Shown here: positions 1 through 38,011 of the stretch, piece after piece | How positions within the stretch are numbered: position 1 is the stretch's first letter | Layout: each line of letters opens with the position of its first letter | Virus record (IMG/VR): IMGVR_UViG_2585427747_000001 | Coordinates: 1 to 38,011 of that record | Direction: 5' to 3' (one strand) | DNA from: a virus | Lineage: Duplodnaviria; Heunggongvirae; Uroviricota; Caudoviricetes | Length of the DNA: 38,011 nt | Made by a program: the position numbers and the translations under genes | Notes under the pieces: model-generated | What the model was told of the DNA's origin: nothing | Databases searched by the model: none | What the model saw: only the letters and a program-made list of their open reading frames with translations

Positions 1-22
1 TGATAAATGGTGTCCCCTGCAG
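1..22. repeat. attL core: direct repeat tgataaatggtgtcccctgcag; positions 8-22 are the reverse complement of a tRNA 3' end (acceptor stem + CCA), i.e. the displaced tRNA fragment
   Basis: Identical 22-mer at ~37990-38011; the match is limited by the window edge, so the true repeat may be longer. Confidence 0.8.
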
Positions 23-81
23 ACATCTACTTGAAGCAGCAGGGGATTGATTGGAATGGTGTTTTTTAGATGTGAGAAATA

Positions 82-101
82 TTTTACCCGCTATTTTACC
101 C
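82..101. promoter_or_regulatory. Two TTTTACCC motifs at the attL arm (candidate integrase arm-type or RDF binding sites)
   Basis: attttacccgctattttaccc; the same octamer occurs three times around the intS start at ~37836-37881. Confidence 0.4.
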
Positions 102-296
102 ATTGGCGCGGCTTAAGAGCTTATTTTTGAATTCACAATGGTCACGATATAACCATCTTGCTCGCCCGTGGATAACTTTGGCTTTTGGCAGGTCGCCTGA
201 CTTAATCCGGTCATAGATGAAGGTTTTACCAAAGCCAGTATCAGCCATGATGAATTTCAAATCAACCAGTGAATCAGGCTGTAGTTCGTGTTGCAT
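96..296 (-). CDS. torI: Recombination directionality factor / excisionase (AlpA-like winged-helix); matches TorI of KplE1
   Basis: 66-aa ORF next to attL; sequence MQHELQPDSLVDLKFIMADTGFGKTFIYDRIKSGDLPKAKVIHGRARWLY has the AlpA/Xis-type DNA-binding signature; synteny with intS and a tRNA-Arg site. Identity to TorI is from memory, not a search. Confidence 0.75.
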   Translation of the reverse strand: MQHELQPDSLVDLKFIMADTGFGKTFIYDRIKSGDLPKAKVIHGRARWLYRDHCEFKNKLLSRANG

Positions 297-427
297 GAGT
301 GCTATCTCCGAATAGGGAATCGAACCTGCAAATCAGGTAATAAAAATACGCTCTATGACGGCGATGGTAGATCAGGATATTTTAAGAAACTGACAGGCCT
401 CATCGAGTGTGAGGCTGTATGGCTCCA

Positions 428-772
428 TTATTTCACCTCTTGCTGTGACATTGTTGAAAAACGGATACCAGCTCGTTGCTGCCAGACGATCCAACCGAGA
501 GTCATATCCCATGCCATGTATTCGTTATCGCCGTTTTTTGCTCTCCGACGATCGACTGTTTTACCGAAACGCTTTTCCATAAATAATTCATAGGCTGCGC
601 GTTCATCTGGCTCAACTTCCAGAGATGCCAGTGCAATCCGTGCCAGTTCTAAATCATTTTCAAGCTCAGCGCGAATCTCAGCGAATGCACTCTGTGTTAA
701 GGCGAACTCAATGCTCTGCACTTTATTCCGTGCGCGCTCAAGCAGTGCATGGTAGTTAATTTCGGTTGTCAT
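428..772 (-). CDS. Hypothetical early-left-operon phage protein
   Basis: 114-aa ORF, start abuts the stop of the upstream PAPS-reductase-like gene; protein-like composition; no recognisable motif. Confidence 0.55.
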   Translation of the reverse strand: MTTEINYHALLERARNKVQSIEFALTQSAFAEIRAELENDLELARIALASLEVEPDERAAYELFMEKRFGKTVDRRRAKNGDNEYMAWDMTLGWIVWQQRAGIRFSTMSQQEVK

Positions 773-1647
773 ACCCCTACCTCTTCGAATTCCAATTCCA
801 ATTGATCACCCCAGATTTCACATGACTCTGAACACGAACCGGTATCGAATCGCCTGGCCTGTACCATCGCCTGATACAAATTTCTGTAGTCGCTGTTGGC
901 AGACATTCTGGCAATTCCGTCAAGCGTCAGGTGACCACGGTACATAATGTCTTTACCTGTTCTGCGATGACCATCCCTGACGTGTTTGCCTGTAACCAGC
1001 TCATTAAAAACTCGCATCAGACCTGGTTCGTCTTTACATGCAAGCTCCAGCTTTTGCGTTGACTTTTTGATGCAGAAAACACAGTTCCCGAGATGCTCCG
1101 GGATTTGCAAATCAAAAGGTTGTTTTCGCCACCACCGGATAACATCCGACTTATCAAAATCTGACAGCTCGGCAAGATACCGGACGCCCGATTTCGGTTT
1201 CAGCCTACGGGGTTCGTCTGCACGAATACCCAGCCATGTGATGTAATTACCTCGCCCGAAATGGTTATCGCAGTATTTCGTGAAAGGGATGAGTTTTAGC
1301 CTGTCAGTACAGAACGCGCCGCCGATGTATGGCGTGCCGTACTTTTTAACCATGTCCATAAACGGTTTAAGCACCGGCATTCGTGTCTGAATATCCTTTG
1401 GCTCCCATTCTGTATAACCATTTGGCTGCCCAAGCTCAGGATTTATATCGACTTGTAACACAGTTAGTGGTATGTCCCAGAACTTTACAACCTCCCGGAT
1501 AAAGCGGTATGTCAGCGGATGTTCGCAACCGGTATCCATAAAGATGTAGCAGACGTTATTGCCAGCCTTTCTTTGTTCTTCCATCAGGTGAACAAGATAT
1601 GCGGATGTTCTCCCGCCAGAAAAACTAACTACATGAGTTATGCACAT
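769..1647 (-). CDS. Phosphoadenosine-phosphosulfate (PAPS) reductase family / PP-loop ATP pyrophosphatase-like protein
   Basis: PP-loop motif SFSGGRTSA near the N-terminus; start trimmed to the internal Met (MCITHVVSFSGG…), which gives a 10-bp overlap with the upstream gene instead of a 127-bp overlap. Confidence 0.7.
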   Translation of the reverse strand: MCITHVVSFSGGRTSAYLVHLMEEQRKAGNNVCYIFMDTGCEHPLTYRFIREVVKFWDIPLTVLQVDINPELGQPNGYTEWEPKDIQTRMPVLKPFMDMVKKYGTPYIGGAFCTDRLKLIPFTKYCDNHFGRGNYITWLGIRADEPRRLKPKSGVRYLAELSDFDKSDVIRWWRKQPFDLQIPEHLGNCVFCIKKSTQKLELACKDEPGLMRVFNELVTGKHVRDGHRRTGKDIMYRGHLTLDGIARMSANSDYRNLYQAMVQARRFDTGSCSESCEIWGDQLELEFEEVGV

Positions 1648-2174
1648 TTGCGTAATTCCGATAACTCGTTGAAGCGTTCCATAAACATCCCGTAGGCATG
1701 GCCCGGTGCCAGTGGAATAACTTTGAACATCTCTGTTGCCGGGATACCTTCCAGTACAGGCCATAAAGAGCCATCATCAAGCCCGAGATCACGGCGTTCG
1801 GTTGCCAGCATAATGAGATCGGCATATTTCACTGGCGTGCTCATAACAGGAGGTAACCCGTATTTCTCACGGATTACTGCATCTATTTTTTCTTCCATCC
1901 GTTTATAGTCAGGAAGAAGGCGTTTCAGTGGTGCGGGGATGTCCTGGCAATACGCTTCTGTTGCATCATGCATTAACGCTTCAAAAGCAAATTCCTGCGG
2001 CACCAGCTGGCTGCAAAGCACCGCATGTTGGGCGACACTGTAGAAGTGAGAAAGATGACCGGCAAAGCGACAGATATTTGAAAGGGAAACCGCGATATCG
2101 TTAATCACGATGTCGTCTTTATTTATCTTGTCATAATAAAAATGCTTCCCGGAAAAAGTTTTAATAAATGACAT
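1638..2174 (-). CDS. HD-domain metal-dependent phosphohydrolase
   Basis: H…HD motif (…HAVLCS…LMHDATEAY…); start moved to the internal ATG (MSFIKT…) preceded by GGAGA. Confidence 0.7.
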   Translation of the reverse strand: MSFIKTFSGKHFYYDKINKDDIVINDIAVSLSNICRFAGHLSHFYSVAQHAVLCSQLVPQEFAFEALMHDATEAYCQDIPAPLKRLLPDYKRMEEKIDAVIREKYGLPPVMSTPVKYADLIMLATERRDLGLDDGSLWPVLEGIPATEMFKVIPLAPGHAYGMFMERFNELSELRKCA

Positions 2175-2301
2175 TTTGTTCTCCACGTATATGCGCTGCA
2201 CCGCGCTGAGTTTGGGTAAAAGGAAGCCCTCACCATCCGGTGATTATTGAGTTAATTACGTTTCCATAAATGCCCCCGCAGGGGCATTTGCAGTAATGAA
2301 A

Positions 2302-3126
2302 TCAGGCGGTGAAAGTACCAATAAAGGTTTCTACTTTGCTGTCTTTGAATTTCTCAACAAGCAGATCACGAAATTCGTTAGCCATATCTTCCTGCACCGC
2401 TTCCAGCTGAATAATGCGCAGAACCAGTACAGGACGATCGCCAGTGATAATGCTGAGGCGTAATTTAAACGGACGTTCTTTCAGACCTTCAAACGGAACG
2501 CATTTAAATTCAAATGCCACTGGCATAATGTCTTTGGTCTTCGCTTCGACAGATTCCATCAGGGAGCGTTTGCCGCTGAAGTCATTATCTTCAAAATCAG
2601 CGGTCTGGTTTGCTTCAATCGTGATTTTACGGATTGCCGCAGCCGCTTTTGTTGCCTGAATGGCGTCACCATTAGCATCAAAGCCCACAAGGTAGTCGGC
2701 CCAGTCTTCAATCCATTCTGCCAGTGATTTCTGGGAGTTACGCTCGCCGTTAACAGACAACAGGGCAGAGAACGGTGCTGTCTTTTTCAGTTTGAGAGTG
2801 GCGGTGTTATCTGCGTGACCTGGTTCATCAATAGTACCCAGGTTAAGCACACTGACGGCACGCATATTATCAGCATCGATAAAGCAGCGGGTGCCTTCAT
2901 CTGCAAGATCTTTAGAATAACGGGTAAAGTCATCGATGCTGGCAGTGGAAAGCGCACCACGGAAACGGAAGCGATTTAAATTAAATTTTTCCAGATCATG
3001 AATGCGGAAATTCTCAGGCAATGCCACAGCATCGGCACCAATCTTACTGATAATTTCATTAACACCCTGAGCAGAAATAAGGGCATGGATTTGATTAATT
3101 GCGGTTGCGTCTAAGTTCTGAGACAT
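2302..3126 (-). CDS. DUF2303 (YfdQ-like) prophage protein
   Basis: 274-aa ORF in the leftward early operon; resembles the YfdQ family of CPS-53/KplE1 by recollection; function unknown. Confidence 0.6.
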
Positions 3127-3191
3127 AATAAGTCCTCACTATATAAAGATATTCAGTGATGAGATAAATAATCAGTTAATTAAAAACGATA

Positions 3192-3554
3192 TTAACGACC
3201 TGCTGCGCGGAGTTTTCCGTCAGGTTCACCGGCAAGAGTCAGTAACTGTCCCTGGTCTTCCTGCAGAATAGTCAGGCGACCACCGCGATTGACATACATC
3301 GGCGTTTCGGTGGTGTCTTCTTCGGAAATTTTCCCGCGGTTAGTCGGGCGAACATATGAGAGTTTGTGTTTGATTTTCACACGGTTCTCATCAAATGGTT
3401 CGATTTCCAGGTTGAGTGAGACCTTACCTTTGGTTTTCGTGTTCATCACACCGGAAGCGACTTCACTGAGAACTGCGCCGATTTTGGTTTCAAATACGCC
3501 GCCGTCCAGCTCCCCGATAAATGCCTGCACATCAGTACTGCGTTCGCTAGCCAT
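3192..3554 (-). CDS. Hypothetical prophage protein (120 aa)
   Basis: The ORF track gives 226 aa, but the 5' extension runs through a GC-rich structured region; an internal ATG (MASERSTDVQAF…) is preceded by GAGGAG and gives a compact 120-aa product. Confidence 0.55.
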   Translation of the reverse strand: MASERSTDVQAFIGELDGGVFETKIGAVLSEVASGVMNTKTKGKVSLNLEIEPFDENRVKIKHKLSYVRPTNRGKISEEDTTETPMYVNRGGRLTILQEDQGQLLTLAGEPDGKLRAAGR

Positions 3555-3602
3555 TTTGCTGCTCCTCATCATATCGACCCTGCAAGGCCGATTAGTTTCT
3601 CC

Positions 3603-3691
3603 ACAAAACAGAGAAGAACACCTGCGGTGGCAGCCGCCCGGATGGATTGGGTTATGAGCCCGTCGTCCGGTGATGCTCTTCTCTGTTTTGT
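3603..3691. other. Long inverted repeat (15-bp arms acaaaacagagaaga / tcttctctgttttgt, ~59-nt spacer with further internal pairing) in a GC-rich non-coding stretch
   Basis: Read directly from the sequence; lies in a 470-bp region (3555-4022) covered only by overlapping ORFs on both strands without protein-like character. Confidence 0.6.
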
Positions 3692-3957
3692 AAAAAGGAC
3701 GGTACCAGCCGGAAGCAAGGGTACAAACTGGTACCGCCGGGACTACACACAGCATAAAGTTGTGGTGCCGGGTGCCTCCCGGTGCCTGGCGAAGGTTGCA
3801 CACCAGACGGGTGGGTATCCACAGAAGGTCGACTGTCAGCCTCAACCTTAACCCGCGTGCGCTGAGCCGCATTCACCACAACGCTAAGGATTCTCTCTGG
3901 TTAAAAATACTTAGCTGTTATGTGCCTGCTTTTAGCCACATCAGGCGAGGTGGACCT

Positions 3958-4007
3958 GGTTATTCCCCAACAACAAGGATTCGGTTAATCTGGTTATCCC
4001 CAACAAC
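3958..4007 (+). promoter_or_regulatory. Two direct repeats GGTTAT(T)CCCCAACAAC (~3958-3974 and ~3992-4007) immediately upstream of the 4023 start codon; candidate regulator-binding or 5'-UTR element
   Basis: Near-identical 16/17-mers 34 bp apart; the second ends 16 nt before the ATG; a purine-rich RBS (aaaggaaaag) lies between. Confidence 0.45.
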
Positions 4008-4022
4008 GCAAAAGGAAAAGAA

Positions 4023-4457
4023 ATGTCCGGTAATATCTACACGCTGTACAAATCCCACTGTGAAAATGTTGGAAAGTATCGGGGCATTGAAATCAGTGGG
4101 GTAGTGTCATCAGTCGAAATAAGCAAAGTGGAATCAAGGGCAACATTACTTACTCTTCTGGACCTTGTCTTACATGAGCACCGGAAGAAATTCGGCACTC
4201 CCTATAATCAGTTGAATGGGAAAAAGGCTCTGGTTCACCTTATTCTGATGAAGCATCACTGGATGCCAAAACAGATTAATGAGATGAAATTTGATGAACT
4301 TCTTCTTTCAATTCAGGATGAACTCACACTTGATAAAATAAGCGTAACCGCCCAGAAATTTTTAGATTATCGAGACTGGAGATCACAAATTCATCACTTT
4401 GATGATTTTGACGAAAATGAATGGGATCCTAATTTGTCTGCACAATATCTAAAGTAA
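4023..4457 (+). CDS. Hypothetical AT-rich accessory protein (144 aa), antisense to the leftward early operon
   Basis: Clean ORF with RBS; visibly lower GC than the flanking phage genes; no recognisable motifs; 3' end overlaps the convergent small gene by ~29 bp. Confidence 0.6.
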   Translation: MSGNIYTLYKSHCENVGKYRGIEISGVVSSVEISKVESRATLLTLLDLVLHEHRKKFGTPYNQLNGKKALVHLILMKHHWMPKQINEMKFDELLLSIQDELTLDKISVTAQKFLDYRDWRSQIHHFDDFDENEWDPNLSAQYLK

Positions 4458-4635
4458 CATCCTGTGATAAAACCGTGATTTCCTGATCCAGTTTTTTTAA
4501 GGAGTCTATTGTTTCCTGTCGATAAGACAGCACTTCACGAAGCTGGTTTATAGCTGCCAGCTTCTTTGCCATCCACTCGTAAATTTCCTCATTTGTGTAT
4601 CCGGGCGCGACGATTTTGGGTTCTGTTTTGTGCAT
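4429..4635 (-). CDS. Small hypothetical protein (68 aa, predicted coiled-coil), first gene downstream of the putative pL
   Basis: Start trimmed to MHKTEPK…, preceded by GAGGAGG; convergent with and overlapping the 3' end of 4023-4457. Confidence 0.5.
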   Translation of the reverse strand: MHKTEPKIVAPGYTNEEIYEWMAKKLAAINQLREVLSYRQETIDSLKKLDQEITVLSQDVTLDIVQTN

Positions 4636-4883
4636 TTCACACCTCCTCAAGTTATCAGTTACTTGTTGATGGGGACCAGATTGTTAAAGAGCTAAGCGTC
4701 CTGTAGGGCGCTTTTTTGTTGCTAACGAATCACCCTAGACTTCATATGCCCCAGGCGGCTACTTCGTGGGCGTCCTGCCTGTTCGTTTTTGACATTTACT
4801 GACTGCTTACGACACATGCACCGTGTTGCAACCAGATTTTGTTGTAATCCTGTAGTTGGTCTGGAACAAAAGATAAAATTAAA

Positions 4884-4920
4884 TTGCGAGATATGCAAGT
4901 GATATTTGCGAGATATGCAA
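4884..4920. promoter_or_regulatory. Putative OL: two tandem 15-bp operator-like sites TTGCGAGATATGCAA (22-bp period), probably overlapping the leftward early promoter
   Basis: Exact direct repeat; the same TTGCG-N6-GCAA pattern recurs between the repressor and cro genes; on the minus strand each site contains a TTGCAT hexamer that could serve as a -35. Confidence 0.55.
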
Positions 4921-4932
4921 CTTTATAGGTAA

Positions 4933-4955
4933 TAAAAAGCCACCTTTCGGTGGCC
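4933..4955 (-). terminator. Rho-independent terminator downstream of the repressor gene
   Basis: GC stem gccacc/ggtggc with a tttc loop; on the minus strand it is followed by a T-run. Confidence 0.55.
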
Positions 4956-4974
4956 GATGGATGGGATATTGAGG

Positions 4975-5667
4975 TTAATTATGTCTCTTAAGGGTTTGCG
5001 ACTGACTGATTAAGACCTTTCCAAAGACCATGAATCGGTGTTCGTTTTCGCTAGTAATTCCCCATTCACGGTAAATCTGGTTATCAGAAATCACCAGCAG
5101 TTTGTCAGGAATCATTTGAAGTCTTTTAACGTATATTTTGTCATCAAAACCAAAGACATATATACCATCACCATCAAACTGATTGATGCTGACATCAACG
5201 AAGATGAGATCTCCTGGCTCAATGGTTGGACACATACTGTCCCCACGAACGTTGATAACTTTGATGTGATTGGCTGGTCGTCCGCCGAACATTGATACAG
5301 CATTATCAGTTCTGTATTCGATGGCATGAATCACATCAATGACATCACCGCCCTGGATAAGGCCATTTCCCGCACTGGCACTGATATCCAGCATTTCAAT
5401 ACGGAACACATCCTTCACCTGCGCAACATCCTCATTATTACTGTTTTTATATACAGTATTACTTTTGTGGGCAGAGGTAAAGAGATCAGCAATATCAACA
5501 CCTAAGCTCTTGGCAATATTACTCAGTGTTTGTTCGGTAAATTGTTTTTGCTTACCCGTTTCTAAGCGCGAGATGTTCGCCGCATCTACTCCTATTGCTT
5601 CAGCGAGATCGGCGATTTTCATGTTCTTCGCTTGGCGAAGTTGTCTGACTCGGTTTCCTATGTTCAT
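4975..5667 (-). CDS. CI-like prophage repressor (N-terminal HTH, C-terminal S24 LexA-type peptidase domain)
   Basis: N-terminal HTH (RVRQLRQAKNMKIADLAEAIGVDAANISRLETGKQ); 230 aa; divergent from a cro-like gene with operators between. Confidence 0.8.
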   Translation of the reverse strand: MNIGNRVRQLRQAKNMKIADLAEAIGVDAANISRLETGKQKQFTEQTLSNIAKSLGVDIADLFTSAHKSNTVYKNSNNEDVAQVKDVFRIEMLDISASAGNGLIQGGDVIDVIHAIEYRTDNAVSMFGGRPANHIKVINVRGDSMCPTIEPGDLIFVDVSINQFDGDGIYVFGFDDKIYVKRLQMIPDKLLVISDNQIYREWGITSENEHRFMVFGKVLISQSQTLKRHN

Positions 5668-5687
5668 GCGTTTATTACATTTCTTTA

Positions 5688-5748
5688 TTGCGTGATAAGC
5701 AAATCAACTTGCGCAAAATAATTGCGTGAAATAACATGCATAACGCGC
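5688..5748. promoter_or_regulatory. Putative OR/PR/PRM region: operator-like sites TTGCGTGATAAGCAA (~5688-5702), the palindrome TTGCGCAA (~5709-5716) and ATGCATAACGCGCAA (~5734-5748) between the divergent repressor and cro genes
   Basis: Shares the TTGCG-N6-GCAA half-site pattern with the tandem sites at 4884-4920; 97-bp divergent intergenic region. Confidence 0.5.
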
Positions 5749-5764
5749 AATATTTGGAGGACAT

Positions 5765-6025
5765 ATGCAATCACCATTACGAAATGTGCGTAAGGCGCAT
5801 GGTTTCACTTTGCAGCATGTTGCTGCGGGTGTTCAAGTCAATCCAGCGACGTTGAGTCGTATTGAGAGGCTGGAGCAGATTCCATCTATCGAGCTTGCAG
5901 AACGTTTAGCCAATTTTTTTAAGGGTGAAGTCAGCGAAATGCAGATTCTTTATCCGGCACGTTTTCAATCTAGCCAAAACCAGAATGGGTTTAAACCACA
6001 GGAACAGGAGGTGAACCGTGGGTAA
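5765..6025 (+). CDS. Cro-like HTH transcriptional regulator (XRE family)
   Basis: HTH (HGFTLQHVAAGVQVNPATLSRIE) at the N-terminus; divergent from the repressor; RBS GGAGG upstream. Confidence 0.75.
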   Translation: MQSPLRNVRKAHGFTLQHVAAGVQVNPATLSRIERLEQIPSIELAERLANFFKGEVSEMQILYPARFQSSQNQNGFKPQEQEVNRG

Positions 6026-6569
6026 GCATCACTGGAAAGTAGAAAAACAGCCTGAGTGGTACGTGAAAGCTGTCAGAAAAACTATCGCAGCGTTGCCGGG
6101 GGGGTACGCTGAAGCTGCTGACTGGCTGGATGTAACAGAGAACGCATTATTTAACCGCCTTCGTGCCGATGGCGATCAGATTTTCCCGCTGGGATGGGCA
6201 ATGATTTTGCAACGTGCTGGTGGAACTCACTTCATTGCTGACGCTGTGGCCCAGTCTGCAAATGGCGTCTTTGTGTCTCTTCCTGATGTCGAGGATGTGG
6301 ACAACGCCGATATCAACCAACGCCTGCTGGAGGTCATTGAACAGATCGGCAGTTATTCAAAACAGATTCGTTCAGCAATTGAAGACGGTGTAGTGGAACC
6401 GCATGAGAAGACAGCAATTAACGACGAGCTGTACCTCTCAATTTCGAAGCTGCAGGAGCATGCAGCACTGGTCTACAAAATTTTTTGCATTTCAGAAAGT
6501 AATGACGCCCGCGAGTGTGCAGCTCCGGGCGCCGTGGCGTGTCGTGACTGTGGAGAAACTAACGCATGA
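6018..6569 (+). CDS. CII-like phage regulatory protein (CP76 family)
   Basis: Position immediately after cro; 183 aa; family assignment from overall resemblance, not a search. Confidence 0.55.
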
Positions 6570-6904
6570 ATAGTTTAACAACACACTACCGTCGCTCGCA
6601 ACTGATTGCGCTTCCTGTACCGGGTGGAAAAGCGAAGGTGGAGTATTGCTATGCAGTGAATGTACCAGGTGGCAGGGTAATTGTAACCCACAGCTTTGCA
6701 GAGTGGGCTGTGGGTGATTTTAACCGGCAAAAGGAGACAGTCCTTTGCGACAAGTTAACCGCTGGTTCAAAGATCACTACGGAGTACCCGTCAGAGTCAT
6801 TCGTTGGGAGCCGGAAACACAACGGGTTATCTACCTCCGCGAAGGCTATGAGCATGAATGCTTCAGTCCGCTCGAACAGTTTCGTCGTAAATTCAGGGAA
6901 ATAG
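6566..6904 (+). CDS. Hypothetical protein; the C-terminal half is Ser-rich and not protein-like, so the true gene may be shorter or frameshifted
   Basis: 112-aa ORF; start overlaps the upstream stop (ATGA); see the alternative overlapping frame at 6745-6924. Confidence 0.4.
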
Positions 6905-6924
6905 AGGTCGGTCATGAGCACTAA
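6745..6924 (+). CDS. Candidate small protein (~59 aa) with a TTG start in the alternative frame (…[58 protein letters not shown])
   Basis: AGGAGA RBS 7 nt upstream of the TTG; far more protein-like than the overlapping frame; its stop overlaps the start of the replication gene (ATGAGCACTAA), suggesting translational coupling. Confidence 0.4.
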
Positions 6925-7855
6925 ATTAACCGGCTATGTATGGGATGGTTGCGCAGCGTCAGGCATGAAATTATCCAGCGTGGCAATTATGGCACGCCTG
7001 GCTGATTTCAGTAATGACGAAGGTGTGTGCTGGCCATCAATTGAAACCATTGCCCGCCAGATTGGCGCGGGGATGAGTACCGTCAGAACGGCTATCGCAC
7101 GGCTGGAAGCAGAAGGCTGGTTAACGCGTAAGGCGCGTCGCCAGGGTAACCGCAATGCGTCGAATGTTTATCAGCTTAACGTTGCGAAGCTTCAGGCTGC
7201 GGCTTTTTCTCAACTGTCAGATTCTGACCCGTCAAAATCTGACGCATCAAAATCTGACCCGTCAAAATTTGATGCGTCGAAATCTGGCAAAAAAGCGGGT
7301 TTTCACCCGTCAGAATCTGGCGGGGATCCGTCAGTAAAATCAAAACATGATCCGTCAGATAAAAAAACTTCTCGTCCGGACGCTTCGCAACCGGACACGC
7401 AGAAGGCTGAACAGGATTTTTTAACTCGCCATCCTGATGCGGTTGTATTCAGCCCTAAAAAGCGCCAGTGGGGGACGCAGGATGATTTGACCTGCGCACA
7501 GTGGCTCTGGAAAAAAATCATCGCCCTGTACGAGCTGGCTGCCGAATGTGACGGCGAGGTGGTTCGTCCCAAAGAACCGAACTGGACAGCCTGGGCAAAC
7601 GAAATTCGCCTGATGTGTGTGCAGGATGGTCGTACTCACAAACAAATCTGCGAGATGTACAGCCGCGTCAGCCGCGATCCGTTCTGGTGCCGTAACGTGC
7701 TCAGCCCGTCGAAGCTGCGGGAAAAATGGGATGAGCTTTCCCTGCGCTTATCGCCGTCCGTAAGCACGTACACCGAAAAACGCGAAGACCCGTACTTCAA
7801 ATCCAGTTACGACAACGTGGACTACAGCCAGATCCCGGCAGGATTCAGGGGGTGA
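6914..7855 (+). CDS. Replication initiation protein (lambda O-like HTH N-terminus with an internal repeat/linker region)
   Basis: N-terminal winged-helix (VCWPSIETIARQIGAGMSTVRTAIARLEAEGWL); internal DSDPSKSDASKSDPSKFDASKSG repeats encoded by DNA iterons; position after the cII-like gene. Confidence 0.7.
   Translation: MSTKLTGYVWDGCAASGMKLSSVAIMARLADFSNDEGVCWPSIETIARQIGAGMSTVRTAIARLEAEGWLTRKARRQGNRNASNVYQLNVAKLQAAAFSQLSDSDPSKSDASKSDPSKFDASKSGKKAGFHPSESGGDPSVKSKHDPSDKKTSRPDASQPDTQKAEQDFLTRHPDAVVFSPKKRQWGTQDDLTCAQWLWKKIIALYELAAECDGEVVRPKEPNWTAWANEIRLMCVQDGRTHKQICEMYSRVSRDPFWCRNVLSPSKLREKWDELSLRLSPSVSTYTEKREDPYFKSSYDNVDYSQIPAGFRG
7219..7365. repeat. Iteron-like array of ~7 copies of (C)CGTCARAATCTGA, ~15-bp period, inside the replication initiator gene; candidate origin of replication
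   Basis: Read directly: cccgtcaaaatctga / cgcatcaaaatctga / cccgtcaaaatttga / gcgtcgaaatctgg / cccgtcagaatctgg / tccgtcagtaaaatc / tccgtcagataaaaa. Confidence 0.55.
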
Positions 7856-8346
7856 TCATGAGTCTGTTAAATGACGTTCAGAAATTCATTGAAGCCCATC
7901 CGGGGTGTACTTCCGGAGACATTGCGGATGCTTTTGCAGGTTACTCACGGCAGCGCGTTCTGCAGTCAGCAAGCAAGTTACGTCAGAGTGGGCGTGTGGC
8001 TCACCGTTGTGAAGGGGATACACGCAGACATTTCCCGCGCCTGACTGAGAGAGCGCAGGAGCCGGAACCACAACCAGTTCGTGAAACCAGACCTGTGCGC
8101 AATTTCTATGTCGGCACTAACGATCACCGGGTGATTTTGTGCCTGACCCGCCAGGCTGAAGAACTGGAGTCAAGGGGCTTATACCGTCGTGCTGCAACCG
8201 TGTGGATGGCGGCATTCCGTGAAAGCCACTCCCAGCCAGAACGAAACAATTTTCTGGCGCGTCGTGAGCGGTGCTTACGGAAAATCAGCAAGCGCGCTGC
8301 ATCGGGTGAAGAGTGGTATCTGTCAGGGAATTACGTGGGGGCTTAA
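7852..8346 (+). CDS. PerC-like transcriptional regulator (tentative)
   Basis: C-terminal LYRRAATVWMAAFRES resembles the PerC-family signature as recalled; the CDS is well supported but the function is weakly supported. Confidence 0.5.
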   Translation: MIMSLLNDVQKFIEAHPGCTSGDIADAFAGYSRQRVLQSASKLRQSGRVAHRCEGDTRRHFPRLTERAQEPEPQPVRETRPVRNFYVGTNDHRVILCLTRQAEELESRGLYRRAATVWMAAFRESHSQPERNNFLARRERCLRKISKRAASGEEWYLSGNYVGA

Positions 8347-8999
8347 TGAGTAATAAATATTGTCAGGCGCTGGTGGAACTGCGGAACAAACCAGCCCATG
8401 AACTGAAGGAAGTGGGCGATCAGTGGCGCACGCCGGATAACATTTTCTGGGGAATTAACACCCTGTTTGGTCCGTTTGTTCTGGATCTGTTCACTGACGG
8501 TGATAACGCCAAATGTGCTGCGTATTACACGGCGGAAGACAACGCGCTGGCGCATGACTGGTCAGAACGTCTTGCGGAGCTTAAAGGTGCTGCCTTTGGT
8601 AATCCCCCATACAGCCGCGCCAGTCAGCATGAGGGGCAATACATCACCGGCATGCGTTACATCATGAAACATGCCAGTGCTATGCGTGATAAAGGCGGGC
8701 GCTATGTTTTCCTGATCAAAGCTGCCACCAGCGAAGTTTGGTGGCCGGAAGATGCAGACCATATTGCTTTTATTCGCGGGCGTATTGGTTTTGAACTGCC
8801 TGCCTGGTTTATCCCGAAGGATGAGAAGCAGGTGCCGACAGGAGCGTTCTTCGCTGGTGCTATTGCTGTTTTCGACAAGACCTGGAAGGGACCGGCAATC
8901 AGCTACATCGGGCGCGATGAACTTGAGGCATGTGGTGAGGCGTTTCTGGCGCAGGTTCGCCAGCAGGCGGAAAAACTGGTCAGGGAGATGGCGGCATGA
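8346..8999 (+). CDS. Phage DNA N6-adenine methyltransferase
   Basis: Catalytic NPPYS motif (FGNPPYSRA); start trimmed to MSNKYCQ…, whose ATG overlaps the upstream stop (TAATG). Confidence 0.75.
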   Translation: MSNKYCQALVELRNKPAHELKEVGDQWRTPDNIFWGINTLFGPFVLDLFTDGDNAKCAAYYTAEDNALAHDWSERLAELKGAAFGNPPYSRASQHEGQYITGMRYIMKHASAMRDKGGRYVFLIKAATSEVWWPEDADHIAFIRGRIGFELPAWFIPKDEKQVPTGAFFAGAIAVFDKTWKGPAISYIGRDELEACGEAFLAQVRQQAEKLVREMAA

Positions 9000-9322
9000 C
9001 GACGTTAACTCAATGCCAGCAGCAGGTGCTGGATATGCTGATTTCTTACCAGAAAGAACGGGGCTTCCCGCCAACCAATCAGGAGGTGGCAACCATGCTG
9101 GGATATCGTTCGGTGAATGCAGCGGTAGAGCATCTTCGCGCACTGGAGAAAAAAGGCGTCATCACGATAAAGCGTGGCGTGGCCCGGGGGATAACGCTTC
9201 ATACCGCGGTCAAGGACGACGACAGCGAGGCGGTCGGGATTATCCGCGCACTGCTTGCCGGTGAGGAAAACGCCAGGCTGCGTGCGACCCACTGGTTACA
9301 TGAGAGGGGCATGAAAGTATGA
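8996..9322 (+). CDS. Stand-alone LexA N-terminal DNA-binding-domain protein (no peptidase domain)
   Basis: LTQCQQQVLDMLISYQKERGFPPTNQEVATMLGYRSVNAAVEHLRALEKKGVI closely follows the LexA winged-HTH pattern; only 108 aa, so no S24 domain. Confidence 0.65.
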   Translation: MTTLTQCQQQVLDMLISYQKERGFPPTNQEVATMLGYRSVNAAVEHLRALEKKGVITIKRGVARGITLHTAVKDDDSEAVGIIRALLAGEENARLRATHWLHERGMKV

Positions 9323-9708
9323 AGCTGATTCTGCCTTTTCCGCCCAGCGTGAACACGTACTGGCGACACCCCAACAAAGGGGCGTTTGCAGGTAAAAGCC
9401 TGATAAGCGAGGCGGGGCGAAAATTCCAGAGCGCGGCGTGCGCAGCAATAGTTGAGCAGTTACGTCGTCTGCCGAAACCAACGTCGGCACCTGCTTCAGT
9501 GGAGATCGTGTTGTTTCCTCCAGATAACCGGATCCGCGATCTGGACAACTATAACAAGGCTCTGTTTGACGCCCTGACCCACGCGGGTGTGTGGGAAGAC
9601 GACAGTCAGGTGAAAAGAATGCTGGTGGAGTGGGGACCGGTTATCCCGGAAGGGAAGGTCGAGATCACTATCAGTAAGTACGAGAAAACGGCGGGTGCAG
9701 CCGCCTGA
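9319..9708 (+). CDS. rusA: RusA-family Holliday junction resolvase
   Basis: Conserved RusA pattern (PPSVNTYWRH…, …RDLDNYNKALFDALTHAGVWEDDSQV…); 129 aa. Confidence 0.8.
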   Translation: MKLILPFPPSVNTYWRHPNKGAFAGKSLISEAGRKFQSAACAAIVEQLRRLPKPTSAPASVEIVLFPPDNRIRDLDNYNKALFDALTHAGVWEDDSQVKRMLVEWGPVIPEGKVEITISKYEKTAGAAA

Positions 9709-9727
9709 TTAAGAGGAGAAACGAAGT

Positions 9728-10525
9728 ATGAATAATCTGATGGTCATTGATGGTATTGAAGTTCGTCGTGATGCTTATGGTCGTTACAGCCTGAACGATC
9801 TGCACAGGGCTGCCGGTTCTCTGGATAAGCATAAGCCTGCATTCTGGCTCCGCAATGAGCAAACTGAACGTTTAATAAGCGAGTTGCAGATTTGCAACTC
9901 GGTCAATATAGAGCCAGTTAACGTTATTCGTGGCGGAAATAACCAGGGGACGTATGTCTGCAAAGAACTGGTGTATGCCTATGCAATGTGGATCAGCCCG
10001 TCATTCCATCTGAAGGTGATCCGTACTTTCGACATGGTAACCAGCGCACCTGAAAAATTATCCGGACAGGCTGCTGACAAGATGCAGGCTGGCGTGATTC
10101 TGCTGGACTTTATGCGCCGGGAATTAAACCTGTCTAACTCATCAGTGCTTGGTGCCTGTCAGAAACTCCAGGAGGCTGTTGGCTTACCGAATCTGGCACC
10201 GCGCTATGCCATTGATGCTCCTGCTGACGCGCCTGATGGCTCAAGTCGCCCCACGCTGTCGCTGAGTGCACTGCTGAAACAGTATGGTATCCGCCTGACG
10301 GCTAATCAGGCATATCACCAGATGGTGAAGCTGGGGATCGTCGAGCAGCGCGAACGATACAGCCGTACCGCGATTAACAACATCAAAAAATTCTGGTCGC
10401 TGACAGCGAAAGGCTGCATGTTCGGCAAGAACATCACCAGTCCCGCAAATCCGCGCGAGACGCAGCCGCATTTCTTCGAATCCCGATTCCCTGAGCTGTT
10501 AAAGCTGCTCGATACCGTTCATTGA
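9728..10525 (+). CDS. KilA-N domain protein (antirepressor-like)
   Basis: N-terminal KilA-N-like region (IDGIEVRRDAYGRYSLNDLHRAAG…AFWLRNEQTERLISEL). Confidence 0.65.
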   Translation: MNNLMVIDGIEVRRDAYGRYSLNDLHRAAGSLDKHKPAFWLRNEQTERLISELQICNSVNIEPVNVIRGGNNQGTYVCKELVYAYAMWISPSFHLKVIRTFDMVTSAPEKLSGQAADKMQAGVILLDFMRRELNLSNSSVLGACQKLQEAVGLPNLAPRYAIDAPADAPDGSSRPTLSLSALLKQYGIRLTANQAYHQMVKLGIVEQRERYSRTAINNIKKFWSLTAKGCMFGKNITSPANPRETQPHFFESRFPELLKLLDTVH

Positions 10526-10526
10526 G

Positions 10527-11522
10527 GTGACCGTGAGAGCACTACTGACTCCTGAAATTGCCCCGCGTATGGGGATCGTATTGTTCAGGCCAGGTTCAGA
10601 GCTGATGCCCCTGTTTATGCAGGGGCGTGTCCTGCTGGAGCCTGAGCCGGAACGTTATTCATCTTTTGCCAGTGGTGCCGTTCCGGCGGTATCACAACCG
10701 CTGGCGGATGATCCTGCCGTTCGGGGCGTGTTCCGCAATGAGGCAGTGATCCGTCGTGCTGGTGGCGTGGAATGTCTTGAAAGCTGGTTACTTCGTGAAA
10801 AGGGCTGTCAGTGGCCTCATTCCGACTGGCACAGCGAGAACATGACCACAATGCGGCACGCGCCGGGCGCAATCCGTCTGTGCTGGCACTGCGATAACCA
10901 GTTGCGCGATCAGTTCACGGAACGGCTGGAATCAATGGCAACGGATAACTGTGCCCGCTGGGTATTGTCTGTTGTGCGTCGGGATCTCGGTTTTGATGAC
11001 AGTCACGTTGTGACAATGCCGGAACTGTGCTGGTGGCTGGTTCGTAATGACCTGGCGGATGCCTTACCGGAAAGTGCAGCCCGTAAGGCACTGAGATTAC
11101 CGAAGCCTGTTGTGCCGTCTGTCACCCGGGAAAGTGACCTTGTGCCTTCGGTTCCTGCCACCAGCATCATCCAGGATAAGGCGAAAAAGGTGCTGGCGCT
11201 GAAAGTGGATCCGGAGTCGCCGGAGTCTTTTATGTTACGCCCAAAACGTCGCCGCTGGGTTAATGAAAAGTACACGCGCTGGGTTAAGACACAGCCGTGT
11301 GCATGTTGTGGAAAGCCTGCTGATGATCCCCACCACCTGATAGGCCACGGTCAGGGTGGGATGGGTACAAAAGCGCATGACCTCTTTGTGTTGCCTTTGT
11401 GCAGAAAGCATCACGACGAGCTGCATGCGGATACCGTGGCATTTGAAGAGAAGTATGGCTCCCAGCTGGAGCTGATATTTCGTTTTATCGATCGTGCGCT
11501 GGCAATTGGCGTGCTGGCCTGA
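10527..11522 (+). CDS. DUF968-family prophage protein with a C-terminal Cys/His (HNH-like) cluster
   Basis: C-terminus CACCGKPADDPHHLIGHGQGG…LPLCRKHHDELH; typical position before Q in lambdoid prophages. Confidence 0.6.
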   Translation: MTVRALLTPEIAPRMGIVLFRPGSELMPLFMQGRVLLEPEPERYSSFASGAVPAVSQPLADDPAVRGVFRNEAVIRRAGGVECLESWLLREKGCQWPHSDWHSENMTTMRHAPGAIRLCWHCDNQLRDQFTERLESMATDNCARWVLSVVRRDLGFDDSHVVTMPELCWWLVRNDLADALPESAARKALRLPKPVVPSVTRESDLVPSVPATSIIQDKAKKVLALKVDPESPESFMLRPKRRRWVNEKYTRWVKTQPCACCGKPADDPHHLIGHGQGGMGTKAHDLFVLPLCRKHHDELHADTVAFEEKYGSQLELIFRFIDRALAIGVLA

Positions 11523-11539
11523 TTTTGTGGAGAAAGTTG

Positions 11540-11890
11540 ATGCGTGATATGTATGAAGTATTGGACCGCTGGGGAGCATGGGCTGCAGCAGATAACAGTG
11601 GCGTGGACTGGCAGCCGATAGCAGCAGGCTTCAAGGGGCTTTTACCTCATGGCAAAAAGTCACGGATTCAGTGTGATGATGACGAAGGCATTATGATAGA
11701 CAGTTGTGTGGCTCGGTTGAGAAGGTATAAACCAGAGGAATATGAGCTCATCATAGCCCACTTTGTTATTGGTATCTCATTACGCACTATTGCCAAAAAG
11801 AGAAGGTGTTCAGATGGCACGATTAGAAAGGAATTGCAAACTGCAATTGGTTTTGTAGAGGGTATTACGAGCGTTATTGCATGTAAATAA
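11540..11890 (+). CDS. Late-gene antiterminator Q (QuuD-type)
   Basis: MRDMYEVLDRWGAWAAADNSGVDWQPIAAGFKGLL… closely parallels QuuD-type Q proteins; start trimmed to the internal Met. Confidence 0.75.
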   Translation: MRDMYEVLDRWGAWAAADNSGVDWQPIAAGFKGLLPHGKKSRIQCDDDEGIMIDSCVARLRRYKPEEYELIIAHFVIGISLRTIAKKRRCSDGTIRKELQTAIGFVEGITSVIACK

Positions 11891-11892
11891 AA

Positions 11893-11925
11893 GTTAAAAG
11901 CCACCGTAGTGGCTTTTAACTTTTT
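11893..11925. terminator. Strong hairpin (12-bp stem gttaaaagccac/gtggcttttaac, cgta loop) plus T-run just after the Q stop; candidate bidirectional terminator
   Basis: Read directly from the sequence. Confidence 0.65.
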
Positions 11926-12096
11926 AGGATTGTGCAGGTAATGTTTTGTTCAATTTAGTAAAGAAGTTAGATTGGCTTGTTACAGTACGTCGACTCTTTC
12001 CAGAAGTACTCAACTGAAAGAAATCATTGATGCTTTTGGGTTGAGTTCTTTCATAGGCTTGCTTAAGTGACATGTGTTCCCCTTGTCTATTTGTTG

Positions 12097-13380
12097 CTAT
12101 GACCGTGAAAAGTAGTGATGGTTCAGTTCTTTTGCAAAATAGTGCTTACGTTTAACCCAGATAAAACCATCAGCTTTAGAAATGATTGCAACATCTATGG
12201 GGCCTCCCACTGTTTCAGTATCATCGGAGACCTTGCGCTTGAAAGCGGTTAAATTTACTAATGATTCAGCCATATAAGCTAAATCTTGCTTGGGTAAAAA
12301 CTCGATCATATTTACGACTTTGTCAACATAGTTTTCTCGGACAAAGCTATCAATACGCCCCTTGCAATCGGAAACAGTCCTGCGCACTACATCAACTATA
12401 GCATCCTTGGCTCCTTCGATATCTGAAGTGGGCACCAAATCTGTGATTACTGAATCAATACCATCAAGTAAATCGCCGATAGAACGTTGATACTCAGCAT
12501 GAAGATTTTGGATAAGATGTGAACTAGCTCCTTGCATGAAAGCAGAAACTTCATCCTCTTGCGCAAAGGGAGTCACTCCGCAATTAGGAGTGATGCAGCA
12601 CTTGTCAGCATCTGTGGTTTTCCTGATTTTATCATTAAAGAAGCCACAAACTTCATATGATAATACTTTAGGGTAATAGTCTTTATCGCCATAACCTGCA
12701 ATCACAATCCCAGAGACGGAACCAATATCACTTTGCTTGCATATCATAGCTGCCAATACATCACTAACTGCTTTTGTCAACTGTGGAGTTATGGATATTG
12801 AATCAAAGTCACTAAACTTTTGAGCAATGATGCGTTGGGTAACTGATGAAGCATAGGTTTGGGCTGCTTGTTCATCATCCGGAGTAAAACCATCAAAGTA
12901 ATTAATATCAGATAATTTTGTAAGGAGATCGTTGCAATAATTCGTGAGGTCTGTAACAAATTGATTCTTATCGAAGTTAACGAAATATGTTGGTTCGAGA
13001 CCTTCAGAAAAAGCATCAACAAGCATGCTGAATACAATCTCGCTCAGGAAGTGATAAAGATGAGCCTCACGCATACCTGGTGTGATGATTGATTTAGCCG
13101 ACTGTAGATAATTGAAGAAATCCTCAGCATATTCCTCCAAAGAGTCAAAACATTTAGAGCCTAAATCCTTTCTATAAGCCTTAATGATAAGCTCCCATGG
13201 AGCTGTGCAGAGATCACCAGTTCCATATACCATCAAACCTACAGGATGATGTTTAGTTAGAGCGAAAAGCTTTTCAGCGCCATTATAGATTTTATGTTTG
13301 CCGCCTCCAGAAATCGTTACAGCTGAATCTGCGGCTAAAGCTACTGCGGTCTTGTTAAATACGGCTATTTCTGCTGTCAT
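12097..13380 (-). CDS. Proteasome/HslV-like Ntn-hydrolase-domain protein (427 aa); AT-rich accessory gene in the Q-to-lysis slot
   Basis: N-terminus MTAEIAVFNKTAVALAADSAVTIS…VGLMVYGTGD mirrors HslV (Thr after the initiator Met, Asp at mature position 17, downstream Lys); C-terminal GGPIDVAIISKADGFIWV resembles the proteasome beta C-terminal strand; opposite strand to its neighbours; visibly low GC. Confidence 0.6.
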   Translation of the reverse strand: MTAEIAVFNKTAVALAADSAVTISGGGKHKIYNGAEKLFALTKHHPVGLMVYGTGDLCTAPWELIIKAYRKDLGSKCFDSLEEYAEDFFNYLQSAKSIITPGMREAHLYHFLSEIVFSMLVDAFSEGLEPTYFVNFDKNQFVTDLTNYCNDLLTKLSDINYFDGFTPDDEQAAQTYASSVTQRIIAQKFSDFDSISITPQLTKAVSDVLAAMICKQSDIGSVSGIVIAGYGDKDYYPKVLSYEVCGFFNDKIRKTTDADKCCITPNCGVTPFAQEDEVSAFMQGASSHLIQNLHAEYQRSIGDLLDGIDSVITDLVPTSDIEGAKDAIVDVVRRTVSDCKGRIDSFVRENYVDKVVNMIEFLPKQDLAYMAESLVNLTAFKRKVSDDTETVGGPIDVAIISKADGFIWVKRKHYFAKELNHHYFSRS

Positions 13381-13488
13381 TTTTTACATAGGGTTTATAT
13401 GTTGTGTAATGAGAAAAATACAAAAAAATTAACGCGTACGCAAAAATTCTTGTAATCTGTTAAGAGTGGTTACTTCGCCACACAGCTT

Positions 13489-13519
13489 AAACCCGTCTTC
13501 GAGCGGGTTTTGTCGTTTC
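13489..13519 (+). terminator. Hairpin aaacccg…cgggttt followed by a T-rich tract upstream of the lysis genes; candidate tR'-like terminator/antitermination target
   Basis: Read directly; lies between the accessory gene start and the holin. Confidence 0.4.
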
Positions 13520-13662
13520 TGGCCCCGGCTATTCGTTGGGCCTGACCTATCCCGCAGTTATCCATTGGTTCGGCTTCTTTGACGTTTCCGCTTCTGATTT
13601 GCGGTACATGATGTTCCCTCAATTTGCACCTGCTGTATCAGCGAGGTGAGAGATAACTACAA

Positions 13663-13989
13663 ATGCCTCATAACCCAAATACCTGGCTGGAGTTGGTCCA
13701 GAGCTGGTGGCGTGGAGACACACCGCTGGGCGCAGTGATTATGTCGATCGTTATGGCTGGCTTGCGCATTGCCTATTTTGGCGGTGGTGGTGGCTGGAAA
13801 CGAAAAACGCTCGAGATTTTGCTCTGTGGTGCTCTGACGCTGACTTTTGCATCCGCTCTTGAGTATGTCGGATGGCCTAAATCTCTTTCTGTTGCCATTG
13901 GTGGCGGCGTTGGGCTGATCGGTGTCGATGCTATTCGTGGGGCTGCAATGCGAGTAATCGGTAACAAATTTGGTAGCTCGAAGGAGTAA
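13663..13989 (+). CDS. Holin (lambda S-like class I)
   Basis: 108 aa with hydrophobic segments and a charged C-terminus; directly upstream of the R-like endolysin. Confidence 0.75.
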   Translation: MPHNPNTWLELVQSWWRGDTPLGAVIMSIVMAGLRIAYFGGGGGWKRKTLEILLCGALTLTFASALEYVGWPKSLSVAIGGGVGLIGVDAIRGAAMRVIGNKFGSSKE

Positions 13990-13992
13990 TTT

Positions 13993-14469
13993 ATGCAGGC
14001 ACTAAATTCCCAGCGTAAAGCTTTCTTGGATATGGTTGCATGGTCAGAAGGAACGGATAACGGGCGACAACCGACACGTAACCACGGTTATGATGTCATT
14101 GTCGGTGGTGAACTGTTTACTGATTACTCCGATCATCCTCGCAAACTTGTCACGCTAAACCCGAAACTCAAATCAACAGCAGCCGGACGTTACCAGCTTC
14201 TTTCACGCTGGTGGGATGCTTACCGTAAACAGCTTGGCCTGAAAGATTTTTCTCCAGAAAGCCAGGACGCTGTAGCTCTGCAGCAGATTAAAGAGCGTGG
14301 CGCTTTACCGATGATTGACTGCGGCAATATTCGTCAGGCAATCGACCGTTGCAGCAATATCTGGGCGTCGTTACCTGGTGCAGGTTACGGTCAGTATGAA
14401 CATAAAATCGGCGACCTGATTGCCCGATTTAAAGAGGCTGGTGGGGAAGTAAATGAAGCTGAGATATAA
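13993..14469 (+). CDS. R: Endolysin, lambda R-type lytic transglycosylase
   Basis: Near-identity over long stretches to lambda R as recalled (NSQRKAFLDMVAWSEGTDNGRQPTRNHGYDVIVGGELFTDYSDHPRKLVTLNPKLKST…). Confidence 0.9.
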   Translation: MQALNSQRKAFLDMVAWSEGTDNGRQPTRNHGYDVIVGGELFTDYSDHPRKLVTLNPKLKSTAAGRYQLLSRWWDAYRKQLGLKDFSPESQDAVALQQIKERGALPMIDCGNIRQAIDRCSNIWASLPGAGYGQYEHKIGDLIARFKEAGGEVNEAEI

Positions 14470-14845
14470 GCTGGTTATTGTTGCCTTCTTTGTTACCGTT
14501 ATTGGTTCCTTCATCTGGTCTACCGGGCATTACTACAGCAAATATCAACACGAAAAGGAGCGTGCTGATGAGGCTGTACGAAATGCTGAATCAGCAACTG
14601 CCATTACCCGTAACGTTCTGCAATCACTGCAAATCATCAATACAGTTATAGAGGCTAACCAACATGCAAAACAGCAGATCGCACTGGAGTCACAGAGAAC
14701 CCAGGAAGATATCAAAGTGGCTGTTGCGGATGATGATTGTGCTGCACGTCCTGTGCCTGCTGCCGCTGCTGACCGGTTGCGGAAGTACGCGGACGGTTTA
14801 CGTGAGCGATCCGGTGGCACCGCTGCCAGCCAGCCTGACTTCTGA
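14453..14845 (+). CDS. Rz-like inner-membrane spanin
   Basis: N-terminal TM segment, then coiled-coil; follows the endolysin; contains the embedded Rz1 frame. Confidence 0.7.
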   Translation: MKLRYKLVIVAFFVTVIGSFIWSTGHYYSKYQHEKERADEAVRNAESATAITRNVLQSLQIINTVIEANQHAKQQIALESQRTQEDIKVAVADDDCAARPVPAAAADRLRKYADGLRERSGGTAASQPDF

Positions 14846-15002
14846 TACTCCAGTACCGTTTATACCCAATCCGCTGACGTATGGTACCAGTCTGGAGTTG
14901 AATGTTGCTCTATTGTCAGCCTTGGGACAATGTAATTTTGATAAAACTGGAATCAGAAATATTGAATCACGGCGCGCTATTTTGCATTCGAAAAATAAAT
15001 AG
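14730..15002 (+). CDS. Rz1-like outer-membrane lipoprotein spanin, embedded in the +1 frame of Rz
   Basis: Lipobox LLTGC after a hydrophobic signal (MMIVLHVLCLLPLLTGCGS); Pro-rich mature region; start at the internal Met of the 14664 ORF. Confidence 0.6.
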   Translation: MMIVLHVLCLLPLLTGCGSTRTVYVSDPVAPLPASLTSDTPVPFIPNPLTYGTSLELNVALLSALGQCNFDKTGIRNIESRRAILHSKNK

Positions 15003-15370
15003 CTCGAGTTATATTTTTCATTATCGTTGCGAATGCTCCTAATAAAGCTGTGTATTATGGTAATTTTATAAAGCCTATGGGTTTAAGTTCAGATGCTAGC
15101 GTTTTTATAGCGTAATGTAGCAGCTTACATAAAATATGCATCGTGATTAACTATTAGGCCAACCTTTTGGACCAATATGAAAGTGGAAGTTTATACAAAT
15201 CGTTTGTCGATGATTAAACATGTGTCTAGTAGCGCTAGTCATGAACAGGTTTATTACGTATCATTTTGTGTAGATTATCGAGAGTACAACTAGTAGAGCA
15301 GCTAATCTTTAGATAGTGCCAGTGATGTTCACTTGCGATAAACTAACCTTTTCATTCAGTGGAGGTTATT

Positions 15371-15805
15371 ATGTGGCATACATTACTTAACTGGCCTTGG
15401 GGAACTGTGTGGTCAGCTGTATCGGCTTTAGGTTCAATTGTAACTGTTACATTAGGTTTTTGGGCAATGAATGTTTGGCGGCGACAGGAGGCTCTGAAGG
15501 CCAAAATGGCTCTGAAAATGGCAGTGGCTGATTATTCAAATGCATTATCACAACTACCTTTATCTCTTAGTCGTAATGTTCGTATTGAAAAAAGGGCCGA
15601 GCTACGAGAGTTAAATCATAAATTAAATGCTGTTAATAATGCTTTTTTGATATGCGAACATATGTTGGAAAAATACCCGCGTGTAAACAGCGGTTGTCGT
15701 TCTTTATCTGTTGCCCACAAAGAATATATTAGAATGAGAGATAATAGTATTCAGGCGAAATATATTTGTCATAATATCCTTTCAGAACAGTTTGTATTCA
15801 AATGA
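15371..15805 (+). CDS. Hypothetical membrane protein in an AT-rich island after the lysis cassette
   Basis: N-terminal TM helix (LLNWPWGTVWSAVSALGSIVTVTLGFWAM); GGAGG RBS 5 nt upstream of the ATG; low-GC 930-bp island 15003-15930. Confidence 0.55.
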   Translation: MWHTLLNWPWGTVWSAVSALGSIVTVTLGFWAMNVWRRQEALKAKMALKMAVADYSNALSQLPLSLSRNVRIEKRAELRELNHKLNAVNNAFLICEHMLEKYPRVNSGCRSLSVAHKEYIRMRDNSIQAKYICHNILSEQFVFK

Positions 15806-15932
15806 AAATGAACGATTGGTATTTACTTGCCGTTTATTCATTGGATTGAAAAGTCTATTTAACAAACCGTGTTAAAGCGGTTTCTGATTGCAGTTATGGT
15901 TAGATATTTAACGAAAACTACAGGGGTAATAG

Positions 15933-16283
15933 ATGCCTCCACGAACCCCAAAAGCCTGCCGCGTTCGCGGCTGCCGCCATACCACAACTGACCAGTCAGG
16001 CTATTGCGAAAGCCACAAAAGCGAAGGCTGGAAGCAATACAAACCTGGACAATCTCGTCATCAGCGCGGTTATGGTTCGAAGTGGGACGCTATCCGCGCG
16101 CGTGTGCTGAAGCGTGACAAAGGTTTATGTCAGTTATGTCTGCGTGCCGGTGTGGTGCGTGAGGCGAAAACCGTTGACCACATCATCCCTAAAGCGCATG
16201 GCGGCACTGATGCCGACTGTAATCTGCAGAGTCTGTGTTGGCCGTGTCATAAGGCGAAGACGGCCCGTGAACGGTTAAAGTGA
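15933..16283 (+). CDS. HNH endonuclease (packaging-associated)
   Basis: HNH motifs (DHIIPKAHGG…NLQSLCWPCH) and an N-terminal Cys cluster; directly upstream of the terminase genes. Confidence 0.8.
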   Translation: MPPRTPKACRVRGCRHTTTDQSGYCESHKSEGWKQYKPGQSRHQRGYGSKWDAIRARVLKRDKGLCQLCLRAGVVREAKTVDHIIPKAHGGTDADCNLQSLCWPCHKAKTARERLK

Positions 16284-16307
16284 TAATAACTCTCAACTGT
16301 CTGAGGG

Positions 16308-16370
16308 GAGGGGCGGGTCACATCCCTGTGACCTGACGTCTTCCGGACTGCCCGCCCCATCGTTTTTTTA
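16308..16370 (+). terminator. GC-rich stem (gggcggg…cccgccc) with a nested hairpin, followed by TTTTTTT; terminator/structured element between HNH and the small terminase gene
   Basis: Read directly; could alternatively be part of a cos region. Confidence 0.5.
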
Positions 16371-16408
16371 TACCCGCGAAAAATGAAATTTAACCAGGAG
16401 TGCCGCAT

Positions 16409-16903
16409 ATGGCTGGAACGGCGGGGCGTTCCGGGCGTCGCCCCAAGCCAACGGCGCGCAAGGCGCTGGCCGGAAACCCCGGCAAGCGAGCCCTGAATAA
16501 AGATGAACCTGTTTTTACGCCTATCAAAGGTGTTGAGCCACCGGAGTGGTTCGCTGAAGAAGATCTCCCTCTCGCTACGATCATGTGGCAACTGACAACT
16601 AAAGAACTCTGCGGTCAGGGCCTGCTGTGCGTGACTGACCTCGCGGTGCTTGAGCGGTGGTGCGTGGCCTACGAGTTCTGGCGACGTGCCGTGAAAAATA
16701 TTGCCAGACAGGGCAACACCATCACCGGTGCAATGGGCGGTATGGTCAAAAATCCGGAGCTGACCGCCAAAAAAGAACAGGAGTCCGAGATGAGCAGTAC
16801 GGGGGCAATGCTCGGACTCGACCCCAGCAGCCGCCAGCGTCTGATTGGCCTGGCGGGGCAGAAGAAAGCCACTAACCCGTTTCTGAAAATTATCGAATCA
16901 TGA
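16409..16903 (+). CDS. Terminase small subunit (P27 family)
   Basis: N-terminus [14 protein letters not shown] typical of P27-type small terminases; start moved to the ATG. Confidence 0.75.
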
Positions 16904-18633
16904 GCCGGAAATCTTACCCCAACGTAAATGCAGCCAATCAGTATGCCCGTGATGTCGTGCGCGGAAAGATTGTGGCCTGCCAGTTTGTGATTCAGGCCTG
17001 CCAGCGCCATCTTGATGACCTGATGGCGGAAAAAAGTAAGTCGTTTCGTTACCGCTTCGACAAGGACCAGGCTGAACGGGCCGCGAAATTTATTCAGCTG
17101 TTGCCGCACACCAAGGGTGAGTGGGCATTCAAACGGATGCCCATCACGCTGGAGCCGTGGCAGCTCTTTGTGATCTGCTGCGCGTTTGGCTGGGTCAATA
17201 AAGGCTCCCGGCTGCGCCGCTTCCGGGAGGTGTATACCGAAATCCCCCGTAAGAACGGCAAATCGGCAATCTCTGCCGGTGTTGCCCTGTATTGTTTTGC
17301 CTGTGATAACGAGTTCGGCGCGGAAGTGTATTCCGGTGCCACGACGGAGAAACAGGCATGGGAAGTCTTTCGTCCGGCACGACTGATGTGTAAACGCACA
17401 CCCATGCTGACGGAAGCGTTCGGGATTGAGGTTAACGCCTCAAACATGAACCGTCCGGAGGATGGCGCGCGGTTTGAACCGCTGATCGGTAACCCCGGTG
17501 ATGGATCATCACCCCACTGTGCGGTGGTGGATGAATATCACGAGCACGCCACCGATGCGCTTTACACCACGATGCTTACCGGGATGGGGGCGCGACGTCA
17601 GCCACTGATGTGGGCCATTACTACTGCCGGGTACAACATTGAGGGGCCGTGCTACGACAAACGGCGGGAAGTTATCGAGATGCTCAACGGTTCGGTACCC
17701 AACGATGAACTGTTCGGGATCATCTATACCGTTGACGAAGGTGACGACTGGACCAACCCACAGGTGCTGGAAAAAGCCAACCCGAATATCGGGGTGTCGG
17801 TTTACCGTGAGTTTTTGTTAAGTCAGCAACAGCGTGCGAAAAATAACGCCCGTCTGGCAAACGTCTTTAAAACAAAACACCTCAATATCTGGGTGTCGGC
17901 GCGTTCGGCGTATTTCAACCTGGTGAGCTGGCAGAGCTGCGAGGATAAATCACTGACTCTTGAGCAATTCGAGGGGCAGCCGTGCATTCTGGCCTTTGAC
18001 CTGGCGCGTAAACTGGATATGAACAGCATGGCGCGACTTTATACCCGCGAGATTGACGGTAAAACGCATTACTACAGTGTGGCCCCGCGTTTCTGGGTAC
18101 CGTATGACACGGTGTACAGCGTCGAGAAAAATGAAGATCGCCGGACAGCCGAACGCTTTCAGAAATGGGTGGAAATGGGCGTCCTGACCGTTACCGATGG
18201 TGCAGAGGTGGATTATCGCTACATCCTCGAAGAGGCCAAAGCGGCGAACAAAATCAGCCCGGTCAGCGAGTCACCCATCGACCCCTTCGGGGCGACCGGG
18301 CTGTCACATGACCTTGCTGATGAAGACCTGAATCCCGTCACTATCGTCCAGAACTTCACCAATATGTCCGATCCGATGAAAGAGCTGGAAGCAGCGATTG
18401 AATCGGGACGTTTTCATCATGACGGCAATCCCATCATGACCTGGTGTATCGGCAACGTGGTCGGCAAAAACATGCCGGGTAACGATGATGTGGTGAAACC
18501 CGTCAAAGAGCAGGCGGAAAACAAAATTGACGGTGCAGTTGCGCTGATTATGGCGGTTGGCAGAGCCATGCTGTACGAGAAAGAAGACACGCTATCTGAT
18601 CACATTGAGTCCTACGGGATCCGCTCGCTTTAA
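16900..18633 (+). CDS. Terminase large subunit
   Basis: 577 aa; position and size; ATPase/nuclease-domain-like composition; overlaps the small-subunit stop. Confidence 0.8.
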
Positions 18634-18644
18634 CTGAGGTAATT

Positions 18645-18827
18645 ATGATCATGCTGATTTTAGCGCCTCTGGTGGGCGTGCTGGGTGCGCTTTTGCTGGC
18701 GTATGGTGCCTGGCTGATTTATCCCCCGGCGGGTTTTGTTGTTGCCGGGGCGCTGTGCCTGTTCTGGTCGTGGCTGGTGGCGCGATATCTCGACCGTACA
18801 CAGTCGTCTGTCGGCGGAGGTAAATAG
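18645..18827 (+). CDS. Small hypothetical membrane protein
   Basis: 60 aa, two hydrophobic segments; tightly packed between the large terminase and portal genes. Confidence 0.4.
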
Positions 18828-20068
18828 TGTTCTTTTCGGGATTATTTCAACGAAAAAGTGACGCGCCGGTGACGACGCCAGCAGAGCTGGCAGACGCTAT
18901 CGGGCTGTCCTACGACACCTATACCGGAAAGCAGATCAGCAGTCAGCGGGCCATGCGACTGACGGCGGTTTTTTCCTGCGTCAGGGTGCTGGCAGAGTCG
19001 GTCGGGATGTTGCCCTGCAACCTGTATCACCTGAACGGCAACCTGAAACAGAGAGCCACCGGCGAACGTCTGCATAAGCTGATTTCCACGCATCCCAATG
19101 GCTATATGACGCCGCAGGAGTTTTGGGAGCTGGTGGTCACCTGTCTGTGCCTGCGGGGAAACTTTTACGCCTACAAAGTGAAAGCATTTGGCGAAGTGGC
19201 TGAACTGCTACCCGTCGATCCCGGCTGTGTGGTACCGAAGCTTAACAGTAGCTGGGAGCCGGTCTATCAGGTCACATTCCCGGACGGCTCCACGGATGTG
19301 CTGAGCCAGGAAGATATCTGGCATGTGCGCACGCTGACGCTGGACGGACTGGTGGGGCTGAATCCCATCGCCTATGCCCGCGAGGCAATATCGCTGGCGG
19401 CAGCGACCGAAGAGCACGGGGCCAGACTGTTCAGCAATGGTGCGGTGACGTCGGGTGTGTTGCGTACAGAGCAGACGCTGTCAGATCAGGCTTACGAGCG
19501 TCTGAAGAAAGATTTTGAGGAGCGTCACACCGGGCTTGGCAATGCTCACCGCCCGATGATCCTTGAGATGGGGCTGGACTGGAAGTCGATGGCGCTGAAC
19601 GCTGAGGACAGCCAGTTCCTGGAAACCCGCAAGTTTCAGCTTGAAGAAATCTGTCGTCTGTTCCGTGTGCCATTGCACATGGTGCAGAACACTGATCGCG
19701 CCACCTTCAACAATATCGAAGAGCTGGGGCTGGGATTTATCAACTATTCACTGGTGCCGTATCTGACCCGCATTGAGCAGCGGATCAACACCGGACTGGT
19801 ACGAAAAAGTAAGCAGGGCGTTTATTACGCCAAATTTAACGCCGGGGCGTTACTGCGCGGGGATATGAAGTCCCGTTTTGAAGCCTACGCTACCGGGATC
19901 AACTGGGGAATTTACTCTCCCAATGACTGCCGCGACCTGGAAGATATGAATCCGCGTCCCGGTGGGGATGTCTATCTCACACCGATGAACATGACCACGA
20001 AACCCTCCGATGGCAGTAAAGCCGGTAAGCAGAAGGATAACGCCAATGCAGACGAAACAACGTCTTGA
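18827..20068 (+). CDS. Portal protein (HK97 family)
   Basis: 413 aa; position after the terminase; HK97-portal-like sequence. Confidence 0.8.
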   Translation: MFFSGLFQRKSDAPVTTPAELADAIGLSYDTYTGKQISSQRAMRLTAVFSCVRVLAESVGMLPCNLYHLNGNLKQRATGERLHKLISTHPNGYMTPQEFWELVVTCLCLRGNFYAYKVKAFGEVAELLPVDPGCVVPKLNSSWEPVYQVTFPDGSTDVLSQEDIWHVRTLTLDGLVGLNPIAYAREAISLAAATEEHGARLFSNGAVTSGVLRTEQTLSDQAYERLKKDFEERHTGLGNAHRPMILEMGLDWKSMALNAEDSQFLETRKFQLEEICRLFRVPLHMVQNTDRATFNNIEELGLGFINYSLVPYLTRIEQRINTGLVRKSKQGVYYAKFNAGALLRGDMKSRFEAYATGINWGIYSPNDCRDLEDMNPRPGGDVYLTPMNMTTKPSDGSKAGKQKDNANADETTS

Positions 20069-20696
20069 TGTACCGCTGAGTCTGAAATCTGTCAGTGACT
20101 CCGGTGAGTTTGAAGGGTATGGCTCCGTCTTTGGTGTAAAGGACAGCCACGATGATGTGGTGATGTCCGGGGCATTTGCTGCTTCCCTGCGGGCGTGGAG
20201 TGACAGAAAAGCGTTACCTGCGCTGCTCTGGCAGCACCGCATGGATGAGCCCATCGGTGTTTACACCGAAATGAAGGAAGACGATGTCGGGCTTTACGTC
20301 AGGGGGCGGTTGCTCATTGATGATGATCCCCTCGCAAAACGCGCACATGCACACATGAAGGCCGGTTCGTTAACCGGCCTTTCTATTGGGTACGTCCTGA
20401 AAGACTGGGAATACGACCGGAGCAAAGAAGCCTTTCTGCTGAAAGAAATCGACCTCTGGGAAGTCAGCCTGGTGACGTTCCCGTCTAACGACGAGGCGCG
20501 GATCAGCGACGTCAAGAACGCACTGGCCCGCGGGGAAATCCCCGAACAGAAAAAAATCGAAAGAGTCCTGCGTGATGTCGGACTCTCCCGTACCCAGGCC
20601 AAAGCATTCATGGCCGGGGGCTATGGCGCACTGTCCCTGCGCGACGCTGAGGATGTGGGCTCTGCACTGAATGCACTGAAAAATCTGAACTTCTAA
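20046..20696 (+). CDS. Prohead protease (HK97 family, S78)
   Basis: FEGYGSVFGVKDSHDDVVMSGAF motif typical of HK97 prohead proteases; start trimmed to an internal Met. Confidence 0.75.
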   Translation: MQTKQRLDVPLSLKSVSDSGEFEGYGSVFGVKDSHDDVVMSGAFAASLRAWSDRKALPALLWQHRMDEPIGVYTEMKEDDVGLYVRGRLLIDDDPLAKRAHAHMKAGSLTGLSIGYVLKDWEYDRSKEAFLLKEIDLWEVSLVTFPSNDEARISDVKNALARGEIPEQKKIERVLRDVGLSRTQAKAFMAGGYGALSLRDAEDVGSALNALKNLNF

Positions 20697-20710
20697 TCAG
20701 GAGAAATACG

Positions 20711-21916
20711 ATGGCGGTTGATATTAAAGATGTCGAACAGGTCGCGCAGGAGCTGCAGCAGAAGTTTGACGACTTCAAAGCAAAGAACGACAAGCGCGTG
20801 GATGCGATTGAGCAGGAAAAAGGCAAACTTGCCGGGCAGGTGGAAACCCTGAACGAGAAACTCAGCGAGCTGGAAAACCTCAAAAGCGATCTTGAAAAAG
20901 AGCTGCTTGAGCTGAAACGTCCGGCAGGTGGTGCGCAAAATAAACTGGCCACCGAGCATAAAGAAGCGTTTGTGGGTTTCCTGCGTAAAGGCCGTGAAGA
21001 TGGTCTGCGCGATCTGGAGCGCAAGGCATTACAGGTGGGCACCGATGAAGACGGCGGCTATGCCGTGCCGGAAGCACTGGATCGCAACATTCTCACCCTG
21101 CTGAAAGATGAAGTGGTGATGCGCCAGGAAGCCACGGTGATCACCGTTGGTGGTTCCGACTACAAAAAACTGGTGAATCTGGGCGGCACGGCTTCTGGAT
21201 GGGTTGGCGAGACTGACGCGCGCTCCCAGACTGCCACCTCAAAACTGGGCCTGATTGAACCTTTCATGGGGGAAATCTACGGTAACCCGCAGGCCACCCA
21301 GAAAATGCTGGATGATGCCTTTTTCAACGTGGAAGCATGGATCAACAGCGAGCTGGCAACCGAATTTGCCGAACAGGAAGAAATTGCCTTTACCACCGGC
21401 GATGGTACCAAGAAGCCGAAAGGGTTCCTGGCGTATGAATCCACCGATGAAACCGATAAGGTCCGGGCGTTCGGCAAACTTCAGCATATTGTATCCGGCG
21501 ACGCGACTGCGGTGACCGCAGACGCCATTATCAAACTGATTTACACGCTGCGAAAGGCACACCGCACTGGCGCGAAGTTCATGATGAACAACAACAGCCT
21601 GTTTGCCATCCGTCTGCTGAAAGACACCGAGGGTAACTATCTGTGGCGTCCGGGGCTGGAACTGGGGCAGCCGTCCTCTCTGGCGGGTTACGGTATCGCT
21701 GAAAACGAACAGATGCCGGATATCGCCGCTGATGCGAAAGCCATTGCATTTGGTAACTTCAAACGGGGTTACACCATCGTTGACCGTATCGGCACCCGCA
21801 TTCTGCGTGATCCGTACACCAATAAACCGTTTGTCGGTTTTTATACCACCAAGCGCACCGGCGGGATGCTGGTCGATTCGCAGGCCATCAAACTGCTGAA
21901 GATTGCAGCGGCGTAA
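20711..21916 (+). CDS. Major capsid protein (HK97 fold) with N-terminal coiled-coil delta domain
   Basis: 401 aa; coiled-coil N-terminus; position after the protease. Confidence 0.8.
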   Translation: MAVDIKDVEQVAQELQQKFDDFKAKNDKRVDAIEQEKGKLAGQVETLNEKLSELENLKSDLEKELLELKRPAGGAQNKLATEHKEAFVGFLRKGREDGLRDLERKALQVGTDEDGGYAVPEALDRNILTLLKDEVVMRQEATVITVGGSDYKKLVNLGGTASGWVGETDARSQTATSKLGLIEPFMGEIYGNPQATQKMLDDAFFNVEAWINSELATEFAEQEEIAFTTGDGTKKPKGFLAYESTDETDKVRAFGKLQHIVSGDATAVTADAIIKLIYTLRKAHRTGAKFMMNNNSLFAIRLLKDTEGNYLWRPGLELGQPSSLAGYGIAENEQMPDIAADAKAIAFGNFKRGYTIVDRIGTRILRDPYTNKPFVGFYTTKRTGGMLVDSQAIKLLKIAAA

Positions 21917-21922
21917 TCATTC

Positions 21923-21945
21923 AGGGGCGCGGAACCGCGCCCCCT
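21923..21945 (+). terminator. GC hairpin (aggggcgcgg…ccgcgcccct) immediately after the capsid gene; probable attenuator
   Basis: Read directly from the sequence. Confidence 0.5.
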
Positions 21946-21965
21946 GTTCTGACGGGCGAAGAATC

Positions 21966-22166
21966 ATGATCCTGAAACAAGATCTGAAATGGTCACCGGA
22001 CGGTATGCGTGTTGAGGTCATTCGGGCCGGTGAGTATGACGACGGGGCGCTTCCTGCCCGGGTGCAGGAGATTGCACTTCAGGCCGGGTTAGCTGAGCGC
22101 GGAACCAGTGCAAAAAGCAGTAAAGCGGCAAAAGAGAAAAAAGCCACGACCAGTAAAGAGAGCTGA
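21966..22166 (+). CDS. Small hypothetical head-associated protein
   Basis: Internal-Met start of the 21903 ORF, chosen to avoid overlap with the hairpin; Lys/Ala-rich C-terminus. Confidence 0.4.
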   Translation: MILKQDLKWSPDGMRVEVIRAGEYDDGALPARVQEIALQAGLAERGTSAKSSKAAKEKKATTSKES

Positions 22167-22168
22167 GT

Positions 22169-22492
22169 ATGCTTCTGACAATGGAAGAGATTAAAGCCCA
22201 ACTCCGGCTGGATGAGGATTTCGATGCTGATGACCGCCATCTGCAACTGCTGGCCTGTGCGGCGCAAAAGCGGACGGAAACGTATCTGAACCGGAAGCTC
22301 TATGCACCGGATGAATCCATTCCGGACAGCGATCCGGACGGGCTGCACCTGCCGGATGATATTCGTCTGGGGATGCTGATGCTTATCAGCCATTTTTACG
22401 AAAACCGCTCGTCGGTTACGGAAGTGGAGAAACTCGACATGCCGCAGAGTTTTGGCTGGCTTGTCGGCCCGTACAGGTACTTTCCGCAATGA
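22169..22492 (+). CDS. Head-tail connector / DNA-packaging gp6-like protein
   Basis: Size, position and general resemblance. Confidence 0.6.
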   Translation: MLLTMEEIKAQLRLDEDFDADDRHLQLLACAAQKRTETYLNRKLYAPDESIPDSDPDGLHLPDDIRLGMLMLISHFYENRSSVTEVEKLDMPQSFGWLVGPYRYFPQ

Positions 22493-22899
22493 AAATTCGT
22501 CAGGCGCAGACCAGCGCAACCTACATTCTGCCGGACCCCGGTGAACTGAATAAACGCGTCCTGATCCGCCTGCGGGTGGATATGCCCGCGGATAACTTTG
22601 GCGTGGAGCCTCAATACCCGGTTACGTTCCGGACATGGGCGAAGGTTATCCAGACCAGTGCCACCACCTGGCAGGAAACCGCGCAGACAGGGGACGCCAT
22701 CACCCATTACATCACCATTCGTTATCGCCGGGGGATCACCGCTGATTATGAGGTGGTCTGCGGTGACAGTGTGTACCGGGTGAAACGTCAGCGCGATCTG
22801 AACGGGGCGCGGCGCTTTCTGCTGCTGGAGTGTACGGAGCTGGGCGAATGTAGGCAGAGTCACGGAGGCAACAATGACGACTTCCTTTTTGCACGTTGA
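22489..22899 (+). CDS. Head closure / head-tail joining protein
   Basis: Size and position; overlaps neighbouring genes in the usual way. Confidence 0.55.
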   Translation: MKIRQAQTSATYILPDPGELNKRVLIRLRVDMPADNFGVEPQYPVTFRTWAKVIQTSATTWQETAQTGDAITHYITIRYRRGITADYEVVCGDSVYRVKRQRDLNGARRFLLLECTELGECRQSHGGNNDDFLFAR

Positions 22900-23380
22900 T
22901 TTTCAGCAGCCCGCGGAGATGCGCTTTAACCGCGCCCGTGTCCGGCGGGCGTTTGTCACGATTGGTCAGCGTCATATGCGTGATGCCCGTCGGCTGGTGA
23001 TGCGCCGTGCGCGGTCGGCACCGGGTGAAAACCCCGGTTATCAGACCGGACGCCTGGCTCGTTCGATTGGTTACATGGTACCCAGAGCCAGTAAACATCG
23101 CCCTGGTTTTATGGCACGTATAGCCCCTAACCAGCGTAATGGAGAGGGAAACCGCCGTATCACCGGTGATTTTTATCCGGCTTTTTTGTTCTATGGCGTG
23201 AGGCGAGGGGCAAAGCGTCGTCGCAGCCATCATCGTGGTGCATCCGGTGGCAGCGGCTGGCGACTGGCTCCACGTAATAACTTCATGGTGGAAACGCTTG
23301 AAAAGAACCGCAGCTGGACACGCTATTTTCTGGCGCGGGAATTGCGTAAATCACTGAAGCCGGAGCGACGACACAGATGA
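22874..23380 (+). CDS. HK97 gp10-like tail-completion/neck protein
   Basis: Size and position; Arg-rich sequence. Confidence 0.55.
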   Translation: MTTSFLHVDFQQPAEMRFNRARVRRAFVTIGQRHMRDARRLVMRRARSAPGENPGYQTGRLARSIGYMVPRASKHRPGFMARIAPNQRNGEGNRRITGDFYPAFLFYGVRRGAKRRRSHHRGASGGSGWRLAPRNNFMVETLEKNRSWTRYFLARELRKSLKPERRHR

Positions 23381-23937
23381 AACTGACGCCTGTTATTGCT
23401 GCACTGCGTGCCCGCTGTCCGTATTTTGAAAACCGGGTTGCAGGCGCGGCCCAGTTCAAAAATCTGCCGGAGGTCGGAAAGCTGAAACTCCCGGCGGCAT
23501 ATGTTGTACCGGGTGATGATTCTCCGGGAGAAAACAAAAGCCAGACCGACTACTGGCAGGAGCTGAAAGAGGGTTTCTCCGTGGTTGTCATACTGAGTAA
23601 CGGGCGTGATGAGCGCGGTCAGTTTGCCTCGTATGATGTGGTGGACGATGTCCGGCAGATGCTCTTTAAGGCTCTGCTGGGCTGGAACCCGGAGGCGTGC
23701 GGTAACCCGATTACCTATGACGGCGGCACGCTGCTGGATCTGAATCGTCATGAGCTGATTTATCAGTTCGATTTTTCGGTCATCAGCGAGCTGACTGAAG
23801 ACGATACCCGCCAGCAGGATGATCTGAACAGTCTGGATGAACTGCAAACGCTGGCGATTGATGTTGATTATCTCGAGCCCGGTAACGGGCCTGACGGCGA
23901 TATCGAACATCACACCGAAATAACCCTTCCTTCCTGA
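23377..23937 (+). CDS. Tail/neck protein preceding the sheath (function uncertain)
   Basis: 186 aa; translationally coupled to its neighbours. Confidence 0.5.
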   Translation: MKLTPVIAALRARCPYFENRVAGAAQFKNLPEVGKLKLPAAYVVPGDDSPGENKSQTDYWQELKEGFSVVVILSNGRDERGQFASYDVVDDVRQMLFKALLGWNPEACGNPITYDGGTLLDLNRHELIYQFDFSVISELTEDDTRQQDDLNSLDELQTLAIDVDYLEPGNGPDGDIEHHTEITLPS

Positions 23938-23945
23938 GGATCCTC

Positions 23946-24116
23946 ATGTTTGTCAAACCTGTTAAAGGGCGGTCAGTTCCTGACCCTGCCCGCGGCGACC
24001 TTTTGCCCGCCGAAGGGCGAAATGTTGACGAGAACAACTACTGGCTGCGCCGTGAAGCAGCGGGTGATATCCGGCGCGTGAATAAAAAGGTGAATACCGA
24101 TGACGATAAGCTTTAA
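23946..24116 (+). CDS. Small protein (~57 aa) immediately upstream of the tail sheath gene
   Basis: ORF below the 60-aa cutoff of the track (MFVKPVKGRSVPDPARGDLLPAEGRNVDENNYWLRREAAGDIRRVNKKVNTDDDKL); GAGGA RBS upstream; coordinates ±2. Confidence 0.4.
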   Translation: MFVKPVKGRSVPDPARGDLLPAEGRNVDENNYWLRREAAGDIRRVNKKVNTDDDKL

Positions 24117-25596
24117 CACCATTCCGTCGAATACGCTGGTTCCGTTGTTTTATGCGGAAATGGATAACCAGGCGGCGAATACTGCACAGGACAGCGGGGC
24201 ATCGTTGCTGATTGGTCACGCCAATAACGGTGCAGAGATTGTTGCCAACAGTCTGGTGCTGATGCCGTCGGCAGACTATGCACGCCAGATTTGTGGTGCG
24301 GGAAGTCAGCTGGCGCGTATGGTTGAGGCTTATCGCCAGACCGACCCGTTTGGTGAGCTGTATGTGATTGCCGTTCCTGAATCCACGGGCGCGGCGGCAA
24401 CAGTTACGCTGACGGTGACCGGGGCGGCAACCGAAACCGGCACGGTGAATGTTTATGTGGGACGTACCCGCGTGCAGGCACCGGTGACCAACGGCGATAA
24501 CGTCACGACGATTGCCAGCAGTATCAAAGATGCCATCAATGCAGTTCCGGCCCTGCCGTTTACGGCCTCATCTTCGGCTGGCGTGGTCACACTGACCGCG
24601 CGTCATAAGGGGCTTTGCGGGAATGAAATTCCTGTCAGCCTCAATTACTACGGCTTTGGTGGGGGCGAAGTGCTGCCTGCGGGCGTACAGATTGCCGTGG
24701 CGACGGGGACCGCCGGAACGGGCTCTCCTGTTCTCACCGGCGCGGTGGCTGCAATGGCGGATGAGCCGTTTGATTATATCGGCCTGCCGTTCAACGACAC
24801 GGCCTCCGTTAACACGCTGGTGACCGAGATGAACGATACCAGCGGTCGCTGGAGCTATGCGCGTCAGCTGTATGGTCATGTGTATACGGCAAAGATCGGC
24901 ACGCTGTCAGAACTGGTGACCGCTGGTGACCAGTTTAACCAGCAGCACATTACCCTGGCGGGGTACGAAAAAGAGACCCAGACGCCTGCTGACGAGCTGG
25001 CGGCAAGCCGTACCGCCCGCGCAGCGGTGTTTATTCGCAACGATCCGGCACGTCCCACGCAGACCGGTGAGCTGGTGGGTATGCTGCCTGCGCCGAAGGG
25101 GAAACGGTTCACGATGACCGAACAACAGACCCTGCTGTCTCATGGCGTGGCAACGGCGTATGTCGAAAGCGGGGTACTGCGCATTCAGCGTGATGTCACC
25201 ACGTACAGGAAAAACGCTTACGGGGTTGCGGATAACAGCTACCTCGACAGTGAGACACTGCATACCAGCGCGTATGTACTGCGCAAACTGAAATCCGTCA
25301 TTACCAGTAAGTACGGGCGTCACAAGCTTGCCAGTGACGGTACCCGCTTTGGTCCCGGTCAGGCGATTGTCACCCCGGCGGTGATCAAAGGGGAACTGCT
25401 GGCAACCTACCGTCAGCTTGAGCGTGCGGGCATCGTGGAAAACTACGAACTGTTTAAGCAGTACCTGGTTGTGGAGCGTGATGCCAGCGATCCGAACCGC
25501 CTGAACACGCTGTTCCCGCCTGACTATGTTAACCAGTTGCGTGTCTTTGCCGTGGTTAACCAGTTCCGTCTTCAGTATTCAGAGGAGTCCGCATAA
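24100..25596 (+). CDS. Contractile tail sheath protein
   Basis: 498 aa; followed by tube, chaperone and tape-measure genes. Confidence 0.8.
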   Translation: MTISFNTIPSNTLVPLFYAEMDNQAANTAQDSGASLLIGHANNGAEIVANSLVLMPSADYARQICGAGSQLARMVEAYRQTDPFGELYVIAVPESTGAAATVTLTVTGAATETGTVNVYVGRTRVQAPVTNGDNVTTIASSIKDAINAVPALPFTASSSAGVVTLTARHKGLCGNEIPVSLNYYGFGGGEVLPAGVQIAVATGTAGTGSPVLTGAVAAMADEPFDYIGLPFNDTASVNTLVTEMNDTSGRWSYARQLYGHVYTAKIGTLSELVTAGDQFNQQHITLAGYEKETQTPADELAASRTARAAVFIRNDPARPTQTGELVGMLPAPKGKRFTMTEQQTLLSHGVATAYVESGVLRIQRDVTTYRKNAYGVADNSYLDSETLHTSAYVLRKLKSVITSKYGRHKLASDGTRFGPGQAIVTPAVIKGELLATYRQLERAGIVENYELFKQYLVVERDASDPNRLNTLFPPDYVNQLRVFAVVNQFRLQYSEESA

Positions 25597-25952
25597 TGGC
25601 CCGTATCGGGGGAACCTGTTATTTCAAAATTGACGGTCAGCAGCTATCGCTGACCGGCGGCATTGAGGTGCCCATGAACAGGACGGTCAATGATGACATC
25701 ATCGGCCTGGACGGTTCAGTGGACCGCAAGGAAACTCACCGTGCGCCTTATGTTAAAGGGACCTTCAAGGTGCCGAAGAATTTTCCGGTGAGCAAAATCA
25801 CCTCGTCTGATGAGATGACCATCACTGCCGAGCTGGCGAACGGTCAGGTCTATGTACTGTCGTCTGCCTGGCTGCACGGCGAAGCAAACCAGAATGCCGA
25901 AGAAGGGACGGTTGATCTTGAGTTCCACGGTGAAGAAGGGGATTACCAGTAA
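25596..25952 (+). CDS. Tail tube protein
   Basis: 118 aa; start overlaps the sheath stop (TAATG). Confidence 0.7.
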   Translation: MARIGGTCYFKIDGQQLSLTGGIEVPMNRTVNDDIIGLDGSVDRKETHRAPYVKGTFKVPKNFPVSKITSSDEMTITAELANGQVYVLSSAWLHGEANQNAEEGTVDLEFHGEEGDYQ

Positions 25953-26371
25953 TGAAAGAGCTTGAGTTAAAGAAACCGATTACCGCTCATGGTGAGACAC
26001 TCTCCGTACTGGAGTTTGATGAGCCCACCGGGAAAGATGTCCGCGAGCTGGGGTATCCCTACCAGATGAATCAGGATGAGTCCGTCAGACTTCTGGCGCA
26101 TGTGGTATCGAAATACATTGTGCGGCTGGCGAAAGTGCCGCAAAGCTCTGTCGACCAGATGTCTCCGGCAGACCTGAATGCAGCGGCGTGGCTTGTGGCT
26201 GGGTTTTTTCCTCCAGGCCTGACGGCTGAATACCTCACTGATCGCTTCTTTGACTGCGCCAGTTACTGGCGCATTAATCCTTTCGAATTGCTGAATATGC
26301 CGATCAGTGAAATTCCCTTACTGGTCAGTCAGGCAAACAGGATAGAGCAGGAGAAACGCACACATGGCTGA
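25952..26371 (+). CDS. Tail assembly chaperone
   Basis: Position between the tube and tape-measure genes; 139 aa. Confidence 0.6.
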   Translation: MKELELKKPITAHGETLSVLEFDEPTGKDVRELGYPYQMNQDESVRLLAHVVSKYIVRLAKVPQSSVDQMSPADLNAAAWLVAGFFPPGLTAEYLTDRFFDCASYWRINPFELLNMPISEIPLLVSQANRIEQEKRTHG

Positions 26372-28196
26372 ATTTGAGCTTAAGGCGTTGATCACCGGTG
26401 TCGACAGGCTTTCTCCCGCGCTGTCGAAAATGCAAAAGAAAATCCGGGGATTTAAACGCCAGGCGGAAGAAGCGTCACAGGGTGGGCTGGCGCTTGGTGG
26501 CGGACTGGCAGCGGGTCTGACGCTTTCCCTGAAATCTTATGCCGATCAGGAAAACGCCGCCACCGGGCTGAAAGTCGCTATGATGGATGCGAACGGCGAG
26601 GTTGGAAAGCGCTTTCAGGACATCAATAAACTGGCTATTGGCCTGGGTAACCAGCTACCCGGTACAACGGCTGATTTCCAGAACATGATGCAGATGCTGG
26701 TGCGTCAGGGGATCCCGGCAGAAAACATTCTGAGTGGTGTGGGTAAAGCGACAGCTTATCTTGCGGTACAACTGAAAAAAACACCGGAAGCGGCTGCTGA
26801 GTTTGCTGCAAAGATGCAGGATGCTACCGGAACGGCGTCAGAAGACATGATGGGGCTGTTCGACACTATCCAGAAGGCGTTTTATCTGGGCGTGGACGAT
26901 ACCAACATGTTGTCCTTCTTCACTAAAACCAGCTCTGTTCTGAAGATGGTGAACAAGGACGGTCTTCAGGCTGCACAGAGCCTTGCCCCCATCAGCGTCA
27001 TGATGGATCAGATGGGGATGAACGGGGAGTCGGCAGGTAACGCCCTGCGAAAAGTTATCCAGTCCGGATTAAGCGTTAAGAAAATCAGGGACGTCAATAA
27101 AATCATGGCCCGCCAGAAACTCGGGGTACAGCTCGATTTTACTGACGGCAAAGGGAGTTTTGGCGGTCTTGATAACATGTTCAGGCAACTGGCAAAGCTG
27201 CGAAAACTGACCGACGTTAAACGAACTGGTGTACTTAAGGCAATATTTGGTGATGATGCCGAAACCCTTCAGGTGGTCAATGCACTAATCGATAAAGGAA
27301 AGGATGGCTACGATCAGATCCAGCAGAAGATGAATAAACAGGCCAGCCTGAATAAACGTGTTCAGGCCCAGCTTGGTACGCTGTCCAACCTGTGGGAGGC
27401 AATGACAGGGACCGCAACTAACGGCCTTGCGGCTATTGGCGGCGCATTTTCTGGTGACGCTAAAAATATCACGCAATGGCTGGGGGAGTTGGGGGAGAAA
27501 TTCACGAAGTTTGCGGATGAAAATCCCCGGGTTATTCGCGGCGTCGTCGGGCTTGCTGCCGGTCTTGCGATTCTGAAACTGGGATTGATGGGCGTTGGCG
27601 GTGCCATCAGTATTGTCAGCAGGATCATGTCGATGACGCCGATTGGCATGATTGCGACGGCGATAGCCCTGGCTGCGGGATTAATTATCACTAACTGGGA
27701 TGTTGTCGGACCTTATTTTAAGAAACTCTGGGAAACCATTGGTCCTTATTTTGAGGCTGGCTGGGAACTCCTTAAGAAAGTTTTTGCCTGGTCGCCGCTG
27801 GGGATGGTGATCAATAACTGGGGGCCGGTTGTTAAGTGGTTTCAGGATATGTGGGACAAGCTGAAGCCAATTATTGAGTGGTTTACCGACAGTTCCGGTG
27901 ACACGGTCGATGCCATTAACTCTGCGCAGTGGGGCGCGGGTGCTTATGATGCTTATGGGACGGGAATACCGGCGCGGGGATACACACCTTATCCGGCGGT
28001 AGATCCGGCTCAGTCAAACAACGCCTCCGATGCCACAGGCCCGAATCCCTTCATGATTAACAAAGCTATCGCGCCAAAAGTTGATGGCGAGATCAAGGTT
28101 TCATTTATGAATATGCCACTAGGTATGCGGGTTACGGAAACACGTTCCAGTGGCATTGATATTAATCACGATGTTGGGTACACCAGATTTAGGTAA
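26364..28196 (+). CDS. Tail tape measure protein
   Basis: 610 aa; Ala/Gly-rich helical regions and hydrophobic segments typical of tape measures. Confidence 0.8.
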   Translation: MAEFELKALITGVDRLSPALSKMQKKIRGFKRQAEEASQGGLALGGGLAAGLTLSLKSYADQENAATGLKVAMMDANGEVGKRFQDINKLAIGLGNQLPGTTADFQNMMQMLVRQGIPAENILSGVGKATAYLAVQLKKTPEAAAEFAAKMQDATGTASEDMMGLFDTIQKAFYLGVDDTNMLSFFTKTSSVLKMVNKDGLQAAQSLAPISVMMDQMGMNGESAGNALRKVIQSGLSVKKIRDVNKIMARQKLGVQLDFTDGKGSFGGLDNMFRQLAKLRKLTDVKRTGVLKAIFGDDAETLQVVNALIDKGKDGYDQIQQKMNKQASLNKRVQAQLGTLSNLWEAMTGTATNGLAAIGGAFSGDAKNITQWLGELGEKFTKFADENPRVIRGVVGLAAGLAILKLGLMGVGGAISIVSRIMSMTPIGMIATAIALAAGLIITNWDVVGPYFKKLWETIGPYFEAGWELLKKVFAWSPLGMVINNWGPVVKWFQDMWDKLKPIIEWFTDSSGDTVDAINSAQWGAGAYDAYGTGIPARGYTPYPAVDPAQSNNASDATGPNPFMINKAIAPKVDGEIKVSFMNMPLGMRVTETRSSGIDINHDVGYTRFR

Positions 28197-28203
28197 AGAC
28201 GAA

Positions 28204-28225
28204 CAGGGAGGGCCGCCCCTCCCTG
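28204..28225. terminator. GC-rich hairpin (cagggaggg / ccctccctg) between the convergent tape-measure gene and the minus-strand accessory gene
   Basis: Read directly from the sequence. Confidence 0.55.
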
Positions 28226-28228
28226 AAC

Positions 28229-28675
28229 TTACTGTGCGAACACGCAATTTCGGCCTGATGGGGAGCCGACAATTCTGGACATTTTTTCGCAAATAACAGT
28301 TACTTGTTCTCCTTTTTTAAGAGCAGCAGCTGTTGATTTTTCAGAGTCTTGCATCTCCATTCTTGCTGGCATGAATTCATTTTCAGTTCTGAATTTAATA
28401 ATTATAGAGTCAGTAAAGTCCTTATCAATGGATTGTACGATACCTCTAACGGCGATTAATTTACCTTTTAACTGTTCATCGGTAGCGACTTCATTTTCTT
28501 CATACTCTTTAAACAGCTGTCGAGCAGTAGTGTTGTAGATTTCTTTTTGCGGTGCCGCAGCTTCCGTATCGGATGAGTATGAAGAATTAGAGCCTTTATC
28601 GTTATTGCCTGCAAAATATCCAATAATCACCAACCCGATGAAAATATATAAAATCCATTTTAATAATTTCTTCAT
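28229..28675 (-). CDS. Membrane-anchored/secreted OB-fold-like protein; AT-rich accessory gene inside the tail module
   Basis: N-terminal signal/TM (MKKLLKWILYIFIGLVIIGYFAG), no lipobox Cys; the mature region resembles small periplasmic OB-fold proteins; opposite strand to all neighbours; AT-rich. Confidence 0.55.
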   Translation of the reverse strand: MKKLLKWILYIFIGLVIIGYFAGNNDKGSNSSYSSDTEAAAPQKEIYNTTARQLFKEYEENEVATDEQLKGKLIAVRGIVQSIDKDFTDSIIIKFRTENEFMPARMEMQDSEKSTAAALKKGEQVTVICEKMSRIVGSPSGRNCVFAQ

Positions 28676-28737
28676 GTTATCACCTTAATGCTAATAATTT
28701 ATATAGTTACAAATGGTAATGGCTACCACTACAAATT

Positions 28738-30114
28738 ATGGCATTACCAGTAAATATTACTACTGATAATAAATATGGGACTTATATGACGTGGAAAGAC
28801 AGGCTTCAGGATGCGTCATTTCGCAGCGTGCCGTTTAAGGTTGAAGAAGAAAGTGCGGGAACCGGTCGTCGTGTGGAAACACATGAATACCCGAACCGCG
28901 ACAAACCCTATACCGAAGACCTGGGGAAAATCACTTTCCGCCCGTCCATCACGGCTTATGTGGTGGGAGATGACTGCTTTGACCAGCGTGATCGCCTGAT
29001 TGAAGCGCTGAATAAACCCGGTCCCGGCACGCTTGTCCACCCGACATACGGTGAGTTGAAAGTCTGTGTTGACGGGGAAGTTCGGGTCAGCACATCGAAG
29101 AGTGAAGGGCGTATTGTCCGCTTTGACCTGAAGTTTGTCGAAGCGGGAGAACTCTCTTACCCCACTTCAGGTGCGGCGACGGCGCAGACGCTGATGTCAT
29201 CCTGTTCTGCACTGGATGACTGCATCAGTGACAGCTTCAGTGGTTTCAGTATCGATGGCGTGGCAGATTTTGTGCAGAACGACGTCGTCGGTAATGCCAG
29301 CACAATGCTTGGGTATGTTTCTGATGCGATGAAAGTGGTGGATTCTGCCGTATCGGATGCCGCCAGACTGTTGCAGGGGGATATCTCGGTACTTCTGCCG
29401 CCGCCATCGTCAGGCAAAAATTTCGTTGAGCAGGTGCAGAAAATGTGGCGTACCGGGAAACGCCTTTATGGTAACGCCAGCGACCTGGTCACCATGATCA
29501 AAACGCTTTCCGGTGTCAGCCTCGGCAGCGATCTGCAACCGCGCGGCGTCTGGAAAACGGACAGTAAAACCACCGCCACGGCGACGCAGCAGCGTAATGT
29601 GGTTGCCAGCACCCTTCGTACGACCGCAATCAGCGAAGCGGCGTATGCCGTCACACGATTGCCTGCGCCCACAACTTCCGCGGTGATGCAGAATGCCGCA
29701 GTGGGGCAGGCAACAACACCCGCGCAGAGCACCGGCTGGCCTTCTGTCACGCATCCGGCACTGAACAATGCACCGGCGGTGAAAAACACGGTTGACCTGC
29801 CAACGTGGGAAGAACTGACCGACATTCGCGACACACTGAATACGGCAATTGATAAGGAGTTGTCCCGTACAACCAGTGATGCGCTGTTTCTGGCGCTGCG
29901 CCGGGTGAAAGCAGATCTGAATGCGGATATCAACACGCGCCTTGAACAGTCTGCACGGATCATTCAGCGCACGCCGGATGAGGTTTTACCCGCGCTGGTG
30001 CTGGCGGCGACCTGGTTTGATAACGCGGCGCGTGACGCGGACATTATCCGGCGTAATGCCATTACGCATCCCGGCTTTGTGCCGGTGATCCCTCTGAAGG
30101 TGCCAGTGCAATGA
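28738..30114 (+). CDS. Mu N-like DNA circularization protein
   Basis: 458 aa; position after the tape measure. Confidence 0.65.
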   Translation: MALPVNITTDNKYGTYMTWKDRLQDASFRSVPFKVEEESAGTGRRVETHEYPNRDKPYTEDLGKITFRPSITAYVVGDDCFDQRDRLIEALNKPGPGTLVHPTYGELKVCVDGEVRVSTSKSEGRIVRFDLKFVEAGELSYPTSGAATAQTLMSSCSALDDCISDSFSGFSIDGVADFVQNDVVGNASTMLGYVSDAMKVVDSAVSDAARLLQGDISVLLPPPSSGKNFVEQVQKMWRTGKRLYGNASDLVTMIKTLSGVSLGSDLQPRGVWKTDSKTTATATQQRNVVASTLRTTAISEAAYAVTRLPAPTTSAVMQNAAVGQATTPAQSTGWPSVTHPALNNAPAVKNTVDLPTWEELTDIRDTLNTAIDKELSRTTSDALFLALRRVKADLNADINTRLEQSARIIQRTPDEVLPALVLAATWFDNAARDADIIRRNAITHPGFVPVIPLKVPVQ

Positions 30115-31190
30115 ACGACAATGTCACGCTACGGGTAGATGGCCGGGAGTGGAATGGCTGGACATCGGTGCGCATCGGTGCCGGTATTGAACGGCTGGCG
30201 CGGGATTTCAGTGTGGAGATCACTCGCCAGTGGCCGGGAGATGAGGGTATCACCACGCTTCAGCCGCGCATTAAAAACGGTTCAAAAGTGGAAGTGCTGA
30301 TTGGTGATGAGCTGGTGATCACCGGCTGGGTGGAGGCGACTCCCGTTCGTTACGATGCCCGTTCGGTCAGCACCGGTATTGCCGGACGTAGTCTGACGGC
30401 TGACCTGATTGACTGTGCAGCCGAACCGACACAGTTTAACGGACGCTCGCTGGTGCAGATTGCGCAGGCGCTTGCTGCGCCTTTCGGCATTGAGGTGGTG
30501 AACAGCGGTGCGCCGTCGGGTGTTATTCCTGATGTTCAGCCTGATCACGGTGAAACGGTGATTGAGGTAATCAACAAAATACTCGGTCAGCAGCAGGCGC
30601 TGGCTTACGACGACCCGCACGGCAGGCTGGTGATTGGCGGTATTGGCTCAACGCGGGCACATACCGCGCTGGTACTTGGGGAAAACATCCTTTCCTGTGA
30701 TACGGAGAAGAGTATCCGGGAGCGGTTTTCTGTTTACCAGGTGGCGGGGCAGCGTGCCGGAAACGACGATGATTTCGGTGAGGCCACCACCACCGCGCTG
30801 CGGGCCCGCACAGAGGACGCATTTATTGCCCGTTACCGTCCGATGTATATCAGGCAGACAGGGCAGGCCACGGGGGCAGGCTGTATTGCGCGTGCTGACT
30901 TTGAAGCCCGAAAACGGGCGGCGCGGACGGATGAAACCACCTATGTGGTGCAGGGCTGGCGACAGGGTAACGGTACGCTGTGGCAGCCCAACCAGCGGGT
31001 GATTGTCTTCGATCCGGTCTGTGGTTTCGACAATACCGAACTGCTTGTCTCGGAAGTCACGTTTACTCAGGACCAGAACGGCACCCTGACGGAAATCCGT
31101 GTCGGCCCGCCTGATGCTTATCTGCCTGAACCCGAAGCCCCCGGCTCGCGGAAAAAGAAAAAAGCCAGAGTACAGGAGGACCCGTTCTGA
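30111..31190 (+). CDS. Mu P-like (gp44) baseplate hub protein
   Basis: 359 aa; position; overlaps the upstream stop. Confidence 0.65.
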   Translation: MNDNVTLRVDGREWNGWTSVRIGAGIERLARDFSVEITRQWPGDEGITTLQPRIKNGSKVEVLIGDELVITGWVEATPVRYDARSVSTGIAGRSLTADLIDCAAEPTQFNGRSLVQIAQALAAPFGIEVVNSGAPSGVIPDVQPDHGETVIEVINKILGQQQALAYDDPHGRLVIGGIGSTRAHTALVLGENILSCDTEKSIRERFSVYQVAGQRAGNDDDFGEATTTALRARTEDAFIARYRPMYIRQTGQATGAGCIARADFEARKRAARTDETTYVVQGWRQGNGTLWQPNQRVIVFDPVCGFDNTELLVSEVTFTQDQNGTLTEIRVGPPDAYLPEPEAPGSRKKKKARVQEDPF

Positions 31191-31738
31191 TGAGGACGAT
31201 TGAAGCCATGCAGCGACAACTTCTCGGCCTGATTGGGCGGGCCGTGGTGAAAAGCATCAGTGCCGCCACGAAATGTCAGACCGTGGATGTGTCCCTGATT
31301 GCCGGTGAACCCAAAGCCGGGGTTGAACATCTTGAACCCTACGGTTTTACCGCAAGGGCAAACAGCGGTGCGGAAGCGGTGGTGTTGTTTCCGGATGGCG
31401 ACCGTTCTCATGCGGTGGTTGTTACGGTGTCGGACCGGCGCTACCGCCTGAAAGGGCTGCAGACGGGTGAGGTGGCTGTCTATGACGATCAGGGGCAGTC
31501 TGTGACGCTGACCCGGGAGGGGATCGTGGTGGACGGTGCAGGGAAAACGATCACGTTTCGCAATGCACCTGAAGCACGTTTTGAAATGGATCTGGAAGTG
31601 ACCGGACAGGTGAAAGACCTGTGCGACTCCGGCGGCACCACCATGTCAGCGATGCGGCTTGCCTATAACGGGCATCGTCACAGAGAGAACGGTCAGGGCA
31701 GTAACACCGACAAACCTGATAAAGCGATGGAGGCATGA
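31190..31738 (+). CDS. Baseplate assembly protein V / spike (gp45-like)
   Basis: 182 aa; position in the Mu-like baseplate gene order. Confidence 0.6.
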   Translation: MRTIEAMQRQLLGLIGRAVVKSISAATKCQTVDVSLIAGEPKAGVEHLEPYGFTARANSGAEAVVLFPDGDRSHAVVVTVSDRRYRLKGLQTGEVAVYDDQGQSVTLTREGIVVDGAGKTITFRNAPEARFEMDLEVTGQVKDLCDSGGTTMSAMRLAYNGHRHRENGQGSNTDKPDKAMEA

Positions 31739-32163
31739 TGGAACTGTGGCTGACGGTGAACGGTAAACGCACCTGTGCCAGCGCACCGCTGGATCCGCTG
31801 ACCCGCGCCGTGGTGATTTCCCTGTTTACCTGGCGGCGGGCGGAGCCTGATGACAACGCCGACGTCCCGATGGGATGGTGGGGGGATACCTGGCCTGCGG
31901 TACAGAATGACCGTTACGGCTCCCGACTGTGGCTGCTTCAGCGCAGCAAACTGACCAATCAGCTGGTGCAGACGGTAAGGGGGTATATCCGCGAATGCCT
32001 GCAATGGATGATTGATGACGGCGTGGTGTCCCGTATTGATCTGGATATCCGCCGCACCGGGATTAATGAACTGGGTAACAGTATCACTCTCTGGCGTCGT
32101 GACGGACCGGTAATGATTTCTTTTGATGATCTGTGGAGTGCGATAACGCATGGCGGACAGTGA
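31735..32163 (+). CDS. GP46-family baseplate protein
   Basis: 142 aa; position in the baseplate cluster. Confidence 0.6.
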   Translation: MMELWLTVNGKRTCASAPLDPLTRAVVISLFTWRRAEPDDNADVPMGWWGDTWPAVQNDRYGSRLWLLQRSKLTNQLVQTVRGYIRECLQWMIDDGVVSRIDLDIRRTGINELGNSITLWRRDGPVMISFDDLWSAITHGGQ

Positions 32164-33208
32164 ATTTCAGCGCCCGACGCTGGCAGAAAATATCAGTATG
32201 CTCCGTAACGATTTATTCGCCAGGCTGGACGTCAGCGACACGCTCCGGCGCATGGATGAAGACGTGCGGGCAAAGGTGTATGCGGCGGCGCTGCATACGG
32301 TTTACGGGTACATCGATTATCTGGCAATGAATATGCTGCCTGACCTGTGCGATGAGTCCTGGCTGGCGCGACATGCTGCGATGAAACGGTGTCCGCGCAA
32401 GGGGGCCACGGCTGCCAGCGGGTATATGCGCTGGGAAGGTGTCAGCGATGGCCTGAAGGTGACTGCCGGGAGCGTGATTCAGCGCGATGACCTGGTTCAG
32501 TACACGGCAACTGCCGATGCAACCAGCTCCGGTGGTGTCCTACGTGTGCCGATCACTTGCTCAACTACAGGCGCGGTCGGTAACGCTGACGACGGTACGT
32601 CATTAATCCTGGTCACGCCGGTGAATGGTCTGCCGTCTTCCGGTGTTGCAGATACCCTGACTGGCGGATTCGATACTGAAGATCTGGAAACGTGGCGCGC
32701 CCGCGTCATTGAGCGGTATTACTGGACGCCGCAGGGCGGGGCTGACGGGGACTATGTCGTCTGGGCTAAAGAAGTGCCCGGCATTACCCGCGCATGGACA
32801 TACCGTCACTGGATGGGAACGGGAACTGTCGGTGTGATGATTGCCAGCAGTGACCTGATTAATCCCATTCCGGAAGAATCAACGGAAACGGCGGCAAGAC
32901 AACATATCGGGCCACTGGCCCCGGTGGCAGGCTCTGATTTGTATGTGTTCAGGCCGGTGGCACATACGGTGGATTTTCATATCCGCGTGACGCCGGACAC
33001 ACCGGAAATACGGGCTGCCATCACCGCGGAGTTGCGTTCGTTCCTGCTGCGTGATGGTTATCCGCAGGGAGAACTGAAGGTATCGCGTATCAGTGAGGCG
33101 ATTTCCGGTGCGAACGGGGAATACAGCCATCAGTTGCTTGCACCGGCAGACAATATCTCCATTGCAAAAAATGAACTGGCGGTTCTGGGGACGATTTCAT
33201 GGACGTGA
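32150..33208 (+). CDS. Baseplate J-like protein (gp47)
   Basis: 352 aa; position in the baseplate cluster. Confidence 0.65.
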
Positions 33209-33783
33209 CAAACGATGATTACATCCGTCTGTTGTCGGCACTGTTGCCCCCCGGTCCGGCGTGGTCAGCCAGCGATCCGGCGATTGCCGGTGCGGCACCG
33301 TCATTAACCCGCGTTCATCAGCGTGCGGATGCCCTGATGCGGGAGCTGGATCCGCGCACCACCACTGAACTGATAAACCGCTGGGAGCGTCTGTGCGGCC
33401 TGCCGGATGAATGTATTCCGGCGGGAACGCAGACCCTTCGTCAGCGTCAGCAACGGCTGGATGCGAAGGTTAATCTGGCGGGCGGCATCAATGAGGATTT
33501 TTACCTTGCACAGCTTGCTGCCCTGGGCAGACCAGACGCCACCATCACGCGATACGACAAAAGCACGTTCACCTGCTCATCGGCCTGTACTGACGCAGTG
33601 AATGCGCCGGAATGGCGGTATTACTGGCAGGTCAACATGCCAGCCGCCACCAACACCACCTGGATGACATGTGGCGATCCCTGTGATTCCGCACTGCGTA
33701 TCTGGGGCGACACCGTTGTCGAGTGCGTGCTTAACAAACTCTGCCCTTCGCATACCTATGTAATTTTTAAATATCCGGAGTAA
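33199..33783 (+). CDS. Mu gp48 / YmfQ-like tail protein (DUF2313)
   Basis: 194 aa; Cys-containing C-terminus; precedes the tail fibre. Confidence 0.55.
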
Positions 33784-33786
33784 TCC

Positions 33787-34719
33787 ATGCATCGTATAGA
33801 CACGAAAACCGCGCAGAAGGATAAGTTCGGCGCGGGTAAGAACGGTTTTACCCGTGGTAACCCCCAGACCGGCACACCTGCCACCGATCTGGATGATGAC
33901 TACTTTGACATGTTGCAGGAAGAACTTTGTAGCGTGGTGGAGGCCTCCGGTGCCAGCCTGGAGAAGGAGCGGCACGACCAGTTGCTTACCGCGCTTCGTG
34001 CGCTGCTGTTAAGCCGCAAGAATCCGTTTGGTGATATCAAATCGGATGGCACGGTGAAAACGGCTCTCGAAAACCTTGGTTTGGGAGATGGCTCGGGGCG
34101 TTACTGCAAAACTGTCGTTTTTTCATCGTCGGGTTCATATACGTGGCCAGCTGACGTAAAACGAATTGACGTTATTCTGACTGCGGCTGGCGGCGGTGGC
34201 GGTGGATGTAACGCGGAGAACGCAAATCAGACATTTTCAGGGGCTGGCGGAGGAGCCGGAGGTACTGTTTTTGCCACTATTTATGCGACAGACAACGATG
34301 CCGGGCCAGGAACCTATACAGTGACAATTGGCAGCGGTGGTAGTGGTGCCAATGGGGCAGGGTCTGGAAATAATGGCGGTAATAGTTCGTTCATGACATT
34401 AACTGCGCTCGGTGGCCAGGGTGGGCAATGGGGCGGCGCTACAAATACCGCTGGCGGGCGCGGTGGCTCAGGCTCTGGCGGTTATAAAACTGAACAAGGC
34501 GGAGACGGTTCAGACGGACAGGCGGGCCAGGCGCTATTAGTAGGCAATGGGGCATCGAGCTATTGGGGTGGCGGCGGCCGCGCTGGGCAACTGAGCGGTA
34601 ATCCTGGAGTTTGCTCTGGCTCCGGCGGCGGGGGTGCATACGATAATAGCTATTCACACACGTCAGGACGTGGCGGGCACGGAGCTAATGGCGTGCTGGT
34701 AATTCGGGAGTACATGTAA
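33787..34719 (+). CDS. Tail fibre protein with Gly-rich C-terminal repeats
   Basis: Conserved tail-fibre-like N-terminus ([47 protein letters not shown]); long Gly-rich low-complexity region; followed by a tail fibre assembly gene. Confidence 0.7.
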
Positions 34720-35124
34720 ATGAATGATATCTATGCAGTTGTTGATAATAACGTTGTTATTAATGTCATTATCTGGGACGGAATTTCTGAATGGAAACCA
34801 GAGGCTGGTAATTTAGTTCCGTTAAACGGCGATGCTGGCATCGGTTGGTCATATTCAGACGGAGTATTTACCGCGCCACCTCCCCCAGAACGCTCTCACA
34901 ACGCGTTAGTTGCGGAGGCTGAGCTGCAGAAATCAGCACTACTGACCGTAGCAAATAACACAATAGCACCGCTGCAGGATGCCGTTGATTTGGAAATGGC
35001 GACAGACGATGAACAGGCGTTACTGCTGGCGTGGAAAAAATACAGGGTACTGCTGAACCGTGTTGATACCTCAGCGGCACCCGAAATAGAGTGGCCTACG
35101 CAACCGGGGGAGCGGGCCAGTTGA
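34720..35124 (+). CDS. Tail fibre assembly protein (Tfa)
   Basis: C-terminal region (…[33 protein letters not shown]) typical of Tfa chaperones. Confidence 0.7.
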
Positions 35125-35290
35125 TATCAGGCGCAGCGTCAGCATCAACTGCTGTCACTGCGTCGATGTAGTCGAGTACCGCATTCAGCCGCGTTTTTTC
35201 ATCATCAGTCAGTTTGCGGCCTGCACTTCTCCGTTGACATCTTTGTTATATGGTACAACTGCGCAGAGGCCTGTCTCTTCAATTGTGCCA
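35095..35290 (-). pseudogene. Inverted remnant of a second tail fibre assembly gene (C-terminal fragment only)
   Basis: Minus-strand translation …[37 protein letters not shown]… parallels the C-terminus of the adjacent plus-strand Tfa (TDDE…AAPEIEWP); no upstream partner gene; coordinates approximate. Confidence 0.4.
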
Positions 35291-35382
35291 GTTGAATACT
35301 ACGATACAACGCTCGGCCTTCCTGTTTGGTGGAACATAACCACATCCACATGGAAAAGAGCTGATGGTGTAGATGTATAAAC

Positions 35383-35412
35383 TTAAAAAAGGCGCTTTTT
35401 AGCGCCTTTAAA
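35383..35412. terminator. Bidirectional rho-independent terminator (aaaaaaggcgc ttttt agcgccttt)
   Basis: Perfect GC stem flanked by A-run and T-run; sits between the convergent tail fibre genes and the acyltransferase gene. Confidence 0.7.
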
Positions 35413-36537
35413 TTAAGATATTCTTTTAGCTATAGAATGACCTATATTTATAAACGGTTTTTCTATTACGTTATATATCAAGTAAGATAGGCTTATAGAA
35501 ATTATGAGCGATGATATATAAATGGCAAACGATCTATGTTCAGTGCTAACACCAATGCTGGAACCGTAAAACTCAATAAACTGTATAACAGGAACATGAA
35601 TCAGATAAAGTGAATATGATATTCCACCAAGAGCAACAAGTGATTTATTGAATGAAATAACTTTATTATTTTCTAGAATAATAACACATAAAACAATCAG
35701 AAATGCAATATATGCAGATCGCGTCAAACCATGTCCTTCAGACACCCCATTAAGCCAAAAAACAAACATCATTCCTAGAATGAAAACGCATAAACTATTT
35801 ATAATAGCATTATTCATTCTTTTATGCCTAAGTAAAGGCATTGTCTCTGATATAATCATCCCTAAAATGAAATCATATACTATAGGGTTGCCTATGAATC
35901 CTATATGAGAAAACACTCCTGTTTTTGCAATATTGAATGATTGGGCGTCAATTACTACCGAGTGGTTAAAGTAAAGAGAAATAATTGTACTTACAGCAAC
36001 TAGAAAACATGATGTGATTAATACCCTGTATTTTATACTTAATGACATGGATATTGCGAAAATAAAATAAAAATATATCTCGTACCCAAGTGACCATGAA
36101 ACAATTAGTGTTCCCCACCCATAATATGGCGGTAGAGTTGAGCCATCTAAAGGGATGAGAAGAAATGATTTTATAATATTATTTATAGAAAAAACACCAC
36201 CCCATGATACGCCTGTGTAAATATTGTGGTAAAAAAGAAAAACATAAACGCTTAATACTATTGCGTAAACAGGATAAATTCTAAAAAATCTCTTTACAAG
36301 AAATGAAGCGGTATTTCTTAAAGATGTTTTCGCTAAGTTTTTAGTTGAGTATGATATTATAAATCCGCTTATTATAAAAAACAATTCAACTCCAAATATA
36401 GCATTCGCGGTTATCCTGTCCATGAAAGAACCAGGATCTACTTGCCCGAAAAGACCTCTATTATGACCAATAGCTACAGCAAGAGCTGCAATTCCACGAA
36501 GCGCTTCTATTCCGTATAATTTATCTGTTTTCATCAA
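35413..36537 (-). CDS. Acyltransferase family 3 integral membrane protein (O-antigen acetylase-like lysogenic conversion gene)
   Basis: 374 aa, ~10 predicted TM segments; N-terminal YGIEALRGIAALAVAIGH motif typical of the OafA/Oac acyltransferase-3 family; very AT-rich; next to the integrase at attR. Confidence 0.75.
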   Translation of the reverse strand: MMKTDKLYGIEALRGIAALAVAIGHNRGLFGQVDPGSFMDRITANAIFGVELFFIISGFIISYSTKNLAKTSLRNTASFLVKRFFRIYPVYAIVLSVYVFLFYHNIYTGVSWGGVFSINNIIKSFLLIPLDGSTLPPYYGWGTLIVSWSLGYEIYFYFIFAISMSLSIKYRVLITSCFLVAVSTIISLYFNHSVVIDAQSFNIAKTGVFSHIGFIGNPIVYDFILGMIISETMPLLRHKRMNNAIINSLCVFILGMMFVFWLNGVSEGHGLTRSAYIAFLIVLCVIILENNKVISFNKSLVALGGISYSLYLIHVPVIQFIEFYGSSIGVSTEHRSFAIYISSLIISISLSYLIYNVIEKPFINIGHSIAKRIS

Positions 36538-36677
36538 GTAATATAGTTAGTAGTTGATAAAATTGTTGCTGGAGTCTACCACCAAGAGCTTGGATGATCG
36601 ACCAGTTAGCATCTCAAGCTGTATGCGTGAGACAAAAACGAGACACACAAAGCTTTGCAAGTCTTTGCGCTGTTTAC

Positions 36678-37835
36678 CTATGATACCTTCTCCTCAAGCC
36701 AGTCCGCCCACCACTGCATCATTTCTCTGCGCTTATCGAGATACTGAGCATGGTTGTAAATACCGCGCACAGATCCGCCGTTGGCATGTGCCAGCTGCAC
36801 TTCAATAGCGTCAGCAGGCCATTCGTGCTCGTTCATAATCGTGCTGAATTCATGCCTGAATCCGTGACCGCTTTCCAGACCTTCATAGCCGATTTGTTTG
36901 ATCACAAGCAATACCGCGTTCTCGCAGATTGGCTTCTTCTTATCGTTGCGCCCGGCAAAAACAAACTCTGAGACTGGTTTGGTGATTGAGCTTAGCGTAG
37001 TGAGAAGTTCAACCACCTGGTCTGACATCGGGACCACATGAATTTTGCGTCCCTTCATCACACTGGCGTCGATGGTGATAATCCTGTTTTCAAAATCGAC
37101 GTTCTTCCATAGCATGGAACGAAGCTCTTTCGTTCTTAGGGCTGTATAACGTAAAACTTTTGTCGCAATGAGCGATACGATACTTCCTGAAAATGTTGCC
37201 AGTGCTTTGTTGAATGCAGGCATCTGGTCTGCTGGAAGGAACGGGAAGTTCTTCTTGCGGTATCCTTTCATGGCGTCTGCAAGGTCAGGTGCCGGGTTAT
37301 ATTTAGCCCTTCCGGTGACAATAGCGTAACGAAAAACCTCGCCGCATCTTCTGCGGGCTTTGTTGGCTCGCTCCATTGCACCGCGATCTTCAAATCTGCG
37401 GATTACTTCCAGCAGTTGCATCGGCTCAATATCCTGAATCTCAAGACCGCCGATGATGGGTAAAATGTCGTCATCAAACATTTTGGCAAGTTCAGTTGCA
37501 TAGCCTACTGACCAGACTTGCTTCTTGTGCTCGTACCATTCCTTGTAAATCGCACTAAATGAATTGTTGTTAGACGAAGCCTTTTTCGCCTTTACCGGAT
37601 CGATGCCAACCGAGATGTCTTTCCTCGCAGTCCATGCCTTATCCCTTGCTTCCTGCAAAGTCATAAGCGGATATTTTCCGACAGTCAGGATTTTCTCCTT
37701 ACCGTCAATCTTGTAGCGAAGCTGCCATACCTTTTTCCCTGATACAGGGACATAAAGGTACAGGCCATTACCATCGAGTAGGCGGTATGGTTTTTCTTTC
37801 GGCTTTGCTGCTTCAATCTGCTTAACGGTGAGCAT
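36678..37835 (-). CDS. intS: Tyrosine integrase (P4-type), IntS-like
   Basis: Start trimmed to MLTVKQIEAAKPKEK…; C-terminal catalytic region (…HGFRHEF…LAHANGGSVRGIYNH…Y); adjacent to attR and the tRNA 3' end. Confidence 0.85.
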   Translation of the reverse strand: MLTVKQIEAAKPKEKPYRLLDGNGLYLYVPVSGKKVWQLRYKIDGKEKILTVGKYPLMTLQEARDKAWTARKDISVGIDPVKAKKASSNNNSFSAIYKEWYEHKKQVWSVGYATELAKMFDDDILPIIGGLEIQDIEPMQLLEVIRRFEDRGAMERANKARRRCGEVFRYAIVTGRAKYNPAPDLADAMKGYRKKNFPFLPADQMPAFNKALATFSGSIVSLIATKVLRYTALRTKELRSMLWKNVDFENRIITIDASVMKGRKIHVVPMSDQVVELLTTLSSITKPVSEFVFAGRNDKKKPICENAVLLVIKQIGYEGLESGHGFRHEFSTIMNEHEWPADAIEVQLAHANGGSVRGIYNHAQYLDKRREMMQWWADWLEEKVS

Positions 37836-37881
37836 GGGTAAAAATCCGGTGGGTAAAATTATTTTATCCACTTTTTACCCG
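37836..37881. promoter_or_regulatory. Three TTTTACCC motifs (two on the minus strand, one on the plus strand) over the intS start/promoter in the attR arm
   Basis: gggtaaaa at ~37836-37843 and ~37851-37858, ttttaccc at ~37873-37880; shared with the attL arm. Confidence 0.4.
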
Positions 37882-37989
37882 TCATGGAGTGCGGCTGTCA
37901 ACGATCTGACGCGAACCATGACGAACCGTGAATATACGGAAGGCTTGATATTCAGGGGATTTTGCGGACTGGTACGGATGGGAGCGAAC

Positions 37990-38011
37990 TGATAAATGGT
38001 GTCCCCTGCAG
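37990..38011. repeat. attR core: second copy of the 22-bp direct repeat; its last ~14 nt are the 3' end of a minus-strand tRNA-Arg gene whose body lies beyond the window
   Basis: Exact repeat of positions 1-22; minus-strand reading gives …CTGCAGGGGACACCA (T-stem 3' strand, acceptor stem, discriminator, CCA); integrase start ~155 bp away. Confidence 0.75.

What the first reader, a model, noticed from the sequence alone, without database searches (positions are those of the whole stretch)
3555..4022. 470-bp GC-rich structured non-coding region with a long inverted repeat and direct repeats
Between the divergent genes at 3554 (minus) and 4023 (plus) there is no convincing ORF — only mutually overlapping frames on both strands with biased, non-protein-like composition. 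The region contains a 15-bp perfect inverted repeat (acaaaacagagaaga at ~3603 / tcttctctgttttgt at ~3677) enclosing a 59-nt GC-rich segment with further internal complementarity, further GC-rich elements (ggtacc…ggtacc; ggtgccgggtgcctcccggtgcctgg), and two GGTTAT(T)CCCCAACAAC direct repeats just before the 4023 ATG. This degree of structure suggests a structured RNA, a recombination or replication site, or a complex regulatory region rather than a simple promoter.
Basis: seen in the sequence. Interest (0 to 1): 0.6.

Follow-up and report, generated by a model that had tools for sequence, protein, structure and literature searches.

The report
Prophage small RNA gene plus leader hairpin
The GC-rich "non-coding" gap upstream of yfdP in this SfIV-like prophage holds an unannotated, divergent copy of a known prophage small-RNA family (STnc100 / PasD / sRNA-17) with its own terminator, followed by a long conserved RNA hairpin in the yfdP leader. 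The kind of element is already known, even though annotation pipelines miss this copy.

Summary
The inverted repeat, the GGTACC palindrome, the GC-rich block and the two direct repeats all sit where stated, and the region folds far better than shuffled sequence.

Everything reads on the minus strand, the strand of yfdP. The region has four parts:
- **Structured RNA core, 3759-3882.** It is about 125 nt and GC-rich. It matches Rfam STnc100 (RF02076) over the full model at 42.6 bits, below the gathering score of 47, with E=2e-7. It has five nested helices and a covarying loop-loop pseudoknot.
- **Intrinsic terminator.** The stem is 3738-3726 / 3710-3698 and the U5 tract is 3696-3692.
- **Long hairpin, 3691-3603.** It is a conserved, imperfect 25-bp hairpin in the yfdP 5' leader.
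- **Two direct repeats, 3956-4007.** They look like truncated copies of the RNA's 5' boundary. They belong to a repeat set that flanks an inserted two-gene cassette.

The homologue at the same locus in mEp460-like prophages is the experimentally mapped 193-nt sRNA-17. Its 5' end lies at the base of the closing helix and its 3' end at this same terminator.

No ORF in the region shows a coding signature. The PGAP "frameshifted pseudogene" and SfIV p34/p35 are most likely annotation artefacts.

Verdict: a new, sub-threshold member of a known small-RNA family, with a terminator barrier and a leader hairpin. Its function remains unknown.

The parts
3759..3882 (-). Structured RNA core of about 125 nt. 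Closing helix H1 is GUUGUGGUG (3882-3874) paired with CACCACAAC (3767-3759). H2 is 3871-3868 / 3861-3858. Helix A is 3854-3851 / 3812-3809. Hairpin C is 3808-3802 / 3790-3784. H6, CCGGG/CCCGG, is 3782-3778 / 3772-3768.
   Evidence: Rfam STnc100 match on the minus strand. My own covariance model scores 143 bits here and finds canonical STnc100 copies and the sRNA-17 locus. On 20 sequences 94.8% of cells are paired, the covariation score is 0.185 against 0.103 in shuffles (0 of 500 reach it), and slid registers score 0.058 or less.
3792..3849 (-). Loop-loop pseudoknot (helix B). AAGGUUG (3849-3843) pairs with CAACCUU (3798-3792), which lies in the loop of hairpin C.
   Evidence: Double compensatory changes occur at four positions across the sub-family. 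About 40 different strand pairs occur at the same place across canonical STnc100 and sub-family copies. Cognate strands are more complementary than non-cognate ones, and 0 of 2000 permutations reach the observed mean.
3692..3758 (-). Single-stranded linker UUUAUGCUGUGUGUAGUCCC (3758-3739), then an intrinsic terminator. The stem is 3738-3726 / 3710-3698 and the U5 tract is 3696-3692. This is the expected 3' end of the small RNA.
   Evidence: Fold of -20.8 kcal/mol, z=-4.1. ST64B and phiES15 have hairpins of unrelated sequence at the same place, also followed by a T tract. The 3' RACE end of sRNA-17 is this terminator. 75 of 83 canonical family copies have a terminator within 140 nt.
3883..3912 (-). 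5' flank included in the Rfam model. It contains a degenerate boxA-like AAUCCUUAGCG immediately 5' of H1. By analogy with the 5' RACE end of sRNA-17, the mature 5' end is probably near 3883.
   Evidence: Other sub-family types carry UGCUCU(U/C)(U/A) at this position.
3603..3691 (-). Long imperfect hairpin in the yfdP 5' leader. The lower stem is about 23-25 bp and the top is branched.
   Evidence: -48.3 kcal/mol, z=-7.3. It is conserved in mEp460, Stx2c phages and ST64B. ST64B has one G-C to A-U double change. G·U positions become A-U or G-C in variants, and a 25-nt apical insertion is tolerated in L044.
3555..3602 (-). Rest of the yfdP leader: a small hairpin (3592-3585 / 3580-3573), then the Shine-Dalgarno sequence GAGGAG (3567-3562) before the yfdP ATG at 3554.
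   Evidence: Three unrelated sequences form a hairpin at this place in different prophages.
3913..3953 (-). Conserved block upstream of the RNA, shared with SfV and phiES15. Its role is unknown. No sigma-70 consensus promoter was found in it.
3956..4007 (+). Two direct repeats, CTGGTTAT(T)CCCCAACAAC. Read on the minus strand they resemble the RNA's own 5' boundary (UAACCAGA…GAAUCCUU…GUUGUGGUGAAU).
   Evidence: The local alignment to the 5' boundary is reached by 2 of 1000 shuffles. Homology with SfV ends at 3953, just before the repeats. PhiR29_1 keeps the repeats but has a different neighbouring gene.
4663..4682 (+). Third, inverted copy of the repeat. Together with the copy at 3987-4006 it brackets the inserted convergent gene pair: the ECs1072-family gene (4023-4457, plus) and a 73-aa ORF (4650-4429, minus).
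   Evidence: I2. The same inverted arrangement brackets a different cassette in PhiR29_1.

Best explanation
The region is read on the minus strand, as the head of the prophage's leftward early transcription unit.

**Small RNA gene.** It first encodes a small RNA of about 190-215 nt. The RNA has a compact, pseudoknotted 125-nt 5' domain (3882-3759), a 20-nt single-stranded linker, and an intrinsic terminator (3738-3698 plus U5). It is a divergent member of the STnc100 / PasD / sRNA-17 family of prophage small RNAs. Other members of this family bind Hfq and are detected as discrete RNAs.

**Terminator as barrier.** The terminator makes the RNA's 3' end. I infer that it also blocks leftward transcription from reaching yfdP-yfdQ-yfdR…xis-int unless RNA polymerase reads through it.

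**Leader hairpin.** Read-through transcripts carry a long, near-perfect hairpin (3691-3603) and a small hairpin just before the yfdP ribosome-binding site. I infer that these are a processing or stability element of the yfdP leader, for example an RNase III site like the one in the lambda N leader.

**Direct repeats.** The repeats before 4023 are not part of the RNA. They appear to be vestigial copies of its 5' boundary at the junction with an inserted gene cassette.

**Shown:** family homology, the fold and its covariation, the terminator, conservation of the hairpin, and the lack of a coding signal.
**Inferred:** Hfq binding and trans targets for this copy, the barrier role, RNase III processing, and whether the RNA has its own promoter or is cut from the pL transcript.
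For: **Homology**
- Rfam STnc100 matches 3689-3912 on the minus strand over the full model (1-206), at 42.6 bits and E=1.7e-7. It is the only such copy in the window.
- In the reciprocal direction, my model built from SfV/P1-type copies finds canonical STnc100 copies at 35-56 bits. It finds the mEp460 sRNA-17 locus at 29 bits, E=5e-6.

**Structure**
- Five pairs have changes on both sides, 94.8% of cells are paired, and both controls are far lower.
- The pseudoknot covaries.
- G·U pairs in H1, helix A and hairpin C would be A·C mismatches on the other strand.

**Experimental anchor**
- sRNA-17 of E. coli K1 RS218 is 193 nt by 5'/3' RACE and was confirmed by Northern blot (PMC7719688).
- Its full-length primers place the 5' end at CGTTGTGGTGAATGCG and the 3' end at …GGCTGGTACCGCTCTTTT. 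These are the base of H1 and the same terminator, upstream of yfdP in mEp460.
- Replacing sRNA-17 with a Cm-resistance cassette raised yfdP reads from 0.49 to 47.

**Family background**
- STnc100 has 11 annotated copies in EDL933. One of them was confirmed by Northern blot.
- An Hfq-bound RNA, EcOnc27, overlaps the STnc100 copy downstream of stx2B.
- PasD is a related family with RIL-seq targets.

**Terminator**
-.

**No coding signal**
- A 1-nt indel separates the SfV and ST64B types inside the core.
- In the 49-codon ORF, differences fall 4/7/5 by codon position, with 9 non-synonymous and 3 synonymous codon changes.
- There are no Pfam hits.
Against: - The Rfam score is below the curated gathering threshold. 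No member of this sub-family (P1, SJ46, ST64B, phiES15 and others) reaches it either.
- H2 differs from canonical STnc100: UGCG/CGCA instead of CCCCC/GGGGG.
- No sigma-70-like promoter was found upstream of the RNA, so independent transcription is not shown.
- P1-type copies have no terminator. They run straight into a ribosome-binding site, or sit inside a tRNA cluster. The core therefore does not need the typical Hfq-sRNA 3' end.
- No expression, Hfq or target data exist for this exact variant.
- The yfdP de-repression in the sRNA-17 mutant could be read-out from the inserted resistance cassette.
- PHROG families match two of the ORFs. This is expected for near-identical DNA that has been annotated repeatedly.
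Confidence: 0.68

Rival explanations
1. The core is a cis-acting antitermination element, nut- or put-like. It would act together with a boxA / NusB-NusE site and make RNA polymerase resistant to the terminator that follows it and to later ones. The "small RNA" would then be the terminated by-product.
For: - No N homologue is evident. Authors of a study of related phages (LLS, ST64B) also note the lack of N and suggest a put-like mechanism.
- The element lies at the head of the early-left operon and is followed by a terminator.
- Most non-SfV types carry UGCUCU(U/C)(U/A) directly 5' of H1, resembling boxA.
- The window has a perfect rrn-type boxA, GCUCUUUAACAA, at 4681-4692 on the minus strand, after a hairpin and downstream of pL. 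The expected number of such matches by chance is 0.09.
- P1-type copies lack a terminator and sit inside the C1-controlled ban operon, between tRNA genes and tciA.
Against: - None of 83 canonical STnc100 copies has a boxA-like motif, and 75 of them carry their own terminator, as stand-alone small-RNA genes do.
- There is no sequence similarity to HK022 putL.
- The boxA-like motif is degenerate in this window's copy (AAUCCUUAGCG).
- The core and the terminator are separate mosaic modules with a junction near 3739-3741. L057 and L124 are recombinants. This argues against a co-evolved pair.
- No RNA polymerase or Nus binding data exist.
Confidence: 0.13
2. The region is a riboswitch-like leader. 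The conserved 125-nt domain would sense a ligand or factor and control the downstream terminator (SfV, ST64B and phiES15 types) or translation start (P1 types).
For: - One conserved, pseudoknotted domain is combined with different downstream "platforms": terminators of unrelated sequence, or a Shine-Dalgarno sequence and start codon directly.
- In L030/L010 the translation start region repeats the pseudoknot's 3' strand, GAUAACCA.
Against: - No conserved alternative antiterminator pairing between core and terminator was found.
- The same terminator is attached to two quite different cores (SfV-type and sRNA-17-type), so there is no co-evolution.
- Tandem arrays of up to four copies and a copy inside a tRNA cluster do not fit a leader.
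- The pseudoknot sequence is hypervariable rather than forming a conserved pocket.
Confidence: 0.05
3. The region is a decayed or frameshifted protein-coding gene. PGAP calls a frameshifted hypothetical protein at 3569-3879 on the minus strand. SfIV RefSeq calls a 226-aa p34 and a 114-aa p35.
For: - Public annotations.
- PHROG matches: phrog_33599 to minus 3572-3718 and phrog_3651 to plus 3627-3848.
- The 49-codon frame is open in both the window and ST64B.
Against: - No Pfam hit.
- 1-nt and 20-nt indels between homologues.
- No third-position bias (4/7/5), and 9 non-synonymous against 3 synonymous codon changes.
- The phrog_3651 frame is split in two here and runs antisense to the conserved yfdP.
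- The ORF start lies inside a terminator hairpin.
- Variation follows base-pairing, not codons.
Confidence: 0.03
4. The region is a DNA-level site: a replication origin, a recombination site, or a multi-operator regulatory region bound by proteins at the inverted and direct repeats.
For: - There are inverted and direct repeats.
- ArcA-P bound a fragment upstream of sRNA-17 in RS218.
- GTTA motifs occur in the direct repeats.
Against: - G·U wobble pairs and strand-specific compensatory changes indicate selection on the RNA.
- The phage operators are elsewhere: TTGCGAGATATGCAA twice at 4884-4920, and a related copy at 5688-5702 in the cI-cro gap.
- The GTTA spacings are 9, 25 and 34 nt, not the 11-nt spacing I recall for ArcA boxes.
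- Integrase lies at the far left end in the 99.9% identical prophage, so attP is presumably there too.
Confidence: 0.03

Closest known systems
Rfam RF02076 STnc100 (gammaproteobacterial prophage sRNA; overlaps EcOnc27 in EHEC) and the related PasD
   Same: - Same architecture: a closing helix beginning GGUGAAU, a first hairpin, a variable insert, a hairpin whose loop pairs with the strand after the first hairpin, the invariant CACCGGGAGGCACCCGGCACC 3' module, then a linker and an intrinsic terminator.
- Located in a lambdoid prophage.
- The match is full-length and reciprocal between covariance models.
   Different: - The score is below Rfam's gathering threshold (42.6 against 47).
- The first hairpin has a different sequence and size.
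- The sub-family often has a boxA-like motif 5' of the closing helix, which no canonical copy has.
- This copy sits at the head of the early-left operon. The family members described in the literature I read lie in the late region, downstream of stx2 or near Q and the lysis genes.
sRNA-17 of E. coli K1 RS218, in an mEp460-like prophage (PMC7719688)
   Same: - Same locus, between the immunity region and yfdP.
- Same closing helix (GUUGUGGUG / CACCACAAC) and the same 5' start, CGUUGUGGUGAAUGCG.
- Near-identical terminator, long hairpin and yfdP leader.
- Its experimentally mapped ends correspond to window positions of about 3883 and about 3692.
   Different: - The interior of the core is a different sequence. 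My model scores it 29 bits, and Rfam finds nothing there.
- In mEp460 the RNA lies about 250 nt downstream of pL with no gene in between. Here a two-gene cassette is inserted between them.
- The sRNA-17 authors reported no Rfam homologue. The link to STnc100 is made here.
HK022 putL / putR antiterminator RNAs
   Same: A structured RNA in the leader of an early operon, in a lambdoid phage without N, upstream of terminators.
   Different: - No sequence similarity.
- put is about 70 nt with two stem-loops, whereas this is a 125-nt multi-helix domain with a pseudoknot.
- putL lies immediately after pL, while this RNA is about 950 nt from pL.
- The put family is not reported to bind Hfq or to carry its own terminator.
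Lambda N-leader RNase III hairpin and tL terminators (from general knowledge)
   Same: A long, near-perfect RNA duplex just upstream of the first early-left gene, and a terminator that limits leftward transcription.
   Different: There is no sequence relationship. RNase III cleavage and the barrier function are not tested here.

Membership tests
STnc100 (Rfam RF02076) | Scores at or above the family's curated gathering score (47 bits) | tested here: not met
   42.6 bits, E=1.7e-7, full model 1-206. The gathering-threshold scan of the window finds nothing. Other sub-family members also fail.
STnc100 (Rfam RF02076) | Shared secondary-structure architecture, including the invariant 3' module CACCGGGAGGCACCCGGCACC closed by helix H1 | tested here: met
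   Alignment to the Rfam consensus. Covariation on 20 sequences. The reciprocal model finds canonical copies at 35-56 bits.
STnc100 (Rfam RF02076) | Loop-loop pseudoknot between the strand after the first hairpin and the loop of the penultimate hairpin. This feature was derived here and is not part of the Rfam model. | tested here: met
   AAGGUUG / CAACCUU in the window. About 40 strand pairs at the same place across the family. Permutation test 0 of 2000.
STnc100 (Rfam RF02076) | Own intrinsic terminator about 40-60 nt after the core | tested here: met
   Stem 3738-3726 / 3710-3698 plus U5. 75 of 83 canonical copies have one.
STnc100 (Rfam RF02076) | Expressed as a discrete, Hfq-associated small RNA | not testable with these tools
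   Literature only, and only for other copies: Northern blot of one EDL933 copy, EcOnc27 Hfq crosslinking, and the sRNA-17 Northern blot and RACE.
sRNA-17 (E. coli K1, mEp460-like prophage) | Same genomic position and same mapped 5' and 3' boundaries | tested here: met
   The published primers map onto mEp460 (L004 2848-2655, minus). The window shares the 5' start, the H1 strands and the terminator.
sRNA-17 (E. coli K1, mEp460-like prophage) | Same internal sequence, that is the 193-nt sRNA-17 itself | tested here: not met
   Similarity with mEp460 covers only window 3555-3738. The core interiors differ, and homology is detectable only by covariance model (29 bits).
HK022 put RNA | Sequence or structure similarity to putL/putR: two stem-loops, about 70 nt, immediately downstream of pL or about 270 nt downstream of pR | tested here: not met
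   No similarity to the HK022 immunity region beyond chance. putL was read directly. The size and fold differ.
HK022 put RNA | Confers terminator read-through in cis by binding the RNA polymerase beta' zinc-binding domain | not testable with these tools
   No assay is available.
Lambda-type nut site | boxA (consensus CGCUCUUA / UGCUCUUUAACA) next to a short boxB hairpin that binds an N protein | tested here: inconclusive
   The window's copy has only AAUCCUUAGCG at this place. P1, L087, L118 and L041 types have UGCUCU(U/C)U. A perfect boxA lies elsewhere, at 4681-4692. I noticed no N-like gene in the annotations I read, but I did not search for one.
Protein-coding gene (PGAP frameshifted pseudogene; SfIV p34/p35) | Reading frame conserved among homologues, with a codon-position bias of substitutions | tested here: not met
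   1-nt and 20-nt indels. Differences fall 4/7/5 by codon position, with 9 non-synonymous and 3 synonymous changes. No Pfam family.

The most novel reading that the evidence does not exclude
The 125-nt pseudoknotted core shared by STnc100, PasD, sRNA-17 and this sub-family may not primarily be an Hfq base-pairing sRNA.

It may instead be an autonomous structured RNA module of temperate-phage operons. It could be a boxA-associated element that modifies RNA polymerase for antitermination. Or it could be a protein-binding RNA that is cut out of polycistronic transcripts.

Observations that fit this reading:
- It occurs without any terminator inside the P1 ban operon.
- It occurs between tRNA genes.
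- It forms tandem arrays.
- Each copy keeps its own private loop-loop pairing sequence.
Probability: 0.15. Interest if true: 0.8.

Novelty: new member of a known kind. Interest (0 to 1): 0.36.

Why it matters
**Practical.** This exact region occurs in many E. coli and Shigella prophages: 275 of 5,426 complete genomes carry at least 80% of the 1.4-kb query. It is currently annotated as a frameshifted pseudogene or as overlapping hypothetical ORFs, although it is an RNA gene with a terminator.

**Conceptual.** A review counts STnc100 among the most abundant annotated enterobacterial sRNA families and lists no function for it. Three things found here give concrete handles for working out what the family does:
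- sRNA-17, the SfV/ST64B/phiES15/P1 sub-family and canonical STnc100 share one fold.
- That fold contains a strongly covarying, hypervariable loop-loop pseudoknot.
- Some copies sit behind a boxA-like motif or inside tRNA clusters.

If the terminator is a real barrier in front of yfdP…xis-int, it is also part of how these N-less lambdoid phages gate early-left expression.

Tried and rejected
1. **put-like RNA.** The HK022 immunity region was fetched and putL was read directly. There is no similarity to 3555-4022. The paper listing other put RNAs (PMC3187212) is not held, and the supplements of the cryo-EM paper do not list them.
2. **Rfam at gathering threshold.** Nothing was found in the window or in 11 related loci apart from tRNAs, sok and isrK. 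The family appeared only in the E-value scan.
3. **Coding hypotheses.** PHROG and Pfam scans of eight ORFs and a codon-position test led me to reject them.
4. **Sigma-70 promoter for the RNA.** The consensus scan found none in 3100-6100 except one inside the ECs1072 gene. Reading 3913-3953 by eye gave only weak -10 candidates.
5. **RS218 chromosome.** I tried to fetch it to place sRNA-17 directly. It is not in the collection, so mEp460 was used instead.
6. **ArcA boxes in the direct repeats.** The GTTA spacings do not fit, so this was not pursued.
7. **Pseudoknot counted on the MAFFT alignment A3.** The 3' strand is mis-registered by one column for P1-type sequences. I therefore counted it with motif-anchored scripts instead.
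8. **Third repeat copy (4655-4700) against the RNA's 5' boundary.** Not significant: 364 of 1000 shuffles reach the score.
Full report
**Context.** The window is an SfIV/SfV-like lambdoid prophage. Positions 3100-4500 are 99.9% identical to prophages integrated next to tRNA-Thr/proA in E. coli and 99.8% identical to Shigella phage SfIV. The finding lies between yfdP (3192-3554, minus) and an ECs1072-family gene (4023-4457, plus). yfdP is the first gene of the leftward block yfdP-yfdQ-yfdR…xis-int. The LexA/cI-like repressor gene is the minus-strand ORF 4975-5667. Its operators, TTGCGAGATATGCAA, occur twice at 4884-4920, with a related copy in the cI-cro gap. The leftward early promoter pL is therefore near 4860-4925, and the finding lies about 950 nt downstream of it on the minus strand.

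**Checking the observation.**
- GC reaches 0.58-0.60 over 3600-3899, against 0.34-0.51 in the flanks.
- As minus-strand RNA the region folds with z=-5.3.
- Mechanical ORFs do cross the region.
- RefSeq records annotate it inconsistently. SfIV has a 226-aa ORF fused to yfdP plus an overlapping plus-strand ORF. PGAP has a "frameshifted hypothetical protein" at window 3569-3879.

**Mosaic structure.** Comparison with phage records shows at least three modules.
- 3555-3738 is shared at about 96% with mEp460, cdtI and many Stx2c phages. It contains the GGTACC palindrome and the long inverted repeat.
- 3741-3953 is shared with SfV, SfII and ST64B (89% over the core). It is also shared with Cronobacter phage phiES15, where it lies upstream of kil instead of yfdP.
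- 3954-4022 is shared only with SfIV-like phages and PhiR29_1.
- The central block also has relatives in P1, P7, D6, SJ46 and RCS47. In P1 it lies unannotated at 70077-70206, between upl and tciA. It sits inside the C1-controlled ban operon and has the same orientation as tciA-ban.

**What the central block is.** An E-value scan against Rfam gives one clear match. STnc100 (RF02076) matches the minus strand at 3689-3912, over model positions 1-206 of 206, at 42.6 bits and E=1.7e-7. This is just below the gathering score of 47, which is why the standard scan found nothing. No other member of this sub-family reaches the threshold either.

I collected 120 loci with the conserved 5' motif and reduced them to 44 distinct cores of about seven types. 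Twenty of these were aligned. The structure is:
- closing helix H1, 9 bp;
- H2, 4 bp;
- helix A;
- hairpin C;
- H6, CCGGG/CCCGG.

On that alignment 94.8% of cells are paired, and five pairs change on both sides. Examples are H1 U-A to C-G in P1 types and G-C to A-U in phiES15 types. The covariation score is 0.185 against 0.103 in shuffles (0 of 500 reach it), and 0.058 or less in slid registers. H2, H6 and the 5' strand of helix A never vary here. For H2 and for that strand of helix A this is partly because the search pattern fixed them.

**A pseudoknot.** The strand just 3' of helix A (AAGGUUG, 3849-3843) is complementary to the loop of hairpin C (CAACCUU, 3798-3792). The pairing is kept through double changes in other types:
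- AAGGCUG / CAGCCUU in phiES15;
- UGGUUAU / AUAACCA in P1;
- UGGUUAA / UUAACCA in L041;
- UGGUUAG / CUAACCA in L118.

I then fetched 120 loci of canonical STnc100. They show the same thing with many unrelated sequences at the same position, for example AUCAGCA/UGCUGAU, CCAGUC/GACUGG, CUGGUGU/ACACCGG and UGAUACCA/UGGUAUCA. In all there are about 40 strand pairs. Cognate strands are more complementary than non-cognate ones (mean 6.8 against 5.3), and 0 of 2000 permutations reach the observed mean. The window's RNA therefore shares a tertiary feature with the canonical family as well as its helices.

A covariance model built from the sub-family alone scores the window at 143 bits. It finds canonical copies at 35-56 bits, often two to four in tandem on one contig. 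It finds only one copy in the window.

**The terminator.** About 20 nt after H1 comes the "ggtacc…ggtacc" element. On the minus strand it is a 13-bp hairpin (3738-3726 / 3710-3698) followed by C and U5 (-20.8 kcal/mol, z=-4.1). ST64B and phiES15 have hairpins of quite different sequence at the same place, each followed by a T tract. Of 83 distinct canonical copies, 75 have a terminator within 140 nt, with a median of 45 nt from the end of the core to the T tract.

**Experimental anchor.** A text search for yfdP and sRNA found a study of E. coli K1 RS218 (PMC7719688). It mapped a 193-nt "sRNA-17" in an mEp460-like prophage by 5'/3' RACE and confirmed it by Northern blot.
- Its full-length primers give the ends CGTTGTGGTGAATGCG… and …GGCTGGTACCGCTCTTTT.
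- In mEp460 these are the base of a GUUGUGGUG / CACCACAAC closing helix and the very terminator found in this window, followed by the same long hairpin and yfdP.
- The authors found no Rfam homologue, and neither did I for mEp460. My model matches it over its full length at 29 bits, E=5e-6.
- sRNA-17 is therefore the allele of this RNA at the same locus. By analogy the mature RNA here would run from about 3883 to about 3692.
- Replacing sRNA-17 with a resistance cassette raised yfdP reads from 0.49 to 47, and also raised yfdR. This fits a barrier in front of yfdP. However, the cassette was left in place and the terminator lay within a homology arm, so the result is not decisive.
- Their qPCR forward primer lies in the pL leader. 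This suggests that longer transcripts from pL cover the RNA.

**Family background from the literature.**
- STnc100 has 11 annotated copies in EDL933. One of them was confirmed by Northern blot.
- An Hfq-bound RNA, EcOnc27, overlaps the STnc100 copy downstream of stx2B.
- PasD of EPEC is structurally related and has RIL-seq partners.
- A review lists STnc100 among the most abundant annotated sRNAs, with no function given.

**The long inverted repeat.** On the minus strand 3691-3603 folds into a hairpin of -48.3 kcal/mol (z=-7.3). It has a lower stem of about 23 bp and a branched top. It travels with yfdP rather than with the RNA core.
- Among 32 variants it is highly conserved.
- ST64B has one G-C to A-U double change and several one-sided changes that keep pairing.
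- Two G·U positions become A-U or G-C in variants.
- One variant (L044) tolerates a 25-nt insertion at the top while keeping 18 of 20 stem pairs.
- A small hairpin between it and the yfdP ribosome-binding site is formed by three unrelated sequences in different prophages.

I infer a leader element acting on processing, stability or translation of yfdP mRNA. An RNase III site is the most natural guess for a duplex of this length, but nothing here tests it.

**Coding potential.**
- Pfam finds nothing in any of the ORFs.
- Two PHROG families match, as expected for near-identical DNA that has been annotated repeatedly. One of them runs antisense to yfdP and is split into two frames here.
- Between the window and ST64B, the 49-codon ORF across the hairpin has 16 differences. 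They fall 4/7/5 by codon position, with 9 non-synonymous and 3 synonymous codon changes.
- The core contains a 1-nt indel between the SfV and ST64B types, and the terminator loop contains a 20-nt indel.

I reject the frameshifted-gene reading.

**The direct repeats.** Homology with SfV stops at 3953, just before them. PhiR29_1 keeps them but has a different neighbouring gene. An inverted third copy lies at 4663-4682, right after a perfect rrn-type boxA. Together these copies bracket the convergent pair made of the ECs1072-family gene and a 73-aa ORF. In PhiR29_1 the same inverted arrangement brackets a different cassette. Read on the minus strand, the repeat region aligns with the RNA's own 5' boundary (TAACCAGA…GAATCCTT…GTTGTGGTGAAT). 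Only 2 of 1000 shuffles reach that score. I read the repeats as truncated duplicates of that boundary, left at a module junction. I do not read them as operators, though this is a weak inference.

**Mechanism and rivals.** The best-supported reading is a small-RNA gene of the STnc100 / sRNA-17 family. Its terminator also stands between leftward transcription and yfdP…int, and a structured yfdP leader follows.

The main rival is that the core acts in cis on transcription.
- For it: these phages appear to lack N. Most non-SfV types carry UGCUCU(U/C)(U/A), resembling boxA, directly before H1. P1-type copies have no terminator and run into tciA. One copy (L087) sits between tRNA-Thr and tRNA-Ser in a tRNA cluster.
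- Against it: canonical copies never have the boxA-like motif and nearly always have their own terminator. There is no resemblance to HK022 put. The core and the terminator recombine independently.

I give this rival about 0.13.

**Novelty.** The kind of element is known, as an Rfam family and as a characterised allele at this very locus. This variant is unannotated and falls below the Rfam threshold. I did not see three of the observations in the papers I read: the link between sRNA-17 and STnc100, the covarying pseudoknot, and the P1 and tRNA-cluster copies. They concern the family's unknown function rather than a new class of element.

Noticed in passing
window 4716-4800 (minus); also L250 3418-3512 and L005 3085-3185: The first 65 nt or so of the pL transcript (ACGAACAGGCAGGACGCCCACGAAGUAGCCGCC…GAUUCGUU) is conserved in the window, SfV, PhiR29_1 and ST64B, even though their operators differ. 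RNAalifold predicts a closed two-hairpin structure in which 3 pairs change on both sides among only 3 sequences. Its position right after pL recalls HK022 putL, and it contains a CAGGAUGA-like stretch. Homology to put was not established.
   Followed up: partly
window 4675-4713 (minus): A hairpin (AAGCGCCCUACAGGACGCUU) is followed at once by a perfect rrn-type boxA, GCUCUUUAACAA (4692-4681). It is the only such match in the window, against 0.09 expected by chance. It lies downstream of pL and upstream of the 73-aa ORF. This suggests Nus-factor-dependent antitermination in a phage in which I noticed no N-like gene. On the plus strand the same hairpin was flagged as terminator-like.
   Followed up: partly
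window 4023-4650: A convergent, 29-nt-overlapping gene pair: the ECs1072-family gene (144 aa, phrog_5286) and a 73-aa ORF (phrog_1744). It is inserted between pL and the small RNA and lies partly antisense to pL transcription. SfV and PhiR29_1 carry different plus-strand genes in the same slot. This looks like a moron or defence-gene slot.
   Followed up: partly
L007 (phage P1 record 70077-70206), between upl and tciA: An unannotated STnc100-like core in the P1 ban operon. It is preceded by UGCUCUUUCCG and followed directly by the tciA ribosome-binding site, with no terminator. The same holds in SJ46, RCS47, P7 and D6.
   Followed up: partly
L087 about 4350-4495 (minus): The same RNA core is embedded in a tRNA cluster: tRNA-Asn, tRNA-Tyr, tRNA-Thr, core, tRNA-Ser. 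tRNA-Ser starts about 4 nt after the closing helix. This implies release by tRNA-processing enzymes.
   Followed up: partly
L133 2323-3364; L222; L137; L149: Tandem arrays of two to four STnc100-family copies on one strand within about 1 kb. The three L133 copies I examined each have a different pseudoknot sequence.
   Followed up: no
window 34887-35075 (+): A full-length match to Rfam IS009 (RF02111) well below threshold: 47.3 bits against a gathering score of 117, E=6e-8.
   Followed up: no
window 3956-3998 compared with 5051-5085: The direct-repeat region shares a 17-nt stretch (16 of 17 identical) and a second 14-nt stretch with the 3' part of the repressor gene (D2 and D4). This could be a recombination scar or chance.
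   Followed up: no
L005 (ST64B) about 2640-2665 (minus): The 20-nt insertion in the ST64B terminator loop creates AGGAGG 9 nt before a GTG that opens the same 49-51-codon frame across the long hairpin. The substitution pattern argues against a conserved protein, but a small leader peptide is not excluded.
   Followed up: partly
L057, L124: Natural recombinants in which the SfV-type core is joined, exactly at the end of the closing helix, to the mEp460-type linker (AGCCACUGCUUU) and terminator. This shows exchange at the conserved helix.
   Followed up: no

Follow-up and report, generated by a model that had tools for sequence, protein, structure and literature searches.

A convergent, overlapping two-gene cassette beside the immunity region of a lambdoid prophage recurs as a unit among prophages of the Enterobacterales

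Introduction

The bor gene of phage lambda is a moron that is set against lytic transcription, and rexAB, sieB and the nun gene of phage HK022 adjoin the immunity regions of their phages. Lambdoid morons have several traits in common with the gene pair that we report here (ORF144 and ORF68): they have a deviant base composition and a patchy presence among related phages, and they are found in hotspots beside the immunity region or downstream of Q; they are also autonomous transcription units, as the pair would be. Unlike bor, rexAB, sieB and nun, to which neither ORF144 nor ORF68 has sequence or fold similarity, this cassette comprises two genes with an obligatory antiparallel overlap, both encoding soluble proteins. 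Convergent and 3'-overlapping genes also make up type I toxin-antitoxin loci such as txpA/RatA and bsrG/SR4.

The closest described counterpart of the pair resides in the Salmonella phage ST64B, where it is represented by STMMW_20121 (2090066-2090500, 435 bp) and STMMW_20131 (Sb50; 2090430-2090789, 360 bp) (Owen et al., 2020; PMC7067206). Experiments have shown that this pair has a promoter of its own, with a transcription start site for STMMW_20121, and that it is transcribed in the lysogen; STMMW_20121 alone was named as a candidate accessory gene, and no pair, family or function was described (Owen et al., 2020; PMC7067206). The literature that we searched holds no later mention of STMMW_20121.

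A second point of comparison is the dicBF operon of Qin (ydfA-ydfB-ydfC-dicF-dicB). YdfC falls into phrog_1744 and is 38-39% identical to ORF68 (tblastn against the annotated ydfC genes of Qin-like phages), and both are promoter-proximal small genes of a repressor-controlled leftward operon. As in our locus, a sub-threshold match to the STnc100 RNA family follows in a Qin-like phage (L006); unlike our locus, Qin-type loci have no ECs1072-family partner, and dicF comes after ydfC. No function of YdfC is known (PMC5069750), and neither the YdfC literature nor a paper on the LF82 prophages gave a functional clue. The STnc100 family itself has been reported downstream of stx2, at a distance of 75 nt (PMC12370729), and has been discussed as a prophage marker (bioRxiv 10.64898/2026.05.13.724894).

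Already known, then, are database names for both protein families and the flagging of the ST64B homologue as a lysogen-expressed gene. In the literature that we searched, we found no description of the obligatory pairing of an ECs1072-family gene with a gene of the YdfC/Sb50 type, of the antiparallel overlap that the two genes conserve, of the alternative operon contexts (two) in which the pair occurs or of the cargo hotspot in which it can reside.

Results

A convergent gene pair next to the immunity region

The window, by which we mean the entire stretch of 38,011 nucleotides that was analyzed (IMGVR_UViG_2585427747_000001:1-38011), is a lambdoid prophage of the SfIV/CPS-53/e14 type. Its left arm (yfdT, yfdR, yfdQ, yfdP) is 99.7% identical to the Shigella phage SfIV up to position 4790, and from position 4724 on, the immunity region shares 99% identity with SfII. 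An initial annotation had singled out a 144-aa plus-strand reading frame of low GC content amid leftward genes, whose 3' end was said to overlap by about 29 bp that of a 68-aa minus-strand gene lying directly downstream of a putative pL/OL. We recovered each of these features. ORF144 (4023-4457, plus strand; 144 aa) starts with ATG behind an AAGGA Shine-Dalgarno sequence and belongs to the ECs1072 family; it is embedded among leftward neighbours, which are yfdP/Q/R/T, xis and int at one end and a cI-like S24 repressor gene at the other. ORF68 (4429-4635, minus strand; 68 aa) encodes a YdfC-like coiled-coil protein and starts with ATG behind a GAGGAGG Shine-Dalgarno sequence; an alternative TTG start at position 4650 (73 aa) is less likely. 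The antiparallel overlap of the two 3' ends amounts to exactly 29 bp (4429-4457). The GC content of ORF144 (0.386) and ORF68 (0.411) is below that of the whole window (0.506), and the local profile reaches a minimum of 0.35.

The CI-like repressor gene (4975-5667, minus strand; HTH and Peptidase_S24 domains) is followed by a terminator of the cI transcript (4938-4955, minus strand) that folds at -13.2 kcal/mol (z = -3.4) and by a putative OL (4884-4920) with two identical 15-bp operators, TTGCGAGATATGCAA, which overlap a putative pL promoter whose -35 and -10 regions we read from the sequence. Since the operators and the cI terminator stand between ORF68 and the S24 repressor gene, ORF68 would be the first reading frame downstream of this presumptive pL/OL. 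The leader region (4724-4800) is conserved; it has no significant fold (z = 0.09) and no match in Rfam.

Both reading frames are genuine genes: each has a strong match to a family HMM, and the ratio dN/dS is below 1 in the few usable pairs. It is about 0.2 for ORF144 (window versus L110) and about 0.45 for ORF68 (window versus L107), all other pairs for either gene being unusable through saturation of synonymous sites or a frameshift.

Protein families and predicted structures

ORF144 matches the NCBIfam profile NF033230 ("ECs1072 family phage-associated protein") with 157.8 bits at a cutoff of 70, and the alignment runs from end to end (residues 4-144 of ORF144 on positions 2-142 of the 142 profile positions). 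It also matches phrog_5286 (E = 1.5e-90), and RefSeq proteins identical to ORF144 carry the name ECs1072 family phage-associated protein. The family is small: an exhaustive profile search of 1.84 billion cluster representatives yielded only about 120 relatives (single-domain proteins of 80-200 aa), the majority of them about 145-155 aa long and the remainder shorter fragments, and not one of these was fused to a known domain. All named relatives come from Enterobacterales, namely Escherichia, Salmonella, Klebsiella, Citrobacter, Hafnia, Shimwellia, Atlantibacter, Serratia, Xenorhabdus, Photorhabdus, Proteus and Providencia.

The AF2 model of ORF144 adopts an all-alpha fold (pLDDT 90.1), and comparisons with the PDB, BFVD, Pfam and PADLOC gave no match in sequence or structure. 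The protein is soluble and mildly acidic (pI 6.4) and is devoid of transmembrane segments. Because the invariant positions of the family are mainly hydrophobic and include in addition just one His and two Trp residues, ORF144 would seem to resemble a binding protein more than an enzyme.

ORF68 matches phrog_1744 over its entire length (residues 1-68 of 68; E = 4.8e-34), while Pfam, PADLOC and a PDB sequence search returned nothing for it. Its AF2 model has a conserved extended peptide, EPKIVAPGYTNEEIYEWM, followed by a single long helix (residues 15-67). Both ORF68 and ORF144 are soluble proteins with a GRAVY value of about -0.5 and a maximum Kyte-Doolittle score over 19 residues of less than 0.9. 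C-terminal variants of ORF68, which we had considered as alternative junctions of the cassette, proved to be frameshifts in an A7 tract or stop-codon read-through.

The relationship between ORF68 and the Sb50-type partners found in distant relatives is weak at the pairwise level (20% identity). When an HMM built from five Sb50-like partners was run against 917 reading frames, the best non-self matches were YdfC (4.5e-4) and ORF68 (1.6e-3), and the next one had an E value of 0.2. The small partner protein from Serratia matches both phrog_3501 and phrog_1744.

The pair occupies a cargo hotspot

A BLASTN comparison with SfII (L003) delimits the two-gene cassette sharply. The window and SfII are 96% identical through position 3953 and 99% identical from position 4724, and the segment between these common flanks (3954-4723) is exchanged in SfII for an unrelated segment of 496 bp. 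The cassette is likewise absent from SfV and from many E. coli prophages that possess both flanks. ORF144 is therefore not a core early gene of this phage family; had it been one, in the same orientation in all relatives, this would by the terms of the initial annotation have spoken against its proposal. Three traits of morons are found together: presence or absence with sharp borders, a deviant base composition, and a terminator of its own (a plus-strand hairpin followed by U6 at 4694-4713). The pair also deviates in base composition in L004, L005 and L009, and it does not do so in the AT-rich hosts of L011 and L012.

At least six different cargos occupy this site among E. coli and Shigella prophages, and none of the alternative cargos has a sequence relationship to ORF144 or ORF68. 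In SfII, a 63-aa gene (plus strand; orf36) and an unannotated 68-aa gene (minus strand) converge and overlap by 39 bp; in the e14 element of E. coli K-12, ymfI and ymfJ converge and overlap by 63 bp. These two pairs are like the cassette in position (from the STnc100-like/ymfH flank to the repressor gene) and in their convergent, overlapping layout, and unlike it in sequence. In further E. coli prophages the cargo is a single gene, whose product has 171 aa (coiled-coil/zinc-ribbon), 170 aa (secreted, LprI-like) or 91 aa.

To the left, the insertion site is bordered by an STnc100/PasD-like RNA element (RF02076; 3689-3912, minus strand). It covers the full model length with 42.6 bits (E = 3.6e-7), which is under the gathering score of 47. 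Copies that exceed this score adjoin the cassette at the corresponding side in a Klebsiella phage (L005; 108 bits) and in an E. coli-labelled locus of the Q-holin type (L094; 79 bits), and L110 is a borderline case (46 bits).

The pair is conserved in two operon contexts

We clustered the fetched loci at 90% identity and treated the resulting clusters as lineages (n = 15). A small coiled-coil partner that converges and overlaps with the ECs1072-family gene by 29-110 bp is present in 14 of them; L093 is the sole lineage that has an ECs1072-family gene without it. The overlap is constant across 80 near-identical copies recovered in a scan of viral contigs, and the ECs1072-family gene was antisense to its flanking genes in every locus examined.

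Distant homologues (about 25-35% identity) were examined in the Salmonella phage ST64B, the Klebsiella phage KPP5665-2, Serratia, two species of Photorhabdus, Providencia, Proteus, K. oxytoca, Atlantibacter and two E. coli-labelled subtypes. There, the overlap measures 71-110 bp and involves an opposite-strand gene of 78-96 aa, whose product resembles ORF68 in its N-terminus (xPYFFNPGMTxEELEDWL) and in its coiled-coil body. Q antiterminator and holin genes flank the pair at these distant loci, where it comes straight after a tR'-like terminator, and three different Q families are in use (PF06323, PF03589 and PF06530). The closer relatives of ORF144 (52-72% identity; L110, L107 and L108/109) adjoin cI as in the window and do so next to several different repressors. 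Among the relatives examined, the Q-holin context is commoner than the pL/cI context.

To count the two genes separately in complete E. coli genomes (n = 5,426), we used the part of ORF144 outside the overlap as one probe and ORF68 as the other; they matched 421 and 415 genomes, respectively. Megablast searches with two other E. coli-labelled subtypes matched 0 and 1 complete genomes. YdfC-type genes that are not accompanied by an ECs1072-family gene were seen in Qin-like phages. The initial annotation had made its proposal depend on the co-occurrence of the two genes, and this holds across the lineages, across both operon contexts and in the E. coli counts: ORF144 and ORF68 are a conserved unit, the two members of which probably evolve and move together.

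Regulatory elements around the two genes

The upstream region of ORF144, which had been noticed as repeat-decorated, contains two tandem copies of the motif CTGGTTAT(T)CCCCAACAAC (3956-3974 and 3989-4007, plus strand), 15-65 nt upstream of the start codon. A third, inverted copy, AATCTGGTCCCCATCAACAA (4663-4682, minus strand), precedes the start codon of ORF68 by about 28 nt. In a degenerate form, the motif has two matches in the window, where 0.01 would be expected by chance. In the window, L110, L107 and L109, AATCTGG-N5-7-CCAACAA stands 15-30 nt upstream of both starts and points the same way with respect to either gene, and it has been kept in the latter three loci although the proteins are just 52-72% identical.

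As a consequence of the shared motif, the 5' UTR and the 3' end of one and the same transcript are complementary to each other, for either gene. The duplex that the 5' UTR of ORF144 may form with its own 3' end in the window has a predicted energy of -29.4 kcal/mol, compared with -19.1 +/- 3.9 kcal/mol for shuffled sequences, 5 of 300 of which reach this value; in the four cI-adjacent loci, the duplexes have -29 to -30 kcal/mol (shuffles, -19 +/- 4), and no more than 6 of 300 shuffles reach these values in each. One cannot tell from the sequence whether the shared motif serves as a protein-binding site or as an RNA-RNA element. A flanking inverted repeat was considered as a general signature of mobility and was dismissed, as it is absent from the loci of the Q-holin type.

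An intrinsic terminator oriented in the direction of ORF144 lies at 4694-4713. It consists of an 8-bp GC-rich stem followed by U6 on the plus strand (-12.1 kcal/mol) and folds at -7.5 kcal/mol with no U tract on the minus strand; the plus-strand terminator is kept in all four cI-adjacent loci (window, L110, L107 and L109). Given that it acts on the plus strand only, the ORF144 transcript should cross all of ORF68 in the antisense direction, including its ribosome-binding site, and end short of pL/OL.

The non-coding sequence upstream of ORF144 is conserved. Most loci of the Q-holin type have a different conserved element, TTGATAtTGTTAAATCGCCAAAaGTAACAA, about 20-45 nt upstream of the ECs1072-family start, which includes a good -35-like hexamer. 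Only L004 and L005 contain an exact copy of the palindrome TGGGATCCCA, whose two strands both encode WDP.

Expression of the ST64B counterparts

STMMW_20121 and STMMW_20131 correspond to the ECs1072/Sb50 pair of our ST64B locus (L004), as the lengths of the genes, their 71-bp overlap and a spacing of 161 bp to the holin gene agree. The ST64B pair is like that of the window in that its 144-aa reading frame is 29% identical to ORF144 (E = 5e-16), in that the small partners are linked by an HMM, and in its convergent, overlapping layout antisense to lytic genes. It is unlike that of the window in its position between Q and the holin gene rather than in a pL operon, in its longer overlap (71 instead of 29 bp) and in its small protein, which is longer and ends in a C-terminal WDPSP tail.

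Strand-resolved RNA-seq data are available for ST64B under 17 conditions (Owen et al., 2020; PMC7067206). Transcript levels of STMMW_20121 were 60-269 TPM in 16 of these and 4.9 TPM in late stationary phase, while those of STMMW_20131 ranged from 23 to 258 TPM, those of the holin gene from 0.3 to 33 TPM and those of Q from 1 to 4.6 TPM (PMC7067206). In response to peroxide and NO shocks, which induce lytic genes of ST64B, STMMW_20121 fell from 269 to 113 and 105 TPM, respectively, and STMMW_20131 rose from 108 to 148 and 258 TPM (PMC7067206). The direction of these shifts fits convergent interference, and the values are single bulk measurements. The initial annotation had put forward the small gene as a possible regulator or antitoxin-like partner; its expression in the ST64B lysogen does not fit the simple picture of an antidote made only upon induction.

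The initial annotation had envisioned ORF144 as an independently transcribed gene of the lysogen. Such expression has been shown for the ST64B homologue (PMC7067206). In the window, no promoter passed a sigma-70 consensus scan upstream of ORF144, and we extrapolate its expression in the lysogen from this homologue, which is only 29% identical and resides in a different operon.

Discussion

We have documented the architecture, the linkage, the mobility and the terminator of a two-gene cassette. It probably represents, although we hold this with limited confidence, a lysogen-expressed moron of two genes whose expression is coupled to the state of the host operon by convergent transcription. The pair heads a lytic operon, that of pL beside cI in the window and that of the Q-to-holin interval in most relatives; the small gene (of the ORF68/YdfC/Sb50 type) reads in the sense direction of this operon, and ORF144 faces it head-on. 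In the lysogen, ORF144 would be transcribed from a promoter of its own, as has been measured for the ST64B homologue, and its mRNA would run antisense over all of ORF68 up to the terminator. Once pL (or pR' together with Q) fires, ORF68 would be made and ORF144 would be read in antisense, so that transcriptional interference and RNA pairing might turn ORF144 down. The motif AATCTGG-N5-7-CCAACAA in front of both genes could provide a common control point at the level of DNA or RNA. A strict division, with ORF144 serving lysogeny and ORF68 the lytic phase, cannot hold in ST64B, since the small gene is expressed in the lysogen there. The L093 lineage, with its unpartnered ECs1072-family gene, and the solitary YdfC-type genes of Qin-like phages count against the explanation that we prefer.

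Its main rival, which we regard as possible and yet considerably less probable, is that the cassette serves the prophage rather than the host and acts as a self-regulatory latch that blocks leaky read-through from pL or pR'. The outward-facing promoter of ORF144, its antisense RNA and perhaps its protein would then shield the genes from yfdP to int/xis in the window and the holin gene elsewhere; lysogeny would be stabilized, or the timing of lysis or excision would be set, and the small protein, as the first product of the operon, would release the block. Much of the layout is compatible with this idea. Every time, the cassette comes first in a lytic operon of the antitermination type. Just upstream of the small gene, the Q-holin loci have a terminator hairpin, and several of them have another one on the ECs1072 side; the hairpin of the cI-adjacent loci is oriented such that it would stop transcripts running in the direction of ORF144, and in the window the mRNA of ORF144 would contain the complement of ORF68 in its entirety, ribosome-binding site included. 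Transcription of the cassette in ST64B goes along with an adjoining holin gene that stays at or below 33 TPM, and three unrelated cargos of the hotspot (those of the window, SfII and e14) are all convergent overlapping pairs. However, SfII and SfV are functional, closely related phages which, like many E. coli prophages, do without the cassette although both flanks are present; other cargos of the hotspot are single genes; and a device built from RNA and a promoter has no need of a 144-aa protein that is under purifying selection and has a conserved fold.

Two further readings bear on the relationship between the genes. That they constitute an addiction or abortive-infection pair akin to toxin-antitoxin systems, in which the partner protein or an antisense RNA neutralizes an inhibitor, is improbable in our estimation. 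The tight linkage of the pair across lineages, a convergent 3'-overlapping layout that recalls type I loci and the frequency in databases of A7-tract frameshift variants of the small gene are in keeping with it. Yet there is neither a small hydrophobic toxin peptide nor a non-coding antisense RNA of the type I kind, as the Kyte-Doolittle maxima of both proteins are low and both genes encode conserved soluble proteins; the genes are convergent and do not form the co-directional bicistron of type II systems; no toxin or antitoxin family and no DNA-binding antitoxin domain (HTH, RHH or AbrB) was matched; and the ECs1072-family gene of L093 and ydfC of Qin each stand alone with no obvious replacement partner. 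Still a shade less probable, and already disfavoured by the data, is the notion that the two genes are functionally unrelated, in which case ORF68 would be a YdfC-like early gene like any other, ORF144 a moron that arrived next to it independently and the overlap incidental. The existence of solitary YdfC-like genes in the dicBF operons of Qin-like phages (PMC5069750) and the weak similarity of ORF68 to the Sb50-type proteins (20% identity, HMM E value of about 1e-3) could be read in its favour, but 14 of 15 lineages share the arrangement, even where protein identity is as low as about 25-30%, in two operon contexts and across Escherichia, Salmonella, Klebsiella, Atlantibacter, Serratia, Photorhabdus, Proteus and Providencia. 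The nearly one-to-one counts in E. coli and the Serratia small protein, which bridges the two small-protein families, also speak against it.

Returning to the reading of the cassette as a lysogen-expressed moron, ORF144 might act in the lysogenic phase as a soluble binding protein, most likely in exclusion of or defence against incoming phages, and the small helical protein might partner or antagonize it once the lytic phase begins. We offer this assignment of roles as speculation, and think it rather unlikely to be correct as it stands. A more elaborate version is just as doubtful: the pair would be a hitherto unrecognised two-component prophage system, for instance for superinfection exclusion or abortive defence, whose effector has a new all-alpha fold and whose self-immunity is built into the layout, since the prophage, when its own lytic operon fires, would shut off the effector through convergent transcription and simultaneously make the small helical antagonist. 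The defence or exclusion function put forward in the initial annotation found no backing in searches of PADLOC, Pfam and known folds. PADLOC-DB v2 contains no match for ORF144, ORF68 or the ST64B pair, and the Providencia homologue gave only a 13.8-bit chance match to GajB; neither ORF144 nor ORF68 could be linked to known defence, exclusion, toxin or regulator folds. Both proteins are soluble, unlike most exclusion proteins, and the pair has neither the similarity in sequence or fold nor the membrane component that would place it with lambda Rex or SieB.

The subtype of the cassette present in the window alone is carried by about 8% of the complete E. coli genomes, and its relatives extend across prophages of the Enterobacterales. 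Its Salmonella counterpart is one of the few prophage genes that are strongly transcribed in lysogeny, a behaviour typical of genes that affect the phenotype of the host, such as those for immunity to other phages, virulence or stress tolerance. The hotspot between the STnc100-like element and pL also takes in the uncharacterised ymfI/ymfJ pair of e14 in E. coli K-12. The conservation of the overlap in two different lytic operons points to a general principle of wiring, in which a gene placed head-on to a lytic promoter would be on in the lysogen and off upon induction, and this principle may be usable for finding other cargo that is specific to the lysogenic state.

Antiparallel coding in the gene overlap and variants of the small gene

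Where the ECs1072-family gene (ORF144 in the window) and the small coiled-coil gene on the opposite strand (the YdfC-like ORF68 in the window) overlap at their 3' ends, the codon for the invariant tryptophan in the C-terminal DW-x-P of the ECs1072 protein lies across from a W-x-P encoded by the small gene. In Salmonella phage ST64B (L004 3683-3692) and Klebsiella phage KPP5665-2 (L005 3747-3756), this site is the perfect palindrome TGGGATCCCA, which encodes WDP on either strand. In the corresponding region of the window (4424-4433), the ORF68 stop codon lies one codon ahead of the W-x-P/palindrome site.

Many ORF68 variants in databases, including P0050, P0055 and the gene of the cI-adjacent relative L110, carry +/-1 frameshifts at an A7 homopolymer within the gene (window 4486-4492, minus strand); others (P0015 and P0020) read through the TAG stop into ...NWDPIHF. 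These frameshift and read-through variants could reflect sequencing noise, gene decay or phase variation. On the minus strand at 4339-4354, inside ORF144 and 75 nt past the stop codon of ORF68, there is a weak terminator-like hairpin with a T run behind it; the terminator scan that recovered it gave 7 sites, where 2.0 +/- 1.2 were expected. This hairpin may terminate a short ORF68 transcript or may be a chance occurrence.

The leader region downstream of pL

Directly downstream of pL, the inferred leftward promoter, about 70 nt (window 4724-4792) are 84-93% identical in phages of Pantoea, Citrobacter, Yersinia, Klebsiella and Salmonella that otherwise have nothing in common with this region of the window. 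A search of Rfam with this stretch gave no match, and a folding test detected no significant structure (z=0.09). It could represent a leader element, nut/put-like or of another type; no gene resembling N is evident. The window itself is a mosaic, its left part being SfIV-like with identity as far as 4790 and its right part SfII-like from 4724, and the recombination joint is likely the 67-nt overlap of the two parts (4724-4790), inside the conserved pL leader.

An STnc100-like element and variable cargo around the cassette

In the pL operon, an STnc100/PasD-like structured RNA (RF02076; window 3689-3912, minus strand) is located between the cassette formed by ORF144 and ORF68 and yfdP; it scores 42.6 bits (E=3.6e-7) vs a gathering score of 47. 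Across this element RefSeq calls a "frameshifted hypothetical protein" and the SfIV record has ORFs 34 and 35; these, together with a 226-aa ORF at 3192-3872, are probably annotation artefacts, yfdP proper occupying 3192-3554. STnc100-like matches, part of them sub-threshold, flank variable cargo at several sites. One lies beside dicF in a Qin-like phage and another adjoins the cassette in the Klebsiella phage; the family has also been reported 3' of stx2 (PMC12370729).

The hotspot that holds the cassette in the window is the same site as that of two other convergent pairs: the uncharacterised ymfI and ymfJ of the E. coli K-12 element e14 (L116 2036-2623; 63-bp overlap), and a pair of 63 and 68 aa in SfII (L003 3144-3503; 39-bp overlap), whose 68-aa ORF is without annotation. 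Neither pair has any sequence relation to ORF144 or ORF68. Convergent overlapping pairs seem to recur at this hotspot. Sister Proteus prophages (L100 4392-5453; L101 4338-5453) differ in the defence-like cargo found just past the 140-aa gene that lies upstream of the cassette: one has SIR2_2 and DUF87, another an SMC_N/AAA_13 protein. This indicates a second variable hotspot close to the cassette.

Follow-up and report, generated by a model that had tools for sequence, protein, structure and literature searches.

A widespread stand-alone LexA-type DNA-binding protein encoded in the early-right region of enterobacterial prophages

The LexA-like gene and its neighbours

At positions 8996..9322 (plus strand) of the 38,011-nt stretch of viral DNA analyzed here (the window), an ORF with an ATG start encodes a 108-aa protein, and the ORF itself, Pfam, PHROG 362 and the pN/pS ratio identified it as the gene of a stand-alone LexA-type DNA-binding protein (the LexA-like gene). 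It is flanked on the same strand by genes for a phage Dam N6-adenine methyltransferase on the 5' side (8346..8999; Pfam Dam, E = 9.7e-46) and a RusA Holliday-junction resolvase on the 3' side (9319..9708; Pfam RusA, E = 4.9e-15). Both junctions are ATGA overlaps, with the start codon of the LexA-like gene overlapping the TGA stop of dam and the start codon of rusA overlapping the TGA stop of the LexA-like gene. A Shine-Dalgarno-like GGGAG could be read at 8983..8987 (plus strand), within the end of the Dam gene and 8 nt upstream of the LexA-like ATG. The Q gene lies 2.2 kb downstream.

The window also carries a gene for a cleavable repressor on the minus strand (4975..5667), whose product has Cro/C1 HTH and Peptidase_S24 domains in Pfam and whose DNA is 99.6% identical to that of SfII cI. 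The presence of this repressor in the prophage rules out the LexA-like protein as the one responsible for immunity. A consensus scan of the sequence between the cI/cro divergent region and the LexA-like gene found no promoter- or terminator-like site, and no promoter belonging to the LexA-like gene itself was found by such scanning. The gene has its place in the early-right operon, and its product is probably made after induction. With this position, expression is expected only once the prophage CI, with its HTH and S24 domains, has been inactivated, which fits a role in shaping post-induction events and argues against the proposal, made in an earlier note on this DNA, that the prophage uses the protein to tune its own induction.

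The usual module runs PerC, Dam, LexA-like gene, RusA, KilA/ANT, DUF968 and Q in the early-right (nin-like) region, between the replication genes and Q. This position is shared by the window, SfII, mEp460, 569R4, Ayreon, PhiR29, SfIV, Stx2a_1447, Kati, and the Cronobacter and Salmonella homologues, and in homologues down to 45% identity the gene still had a methylase (Dam or another) on one side and RusA on the other, with translational coupling. No Dam gene adjoins the LexA-like gene in Ayreon and SfIV, nor does either Dam or RusA in the Klebsiella version. In Klebsiella prophages, a dinI-like gene with a perfect SOS box in its promoter precedes the homologue by ~350 nt, which places the homologue among SOS modulators.

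The LexA-like gene represents a widespread, previously annotated family and is no oddity of one prophage. Residues 1–108 matched the PHROG 362 profile over positions 1–106 of 106 (E = 1.5e-59), and the gene is named elsewhere "LexA family transcriptional regulator", which is also the name of PHROG 362, or "LexA DNA binding domain protein". A survey of Stx phages catalogues the protein as "LexA family transcriptional regulator, pfam01726", pham 237 (PMC8136144), and this catalogue entry was all that full-text literature searches yielded, with no functional study of the enterobacterial protein found. A role as a defence-system component was dropped, PADLOC returning one marginal winged-helix match (CARF3, E = 3.6e-4). 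E. coli K-12 may lack the LexA-like gene, its CPS-53 remnant stopping near a Dam fragment, which would partly explain the absence of study.

A LexA-type head and a C-terminal hairpin

Residues 1–68 (8996..9199, plus strand) form a winged helix-turn-helix, delimited by the AlphaFold model (pLDDT ~90 in this region), Foldseek, LexA alignments and pN/pS. In the model, which had a mean pLDDT of 85.6 over the protein, the head consists of helices 6–22, 28–35 and 40–52 and wing strands 56–58 and 66–68. The Pfam family LexA_DNA_bind (PF01726) matched residues 1–65 over all of its 65 profile positions (E = 2.9e-19, 69.1 bits, cutoff 23.7), and the top sequence matches among solved structures were all LexA (1lea with E = 6e-16, then 3jso and 1jhh). 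Foldseek superposed the model on DNA-bound E. coli LexA (3jso) with an rmsd of 1.0 Å over 68 columns at 50% identity. These results confirmed the earlier reading, made from the letters alone, that the protein follows the N-terminal winged helix of LexA. Profile matches to DnaD_N and to PHROG 678 ("replication initiation O-like") were weak, far under cutoff, and can be put down to the generic winged-helix fold. Stand-alone LexA DNA-binding-domain proteins are also frequent in unrelated viruses, among them Tectiviridae, mycobacteriophage Wildcat and uncultured Caudovirales.

The DNA contacts of LexA, as listed in PMC13416735, PMC4807011 and PMC5999292, which cite the LexA–DNA structure study (PMID 20703307 / PMC2921665), are mostly retained. 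In alignments with E. coli LexA, contact residues S39, N41, A42, E45 and K53 are identical in the phage protein and R52 is replaced by Lys, so the suggested likeness of the DNA-reading surface holds for the greater part; E44, which is Val in the phage protein, is where it fails. P40 of LexA is likewise Val. In the wider family, position 45 varies, with Glu in E. coli and Salmonella, Asp in Cronobacter and Atlantibacter, Leu in Klebsiella, and Thr or Ala in others. Since all these hosts use the same SOS box, the variation at this position indicates that the family, taken together, is not tied to the canonical LexA half-site. For the LexA-like protein, the residues of the head make RecA-independent occupancy of SOS boxes plausible.

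The autoprotease of LexA is missing. Pfam found no Peptidase_S24 in the LexA-like protein, whose chain ends at residue 108, and the full-length lexA equivalog TIGR00498 was matched at profile positions 1–91 of 203, scoring 70.5 bits and thus below its cutoff of 110.95 bits. In this respect the earlier description of a stand-alone LexA domain was right; it overlooked a conserved hairpin at residues 75–103, which the protein carries in addition to its DNA-binding domain. The head is joined to this hairpin by an acidic flexible linker, HTAVKDD (residues 69–75; 9200..9220, plus strand), with pLDDT below 50 at residues 71–75 and a length that differs among homologues. The hairpin (9218..9304, plus strand) was modelled with pLDDT ~91 as two helices, residues 75–88 and 93–103. 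After a hydrophobic helix, it bears the motif A93-x3-A97-x3-L101, in which A97 and L101 are invariant and A93 nearly so among 20 sequences down to 39% identity; the pattern recurs in 37 further sequences, and the tail is retained in homologues of 41–58% identity. Foldseek matches were confined to the winged helix, leaving the tail without a structural match, and a Pfam search of the tail even to E ≤ 10 gave no known family, the NIL and GA-like matches being sub-threshold (E 0.02–0.1). The hairpin is likely a substitute for the dimerizing C-terminal domain of LexA, and we propose that it serves as a dimerization or partner-binding module.

In the HMMER alignment, which covers LexA residues 2–86, residues 78–90 of the phage protein fall on the LexA cleavage-site stretch (LLAGE versus VAAGE), with A88-G89 on A84-G85 in a protein that has no protease domain. 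AlphaFold models this region as a helix with no extended cleavage loop, and close homologues show A-K, V-G and A-N instead of A-G. A functional trans-cleavage site at Ala-Gly was rejected as a conserved feature because the dipeptide varies among close homologues.

Distribution, selection and SOS boxes

The LexA-like gene was present in ~41% of complete E. coli genomes (2233/5426), and its carriers include the phages SfII, SfV, SfIV, mEp460 and cdtI and Stx2a/Stx2c phages. Homologues of 41–58% identity in five other genera keep both head and tail. The 91 loci comprised 54 distinct nucleotide alleles, every one of which was intact, in register and 108 aa long. The pN/pS ratio over the 54 alleles was 0.068 for the whole gene, 0.0026 for residues 1–68 and 0.16 for the tail, showing that the gene is under very strong purifying selection, strongest on the head; intact alleles and low pN/pS together indicate that the ORF is no chance reading frame. 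The carriers differ in immunity region, Q type and virion modules, and the DNA-binding domain is nearly frozen throughout, which argues for an invariant target such as the SOS boxes of the host.

The search of the prophage for SOS boxes, suggested in the earlier note, turned up a single near-consensus site, TACTGTTTTTATATACAGTA, at 5439..5458, an exact CTGT-N8-ACAG located inside the cI-like ORF in the linker between HTH and S24. Scored with a position weight matrix built from operator sequences, it reached 27.7, on a par with the best E. coli operators and against 10.8 for the next site, making it the only strong SOS box of the 38,011-nt window. The box recurs in the cI genes of SfII, Stx2a_1447 and mEp460. 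The site makes a candidate target for host LexA and perhaps for the LexA-like protein as well. The consensus scan gave no promoter at the box, and manual reading yielded a weak TTTACC-17-TACTGT on the cI strand. As no convincing promoter was present, the idea that the box drives production of a cI protein consisting of the C-terminal domain only was dropped.

SOS boxes scoring at least 20 numbered 62 in 882 kb around the gene, compared to 0 in shuffled controls, and the strong phage boxes fell at three recurrent places, namely inside cI, at a methylase start and upstream of KilA-N. In about 40% of the loci, no SOS box lay closer than 6 kb to the LexA-like gene, indicating that there is no obligatory phage-borne target. 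All 13 phage records with the box-bearing cI allele also had the LexA-like gene, and the two occurred together in 19/20 informative viral contigs; of gene-bearing phage records, only 13/50 had that cI allele. The association of gene and box may be plain physical linkage within one mosaic module. Other operator designs were not enriched: CTGT-Nk-ACAG and ACAG-Nk-CTGT with k = 0–20 did not exceed shuffles, and inverted repeats within 7800–12100 included nothing LexA-like or conserved, the sole perfect one being a terminator-like hairpin after Q.

Relatives and possible roles of the LexA-like protein

Compared to E. coli LexA (P0A7C2; 1lea, 1jhh, 3jso), the phage protein is ~50% identical over its first 68 residues, which superpose at 1.0 Å, and the similarity continues through the linker to the cleavage-site Ala-Gly-Glu. 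It lacks the S24 domain and with it the Ser119/Lys156 dyad, autocleavage stimulated by RecA* and the LexA-type dimer interface, and its helical tail is unrelated to the LexA C-terminal domain. Its domain content is that of the N-terminal cleavage fragment of LexA (residues 1–84), from which it differs in being translated directly from its own gene and in bearing the extra conserved hairpin. On its own, the LexA fragment still binds operators weakly. In E. coli, ClpXP removes this fragment once cleavage has occurred (Neher et al. 2003, as cited in PMC6590174).

The closest characterized relative of the LexA-like protein is gp6 of the Bacillus phage GIL01, a truncated LexA homologue that binds GaCACAnnTGTGaC rather than the LexA box and activates a late promoter (Fornelos et al. 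2018; PMC6182141); sites of the gp6 type are non-SOS palindromes that overlap the −35 of the late promoter. Both are phage-encoded LexA winged helices without the S24 autoprotease and products of early operons, and both share their phage genome with binding sites for host LexA; being made from the early operon, gp6 is insensitive to RecA. The relationship is distant. A tblastn search of 50,697 phage records with the LexA-like protein (E ≤ 1e-3) found enterobacterial phages and a few others and no Bacillus tectivirus, and the LexA-domain proteins of Tectiviridae share only fold-level similarity with it. Unlike the LexA-like protein, gp6 has no C-terminal hairpin, and its recognition helix has diverged, with K38 being critical; its specificity is altered, whereas the LexA-like protein keeps S39, N41, A42 and E45 together with a conserved tail. 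Moreover, gp6 is an activator in a tectivirus without a repressor of its own, while the LexA-like protein is found in lambdoid phages that have CI and Q.

The reading that we tentatively prefer, at somewhat less than even chances, is that the LexA-like protein acts as a surrogate of LexA, insensitive to RecA, and re-occupies SOS-type operators. The early-right promoter would drive the gene along with cro, cII, O, Dam and RusA, so that the protein would appear only after CI inactivation or infection. The hairpin would take over the dimerization role of the LexA C-terminal domain and bring two heads to a palindrome, and the dimer, with its LexA-like reading head, would bind CTGT-type, SOS-box-like operators. 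Because RecA* could not cleave it, it would re-repress LexA-controlled promoters once host LexA has been destroyed. Its targets would be the host SOS regulon and phage-borne SOS boxes, including that within cI, and SOS functions would be damped or shut off during lytic growth. The LexA fold, kept contact residues, missing S24 domain, frozen head and ATGA-coupled early operon favour this surrogate, as do the SOS-box-rich carrier phages, the co-occurrence of the gene with the box-bearing cI allele, the dinI-like neighbour in Klebsiella, the weak operator binding kept by the isolated LexA fragment, the lack of an alternative palindrome and the lack of enrichment of any other CTGT/ACAG spacing. 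The change of E44 to Val, the variability of position 45 across the family, the loci without a nearby SOS box, the possible physical linkage behind the cI association, and the activation of a non-SOS site by gp6, the only characterized phage homologue of the LexA N-terminal domain, count against it.

If gp6 is the better guide, the head has been retargeted to a non-SOS phage operator and the protein is a transcription factor timing a middle or late promoter, which we regard as rather unlikely. GIL01 gp6 is a precedent, an early-operon truncated LexA homologue acting through GaCACAnnTGTGaC on late transcription at promoter P3, and the Val at position 44, the differences between subfamilies at recognition-helix position 45 and the frequency of stand-alone LexA DNA-binding domains in unrelated viruses agree with such retargeting. 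Late control in lambdoid phages is, however, already served by Q, and the window subfamily retains S39, N41, A42 and E45; gp6 itself is too diverged for tblastn at E ≤ 1e-3. Since the immunity and Q/late regions vary while the head is invariant, a phage-borne target would need to sit within the small conserved module, and neither a conserved palindrome nor another CTGT spacing was found in the module or window. The fixed position, with Dam or some other methylase on one side and RusA on the other and with translational coupling even in homologues of 45% identity, could alternatively reflect an accessory, non-transcriptional role in the replication, recombination and methylation block (O, Dam, RusA, DUF968-HNH), with structural or site-specific binding to the origin, hemimethylated DNA or junctions. 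We consider this improbable, given the phages without adjoining Dam (Ayreon, SfIV) or without Dam and RusA (Klebsiella version) and the retention of LexA-specific reading-head residues, for which a structural DNA binder has no need. The DnaD_N and PHROG 678 matches point in the direction of replication, but at far below cutoff they reflect the generic winged-helix fold.

The tail could also be the active part. LexA homology continues across the cleavage site as far as about residue 90, Ala88-Gly89 falling on Ala84-Gly85, and the tail, which is conserved without belonging to a known fold family and keeps the cleavage-site-like LLAGE segment, might bind host LexA, RecA* or phage CI and alter their cleavage or DNA binding, making the protein a decoy or co-factor rather than an autonomous repressor. 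GIL01 gp7 is a precedent for a small phage protein acting on LexA. We give this modulator little credence, as Ala-Gly is not kept in the family, the region is predicted to be helical rather than an extended loop, and constraint is strongest on the head, not on the tail (0.0026 versus 0.16). That the gene is a functionless, decaying remnant of a captured host lexA has almost no probability left. The protein does resemble LexA cut off just past the cleavage site, and some database entries are frameshifted or fused; nevertheless, 91/91 loci are intact at 108 aa with a pN/pS of 0.068, synteny and translational coupling are conserved, and the homologues of the five other genera retain head and tail, so that the selection analysis effectively refutes a pseudogene.

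A LexA surrogate would join several known down-modulators of SOS from phages and plasmids, namely GIL01 gp7 (PMC6182141), AriS of a Listeria phage (PMC9043618) and plasmid PsiB (PMC6590174). Like these and the DinI-like prophage proteins, it would let a mobile element damp or reshape the host SOS response; they act by protein–protein contacts on RecA or LexA, whereas the LexA-like protein would occupy the operators directly. In its furthest form, which we think unlikely, a dimerizing uncleavable LexA stand-in would shut the host SOS regulon, including the LexA-controlled antirepressors of rival prophages, colicins and toxins, and would block cI re-synthesis via the SOS box in cI, all during lytic growth, making it a widespread, unrecognized brake on SOS-dependent prophage cross-induction and toxin output.

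If another site is bound, the LexA-like protein is one more small phage regulator. If it does bind SOS boxes, a large proportion of the lysogens of E. coli, Shigella, Salmonella, Klebsiella and Cronobacter would carry an induction-triggered, RecA-proof LexA surrogate. Such a protein could alter the duration and strength of the SOS response in induced cells, as well as mutagenesis, and could affect co-resident prophages with LexA-controlled antirepressors and the release of Shiga toxin from carrier Stx2a/Stx2c phages. It would also represent a second evolutionary fate for a captured LexA head, in which specificity is retained, in contrast to the retargeted activator gp6.

A LexA winged helix followed by a helical hairpin

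The LexA-like gene (8996-9322, plus strand; ATG start, 108 codons, TGA stop) had been described in the earlier note as encoding a LexA N-terminal winged helix without the S24 peptidase, and this description was borne out. The Pfam LexA_DNA_bind profile aligned over positions 1-65 of 65 to residues 1-65 of the product (E=2.9e-19, 69 bits, cutoff 23.7), while the full-length lexA equivalog TIGR00498 was matched only over profile positions 1-91 of 203 (70.5 bits, cutoff 110.95). An S24 peptidase domain was tested for and is absent from the 108-aa protein, which, together with the missed equivalog cutoff, places it outside strict LexA. The top solved structures by sequence were all LexA (1lea, E=6e-16, followed by 1jhh and 3jso). 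In an AlphaFold2 model built from a 20-sequence family alignment (mean pLDDT 85.6), the first 68 residues superposed on DNA-bound E. coli LexA (3jso) with 1.0 Å rmsd and 50% identity.

The model consists of the LexA winged helix (helices 6-22, 28-35, and 40-52; wing strands 56-58 and 66-68), a disordered acidic linker (residues 71-75 at pLDDT <50), two confident tail helices (75-88 and 93-103, pLDDT about 91), and a short C-terminal end. With this roughly 30-residue helical hairpin, the protein is more than a bare DNA-binding domain. The tail is kept in homologues of 39-58% identity from Cronobacter, Salmonella, Klebsiella, Atlantibacter, Enterobacter, and Citrobacter, with A97 and L101 invariant and A93 nearly invariant. 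Searches with the tail gave no Pfam match at thresholds up to E<=10 and no match among solved or viral structures. Since the HMMER alignment to LexA extends to residue 90 and places Ala88-Gly89-Glu90 on the cleavage site Ala84-Gly85-Glu86, the gene looks like a captured lexA that was severed just past the cleavage site. The Ala-Gly pair is replaced by A-K, V-G, or A-N in close relatives, and was set aside as a functional site because of this variation.

In E. coli LexA, the DNA-binding residues are S39, N41, A42, E44, and E45 (PMC13416735), with N41 making a water-mediated contact with operator position 15 (PMC5999292), and R52 and K53 at the end of helix 3 were reported to be important (PMC4807011). 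The protein of the window has S39, N41, A42, V44, E45, K52, and K53, as well as R64 and G65 in the wing. The conservation of contact residues, which the earlier note had proposed to check, thus held for most positions (five of seven identical and one conservative) and failed at one (E44V). This pattern supports a putative LexA-like reading for the window's subfamily. S39, N41, and A42 are also retained in the wider family. Position 45, by contrast, varies: the E. coli and Salmonella groups have E, Cronobacter and Atlantibacter have D, the Klebsiella group of 130-aa proteins has L, and another group has T or A, so the family as a whole is not tied to the canonical half-site.

Selection was analyzed across 91 loci, comprising the window, E. 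coli and phage records, and 80 IMG/VR contigs. These contained 54 distinct nucleotide alleles, all with intact 108-codon frames, and the whole-gene pN/pS was 0.068 (pN 0.0067, pS 0.099). For residues 1-68, pN/pS was 0.0026, with one amino-acid change across the entire set, and for residues 69-108 it was 0.16. The winged-helix head is essentially frozen, although it is carried by very different phages.

Distribution, genomic position, and timing

The LexA-like gene was found in 2233 of 5426 complete E. coli genomes (>=90% nucleotide identity), in up to four copies. It is also carried by 50 phage records, including SfII, SfIV, SfV (orf42), mEp460, cdtI, Ayreon, Kati, 1720a-02, phiSTEC1575-Stx2k, Stx2a_1447, Stx2a_WGPS2, and fifteen Stx2c phages. 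The protein is a member of PHROG 362 (full-length match, E=1.5e-59), a database-named enterobacterial prophage family for which our literature search returned catalogue mentions only (e.g. pham 237, PMC8136144). The gene is already annotated as well as widespread: record labels include 'LexA family transcriptional regulator', 'LexA DNA binding domain protein', 'LexA-like protein', and 'transcriptional repressor', and some records mislabel it 'SOS-response repressor and protease LexA'.

In the window, a minus-strand cI (HTH and S24, 4975-5667) is followed in order by cro, a CII-like gene (Phage_CP76), an ORF without known function, and O-like and PerC-like genes, and then by Dam, the LexA-like gene, RusA, KilA-N, DUF968/HNH, and Q (Pfam-confirmed). 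The immunity region shares 99.6% identity with its counterpart in Shigella phage SfII, and gene order is identical around the Cronobacter and Salmonella homologues (50-58% identity). The Dam stop overlaps the LexA-like ATG, and the RusA ATG overlaps the LexA-like stop (ATGA in both cases); a GGGAG precedes the LexA-like start by 8 nt. A consensus scan identified no promoter-like site ahead of the gene and no plus-strand terminator-like site from the cro region to position 10951. From this arrangement we infer a delayed-early gene of the rightward operon, whose product would be made after CI inactivation or infection and not in the quiescent lysogen. Such timing is the main argument against a part for the protein in tuning induction of its own prophage, as the earlier note suggested; this role seems unlikely given the position in the rightward operon and the ordinary cleavable CI already serving that purpose.

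Elsewhere in the window, an excisionase-like ORF at the left end (96-296, minus) and the integrase and Acyl_transf_3 (O-antigen acyltransferase-like) genes at the right end (35413-36537 and 36678-37871, both minus) point to an apparently nearly complete, circularly permuted SfII-like serotype-converting phage genome; IMG/VR contig L011 (38,666 bases) codes for an identical protein. A perfect 16-bp inverted repeat (AAAAGTTAAAAGCCAC/GTGGCTTTTAACTTTT, 11889-11924) directly past the Q stop codon is probably a bidirectional terminator between Q and a convergent 427-aa ORF (12097-13380, minus), which occupies a moron position in the gap between Q and the lysis genes and had no match in Pfam or PADLOC. 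Within the tail gene cluster, an opposite-strand gene (28229-28675, minus) that encodes a tRNA_anti-like (OB-fold) protein of 148 aa is probably another moron.

SOS boxes in the window and related phages

A search of the prophage for SOS boxes, as the earlier note had proposed, yielded a single near-consensus site. CTGT-N8-ACAG occurs exactly once in the window, in the extended form TACTGTTTTTATATACAGTA (5439-5458), within the HTH-S24 linker of the cI ORF, where it encodes SNTVYKNSN. On a PWM built from E. coli operators, on which absolute scores are approximate, this box scored 27.7, equal to the best chromosomal operators, and the next match in the window scored 10.8. The box is also present with at most one base change in cI of SfII, Stx2a_1447, and mEp460, although these cI genes are only about 92% identical. 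No convincing promoter overlapping it was found; the box could act as a LexA roadblock on cI transcription or have another role. The LexA-like gene accompanies this cI allele in all 13 full-length phage records that have the allele and in 19 of 20 IMG/VR contigs that have it together with enough flanking DNA; conversely, just 13 of the 50 gene-bearing phage records have the allele. The two loci lie 3-5 kb apart in one mosaic module, and linkage alone could explain their association.

Around the LexA-like gene in 80 viral contigs (882 kb), 62 boxes scored >=20, compared to none in shuffled sequence. Three sites recurred: within cI, in the rusA/KilA-N gap (e.g. SfIV), and 8 nt into the late-region N6/N4 methylase gene. 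About 40% of loci had no SOS box within 6 kb of the LexA-like gene. The methylase box, TACTGTAAAAATAAACAGTG, is conserved but absent from the window; it lies downstream of Q in many related phages (L003 41021-41040, L004 12739, L005 41489, L006 16597, L009 15934, and L097 10310, in the coordinates of those loci) and in about 27 of the 80 IMG/VR loci, with Stx2a and Stx2c phages among the carriers. Its position suggests LexA control of the methylase in lysogens. The SfIV-type box, TACTGTATTTATGAACAGT(A/G), is located between the rusA position and the KilA-N gene, just downstream of the LexA-like gene (L008 12765-12784 in SfIV, and about 10 IMG/VR loci with the box at +764 relative to the gene start). 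This may mark the KilA-N or antirepressor-like gene as SOS-inducible; at this place the window has only a 20-nt gap and no box.

In Klebsiella prophages, about 350 nt separate a dinI-like gene from a LexA-like homologue downstream of it, and a perfect SOS box, TACTGTTTATTTATACAGTA, overlaps the -10 of the dinI-like promoter (L091-L093, 5385-5404; genes 5425-6393). The Klebsiella LexA-like gene may itself be SOS-induced along with DinI. This 130-aa homologue has an N-terminal extension, and its recognition helix (SSSNAVLLH) has lost E44 and E45. Judged by these candidate boxes, the phage group appears closely wired to host LexA, with no constant phage-borne companion site.

Possible targets and roles

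The protein belongs with phage-encoded stand-alone LexA DNA-binding-domain proteins. Fold comparison shows such proteins to be common in viral proteomes, among them those of Tectiviridae, mycobacteriophage Wildcat, and uncultured Caudovirales. The single characterised one, and thus the precedent here, is gp6 of Bacillus phage GIL01, a truncated LexA homologue that binds a non-SOS palindrome and activates a late promoter (PMC6182141). Compared to gp6, the protein studied here retains the LexA base-contact residues and has a conserved hairpin, and its phages already possess CI and Q; no sequence relationship beyond the shared domain was detectable. An all-against-all protein search also revealed tandem LexA-type winged helices in one chain (P0132, P0133, and P0148), pseudo-dimers that represent another route to doing without the LexA C-terminal dimerisation domain.

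On its own, the LexA N-terminal fragment retains weak operator binding, and ClpXP reportedly removes this fragment after cleavage, a result ascribed to Neher et al. (2003, cited in PMC6590174). We tentatively consider it possible that the hairpin serves as a dimerisation module in place of the LexA C-terminal domain; the resulting dimer would target CTGT-type palindromes and, as RecA* could not cleave it, would re-occupy LexA operators once host LexA is gone. That the head hardly changes between phages with differing immunity, Q, and virion modules is in keeping with an invariant target, of which host SOS boxes would be an example, and no alternative conserved non-SOS palindrome was found around the gene. 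The main rival, a LexA-derived head retargeted to a non-SOS palindrome as in gp6, is favored by the variable position 45 of the family, and we regard it as somewhat unlikely. A structural or replication-recombination DNA binder is improbable, and a protein-protein modulator working through the tail is more improbable still. A dead remnant is effectively excluded by the 54 intact alleles, the low whole-gene pN/pS, and a head frozen across differing phages.

Mobile-element proteins that damp the SOS response are well known, including GIL01 gp7 (PMC6182141), PsiB (PMC6590174), and Listeria AriS (PMC9043618). The idea of a function at SOS boxes seems reasonable. Its fuller form, a RecA-proof LexA surrogate that would shut off the SOS response and, via the intragenic box, cI expression, is unlikely; if true, about 41% of complete E. 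coli genomes, as well as Stx2 phages, would carry such a surrogate.

Follow-up and report, generated by a model that had tools for sequence, protein, structure and literature searches.

The 38,011-nucleotide window analysed here (the whole of the stretch taken from the IMG/VR virus record IMGVR_UViG_2585427747_000001) carries two adjoining genes, one for a proteasome-beta-type Ntn (Thr1) hydrolase homologue and one for a small partner protein. Together they form a two-gene cargo cassette (moron), acquired horizontally by a lambdoid/SfII-like prophage. We propose that it supplies a specific peptidase expressed in the lysogen together with a cognate small ligand, probably for phage exclusion; we give this reading roughly one chance in two, and activity, binding and defence are all inferred. 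Proteasome homologues are usually seen as housekeeping degradation machines. The original prediction saw the large protein as the leading candidate for an undescribed system, but its family had been catalogued in 2021 by Fuchs, Alva and Lupas (PMC8665760). What we found undescribed is its function, no functional study of the enzyme family having been found in the literature, and its pairing with the small ORF, of which we found no earlier description there.

The large gene (12097..13380, minus strand; ORF read from the window) encodes 427 aa beginning MTAEIAVFNK. Its product has 6,018 homologous representatives at E<=1e-3, and the family occurs in 348 species genomes or more, which span several phyla and include archaea. 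A spurious ORF was ruled out by these more than 6,000 homologues and by a dN/dS of about 0.05. The AlphaFold model of the protein (pLDDT 84.5) was used for Foldseek searches, in which the top matches were all proteasome subunits or Anbu; the BFVD viral structure library held no significant match to the model. The predicted structure is an alpha-beta-beta-alpha sandwich with strands S1–S10 and flanking helices H1–H4, and as modelled the fold is decisively proteasome-like. The closest structural relatives are ring-forming subunits. HslV, with which the original prediction had aligned the N-terminus, is structurally more distant than 20S beta and Anbu, and no HslU-like ATPase is encoded alongside.

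At the sequence level the proteasome likeness is not significant. PF00227 did not match the large protein even at E<=10, and the Pfam and NCBIfam searches returned no family. PHROGs gave a match to a family of unknown function only, and phmmer against the PDB gave spurious matches only. When the family profile was compared with PDB sequences, the matches were marginal, that to the Thermoplasma beta subunit having E=1.5. The proteasome-type fold first read from the sequence is upheld by structure comparison and not by any significant sequence-profile match.

The N-terminal Thr, Asp and Lys arrangement predicted for the protein was recovered among 317 relatives with identities down to 31%: Thr2 is kept in 315/317, Asp18 in 316/317 and Lys37 in 315/317. 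The lysine had been located loosely, at about 27–36; a Lys33 equivalent is present and is K37 (mature position 36), and K30 is invariant too. There is no propeptide, and 298 of the 317 relatives start MT[AST]. Methionine aminopeptidase is known to remove Met before Thr, and here it would expose Thr1, as in HslV. A GGPxDVA..SK.DG motif is invariant across the 317 sequences. The proposed likeness of the C-terminal region to a proteasome beta strand was also seen, since the profile match to the Thermoplasma beta subunit is colinear at this motif (GGPiDvAiiskgdGF against GGMIDVAVITRKDGY), but only at the E value given above. In the N-terminal stretch of the same alignment, which is negative-scoring and non-significant, D18 pairs with Glu17 and K37 with Lys33 of Thermoplasma beta; the alignment was used for residue register alone. 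G53 in YGTGD is a candidate equivalent of the oxyanion Gly47, with the register set by eye; it is Gly in 270/317 relatives (~85%), and N, D or S in the others.

The protein was expected to be about twice the size of HslV through large insertions, and two helical ones were indeed found, at about residues 97–218 and 287–360. They are hypervariable, with a conservation of 0.27 versus 0.73–0.85 for the core (residues 1–96, 219–286 and 361–416). In the AlphaFold model, H1/H2 occupy residues 62–94 (62–73 and 81–94) and are followed by helices at 101–214; long helices at 287–360 lie between H3 (275–283) and H4 (364–383), and strands 38–40 and 47–53 are joined by a short loop only. HslV (ClpQ), in comparison, is a 175-aa protein that assembles into hexameric double rings and depends on HslU, whereas the large protein has no HslU nearby and matches HslV less well in structure. 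Compared with the 20S proteasome beta subunit (MEROPS T1), it is twice the size owing to the insertions, and has no alpha subunit, propeptide, ATPase or PF00227 match. The large protein is probably not ring-forming.

Fuchs et al. described 22 new groups of proteasome homologues with extreme sequence divergence, the phage-borne ones including PPH, AAH and PMI-4, and reported no genomic context or co-occurrence for any group; they stated that their search for a context hinting at function had been fruitless (PMC8665760). PMI stands for 'Proteasome homolog with Multiple Insertions', and both insertion sites, after H1/H2 and between H3/H4, are given for PMI-3 and PMI-4 alone (PMC8665760). PMI-4, with HDY66466.1 as representative, is abundant and occurs in most bacterial phyla, Euryarchaeota and phages (PMC8665760, Table 1). 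The large protein most likely belongs to this uncharacterised group, a fit made by features and not by sequence comparison with HDY66466.1. It shares with PMI-4 and PMI-3 the proteasome-like core, Thr1/Asp17/Lys33, the lack of a propeptide and the two insertion sites; its family is likewise abundant, spread across phyla and archaea, and present in phage and satellite records. PPH and AAH show that phages spread proteasome-like genes (PMC8665760), but PPH is compact (~140 aa), and both belong to group I (HslV/BPH-like) and are without insertions. PMI-4 as published differs from the family described here in that a near-universal small partner and explicit mobile-cargo positions are now added.

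The large gene lies between antiterminator Q (11525–11890; PF06530, E 2e-44) and holin S (13663–13989; PF05106), and is antisense to both. Its GC content, 0.399, is below that of the 5 kb lying left of it (0.532) and of the window as a whole (0.506); the AT-richness and opposite strand noted at the outset are thus correct. So is the assignment to the Q-to-holin cargo slot, for phage SfII holds a different antisense cassette there. Over window positions 11542–13511 the sequence agrees at 98.7% identity with that of another lambdoid prophage, found in ETEC strains; the shared segment has its right end at 13511, and homology to SfII picks up again at ~13419. Among 5,426 complete E. coli genomes, the cassette is present in only 9.

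The original prediction treated the large gene as standing alone, and missed a 49-aa ORF behind it (11924–12073, minus strand). This small ORF begins 23 nt past the large-gene stop, is preceded by a Shine-Dalgarno sequence AAGGGGA at 12078..12084 on the same strand (direct sequence reading), and encodes a basic, hydrophilic protein, MSLKQAYERTQPKSINDFFQLSTSGKSRRTVTSQSNFFTKLNKTLPAQS. It may be noted that the enzyme and the small gene together take up only ~1.6 kb. The two-gene unit ends in a strong intrinsic terminator (11881..11924, minus strand), a perfect 16-bp hairpin followed by a U-run. In RNA folding it gave a dG of -22.7 kcal/mol (z -7.3), and none of 200 shuffles was as stable. The terminator lies directly behind Q and, preceded by an A-run and followed by a T-run, is symmetric, so that action in both directions is probable. 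The pattern scan for terminators did not list this hairpin because its stem is AT-rich. Upstream of the large gene, the AT-rich region 13381..13511 (minus strand) is expected to hold the cassette's own promoter; a consensus promoter scan found no site in it, and it contains a terminator-like hairpin of the plus strand at 13489–13510.

We consider the small partner gene to be the most informative feature of the locus. Of 183 bacterial and archaeal loci, from E. coli to methanogenic archaea, 178 (~97%) have a small ORF behind the enzyme gene. This count is made up of 101/103 loci from the viral collection, annotated phage and E. coli records, encoding contigs and the window, and of 77/80 genome loci. 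dN/dS is 0.08–0.11 for the small ORF, whose other frames are closed. Large and small ORF alike are genuine genes under purifying selection. The small protein matched no Pfam or PHROG family. Its sub-families follow the clades of the large protein.

Among 123 distinct small proteins, 50 carry [FYW]x3ΦΦP, where 4.1 would be expected and shuffling gave 11 at most. The helix-ΦΦP motif is common to most small-protein lineages and its periodicity is helical, but the window's own small protein is without the canonical ΦΦP. Homology among the sub-families was not established by hhalign: clade B against the cross-phylum consensus gave E 0.06, and the window's clade A gave E 0.0087 at 4.6% probability, in a register other than expected. 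The result for clade C was disregarded, its set holding one consensus-type sequence. Hence, for the window's small ORF only positional equivalence is claimed. The first alignment of small ORFs, with five sequences, looked unrelated, and the motif appeared only with the cross-phylum set.

According to the proposed reading, a promoter belonging to the cassette would drive transcription against the direction of the late phage genes; with this promoter and its own terminator, the cassette would probably be expressed in the lysogen. The helical insertions would cap the active site and probably block closed rings, following the argument of Fuchs et al., who predicted that rings and double rings would be hard to assemble with insertions at these two sites, behind H1/H2 and between H3 and H4 (PMC8665760). 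A capped, non-ring enzyme would be a substrate-specific peptidase and not a bulk degrader. The small protein would be its cognate ligand, bound through an amphipathic helix with the conserved hydrophobic-hydrophobic-Pro motif at its end, and would either regulate the enzyme as a pseudo-substrate or serve as its dedicated substrate. The beneficiary would be the host or the mobile element, most probably by the exclusion of other phages through targeted proteolysis. Such an exclusion or defence system would be a new enzymatic principle in prokaryotic immunity. A bolder form of the idea, which we hold tentatively and regard as doubtful, is that of a two-component system of ancient origin, so far unrecognised, which phages, satellites and islands have spread. 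In it the capped Thr1 enzyme would cut or ligate the linked mini-protein at the conserved ΦΦ-Pro, or be held by it as a pseudo-substrate, and an incoming phage would be stopped by the specific proteolysis or peptide tagging that results. If true, this would be the first case in prokaryotes of immunity or exclusion based on a proteasome homologue, and the second connectase-like specific enzyme in the superfamily.

The tight two-gene layout, with co-varying partners carried by many mobile elements, would also suit a toxin–antitoxin or addiction module. Here the enzyme would be a proteolytic toxin and the small, fast-evolving and probably unstable protein its antitoxin; the module would stabilise the element, with phage protection as a side effect at most. 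Points in favour are the basic and probably disordered nature of the small protein and its dN, about twice that of the large protein. However, three Vibrionaceae loci (L108, L110 and L111) have an intact enzyme gene (MTAEVA..., catalytic residues kept) with a terminator directly after it and no small ORF, and one contig has a premature stop in the small ORF. The partner is therefore not obligatory, which goes against the type II criterion that the toxin is never found alone. Moreover, the enzyme-first order is the rarer one for type II systems, and neither protein matched a TA family or a PADLOC model (0 families of PADLOC-DB v2 at E<=10 for the large protein). We consider an addiction module unlikely.

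Connectase (MJ0548 / Methanosarcina mazei) offers another comparison. It is a proteasome homologue with helical additions and one dedicated substrate, in which a short motif is cut before Pro, and it is a precedent for a monomeric, highly specific, non-degradative enzyme. By analogy, Thr1 of the large protein might attack the small protein at ΦΦ-Pro, as connectase does before Pro in KDPGA, forming an acyl-enzyme and passing the basic N-terminal fragment to a target, or the reaction might serve peptide maturation. The topologies differ, though: connectase has lost H1/H2 and has a two-helix S3/S4 insertion, whereas the large protein keeps H1/H2 and has no S3/S4 insertion. In addition, the window's own partner lacks the Pro motif, and the helical periodicity of the motif fits docking equally well. 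A ligase or tagging enzyme of this kind thus appears rather improbable; a specific ligase or maturase, were it one, could find use in biotechnology, as connectase has.

The positions of the pair in other genomes bear on whom it serves. Besides the antisense site after Q in the window and the ETEC prophage, it was found in the Q–holin region of a Providencia phage, and directly after cI in Klebsiella and Vibrionaceae prophages, which are two unrelated lineages. In P4/PICI-like elements it follows the primase, in Streptococcus satellites it is at the distal end, in a Streptococcus prophage it lies at the lysin–attR end, and in Vibrio it adjoins a type I R-M system. The pair occupies accessory positions of phages, satellites and islands; whether homologues sit in prophage cargo slots had been proposed as a check, and these sites are of that kind. 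It is also present in many bacterial and archaeal chromosomes without phage genes nearby. In the unbiased genome set, the raw neighbour listing held prophage and restriction genes and also housekeeping genes, e.g., CO dehydrogenase in Methanosarcinales. Apart from the small ORF, no neighbour family recurred in more than 4 of the 80 genome loci, so that there is no third conserved gene; most of those 4 loci belong to Vibrionaceae (L137 comes from an unclassified gammaproteobacterial MAG), and a recurring Zeta_toxin match is confined to that group.

Lysogeny and late-region positions could mean that the pair serves the phage itself, a specific protease tuning lysis–lysogeny, induction or host physiology, with a repressor, an anti-repressor or a host factor as possible targets of cleavage. 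The location directly after cI, which in one case overlaps the pair, and that beside Q and lysis genes in three phages, are consistent with this. On the other hand, satellites, small integrative elements and chromosomes without nearby phage genes carry the pair as well, and the window copy runs opposite to the late operon, with terminators insulating it. A phage-serving regulator is accordingly hard to credit. For a lysogen-expressed exclusion system, lambda rexAB and other exclusion morons offer an analogy of position only, as two-gene prophage units after cI or as insulated antisense late-region cassettes; with these there is no sequence or structural relationship. The locus gives a genomic context (a near-obligatory small partner, accessory prophage and satellite slots, and a conserved core with hypervariable caps) that was missing for what is probably the largest new group of Fuchs et al. 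(PMC8665760), and makes of an orphan family a two-gene system open to direct tests.

A self-compartmentalising general protease (HslV/BPH/Anbu-like) carried as a passenger on mobile DNA, with the small ORF as an assembly or gating factor, would accord with the ring-forming habit of the nearest structural relatives. No AAA+ partner was found for the new homologues, and a stand-alone function was thought possible (PMC8665760); likewise, the 148 neighbours scanned here included no recurrent AAA+ unfoldase family, and no HslU-like ATPase lay near the ~180 loci. The insertions, however, are at sites predicted to clash with ring assembly, and their hypervariability is unlike that of a conserved assembly interface, which makes a general protease very improbable. 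A catalytically dead scaffold or a spurious ORF would agree with the missing sequence-profile match to any protease family, but is effectively refuted by the conservation data, that is, by the catalytic residues and the C-terminal motif retained down to 31% identity, the low dN/dS and the number of homologues.

The large gene at 12097–13380 (−) proved to be a real open reading frame, as originally predicted, and its 427-aa product begins MTAEIAVFNK. It is flanked by the antiterminator gene Q (11525–11890, +; PF06530) on one side and the holin gene S (13663–13989, +; PF05106) on the other. Q, holin S, and all the neighboring genes lie on the plus strand, opposite to the large gene. At 0.399, the GC content of the large gene falls below that of the adjacent 5 kb on the left (0.532) and that of the window overall (0.506). 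The window represents a serotype-converting prophage of the SfII/SfV-like type, whose genes include those for a CI-type repressor, KilA-N, and DUF968, together with an HNH-terminase module, an integrase, and an O-antigen acyltransferase. The Acyl_transf_3 membrane acyltransferase (35413–36537, −) adjoins the integrase (36678–37871, −), which is the usual O-antigen-modifying, serotype-converting arrangement in SfII-like phages of Shigella and E. coli.

When the large protein was compared with Pfam (even at E ≤ 10), NCBIfam, and PADLOC, no match was obtained; phmmer against PDB sequences gave nothing meaningful, and PHROGs returned only phrog_5990, of unknown function. An AlphaFold model resting on 49 homologues (pLDDT 84.5, pTM 0.80) was compared with the PDB by Foldseek, where all top matches were 20S proteasome subunits or Anbu (probability 0.9–1.0). 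The secondary-structure order of the model follows the proteasome topology, with two large helical additions, at residues ~97–218 after H1/H2 and ~287–360 between H3 and H4. By this structure comparison, the predicted fold is settled as proteasome-like, as had been proposed from the sequence.

Conservation was assessed in an alignment of 317 distinct relatives (31–100% identity). Thr2 was retained in 315, Asp18 in 316, and Lys37 in 315 of them, bearing out the proposed Thr/Asp/Lys triad, with K37 as the equivalent of Lys33. Lys30, Ser19, Asp396, Lys402, and Gly405 were also essentially invariant, and 298/317 relatives start with Met-Thr-[A/S/T] and have no propeptide. The best match of the family profile to PDB sequences, at only E 1.5, was the Thermoplasma beta subunit. 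The alignment was colinear at both ends, GGPiDvAiiskgdGF pairing with GGMIDVAVITRKDGY. In its N-terminal stretch, which was negative-scoring and non-significant, D18 fell on Glu17 and K37 on Lys33, an offset of exactly one residue (the initiator Met). Judging from HslV and from what methionine aminopeptidase is known to accept, Met would probably be removed before Thr.

Fuchs, Alva, and Lupas (Bioinformatics 2021; PMC8665760) described 22 new groups of proteasome homologues, of which only PMI-3 and PMI-4 (‘Proteasome homolog with Multiple Insertions’) combine a long insertion after H1/H2 with another between H3/H4. Of these two, PMI-4 is the abundant group, with 501 nr90 sequences from most bacterial phyla, Euryarchaeota, and phages (PMC8665760). 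Relatives of the large protein comprised 6,018 cluster representatives at E ≤ 1e-3 and occurred in at least 348 species genomes from almost every bacterial phylum and a number of lineages of archaea, as well as in phage and satellite records. Since insertion sites, abundance, and taxonomic spread match the published description, the large protein is most likely a PMI-4 member, the match being to described features of the group. Hence the original prediction of an undescribed system stands only in part: the family had already been catalogued bioinformatically (PMC8665760), and our literature search found no functional work on it later than that 2021 study, whose authors stated that no genomic context indicative of function had come to light. 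The interest of the locus now comes from a near-universal small partner and an explicit mobile-cargo pattern, for neither of which a description was found.

The partner gene, missed at first reading, is a small ORF of 49 aa at 11924–12073 (−), starting 23 nt past the large-gene stop codon. It is preceded by a Shine–Dalgarno sequence, AAGGGGA, and directly followed by a hairpin terminator (11881–11924, −; perfect 16-bp stem plus U-run, dG −22.7 kcal/mol, z −7.3). An equivalent ORF (34–81 aa, starting ~−40 to +50 nt from the stop codon) was present at almost every locus examined: at 101 of 103 loci from the viral collection, annotated phage and E. coli records, encoding contigs, and the window, and at 77/80 species-representative genome loci, archaea included. 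The two exceptions among the 103 were a nonsense codon and a contig ending at the stop codon. On one viral contig (L060, ~651–800), the small ORF has a premature stop (MNLR*, CAA to TAA), and the large gene is cut by the contig end. No third conserved gene emerged around the 80 loci, no neighbor family occurring at more than 4/80.

The small proteins average 49 aa, with 14.6% Lys, a net charge of ~+4.4, and no hydrophobic segment; Pfam and PHROGs searches gave no match. In the window's clade the small ORF is under purifying selection (dN/dS 0.08–0.11 where dS is measurable), alternative frames are closed, and dN for the small ORF is roughly double the large-gene value. Most non-enteric lineages share the motif S-Φ-x-E-[FWY]-[EQ]-x-x-[FY]-[FYLN]-P-[KSE], whose periodicity is that of an amphipathic helix capped by Pro, followed by a second helix (LG..LA.E.L..I). 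Of 123 distinct small proteins, 50 carry a strict form of this motif, where shuffling predicts 4.1 (shuffle maximum 11). Sub-families track the large-protein clades; profile–profile comparison did not prove their common ancestry, the proteins being too short. The window's copy conserves the blocks LKQxYxRxQPK..DFF and NFFxxL and lacks the canonical ΦΦP (hydrophobic-hydrophobic-Pro), so it is taken as equivalent to the others by position only.

Two hairpin terminators bracket the cassette, the second being a terminator-like hairpin at 13489–13510 (+), just upstream of the holin. The hairpin after Q (11881–11924) is flanked symmetrically by an A-run and a T-run, and would stop transcription arriving from either direction. 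No recognizable Shine–Dalgarno sequence lies upstream of the large gene (13381–13395); the sequence before its ATG, ccctatgtaaaaaATG, is an A-rich leader, and a −10-like TATAAA lies just ~13 nt upstream. These features hint at a very short or leaderless mRNA.

The stretch carrying Q and the cassette (11542–13511) shares 98.7% identity with another, distinct lambdoid prophage that occurs in nine genomes of ETEC and other E. coli, the only carriers among 5,426 complete E. coli genomes. In Shigella phage SfII (L185), the Q–holin slot holds an unrelated antisense two-gene cassette (845–2459, −; SfII_49, 194 aa, and SfII_50, 340 aa, both hypothetical). The slot is an exchange point for antisense cargo. 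Relatives lie between Q/methylase and holin in a Providencia phage, and antisense adjoining the lysis genes in a Stenotrophomonas phage. The gene is directly downstream of cI and co-oriented in Klebsiella Rac-like prophages, and also follows cI in Vibrionaceae prophages. In P4/PICI-like elements of Serratia and Alteromonas it comes after the primase; in Streptococcus it occupies the distal end of satellites and the lysin–attR end of one prophage; and in Vibrio parahaemolyticus its neighbor is a type I restriction system. Among 148 nearest neighbors at 25 unbiased loci were CI, CII, and Q proteins, type I, IIG, and IV restriction enzymes, Hma, PbeA, and PDC candidates, and also ordinary metabolic genes; as raw tallies, these are only suggestive of a defense-island association. 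In three Methanosarcinales/ANME-2 MAGs (L127, L132, L147), the pair directly follows CO dehydrogenase/acetyl-CoA synthase genes (Prismane, CO_dh), and its nearest neighbors include no obvious mobile-element genes; the family is therefore not always on recognizable mobile DNA.

In three Photobacterium and Vibrio genomes (L108, L110, L111; ~9300–11300), the enzyme gene directly follows a phage CI repressor gene (cI stop and enzyme start overlap as TAATG in L111; 10-nt gap in L108) and is closed by an intrinsic terminator, the small ORF being absent. At four loci (L108:11649–12524, −; L110:11523–12482, −; L111:12784–13671, −; L137:8823–9752, +), a Zeta_toxin/AAA_33-like P-loop kinase of ~300 aa adjoins the enzyme gene; it is convergent at three of them and may be a separate neighboring toxin or defense gene.

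Mean top-residue frequency was 0.73–0.85 in the strongly conserved catalytic core versus 0.27 in the two hypervariable insertions, where 0 of 196 positions reached 90% conservation. A conserved effector core, combined with a surface and a small partner that both evolve fast, typifies a specificity or recognition module. Connectase, a proteasome homologue with a helical lid, is a precedent for a monomeric enzyme with one dedicated substrate, cut before Pro. We propose that the cassette has its own promoter, is shielded from late transcription, and is expressed in the lysogen; that Met removal exposes Thr1; that the capped enzyme acts as a specific peptidase with the small protein as cognate ligand, either pseudo-substrate regulator or substrate; and that the result is an accessory function protecting the host, most probably by excluding other phages. 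We put the probability of this whole chain at about 0.5. Fold, catalytic residues, pairing, selection, and cargo positions are established by the data; activity, binding, and defense are inferred. A connectase-like ligase or tagging role is a less probable alternative. The case for a plain toxin–antitoxin module is weakened by the three natural loci (L108, L110, L111) in which the enzyme gene is intact and the small ORF absent. Linkage to cI suggests a regulatory protease serving the phage, a role for which the many contexts outside phages are a poor fit. The two insertions disfavor a ring-forming general protease; at both sites they would clash with ring and double-ring assembly (PMC8665760). 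Conservation excludes a dead enzyme or spurious ORF.

A second AT-rich island (15003–15932; GC 0.36–0.38) separates the Rz/Rz1 region from the HNH-terminase genes. Its ORF at 15359–15805 (+), of 148 aa with a hydrophobic N terminus and no Pfam match, looks like another cargo (moron) gene.

What the first reader, a model, noticed from the sequence alone, without database searches (positions are those of the whole stretch)
15003..15930. AT-rich island with a single membrane-protein gene between the lysis cassette and the packaging genes
About 930 bp of visibly low-GC DNA (a 350-bp AT-rich leader plus a 144-aa ORF with an N-terminal TM helix) is inserted between Rz/Rz1 and the HNH endonuclease. 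This is a classic accessory-gene position; the product has no recognisable catalytic motif. Small single-pass membrane proteins here commonly act in superinfection exclusion or abortive infection.
Basis: partly seen in the sequence, partly recalled or inferred. Interest (0 to 1): 0.55.

Follow-up and report, generated by a model that had tools for sequence, protein, structure and literature searches.

The report
Prophage moron encoding membrane-anchored helical protein
This is a small add-on gene cassette (a "moron") in a variable slot of an SfV-like E. coli prophage; it encodes an uncharacterised membrane-anchored protein, and its upstream sequence looks built so that the protein is made from the dormant prophage but not from late lytic transcripts.

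Summary
Window 14966-15932 is low-GC DNA (0.36 against 0.49 and 0.55 in the flanks). It lies between Rz/Rz1 and the HNH gene of an SfV-like prophage, inside the Q-dependent late operon.

Related phages have this junction empty (about 26 nt) or filled with unrelated cargo. Only 27-28 of 5426 complete E. coli genomes carry this island.

The 144-aa ORF (15371-15805) is a real gene under purifying selection (dN/dS 0.13-0.29). It belongs to phrog_6169, which has no known function and no Pfam, NCBIfam, PADLOC or PDB relatives. The predicted protein is one N-out/C-in membrane helix followed by a cytoplasmic four-helix bundle.

Relatives down to about 20% identity occur only in temperate Enterobacterales phages:
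- after the lysis genes: 47 of 71 loci
- between TerL and portal: 10 loci
- in a tail module: 2 loci

The new result is a conserved upstream cassette. A -10-like TAnAAT hexamer directly abuts an anti-Shine-Dalgarno arm that pairs with the ribosome site. I infer lysogen-only translation, with read-through late transcripts folded shut as in IS10. Many homologues also have intrinsic terminators.

A role in phage exclusion is plausible but untested. Verdict: an ordinary kind of element, from an uncharacterised family, with an interesting regulatory design.

The parts
14966..15932 (+). The variable (island) segment as defined by comparison with related phages
   Evidence: Homology to the empty-site phage vB_EcoM-720R4 and to six other junction variants ends between 14936 and 14969. 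It resumes at 15927-15953, and at 15933 in most. The empty site has Rz1 stop + ~26 nt + HNH ATG. GC 0.358.
15003..15295 (+). Distal AT-rich leader; apparently an unconstrained spacer
   Evidence: Only 78% identity with 62 gap columns against the 89% allele (L037), while the ORF is 95.6% identical. No blastn match in the phage collection. No Rfam match. The 38-aa ORF at 15177-15293 has no ribosome-binding site. Homologous cassettes in other phages lack this stretch.
15296..15370 (+). Conserved 5' cassette that travels with the gene (promoter-like region plus 5'UTR)
   Evidence: About 75 nt upstream of the ATG align across homologues sitting in unrelated contexts; sequence further upstream does not align. 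Covariance model R1 built on this region hits only upstream of family genes in 523 kb of loci, both strands.
15316..15321 (+). -35-like hexamer GTGCCA (4/6 to TTGACA), 17 nt from the -10-like hexamer
   Evidence: Read from the sequence. The motif (A/G)GTGCC is shared with L005, L016, L038, L042 and L043; other subfamilies have TCGGCA at 18 nt. A weak element, assigned by inference.
15339..15344 (+). -10-like hexamer TAAACT (keeps T-12, A-11, T-7; 4/6 to TATAAT)
   Evidence: In alignment A4 the T and the final T are invariant, and the A's at positions 2 and 5 are at least 90% conserved, across 32 upstream regions. A hexamer with T1, A2, T6 and at least 5/6 matches starts at -36..-28 in 31/37 family genes, against 27/728 control genes and 22/177 AT-rich controls. 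The window's own copy is one of the six that fall below 5/6.
15344..15368 (+). Hairpin that sequesters the Shine-Dalgarno site: 5' arm UAACCUUU (15344-15351) pairs with GGAGGUUA (15361-15368)
   Evidence: Minimum-free-energy fold of -45..+3 (-7.0 kcal/mol for this allele). Simple hairpins of at least 7 bp over the SD occur in 19/36 family genes against 22/262 control genes. Covariation is modest: 77.4% of cells paired against 74.0% shuffled (5/500), and 38-62% when partners are slid.
15371..15805 (+). 144-aa ORF, member of phrog_6169: N-terminal membrane helix plus four-helix bundle
   Evidence: phrog_6169 at 2.8e-57. Homologues at 63-70% identity, and 66 cluster representatives at E<1e-3, all 51-195 aa apart from one 966-aa coiled-coil hit. 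dN/dS 0.13-0.29. AlphaFold2 pLDDT 79, pTM 0.63.
15401..15472 (+). Predicted transmembrane helix (about residues 11-34), inferred N-out / C-in
   Evidence: Hydrophobic window and flank charges across 43 family members: N-tail K+R mean 0.42, and the 15 residues after the helix K+R mean 4.47. Orientation is inferred from the positive-inside rule, not measured.
15806..15932 (+). Conserved 3' tail with two hairpins; the second is a weak terminator-like stem-loop at 15863-15882 followed by UUUCUGAUU
   Evidence: 96% identical to the 89% allele, higher than the leader. Fold. The consensus terminator scan found none here. Clear intrinsic terminators follow the gene in L005, L013, L016, L024, L038, L039, L042, L043, L051 and L057.
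14664..15002 (+). Left boundary gene: Rz1/LysC o-spanin (context)
   Evidence: PF23793 3.8e-15; phrog_456 8.7e-27.
15933..16283 (+). Right boundary gene: HNH endonuclease of the packaging module (context)
   Evidence: PF01844 5.2e-15; phrog_144 5.4e-44.

Best explanation
The region is a moron: a self-contained, horizontally exchanged gene cassette. It sits in the hypervariable Rz1-HNH junction of an SfV-like temperate prophage, inside the Q-dependent late operon and on the same strand.

**Anatomy (shown).**
- A poorly conserved AT-rich spacer.
- A conserved ~75-nt promoter-like region and 5'UTR.
- A 144-aa gene of the uncharacterised family phrog_6169.
- A conserved 3' tail with weak terminator-like hairpins.

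**Expression (inferred from the sequence).**
- The gene has its own sigma-70-type promoter: -35-like GTGCCA, 17 nt, -10-like TAAACT.
- The 5' arm of a hairpin that pairs with the Shine-Dalgarno site starts at the last base of the -10 hexamer.
- A transcript starting about 7 nt downstream of the -10 therefore lacks that arm. Its ribosome site is open, so the protein is made in the lysogen.
- Long Q-antiterminated late transcripts read through from upstream and carry the arm. They fold back and hide the ribosome site.
- This is the logic of IS10 'fold-back inhibition'. It would keep the protein off during the phage's own lytic growth.

**Product.**
- Shown by prediction only: a single-pass inner-membrane protein with a short periplasmic N-tail and a cytoplasmic four-helix bundle.
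- The bundle is preceded by a highly conserved juxtamembrane motif, W-[RS]-x-Q-[DE]-x-L-K-A-K.

**Function (inferred, weakest step).** A lysogen-expressed protein acting at the cytoplasmic face of the inner membrane to exclude or abort superinfecting phages.
For: **Accessory status.**
- The island is in 27-28 of 5426 complete E. coli genomes, while the junction occurs empty or with other cargo in many more.
- Low GC and low GC3.

**Real gene.** 66 cluster representatives, dN/dS 0.13-0.29, phrog_6169.

**Mobile cassette.**
- The same family sits behind four or more different lysis modules and in front of several terminase types.
- It also lies between TerL and portal and in a tail module, always co-oriented with the late genes.
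- Divergent alleles (about 18% and 89% identity, plus one frameshifted copy) occupy the very same Rz-HNH slot in other SfV-like phages.

**Own promoter.** The TAnAAT hexamer is near-invariant at -32 +/- 1: 31/37 family genes against 3.7% of control genes.

**Hairpin.**
- It is predicted in 33/36 members.
- Stems of at least 7 bp occur in 53% of members against 8% of controls.
- There are compensatory variants, for example CACCUCUC/GGGAGGUG and AUCUCAU/GUGAGGU.
- The covariation statistics are modest.
- The motif is found only upstream of family genes.

**Terminators.** Intrinsic terminators follow many homologues, even inside the TerL-portal interval.

**Late-operon context.** Q antiterminator at 11525-11890, then holin at 13663.

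**Topology.**

**Defence context.** Abi_alpha genes lie next to family members in two different arrangements.

**Published precedents.**
- HK97 gp15 is a moron-encoded inner-membrane exclusion protein expressed from the prophage (PMC3594210).
- phi80 TaiEcA is a lysogen-expressed defence gene embedded in the Q-dependent late operon, and its level falls when Q is expressed (PMC11364771).
Against: - No transcription start site, expression or phenotype data exist for any family member.
- The generic promoter scan of the region found no more sites than shuffled sequence (4 against 3.4) and did not flag this one. It found no terminator.
- The window's own -10 is only 4/6, and the -35 is weak and not conserved between subfamilies.
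- Covariation support for the hairpin is modest. The alignment used was fitted to the structure.
- Family members are related, so the enrichment counts are not independent.
- SD-region pairing is common in control genes by the looser measure (59%).
- A few members (L014, L024) lack the hairpin.
- No PADLOC, Pfam or NCBIfam defence match.
- A mainly cytoplasmic domain is not what classical injection blockers look like.
Confidence: 0.45

Rival explanations
1. A lysogenic-conversion factor unrelated to phage exclusion. The membrane-anchored bundle modulates a host inner-membrane protein (a sensor kinase, transporter, or stress or virulence pathway) and benefits the lysogen directly.
For: The moron anatomy is the same as in the best explanation. 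Other lysogenic-conversion cargo is present in this prophage, for example an O-antigen acyltransferase-like gene next to the integrase. The TM helix has conserved small-residue motifs and the juxtamembrane motif is invariant, which suggests a specific membrane partner. There is no match to any defence model.
Against: No homology to any known host-modulating small membrane protein. The family is confined to prophages, with rapid divergence, allele replacement in one slot and tandem paralogues. This pattern is more typical of conflict genes. Abi_alpha neighbours.
Confidence: 0.25
2. A late-expressed accessory of the phage's own lytic cycle, such as a lysis-timing regulator or antiholin-like factor, or a membrane tether for assembly. 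It would be co-transcribed with the late operon. The hairpin would be a translational throttle or timer rather than an insulator.
For: Same strand as the late genes and inside the Q-dependent unit. 47 of 71 loci lie directly behind lysis genes. The cytoplasmic domain could contact holin cytoplasmic tails. A hairpin over the SD would lower translation from the long transcript.
Against: Absent from most otherwise near-identical phages, so dispensable. Also found between TerL and portal and in a tail module. The conserved -10 hexamer and the downstream terminators argue for an autonomous unit. No match to holin, antiholin or spanin families, and a complete holin/endolysin/Rz/Rz1 set is already present.
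Confidence: 0.15
3. The hairpin is part of the gene's own transcript and works as a sensor, for example an RNA thermometer or a target opened by a trans-acting RNA or protein. Translation would then be conditional in the lysogen rather than insulated from read-through.
For: The stem is short and partly U:G-rich in the window allele (UAACCUUU/GGAGGUUA, -7.0 kcal/mol), reminiscent of fourU-type thermometers (my own knowledge). The weak -35 leaves room for a start site further upstream.
Against: The invariant TA...T hexamer directly abuts, or in L057 overlaps, the 5' arm. Any transcript started by that hexamer must therefore lack most of the arm. Most alleles have much more stable G:C stems of -10 to -14 kcal/mol.
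Confidence: 0.12
4. A non-functional remnant or spurious ORF in junk AT-rich DNA.
For: Low GC, no domain hits, and the distal leader is unconstrained.
Against: dN/dS 0.13-0.29. Full-length conservation across 66 cluster representatives. A conserved ribosome site and upstream cassette. A confident fold.
Confidence: 0.02

Closest known systems
HK97 gp15 moron (superinfection exclusion protein; Juhala et al. 2000; Cumby et al. 2012, as summarised in PMC3594210)
   Same: Extra DNA relative to sister phages. Deviant GC. Co-oriented inside a late operon. Encodes a small single-pass inner-membrane protein. Followed by a terminator. The gp15 upstream region also shows a -10-like TACGCT abutting CUUUCCUU, which can pair with the AAGGAGG ribosome site.
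   Different: No sequence relationship (hhalign probability 0.3%). gp15 is 62 aa with no large soluble domain and derives from the host YebO family. It sits in the tail operon. Its exclusion activity is demonstrated, whereas nothing is demonstrated here.
phi80 TaiEcA/AtiEcA (tail assembly inhibition; PMC11364771)
   Same: A lysogen-expressed accessory or defence gene embedded in the Q-controlled late operon of a lambdoid prophage. Its expression falls when late transcription is on. The general problem of avoiding self-harm during the phage's own lytic cycle is the same.
   Different: TaiEcA is divergently oriented (a 'noncontiguous operon') and paired with a counter-defence gene. It is a 26-kDa protein that blocks tail assembly. 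Here the gene is co-oriented, single, and membrane-anchored, and the proposed shut-off is an RNA fold-back.
IS10 transposase 'fold-back inhibition' (Davis, Simons & Kleckner 1985; my own knowledge, paper not held)
   Same: A sequence just upstream of the element's own transcription start is complementary to the ribosome-binding region. Only read-through transcripts from outside carry it and are translationally silent.
   Different: That is a transposase gene in an insertion sequence, not a phage moron. It was demonstrated experimentally; here it is inferred from conserved geometry only.
Lambda bor, and other morons next to the lysis cassette (my own knowledge)
   Same: Accessory gene in the interval between the lysis genes and cos/terminase of a lambdoid phage; expressed from the prophage.
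   Different: bor is an outer-membrane lipoprotein on the opposite strand, with a serum-resistance role. It is unrelated in sequence and topology.
i-spanin Rz
   Same: About 130-150 aa, an N-terminal membrane helix followed by a helical domain with conserved cysteines, located at the end of the lysis cassette.
   Different: The charge bias is opposite: N-out/C-in here, against N-in/C-out for Rz. There is no embedded or adjacent lipoprotein partner, no spanin profile match, and a true Rz/Rz1 pair already lies immediately upstream.

Membership tests
Moron (Juhala/Hendrix definition, as stated in PMC3594210) | Extra DNA compared with closely related phages | tested here: met
   The empty junction in vB_EcoM-720R4 is Rz1 stop + ~26 nt + HNH ATG. 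The island is in 27-28 of 5426 E. coli genomes.
Moron (Juhala/Hendrix definition, as stated in PMC3594210) | [quoted passage not shown] | tested here: met
   0.358 against 0.489 and 0.550; GC3 0.283 against 0.42-0.64.
Moron (Juhala/Hendrix definition, as stated in PMC3594210) | Own promoter | tested here: inconclusive
   A -10-like hexamer is near-invariant across the family (31/37 against 3.7% of controls). However, the window copy is 4/6, the -35 is weak, the generic scan did not flag it, and there are no start-site data.
Moron (Juhala/Hendrix definition, as stated in PMC3594210) | Own terminator | tested here: inconclusive
   Clear intrinsic terminators follow at least 10 homologues. In the window there is only a weak stem-loop at 15863-15882, and the scan found none.
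Moron (Juhala/Hendrix definition, as stated in PMC3594210) | Expressed from the repressed prophage | not testable with these tools
   Needs RNA or protein data from a lysogen.
phrog_6169 (PHROGs v4, unknown function) | Significant full-length profile match | tested here: met
   E 2.8e-57, residues 3-144 on profile positions 2-164 of 165.
HK97 gp15 / YebO family | Sequence homology to gp15 | tested here: not met
   hhalign of family alignment A2 against gp15: probability 0.3%.
Known anti-phage defence systems (PADLOC-DB v2.0.0) | Match to any defence protein model | tested here: not met
   No hit for the window protein. Among 44 family members there are only two isolated hits, at E 0.002-0.007.
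Superinfection exclusion / abortive infection (functional class) | Reduces plating or productive infection of other phages when expressed | not testable with these tools
   Needs plating-efficiency assays.
i-spanin (Rz-like) | Type II (N-in, C-out) topology, periplasmic coiled coil, cognate o-spanin lipoprotein gene | tested here: not met
   Positive charges follow the helix instead of preceding it. No spanin Pfam or PHROG match. No lipoprotein ORF is embedded or adjacent. Rz/Rz1 are already present.
Holin / antiholin | Match to a holin family, or obligatory linkage to the lysis cassette | tested here: not met
   No holin profile match. 12 of 71 loci lie outside the lysis region. A lambda-family holin is present at 13663-13989.
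IS10-type fold-back insulation (mechanistic analogy, not a family) | An anti-SD segment lies upstream of the element's own start site and pairs with the ribosome site | tested here: inconclusive
   The geometry is conserved: the -10 abuts the 5' arm. Stems are enriched. Covariation is modest. The start site is not mapped.

The most novel reading that the evidence does not exclude
phrog_6169 proteins are a new family of prophage-encoded inner-membrane exclusion or abortive-infection proteins. Their conserved promoter-embedded anti-Shine-Dalgarno hairpin is a dedicated insulator: it allows translation only from the lysogenic transcript and silences the gene in Q-antiterminated late read-through RNA, so the phage avoids self-inhibition. 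The similar layout upstream of HK97 gene 15 hints that this could be a more general design rule for co-oriented morons inside late operons.
Probability: 0.25. Interest if true: 0.65.

Novelty: new member of a known kind. Interest (0 to 1): 0.45.

Why it matters
Morons are the main route by which temperate phages change their hosts, yet most of their products have no known function. This work turns one anonymous ORF into a defined family with four usable properties:
- a clear host range (temperate Enterobacterales phages)
- a predicted topology and fold
- preferred insertion slots
- a testable expression model

If the fold-back model holds, it answers a practical question. A gene placed in the same orientation inside a strongly transcribed late operon could be kept lysogen-specific without an antisense arrangement. 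The model would also give a sequence signature for finding other lysogen-only genes.

If the protein proves to be an exclusion factor, it would add a defence family missing from current catalogues.

Tried and rejected
- **Generic promoter/terminator scan of 14800-16450.** 4 promoter-like sites against 3.4 expected, no terminators. Uninformative, and it missed the family-conserved hexamer.
- **Rfam at E<=1 over 14800-16450.** Nothing.
- **Pfam, NCBIfam and PADLOC.** Run on the protein and on 44 family members. Only isolated chance-level hits, for example SLATT_1 at 0.007 and '1TM effector' at 0.007.
- **PDB sequence profile search.** Nothing below E 0.2.
- **Foldseek against viral structures.** Nothing at E<=0.001; the best hit is an uncharacterised HP1 protein at E 0.077.
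- **afdb50 library.** Not available.
- **The search for related loci.**
  - With the wide alignment it failed for lack of a conserved stretch.
  - The one genome-contig scan returned a single locus.
- **tblastn in 50,697 phage records.** Only Enterobacter phage CobraSix and Salmonella phage 118970_sal3.
- **Distal leader.** No similarity anywhere in the phage collection. Rejected as an RNA gene or gene remnant; treated as spacer.
- **Spanin and holin readings.** Rejected; see the membership tests.
- **Loose 'SD paired in the MFE' measure.** Abandoned because 59% of control genes also pass it.
- **15-nt inverted repeat flanking the island (14945-14959 / 15881-15895).** Considered as a possible mobile-element end. 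Rejected as probably chance: the left arm lies in Rz1 coding sequence, and the two arms do not co-vary in the 89% allele.
- **Other cargo genes in the same slot.** They do not share the hairpin design.
- **Literature.** Searches for the family, accessions or mechanism found nothing.
Full report
**1. What is there.**

The window is a complete SfV/ST64B-like temperate prophage. Its main genes are:

| Feature | Coordinates | Strand |
|---|---|---|
| CI-like repressor | 4975-5667 | - |
| Q antiterminator | 11525-11890 | + |
| Lambda-family holin | 13663-13989 | + |
| Endolysin | 13993-14469 | + |
| Rz | 14453-14845 | + |
| Rz1/LysC | 14664-15002 | + |
| HNH endonuclease | 15933-16283 | + |
| TerS | 16412-16903 | + |
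| TerL | 16900-18633 | + |
| Portal | 18827-20068 | + |
| Acyltransferase | 35413-36537 | - |
| Integrase | 36678-37871 | - |

These assignments rest.

The flagged stretch is truly low in GC: 0.358 for 15003-15930, against 0.489 for the lysis genes and 0.550 for the packaging genes. GC3 of the ORF is 0.283, against 0.42-0.64 in the neighbours.

It contains one credible gene, 15371-15805 (144 aa), preceded by GGAGG. The leader is 368 bp rather than 350.

**2. It is an insertion into a hypervariable slot.**

Homology to related phages stops at about 14965, inside the last 37 nt of Rz1. It resumes exactly at the HNH start codon, 15933. In phage vB_EcoM-720R4 the junction is simply Rz1 stop, about 26 nt, HNH ATG.

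Other relatives carry different cargo at this junction:
- a 168-aa protein (vB_EcoM-689R6)
- non-coding DNA (SfIV)
- two small ORFs
- a GrlR-family regulator
- a 169-aa protein
- a minus-strand 124-aa protein

None of these belongs to the family studied here.

Among 5426 complete E. coli genomes, 1313 match some part of the 2-kb query that spans the flanks. Only 27 carry the island in full, and one more has it cut by an IS5 element.

**3. The gene is real and belongs to an uncharacterised family.**

It matches phrog_6169 (unknown function) at 2.8e-57. It matches nothing in Pfam, NCBIfam, PADLOC or the PDB.

Homologues at 63-70% identity occur in Hafnia, Enterobacter, Salmonella and E. coli. 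An exhaustive profile search found 66 cluster representatives at E<1e-3, nearly all 82-195 aa. More distant members come from Pectobacterium and Serratia.

dN/dS against homologues is 0.13-0.29.

AlphaFold2 (pLDDT 79, pTM 0.63) predicts one long helix over residues 10-60, then three further helices packing into a four-helix bundle. Structure searches return only generic helical bundles.

Across 43 members, the N-terminal tail carries on average 0.42 Lys+Arg. The 15 residues after the hydrophobic helix carry 4.47. By the positive-inside rule this is an N-out/C-in protein with the bundle in the cytoplasm. That orientation is an inference.

The most conserved protein segment is the juxtamembrane motif W-[RS]-x-Q-[DE]-x-L-K-A-K-x-x-[FL]-K.

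**4. Where the family lives.**

I examined 71 loci carrying a family member, many of them redundant. In 70 of them, including this window, the gene is co-oriented with the flanking late genes.
- In 47 loci a recognised lysis gene lies within four genes upstream. In 27 of these a packaging gene lies within four genes downstream.
- In 10 loci (CobraSix-like phages) the gene lies between TerL and portal.
- In 2 loci (one Serratia prophage) it lies inside the tail/baseplate module.
- 12 loci were unclassifiable, mostly short contigs.

These counts come, and are summed.

The lysis and terminase modules around the gene differ widely:
- Endolysins: GH24, GH19, GH108, Phage_lysozyme.
- Spanins: DUF2570, DUF2514, Rz.
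- Terminases: P27-type, Nu1/GpA, Terminase_2/6.

So the cassette moves independently of its neighbours.

In other SfV-like phages the very same Rz-HNH slot holds:
- an allele only about 18% identical (L019)
- an 89% allele with a 7-residue duplication in the membrane helix (L036, L037)
- a frameshifted copy (Salmonella phage 118970_sal3)

Four distinct loci carry tandem paralogues, with a fifth locus a near-duplicate. Abi_alpha genes sit next to the gene in two different arrangements.

Only two of 50,697 deposited phage genomes carry a member. The IMG/VR hits include many from isolate genomes, so the family belongs to temperate phages.

**5. The upstream cassette is the main new result.**

About 75 nt upstream of the ATG are conserved among homologues whose further-upstream DNA is unrelated.

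In an alignment of 32 distinct upstream regions, the only invariant or near-invariant positions form TAnnAT. These are the positions that define a sigma-70 -10 hexamer. The sequences seen are TAAAAT, TAGAAT and TACAAT, with TAAACT in the window. In about 20 of 33 distinct regions the hexamer starts exactly at -32, and in 27 within 3 nt of it.

A hexamer with T1, A2, T6 and at least 5/6 matches starts at -36..-28 in 31 of 37 family genes. The figure is 27 of 728 for other genes in the same loci, and 22 of 177 for AT-rich controls.

Zero to three nucleotides after the hexamer begins a segment complementary to the ribosome site. The typical form is AACCUCCUU, a 5-9 nt loop, then AAGGAGGUU. In the window, UAACCUUU (15344-15351) pairs with GGAGGUUA (15361-15368).

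How well is the hairpin supported?
- Simple hairpins of at least 7 bp over the ribosome site occur in 19 of 36 family genes against 22 of 262 controls. For at least 8 bp the counts are 12/36 against 9/262.
- Variants change both arms together: CACCUCUC/GGGAGGUG, AUCUCAU/GUGAGGU, GCCUC/GAGGC, UUCUCCA/UGGAGAA.
- The formal covariation statistics are modest. 77.4% of cells are paired against 74.0% in shuffles (5/500 reach that value), and 38-62% when partners are slid. The alignment was fitted to the model.
- A covariance model of the whole motif hits only upstream of family genes in 523 kb, both strands. One of those hits is a copy not used to build the model.

**6. Reading of the cassette (inference).**

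RNA polymerase normally starts about 7 nt after the -10 hexamer (established knowledge). A transcript from this promoter would therefore begin inside or after the 5' arm, leaving the ribosome site free.

Transcripts arriving from upstream would include the arm and fold the ribosome site away. The gene sits in the Q-antiterminated late unit, and Q-modified polymerase reads through terminators (established knowledge of lambdoid phages).

This is the arrangement described for IS10 transposase as fold-back inhibition (my own knowledge; the paper is not in the library).

Many homologues are followed by textbook intrinsic terminators, including those between TerL and portal. This fits an autonomous unit embedded in a read-through operon.

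In the window the promoter elements are weaker (-10 4/6; -35 GTGCCA 4/6). The 3' hairpin at 15863-15882 is only terminator-like, and the generic scan flagged neither.

The distal leader, 15003-15295, is the least conserved part of the island and matches nothing. I treat it as spacer.

**7. Function.**

Nothing is shown. The best-supported statement is that this is a moron in the sense of Juhala and Hendrix: extra DNA, deviant GC, and its own promoter and terminator for expression from the repressed prophage (PMC3594210).

Several features are indirect arguments for a role in phage-phage conflict:
- the rarity of the island
- allele replacement within one slot
- tandem paralogues
- Abi_alpha neighbours
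- a design that would keep the protein out of the phage's own lytic cycle

There are precedents in HK97 gp15 and in phi80 TaiEcA, a lysogen-expressed defence gene inside the late operon whose level drops when Q is expressed.

Against this, there is no similarity to any catalogued defence protein. The bulk of the protein is predicted to be cytoplasmic. A host-modulating lysogenic-conversion role is nearly as likely.

A lytic-cycle role (lysis timing or assembly) is less likely, for three reasons: the gene is dispensable in sister phages, it occurs outside lysis regions, and it carries its own promoter-like and terminator elements.

**8. Comparison with known systems.**

It is not a spanin: the topology is opposite, there is no lipoprotein partner, and Rz/Rz1 are already present. 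It is not a holin by any profile. It is not related to HK97 gp15 (hhalign probability 0.3%).

Curiously, the region upstream of HK97 gene 15 shows the same layout: TACGCT, then CUUUCCUU, a 5-nt loop, then AAGGAGG. It is the single best hit of model R1 in a 5-kb stretch, but at only 10.9 bits (E 1.5), so this is an anecdote. Other cargo genes in the Rz-HNH slot do not show the design.

**9. Verdict.**
- The 'accessory island' interpretation is supported.
- The exclusion or abortive-infection function remains a reasonable guess.

The element is an ordinary kind of thing, a moron, from a family nobody has characterised. Its conserved promoter/anti-SD arrangement yields a specific, cheaply testable model of lysogen-only expression.

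Noticed in passing
window 12097-13380 (-): A 427-aa ORF with low GC (about 0.39), on the strand opposite to the late genes. It lies between the Q antiterminator (11525-11890) and the holin (13663). It matches phrog_5990 (unknown function, 1.3e-236) and has no Pfam or PADLOC hit. A divergent gene interrupting the late operon recalls the 'noncontiguous operon' layout of phi80 taiEcA.
   Followed up: partly
window 28229-28675 (-): A 148-aa minus-strand ORF with low GC (0.42) inside the tail module. It matches Pfam tRNA_anti-like (OB fold) at 2.9e-19. Probably another moron.
   Followed up: partly
window 35413-36537 (-) and 36678-37871 (-): An Acyl_transf_3 acyltransferase (9.5e-29) in low-GC DNA next to the integrase. 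This layout is typical of O-antigen-modifying serotype-converting phages.
   Followed up: partly
L080 (HK97, NC_002167) 161-206, upstream of gene 15: The archetypal moron gp15 has a -10-like TACGCT directly followed by CUUUCCUU, which can pair with its AAGGAGG ribosome site. This is the same layout as in the family studied here. Model R1 places its only hit in 5 kb there, but weakly (10.9 bits, E 1.5).
   Followed up: partly
L062 5409-6426; L064, L069, L070, L071 5429-6438: Two family paralogues in tandem, each with its own TAGAAT/anti-SD/SD cassette.
   Followed up: partly
L016-L018 5029-5808; L056 downstream neighbour: An Abi_alpha (PF14337) gene lies immediately next to the family gene: upstream in one phage type and downstream in another.
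   Followed up: no
L036 313-768; L037 4604-5059: A common 151-aa allele (89% identical) carries a 7-residue duplication inside the membrane helix (SAVSALGSVVSALGSI). It also has the better -10 hexamer TAAAAT.
   Followed up: no
L004 (Salmonella phage 118970_sal3) 1849-2486: A family member split by a frameshift into two annotated ORFs, in the same Rz-HNH slot. It still has a TACAAT hexamer and a CUCACU/AGUGAG hairpin.
   Followed up: partly
window 14945-14959 and 15881-15895: A 15-nt inverted repeat (14/15 complementary) brackets the island. The left arm lies in Rz1 coding sequence, and the arms do not co-vary in the 89% allele. Probably chance.
   Followed up: yes
window 15806-15932: The 127-nt tail between the ORF and the HNH gene is more conserved (96%) than the leader (78%) in the diverged allele. 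It folds into two hairpins. Its role (terminator, or HNH expression signal) is unresolved.
   Followed up: partly
L012 (E. coli 1506, NZ_CP059288) 3001-3457: A copy of the island is truncated after 291 bp by an IS5-family (ISKpn26) insertion, with loss of the rest of the prophage.
   Followed up: yes
L048, L050, L059, L062, L066, L075: In one phage group the family gene sits among DNA-modification-type genes (a methyltransferase, a DAM-like-phage1 + GNAT-phage-like protein, and a DUF488-N3a gene on the opposite strand) between the lysis and packaging modules.
   Followed up: no

Follow-up and report, generated by a model that had tools for sequence, protein, structure and literature searches.

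The tail operon of an SfV-like Escherichia coli prophage is interrupted by a single minus-strand gene that, by sequence, encodes a member of the family of the lactococcal phage protein Sie2009, and this gene forms with its own signals a moron cassette whose protein probably serves superinfection exclusion. The gene is intact and under strong purifying selection, the cassette that carries it is present or absent at one fixed position among closely related prophages, and its product adopts an OB fold in a confident structural model. The exclusion phenotype, the target of the protein, and the expression of the gene in the lysogen are what we infer from these properties.

A minus-strand gene within the tail operon

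The host element is an E. coli prophage of the SfV/SfI/SfII type, represented by a window of 38,011 nucleotides, the whole stretch of DNA that was analysed. All open reading frames (ORFs) of its tail and baseplate cluster, from approximately 22489 to 35124, share the plus strand, mostly overlapping or abutting one another, except for one minus-strand ORF of 148 amino acids with an ATG start. An earlier note on this DNA had described both the cluster and the exceptional ORF, and the latter lies exactly at 28229 to 28675, between the tape measure and DNA circularization genes. Identities within the cluster were confirmed for these two flanking genes and for the tail fibre gene and its assembly gene. 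A start of the circularization gene at 28738 was rejected, and the start at 28786 (ATGACGTGG...) is correct, since homology with all relatives begins there and this start is also the one assigned by PGAP, the annotation pipeline of NCBI. The main features of the region are as follows.

26364 to 28196, plus strand: tape measure gene (PF10145), left flank
28197 to 28785: variable cassette (moron), GC 0.370, from the tape measure stop codon to the circularization start codon
28229 to 28675, minus strand: gene of the Sie2009-family OB-fold protein (PF12869, PHROG 8545)
28786 to 30114, plus strand: DNA circularization protein gene (PF07157), right flank, corrected start

The ORF is AT-rich, as the note had claimed, with a GC content of 0.371 against 0.546 and 0.569 in the flanking tail genes, and the GC content falls to 0.273 in the 110-nt stretch from 28676 to 28785. 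Its product is annotated as 'OB-fold protein' (WP_000734912.1) in E. coli LD91-1. The ORF lies approximately 8 kb from the integrase gene and 23 kb from the repressor gene, placing it in the tail module and not in the lysogeny module where the Sie2009 gene is located. A search of Rfam over 28000 to 29000 returned no known RNA element, the sole match being a sub-threshold, chance match to MALAT1. Elsewhere in the prophage, a second envelope-modifying moron encodes an Oac-like acyltransferase, and an extra G is present at the tail-chaperone frameshift site, so that the prophage may be defective.

The cassette occupies a polymorphic slot

Comparison of the junctions (loci L001 to L005) revealed that the cassette of approximately 590 bp replaces an intergenic spacer of approximately 58 nt in empty-site relatives, where the junction-spanning match covers 1075 bp as opposed to 1601 bp, i.e. 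526 bp less. The comparison with related prophages that the earlier note had proposed yields an empty site: nothing fills the slot in phages SfI, SfII, and SfV or in hundreds of E. coli prophages, and approximately 40% of the sampled E. coli junctions are empty, with flanks that are 93-97% identical. E. coli junctions number 1,093 in all, and roughly 18% have a divergent tape measure flank. The gene is also absent from SfIV and from most related prophages. In other genomes the same slot contains one of three unrelated cargo genes, whose products (accessions WP_000679479.1, WP_001514801.1, and WP_000866660.1) comprise a 176-aa protein that begins with a hydrophobic segment, a lipoprotein of 225 aa, and a protein with a bacterial PH domain, and the site adjoining the tape measure gene is therefore not specific to the OB gene. 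No direct repeats, which would be a sign of transposition, were found flanking the cassette, and the cassette has more likely been exchanged through recombination within the conserved flanks.

Morons were defined by Juhala, Hendrix and colleagues (PMC3594210), and the cassette exhibits both the presence or absence between closely similar phage genomes and the deviant base composition (GC 0.37 versus 0.55-0.57) by which they are recognised (PMC3594210). With regard to the third hallmark, a promoter and terminator of its own, the terminator is clear, whereas the promoter consists of a conserved extended -10 element with a poor -35 element and is not detected by a strict scan.

The product is a member of the Sie2009 family

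The window protein matches PF12869, the tRNA_anti-like OB-fold family, with 69.5 bits, well above the gathering threshold of 23.5 (E 2.9e-19, covering positions 5-131 of the 146 in the model), and PF12869 is carried by all 89 of the homologues for which a precomputed Pfam match exists. It also matches PHROG 8545, 'superinfection exclusion Sie-like', with an E-value of 1.5e-49. The label of this group was traced to Sie2009, the orf2 product of Lactococcus phage Tuc2009, which is annotated identically and itself matches PHROG 8545 (E 1.7e-79) and PF12869 (E 3.5e-11). Sie2009 has been experimentally characterised as a superinfection exclusion protein that blocks the injection of DNA by other phages (PMC7693887, PMC4737114). 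Direct comparisons agree with the shared assignments: hhalign gave a probability of 97.6% for a profile against Sie2009 and 98.5% (E 4e-15) for profile against profile, and pairwise BLASTP gave an E-value of 1e-6 over 47 residues. These matches establish homology at the level of sequence and identify the protein, on the same basis, as a Gram-negative member of the Sie2009 family, lending support to the guess in the earlier note that the gene may block incoming phage. Identity to Sie2009 is remote, at approximately 27-36% over the core, and the C-terminal strands that contain the cysteine pair are unaligned, so the function may have diverged.

Beyond PF12869, a Pfam scan at E-values up to 1 returned one chance KOW match; none of the PADLOC-DB 2.0 families matched at E-values up to 1, giving no defence-system model for the protein; the NCBIfam scan gave no usable match; and a sequence search of the PDB with the family profile gave one chance match (E 0.78). 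No fusions of the family with Ltp domains were listed with Sie2009 as the query. The searchable literature yielded no experimental study of a Gram-negative PF12869 or Sie2009-like member, and the literature searched gave no description of the fold or target of Sie2009-type proteins.

Protein architecture and predicted topology

Two segments of the protein can be delimited on the minus strand.

28610 to 28666, minus strand: N-terminal hydrophobic helix, codons 4-22 (LLKWILYIFIGLVIIGYFA), after MKK, a membrane anchor or signal sequence
28232 to 28543, minus strand: OB domain, codons 45-148, two helices followed by an OB barrel, predicted to be periplasmic

The AlphaFold model of the 148-aa protein has a pLDDT of 86.7 and consists of a helix over residues 2-22 and a domain of the type seen in PDB 3F1Z, with N-terminal helices followed by a five-stranded barrel; the OB-like fold that had been suspected from the sequence alone is borne out, and the suspected membrane targeting agrees with the predicted helix. 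Beyond 3F1Z, the structural neighbours are the single-stranded-DNA- and tRNA-binding OB domains of BRCA2, MCM10, RPA, Stn1, and class II aminoacyl-tRNA synthetases. The N-terminal segment reaches a Kyte-Doolittle 19-residue maximum of 2.16, is preceded by positive charges (MKKLLK) and lacks a lipobox, and it may either stay in place as an anchor or be removed as a signal peptide. These features lead us to infer that the OB domain is periplasmic. Some homologues are named 'OB-fold putative lipoprotein' by NCBI, a reading that was rejected here because no cysteine precedes residue 129.

Invariant positions of the OB domain are the motif Y-x-x-N-E-V-A-x-D-E and the cysteines C129 and C144, and the mature domain has a net charge of about -2 and a pI of 5.2. 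A hydrophobic N-terminal segment is present in 79 of 90 homologues, and 83 of the 90 possess exactly two cysteines in the domain. The mode of tethering varies within the family: a lipobox replaces the helix in four homologues, and a zinc ribbon precedes the helix and OB domain in three.

Expression signals of the cassette

The cassette contains the following signals, all of which are read on the minus strand.

28195 to 28225, minus strand: intrinsic terminator of the minus-strand gene, hairpin CAGGGAGGG-gcgg-CCCTCCCTG with tail TTCGTCTTTA
28680 to 28685, minus strand: Shine-Dalgarno site AGGTGA, 4 nt upstream of the ATG, read from the sequence
28743 to 28735, minus strand: candidate extended -10 element TG-c-CATAAT, conserved in three alleles with diverged surroundings
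28762 to 28757, minus strand: weak -35 element TAGTAA, paired with the candidate extended -10 element

The GC hairpin that the earlier note placed on one side of the gene is present at 28204 to 28225, with a 9-bp stem containing seven G-C pairs and a predicted RNA fold of -20.4 kcal/mol (z -3.15). Its tail, with 5 T in 8 bases on the minus strand, passes the T-run rule of the terminator scan, and this orientation makes it the terminator of the minus-strand gene and not of the tape measure gene. The AT-rich, promoter-like stretch that the note placed on the other side holds up in its composition and in its conserved extended -10 element, but not in a strict sigma-70 scan, which found no promoter upstream of the ORF. 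The -10 element corresponds to TGc-TATAAA in the diverged allele of E. coli I3 and to TGc-GATAAA in that of Buttiauxella, and it is deleted in a decayed allele of the E. coli 042 type. Two further candidates were set aside: an 11-of-12 sigma-70 match at 28428 to 28401 lies inside the coding region and is regarded as chance in AT-rich DNA, and an 8-bp inverted repeat (TGGTAATG/CATTACCA, 28714-28749) on either side of the -10 element, considered as an operator, lacks conservation among the diverged alleles. AT-rich foreign DNA is commonly silenced by H-NS in E. coli, and together with the weak promoter consensus this makes expression of the OB gene in the lysogen less certain.

Distribution, selection, and decay

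Copies of the gene are present in 79 of 5,426 complete E. coli genomes and occupy the same slot in every copy inspected. The window carries an intact copy that differs little or not at all from dozens of others, and E. coli LD91-1 and UMNK88 are among the lysogens in which the cassette is intact. Against the same-slot alleles of E. coli I3 and Buttiauxella and a Serratia homologue, dN/dS is 0.05-0.11 with synonymous sites saturated, and pN is 0.15-0.25 against the diverged alleles. The ORF is a genuine gene subject to strong purifying selection, and the Pfam and PHROG E-values together with this level of pN at saturated synonymous sites argue that it is not a chance reading frame; the note's expectation of an intact frame in relatives is satisfied by the diverged alleles of both E. 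coli and Buttiauxella. Approximately 20 of 74 near-identical E. coli copies have a 143-bp deletion that removes the promoter, ribosome-binding site, and membrane helix, and one E. coli copy is interrupted by IS1; the gene is therefore often dispensable.

A tblastn search of 50,697 phage records found distant homologues in five to seven and no isolated phage with the OB cargo in the slot, and the gene is therefore documented here in prophages only. The homologue of Burkholderia phage Carl1 is downstream of the immunity repressor gene and co-directional with it, the homologues of Bordetella phages lie beside the repressor gene, and that of a Klebsiella phage is a lone opposite-strand gene within a baseplate cluster. 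Some homologues are located on chromosomal islands that cannot be recognised as prophages, and in Pantoea- and Erwinia-like genomes homologues persist on such islands where intact prophages are absent.

Comparison with known systems

Like the window protein, Sie2009 and the other lactococcal Sie proteins belong to PF12869 and PHROG 8545 and are products of accessory genes of temperate phages. Sie2009 and the window protein share a short N-terminus, one hydrophobic helix, a Ser/Gly-rich linker, and an OB barrel, as well as the helix motif Y-x-x-N-x-x-A-x-D-x-x-x-K-G-K. They differ in that the domain would face the periplasm of a Gram-negative host in one case and the cell wall in the other, in that the cysteine pair, located in the strands unaligned with Sie2009, is invariant in the enterobacterial subfamily, and in that the Sie2009 gene lies between integrase and repressor whereas the window gene is on the opposite strand inside a tail operon.

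Among E. coli phages, the closest functional and positional analogy is HK97 gp15 (YebO family), the product of a tail-operon moron that likewise adjoins the tape measure gene, which is a small, prophage-expressed inner-membrane protein that blocks DNA entry and leaves the receptor untouched (PMC3594210). The window protein exhibited no similarity to YebO/gp15 in the Pfam scan at E-values up to 1. HK97 gp15 is a tiny membrane protein that has no OB domain, and its gene precedes the tape measure gene and has the orientation of the tail genes. Ltp of Streptococcus thermophilus phage TP-J34, P22 SieA, T4 Imm, and P1 Sim, all of them membrane or surface proteins of phages or prophages, also block DNA entry (PMC4737114, PMC10883804, PMC3952083), but their folds and families are unrelated to the window protein, for which PF12869 was the only significant Pfam match.

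The earlier note had compared the gene with lom and bor of lambda, and this comparison stands for position and concept, as both are morons in or near the late genes that are expressed in the lysogen and act on the envelope. It does not extend to the proteins: Lom forms a beta-barrel in the outer membrane, Bor is a lipoprotein of that membrane, and adhesion or serum resistance has been linked to both, whereas the window protein, a predicted OB barrel with one helix anchor, has no Pfam match to Bor or Ail/Lom and no fold relationship with them. PDB 3F1Z from Klebsiella pneumoniae shares 16-18% identity with the window protein and is described as a lipoprotein, not as helix-anchored. TcdC of Clostridioides difficile is membrane-anchored and its C-terminal domain matches PF12869 by profile search (PMC3575817); unlike the window gene, tcdC is a chromosomal, regulator-like gene of a toxin locus whose product binds G-quadruplexes in vitro and has no link to exclusion.

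Proposed function and alternatives

In the mechanism that we propose, the segment from 28197 to 28785 would be a self-contained, horizontally exchanged moron of an SfV-like, Q-antiterminated E. coli prophage, with minus-strand transcription running from an extended -10 promoter to a hairpin terminator, both its own. The short, positively charged N-terminus of the protein would remain in the cytoplasm, one hydrophobic helix would span the inner membrane, and a flexible Ser/Asn-rich linker would join this helix to the periplasmic OB domain, which is probably stabilised by a C129-C144 disulfide. Positioned on the periplasmic side of the inner membrane, the OB domain would hinder the DNA-entry step of incoming phages. 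It would bind either an ejection protein of the tail-tip or tape-measure type or an inner-membrane component that such proteins use, and adsorption would be unaffected. HK97 gp15 provides a precedent as an inner-membrane exclusion protein encoded by a moron that adjoins the tape measure gene (PMC3594210).

A role unrelated to exclusion, in which the protein is an envelope factor of lysogenic conversion, is unlikely but has several points in its favour. Such a factor would bind oligosaccharide, peptidoglycan, lipopolysaccharide, or a host protein and change stress, serum, or antimicrobial tolerance, as Bor or Lom do for the host. Besides nucleic acids, OB folds have oligosaccharides and proteins among their ligands, and the acidity of the mature domain, the persistence of homologues in islands of Pantoea- and Erwinia-like chromosomes, and the Oac-like moron in the same prophage are all consistent with this role, as is the altered nisin and lysozyme sensitivity of lactococcal lysogens with extra prophages (PMC7693887). 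However, Sie2009, the one member of the family that has been characterised by experiment, acts in phage exclusion, and the window protein has no Pfam match to Bor, Lom, Ail, or other envelope-factor families.

The tethered OB domain might instead capture incoming DNA in the periplasm, whether phage DNA or the single-stranded DNA of conjugation, and block its passage, so that exclusion would depend on binding of DNA and not of a phage protein. The nucleic-acid-binding domains among its structural neighbours, the deposition of 3F1Z as a 'putative nucleic acid-binding lipoprotein', and the G-quadruplex binding in vitro by the membrane-anchored TcdC, which is related to PF12869 at the profile level (PMC3575817), point in this direction, but the name of 3F1Z is a structural-genomics guess. 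The mature domain is, moreover, negatively charged with a low pI, and its invariant motif (NEVAxDE) is acidic. Phage DNA is also thought to traverse the periplasm inside a protein conduit, and nucleic-acid capture is accordingly an improbable function.

It is very unlikely that the gene has become a decaying remnant or a passenger without function, in which a real ORF persists although its expression or usefulness has been lost. The truncated and IS1-cut E. coli copies, the weak promoter consensus, and the possible defect of the prophage would fit such a passenger, whereas the window copy is intact and matches dozens of others, dN/dS is 0.1 or less across genera, and the -10 element, Shine-Dalgarno site, and terminator have been retained. 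Finally, an accessory role in tail assembly, lysis, or injection that the prophage itself needs, suggested by the location of the gene within the tail module and beside the tape measure gene, is close to refuted, given that SfI, SfII, SfV, and SfIV are viable phages without the gene, which most related prophages also lack, and that it is opposite in strand to the late operon and foreign in composition, can be replaced by unrelated genes, and has homologues in the lysogeny modules of other phages.

Implications

Sie2009-type proteins are a long-standing textbook example of prophage-encoded exclusion in dairy lactococci, and the present analysis places members of this family, with a confidently modelled OB fold, in circulation among prophages of E. 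coli and other Enterobacterales. The polymorphic cargo slot inside the tail operon is useful for prophage annotation and for the search for further entry-blocking genes. More tentatively, this slot of SfV-like prophages might be a dedicated hotspot for the exchange of small, entry-acting and mostly envelope-targeted genes, and Sie2009-type exclusion might be an ancient mechanism, common to Gram-positive and Gram-negative bacteria, in which the membrane-tethered OB domain directly binds the tape measure or tail-tip complex of an incoming phage. If the gene has no exclusion phenotype, it would be one more accessory gene. E. coli offers far better genetics, phage panels, and membrane-topology tools, and if the phenotype holds, escape mutants would quickly reveal the DNA-entry step that the OB domain blocks. 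Were the mechanism shared and ancient, the gene would provide an E. coli model for the action of Sie2009, more than 20 years after that protein was described.

An opposite-strand gene in the tail operon of an SfV-type prophage

The window, a lambdoid-type prophage whose contractile tail is Mu-like, falls in the SfV/SfI/SfII group of phages from Shigella and E. coli. The junction between its tail tape measure and DNA circularization genes shares 93-97% identity with SfI, SfII and SfV in a search of phage records, and 99.3% identity with a prophage of E. coli LD91-1 among complete E. coli genomes. The landmarks of the prophage are as follows:

4975-5667, minus strand, CI-like repressor
11525-11890, antiterminator Q
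26364-28196, plus strand, tail tape measure gene (PF10145)
28229-28675, minus strand, gene for an OB-fold protein of 148 aa, ATG start (OB gene)
28786 (start), plus strand, DNA circularization gene (PF07157)
33787-35124, plus strand, tail fibre gene and its assembly gene
35413-36537, minus strand, O-acetyltransferase-like gene
36678-37871, minus strand, integrase

The earlier note had singled out the OB gene as the lone minus-strand ORF of the tail cluster; its coordinates are exact, and all surrounding tail and baseplate ORFs are on the plus strand. The GC content is 0.371 in the gene and 0.273 in the 110 nt upstream, compared with 0.546 and 0.569 in the flanking tail genes. Alleles in the same slot and orientation occur in E. 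coli I3 (71% amino acid identity) and Buttiauxella (73%), and GC stays at 0.37-0.40 in all OB alleles compared, irrespective of host.

Two further low-GC genes lie on the opposite strand. The first (12097-13380, GC 0.40, 427 aa), directly downstream of antiterminator Q, aligns end to end with PHROG 5990 (unknown function; E 1e-236) and gave no hit in a Pfam scan; the SfIV paper places a moron at this position, just after Q (PMC3851460). The second is the O-acetyltransferase-like gene (GC 0.32; Acyl_transf_3, PF01757, PHROG 3333), between the tail fibre assembly gene and the integrase, whose predicted product probably modifies O-antigen in the manner of a serotype-conversion gene. The tail assembly chaperone gene (25952-26371) carries one extra G around 26198-26211 (GCTGGGTTTTTTCC). 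In SfII and E. coli LD91-1, JB2 and 042 this gene reads GGT TTT TTC CTC CAG GCC TGA, which encodes 89 aa and contains a classic -1 slippery site (T_TTT_TTC) that gives rise to a longer product; the extra G turns the longer frame into one uninterrupted ORF of 139 aa, so that the short product is gone. Either the base is a sequencing error in a homopolymer, or it is a mutation with the potential to cripple tail assembly, in which case the prophage would be defective.

A slot with alternative cargoes

The circularization gene starts at 28786 (ATGACGTGG), where homology with every relative and the PGAP annotation also begin; a start at 28738 was rejected, that ATG falling within cassette DNA. The sequence departs from that of the relatives at the tape measure stop codon and rejoins it about 10 nt ahead of the circularization ATG, and these limits define the OB cassette as 28197-28785, a structure established by the comparison. 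The empty site that the earlier note proposed seeking in related prophages does exist: in SfI, SfII and SfV only about 58 nt separate the tape measure stop from the circularization start, a spacer that contains a GGAG ribosome-binding site and a hairpin with a T-run, which the SfII annotation lists as a terminator. The junction was found in 1,093 of 5,426 complete E. coli genomes, and an evenly spaced sample of 60 was typed.

Contents of the slot at the 60 sampled E. coli junctions
Empty: about 24
176-aa gene: about 14
OB gene: 4-5
PH-domain gene: 4
225-aa gene: 2-3
Right flank match only: 11 (tape measure gene divergent, as in SfIV)

Cargoes of the slot and the E. coli genomes that carry them
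OB gene: 79 genomes by direct search (74 near-identical, 5 about 74% identical)
176-aa protein with an N-terminal hydrophobic segment (PHROG 5485), L003:2089-2619, plus strand: 179 genomes
Bacterial PH-domain protein (PF08000), L004:2053-2430, plus strand: 28 genomes
225-aa protein with lipobox LLGGC (PHROG 1353), L005:2088-2765, plus strand: 55 genomes

The three non-OB cargoes, listed from E. coli prophages, are unrelated, and they retain the hairpin and ribosome-binding site ahead of the circularization gene. That hairpin has been replaced in the OB cassette of the window; the Buttiauxella allele keeps one. Most relatives have a hairpin and T-run just upstream of this ribosome-binding site, well inside the late tail operon (L002:2013-2051 in SfII; also L003, L004, L005 and L018). 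The position of this hairpin is conserved and its sequence variable, and under Q antitermination transcription presumably passes through it. A check of the OB cassette for flanking direct repeats gave none, and the simplest route of exchange is recombination within the conserved flanks.

Transcription signals of the OB cassette

The earlier note had placed the gene between a GC hairpin and an AT-rich, promoter-like stretch; both flanks are present, and the promoter-like character stands in part. Just 3' of the stop codon on the minus strand is a hairpin with a 9-bp stem (28204-28225, 7 G-C pairs) followed by the tail TTCGTCTTTA. Its RNA folds at -20.4 kcal/mol, which none of 200 shuffles equalled, and since the T-run is present on the minus strand and absent when the hairpin is read on the plus strand, it is a terminator of the OB gene and not of the tape measure gene. 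A Shine-Dalgarno sequence, AGGTGA, lies 4 nt upstream of the ATG. A strict sigma-70 scan gave no promoter upstream of the gene; a relaxed scan gave an extended -10, TG-c-CATAAT, at 28743..28735 (minus strand) with a poor -35. When the upstream regions of three otherwise diverged alleles were aligned (window, 74%-identical E. coli I3 and Buttiauxella), the sole conserved island was this element (TGc-CATAAT, TGc-TATAAA and TGc-GATAAA), which is probably the promoter of the OB gene. A perfect 8-bp inverted repeat, TGGTAATG / CATTACCA (28714-28721 and 28742-28749), flanks the candidate -10; the diverged alleles do not preserve it, so it is probably due to chance rather than an operator.

Present in some close relatives and absent from others, deviant in composition and equipped with candidate transcription signals of its own, the OB cassette fits the classical definition of a moron (PMC3594210).

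Family, fold and topology of the OB protein

The protein belongs to PF12869 (tRNA_anti-like; 69.5 bits against a cut-off of 23.5). An AlphaFold model run with 52 homologues (mean pLDDT 86.7) has a helix at residues 2-22, a disordered Ser/Asn-rich linker at 25-39 and, from residue 46, two short helices and a beta-barrel with pLDDT 96-98. Family and fold are thereby established, and what had been a guess at an OB fold holds.

Membrane targeting, also proposed earlier, agrees with a positively charged N-terminus (MKKLLK) and the hydrophobic stretch of 19 residues that comes after it. C129 and C144 do not vary, and in 83 of 90 homologues the domain contains exactly two cysteines; four homologues have a lipobox in place of the helix and three a zinc ribbon ahead of it, and a Klebsiella phage homologue has zinc ribbon, helix and OB domain in the same layout. 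Together, these features strongly indicate a topology in which the OB domain is extracytoplasmic and held at the membrane. The helix could be either an uncleaved anchor or a cleaved signal; by eye, the signal peptidase sites are poor (G-Y-F-A|G) or weak (I-I-G|Y).

Homology to Sie2009

The strongest PHROG match of the OB protein is family 8545, 'superinfection exclusion Sie-like' (E 1.5e-49). The RefSeq record of Lactococcus phage Tuc2009 has orf2 between integrase and repressor, with a product name identical to this label; orf2 is the gene known as sie2009. Sie2009 itself matches PHROG 8545 (E 1.7e-79) and PF12869 (E 3.5e-11), and its lactococcal homologues, as with the E. coli gene, are named 'OB-fold protein' by NCBI. 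In profile alignments the enterobacterial family reached 97.6% probability against Sie2009 itself (131 columns) and 98.5% (E 4e-15) against a profile built from Sie2009 homologues, here over the OB core. Common to both sides are the motif Y-x-x-N-x-x-A-x-D-x-x-x-K-G-K and a T-[DE]-N-x-F block, and the OB protein has the same architecture as Sie2009. Passages in two papers (PMC7693887, PMC4737114, citing McGrath et al. 2002 and Mahony et al.) describe Sie2009 as stopping DNA injection by heterologous lactococcal phages.

Homologues lie downstream of the immunity repressor and co-directional with it in Burkholderia phage Carl1, next to the repressor in Bordetella phages, as the lone opposite-strand gene of the baseplate cluster in a Klebsiella phage, and, in Serratia, at the end of a prophage with an acyltransferase gene close by, contexts consistent with prophage-expressed accessory genes. 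Some Pantoea- and Erwinia-like homologues are in chromosomal islands with only an integrase fragment. This variable island adjoins copC-copD-yebY (L023:3714-4133; L012, L013 and L014 around 6001-6480), and one such island has a bPH_2 (bacterial PH-domain) gene near the OB homologue, a parallel to the PH-domain cargo in the E. coli slot that may be a coincidence.

Proposed function and alternatives

For expression, phenotype and target, we infer the following course. The cassette would be transcribed in the lysogen from its own candidate promoter, with Q-driven late transcription running antisense through it in lytic growth. The protein would insert in the inner membrane, N-terminus inside, and display the OB domain in the periplasm on a flexible linker, where, by analogy with Sie2009, it would block the DNA-entry step of incoming phages, likely by binding a tail-tip or tape-measure-type protein or a membrane component used by that protein. 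Comparable entry-blocking action is described for HK97 gp15 (PMC3594210) and for Ltp and P22 SieA (PMC4737114, PMC10883804). As a whole, this explanation is moderately favoured.

An envelope-fitness role unrelated to phages is the foremost alternative and appears rather unlikely. DNA capture in the periplasm is more doubtful still: the mature domain is mildly acidic (pI 5.2, net charge about -2), which argues against general DNA binding. That the gene is a decaying passenger is very improbable, and a role in the phage's own cycle is hardly credible.

Relative to the E. coli I3, Buttiauxella, Pantoea and Serratia homologues, nonsynonymous difference is 0.15-0.25 with synonymous sites saturated, dN/dS is 0.05-0.11 where calculable, and the reading frame is intact in the I3 and Buttiauxella slot alleles; on these comparisons the OB gene is a real gene under selection. 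The gene is sometimes lost in E. coli. About 20 of the 74 near-identical copies are of the E. coli 042 type (L006 3032-3446), where a deletion of 143 bp, with TTA microhomology, has taken out the -10 element together with the ribosome-binding site and codons 1 to about 24, membrane helix included; PGAP nonetheless calls a 128-aa 'OB-fold protein' there. In E. coli EJN001 (L008 2248-3311), IS1A cuts the gene at its 3' end, and nothing is left of the tape measure gene or of anything upstream of it.

The Pfam and PHROG family, the moron concept and Sie-type exclusion are already known, and databases label the gene 'OB-fold protein'. The searchable literature yielded no explicit link between Sie2009 and the OB fold, and no statement of a selected enterobacterial branch of the PF12869/Sie2009 family in prophages or of a multi-cargo slot within the SfV-type tail operon. 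On a narrower point than exclusion, confidence is high that the cassette is a moron and its product a membrane-tethered periplasmic PF12869 protein with homology to Sie2009. The finding is less a surprise than a good lead that can be put to the test.
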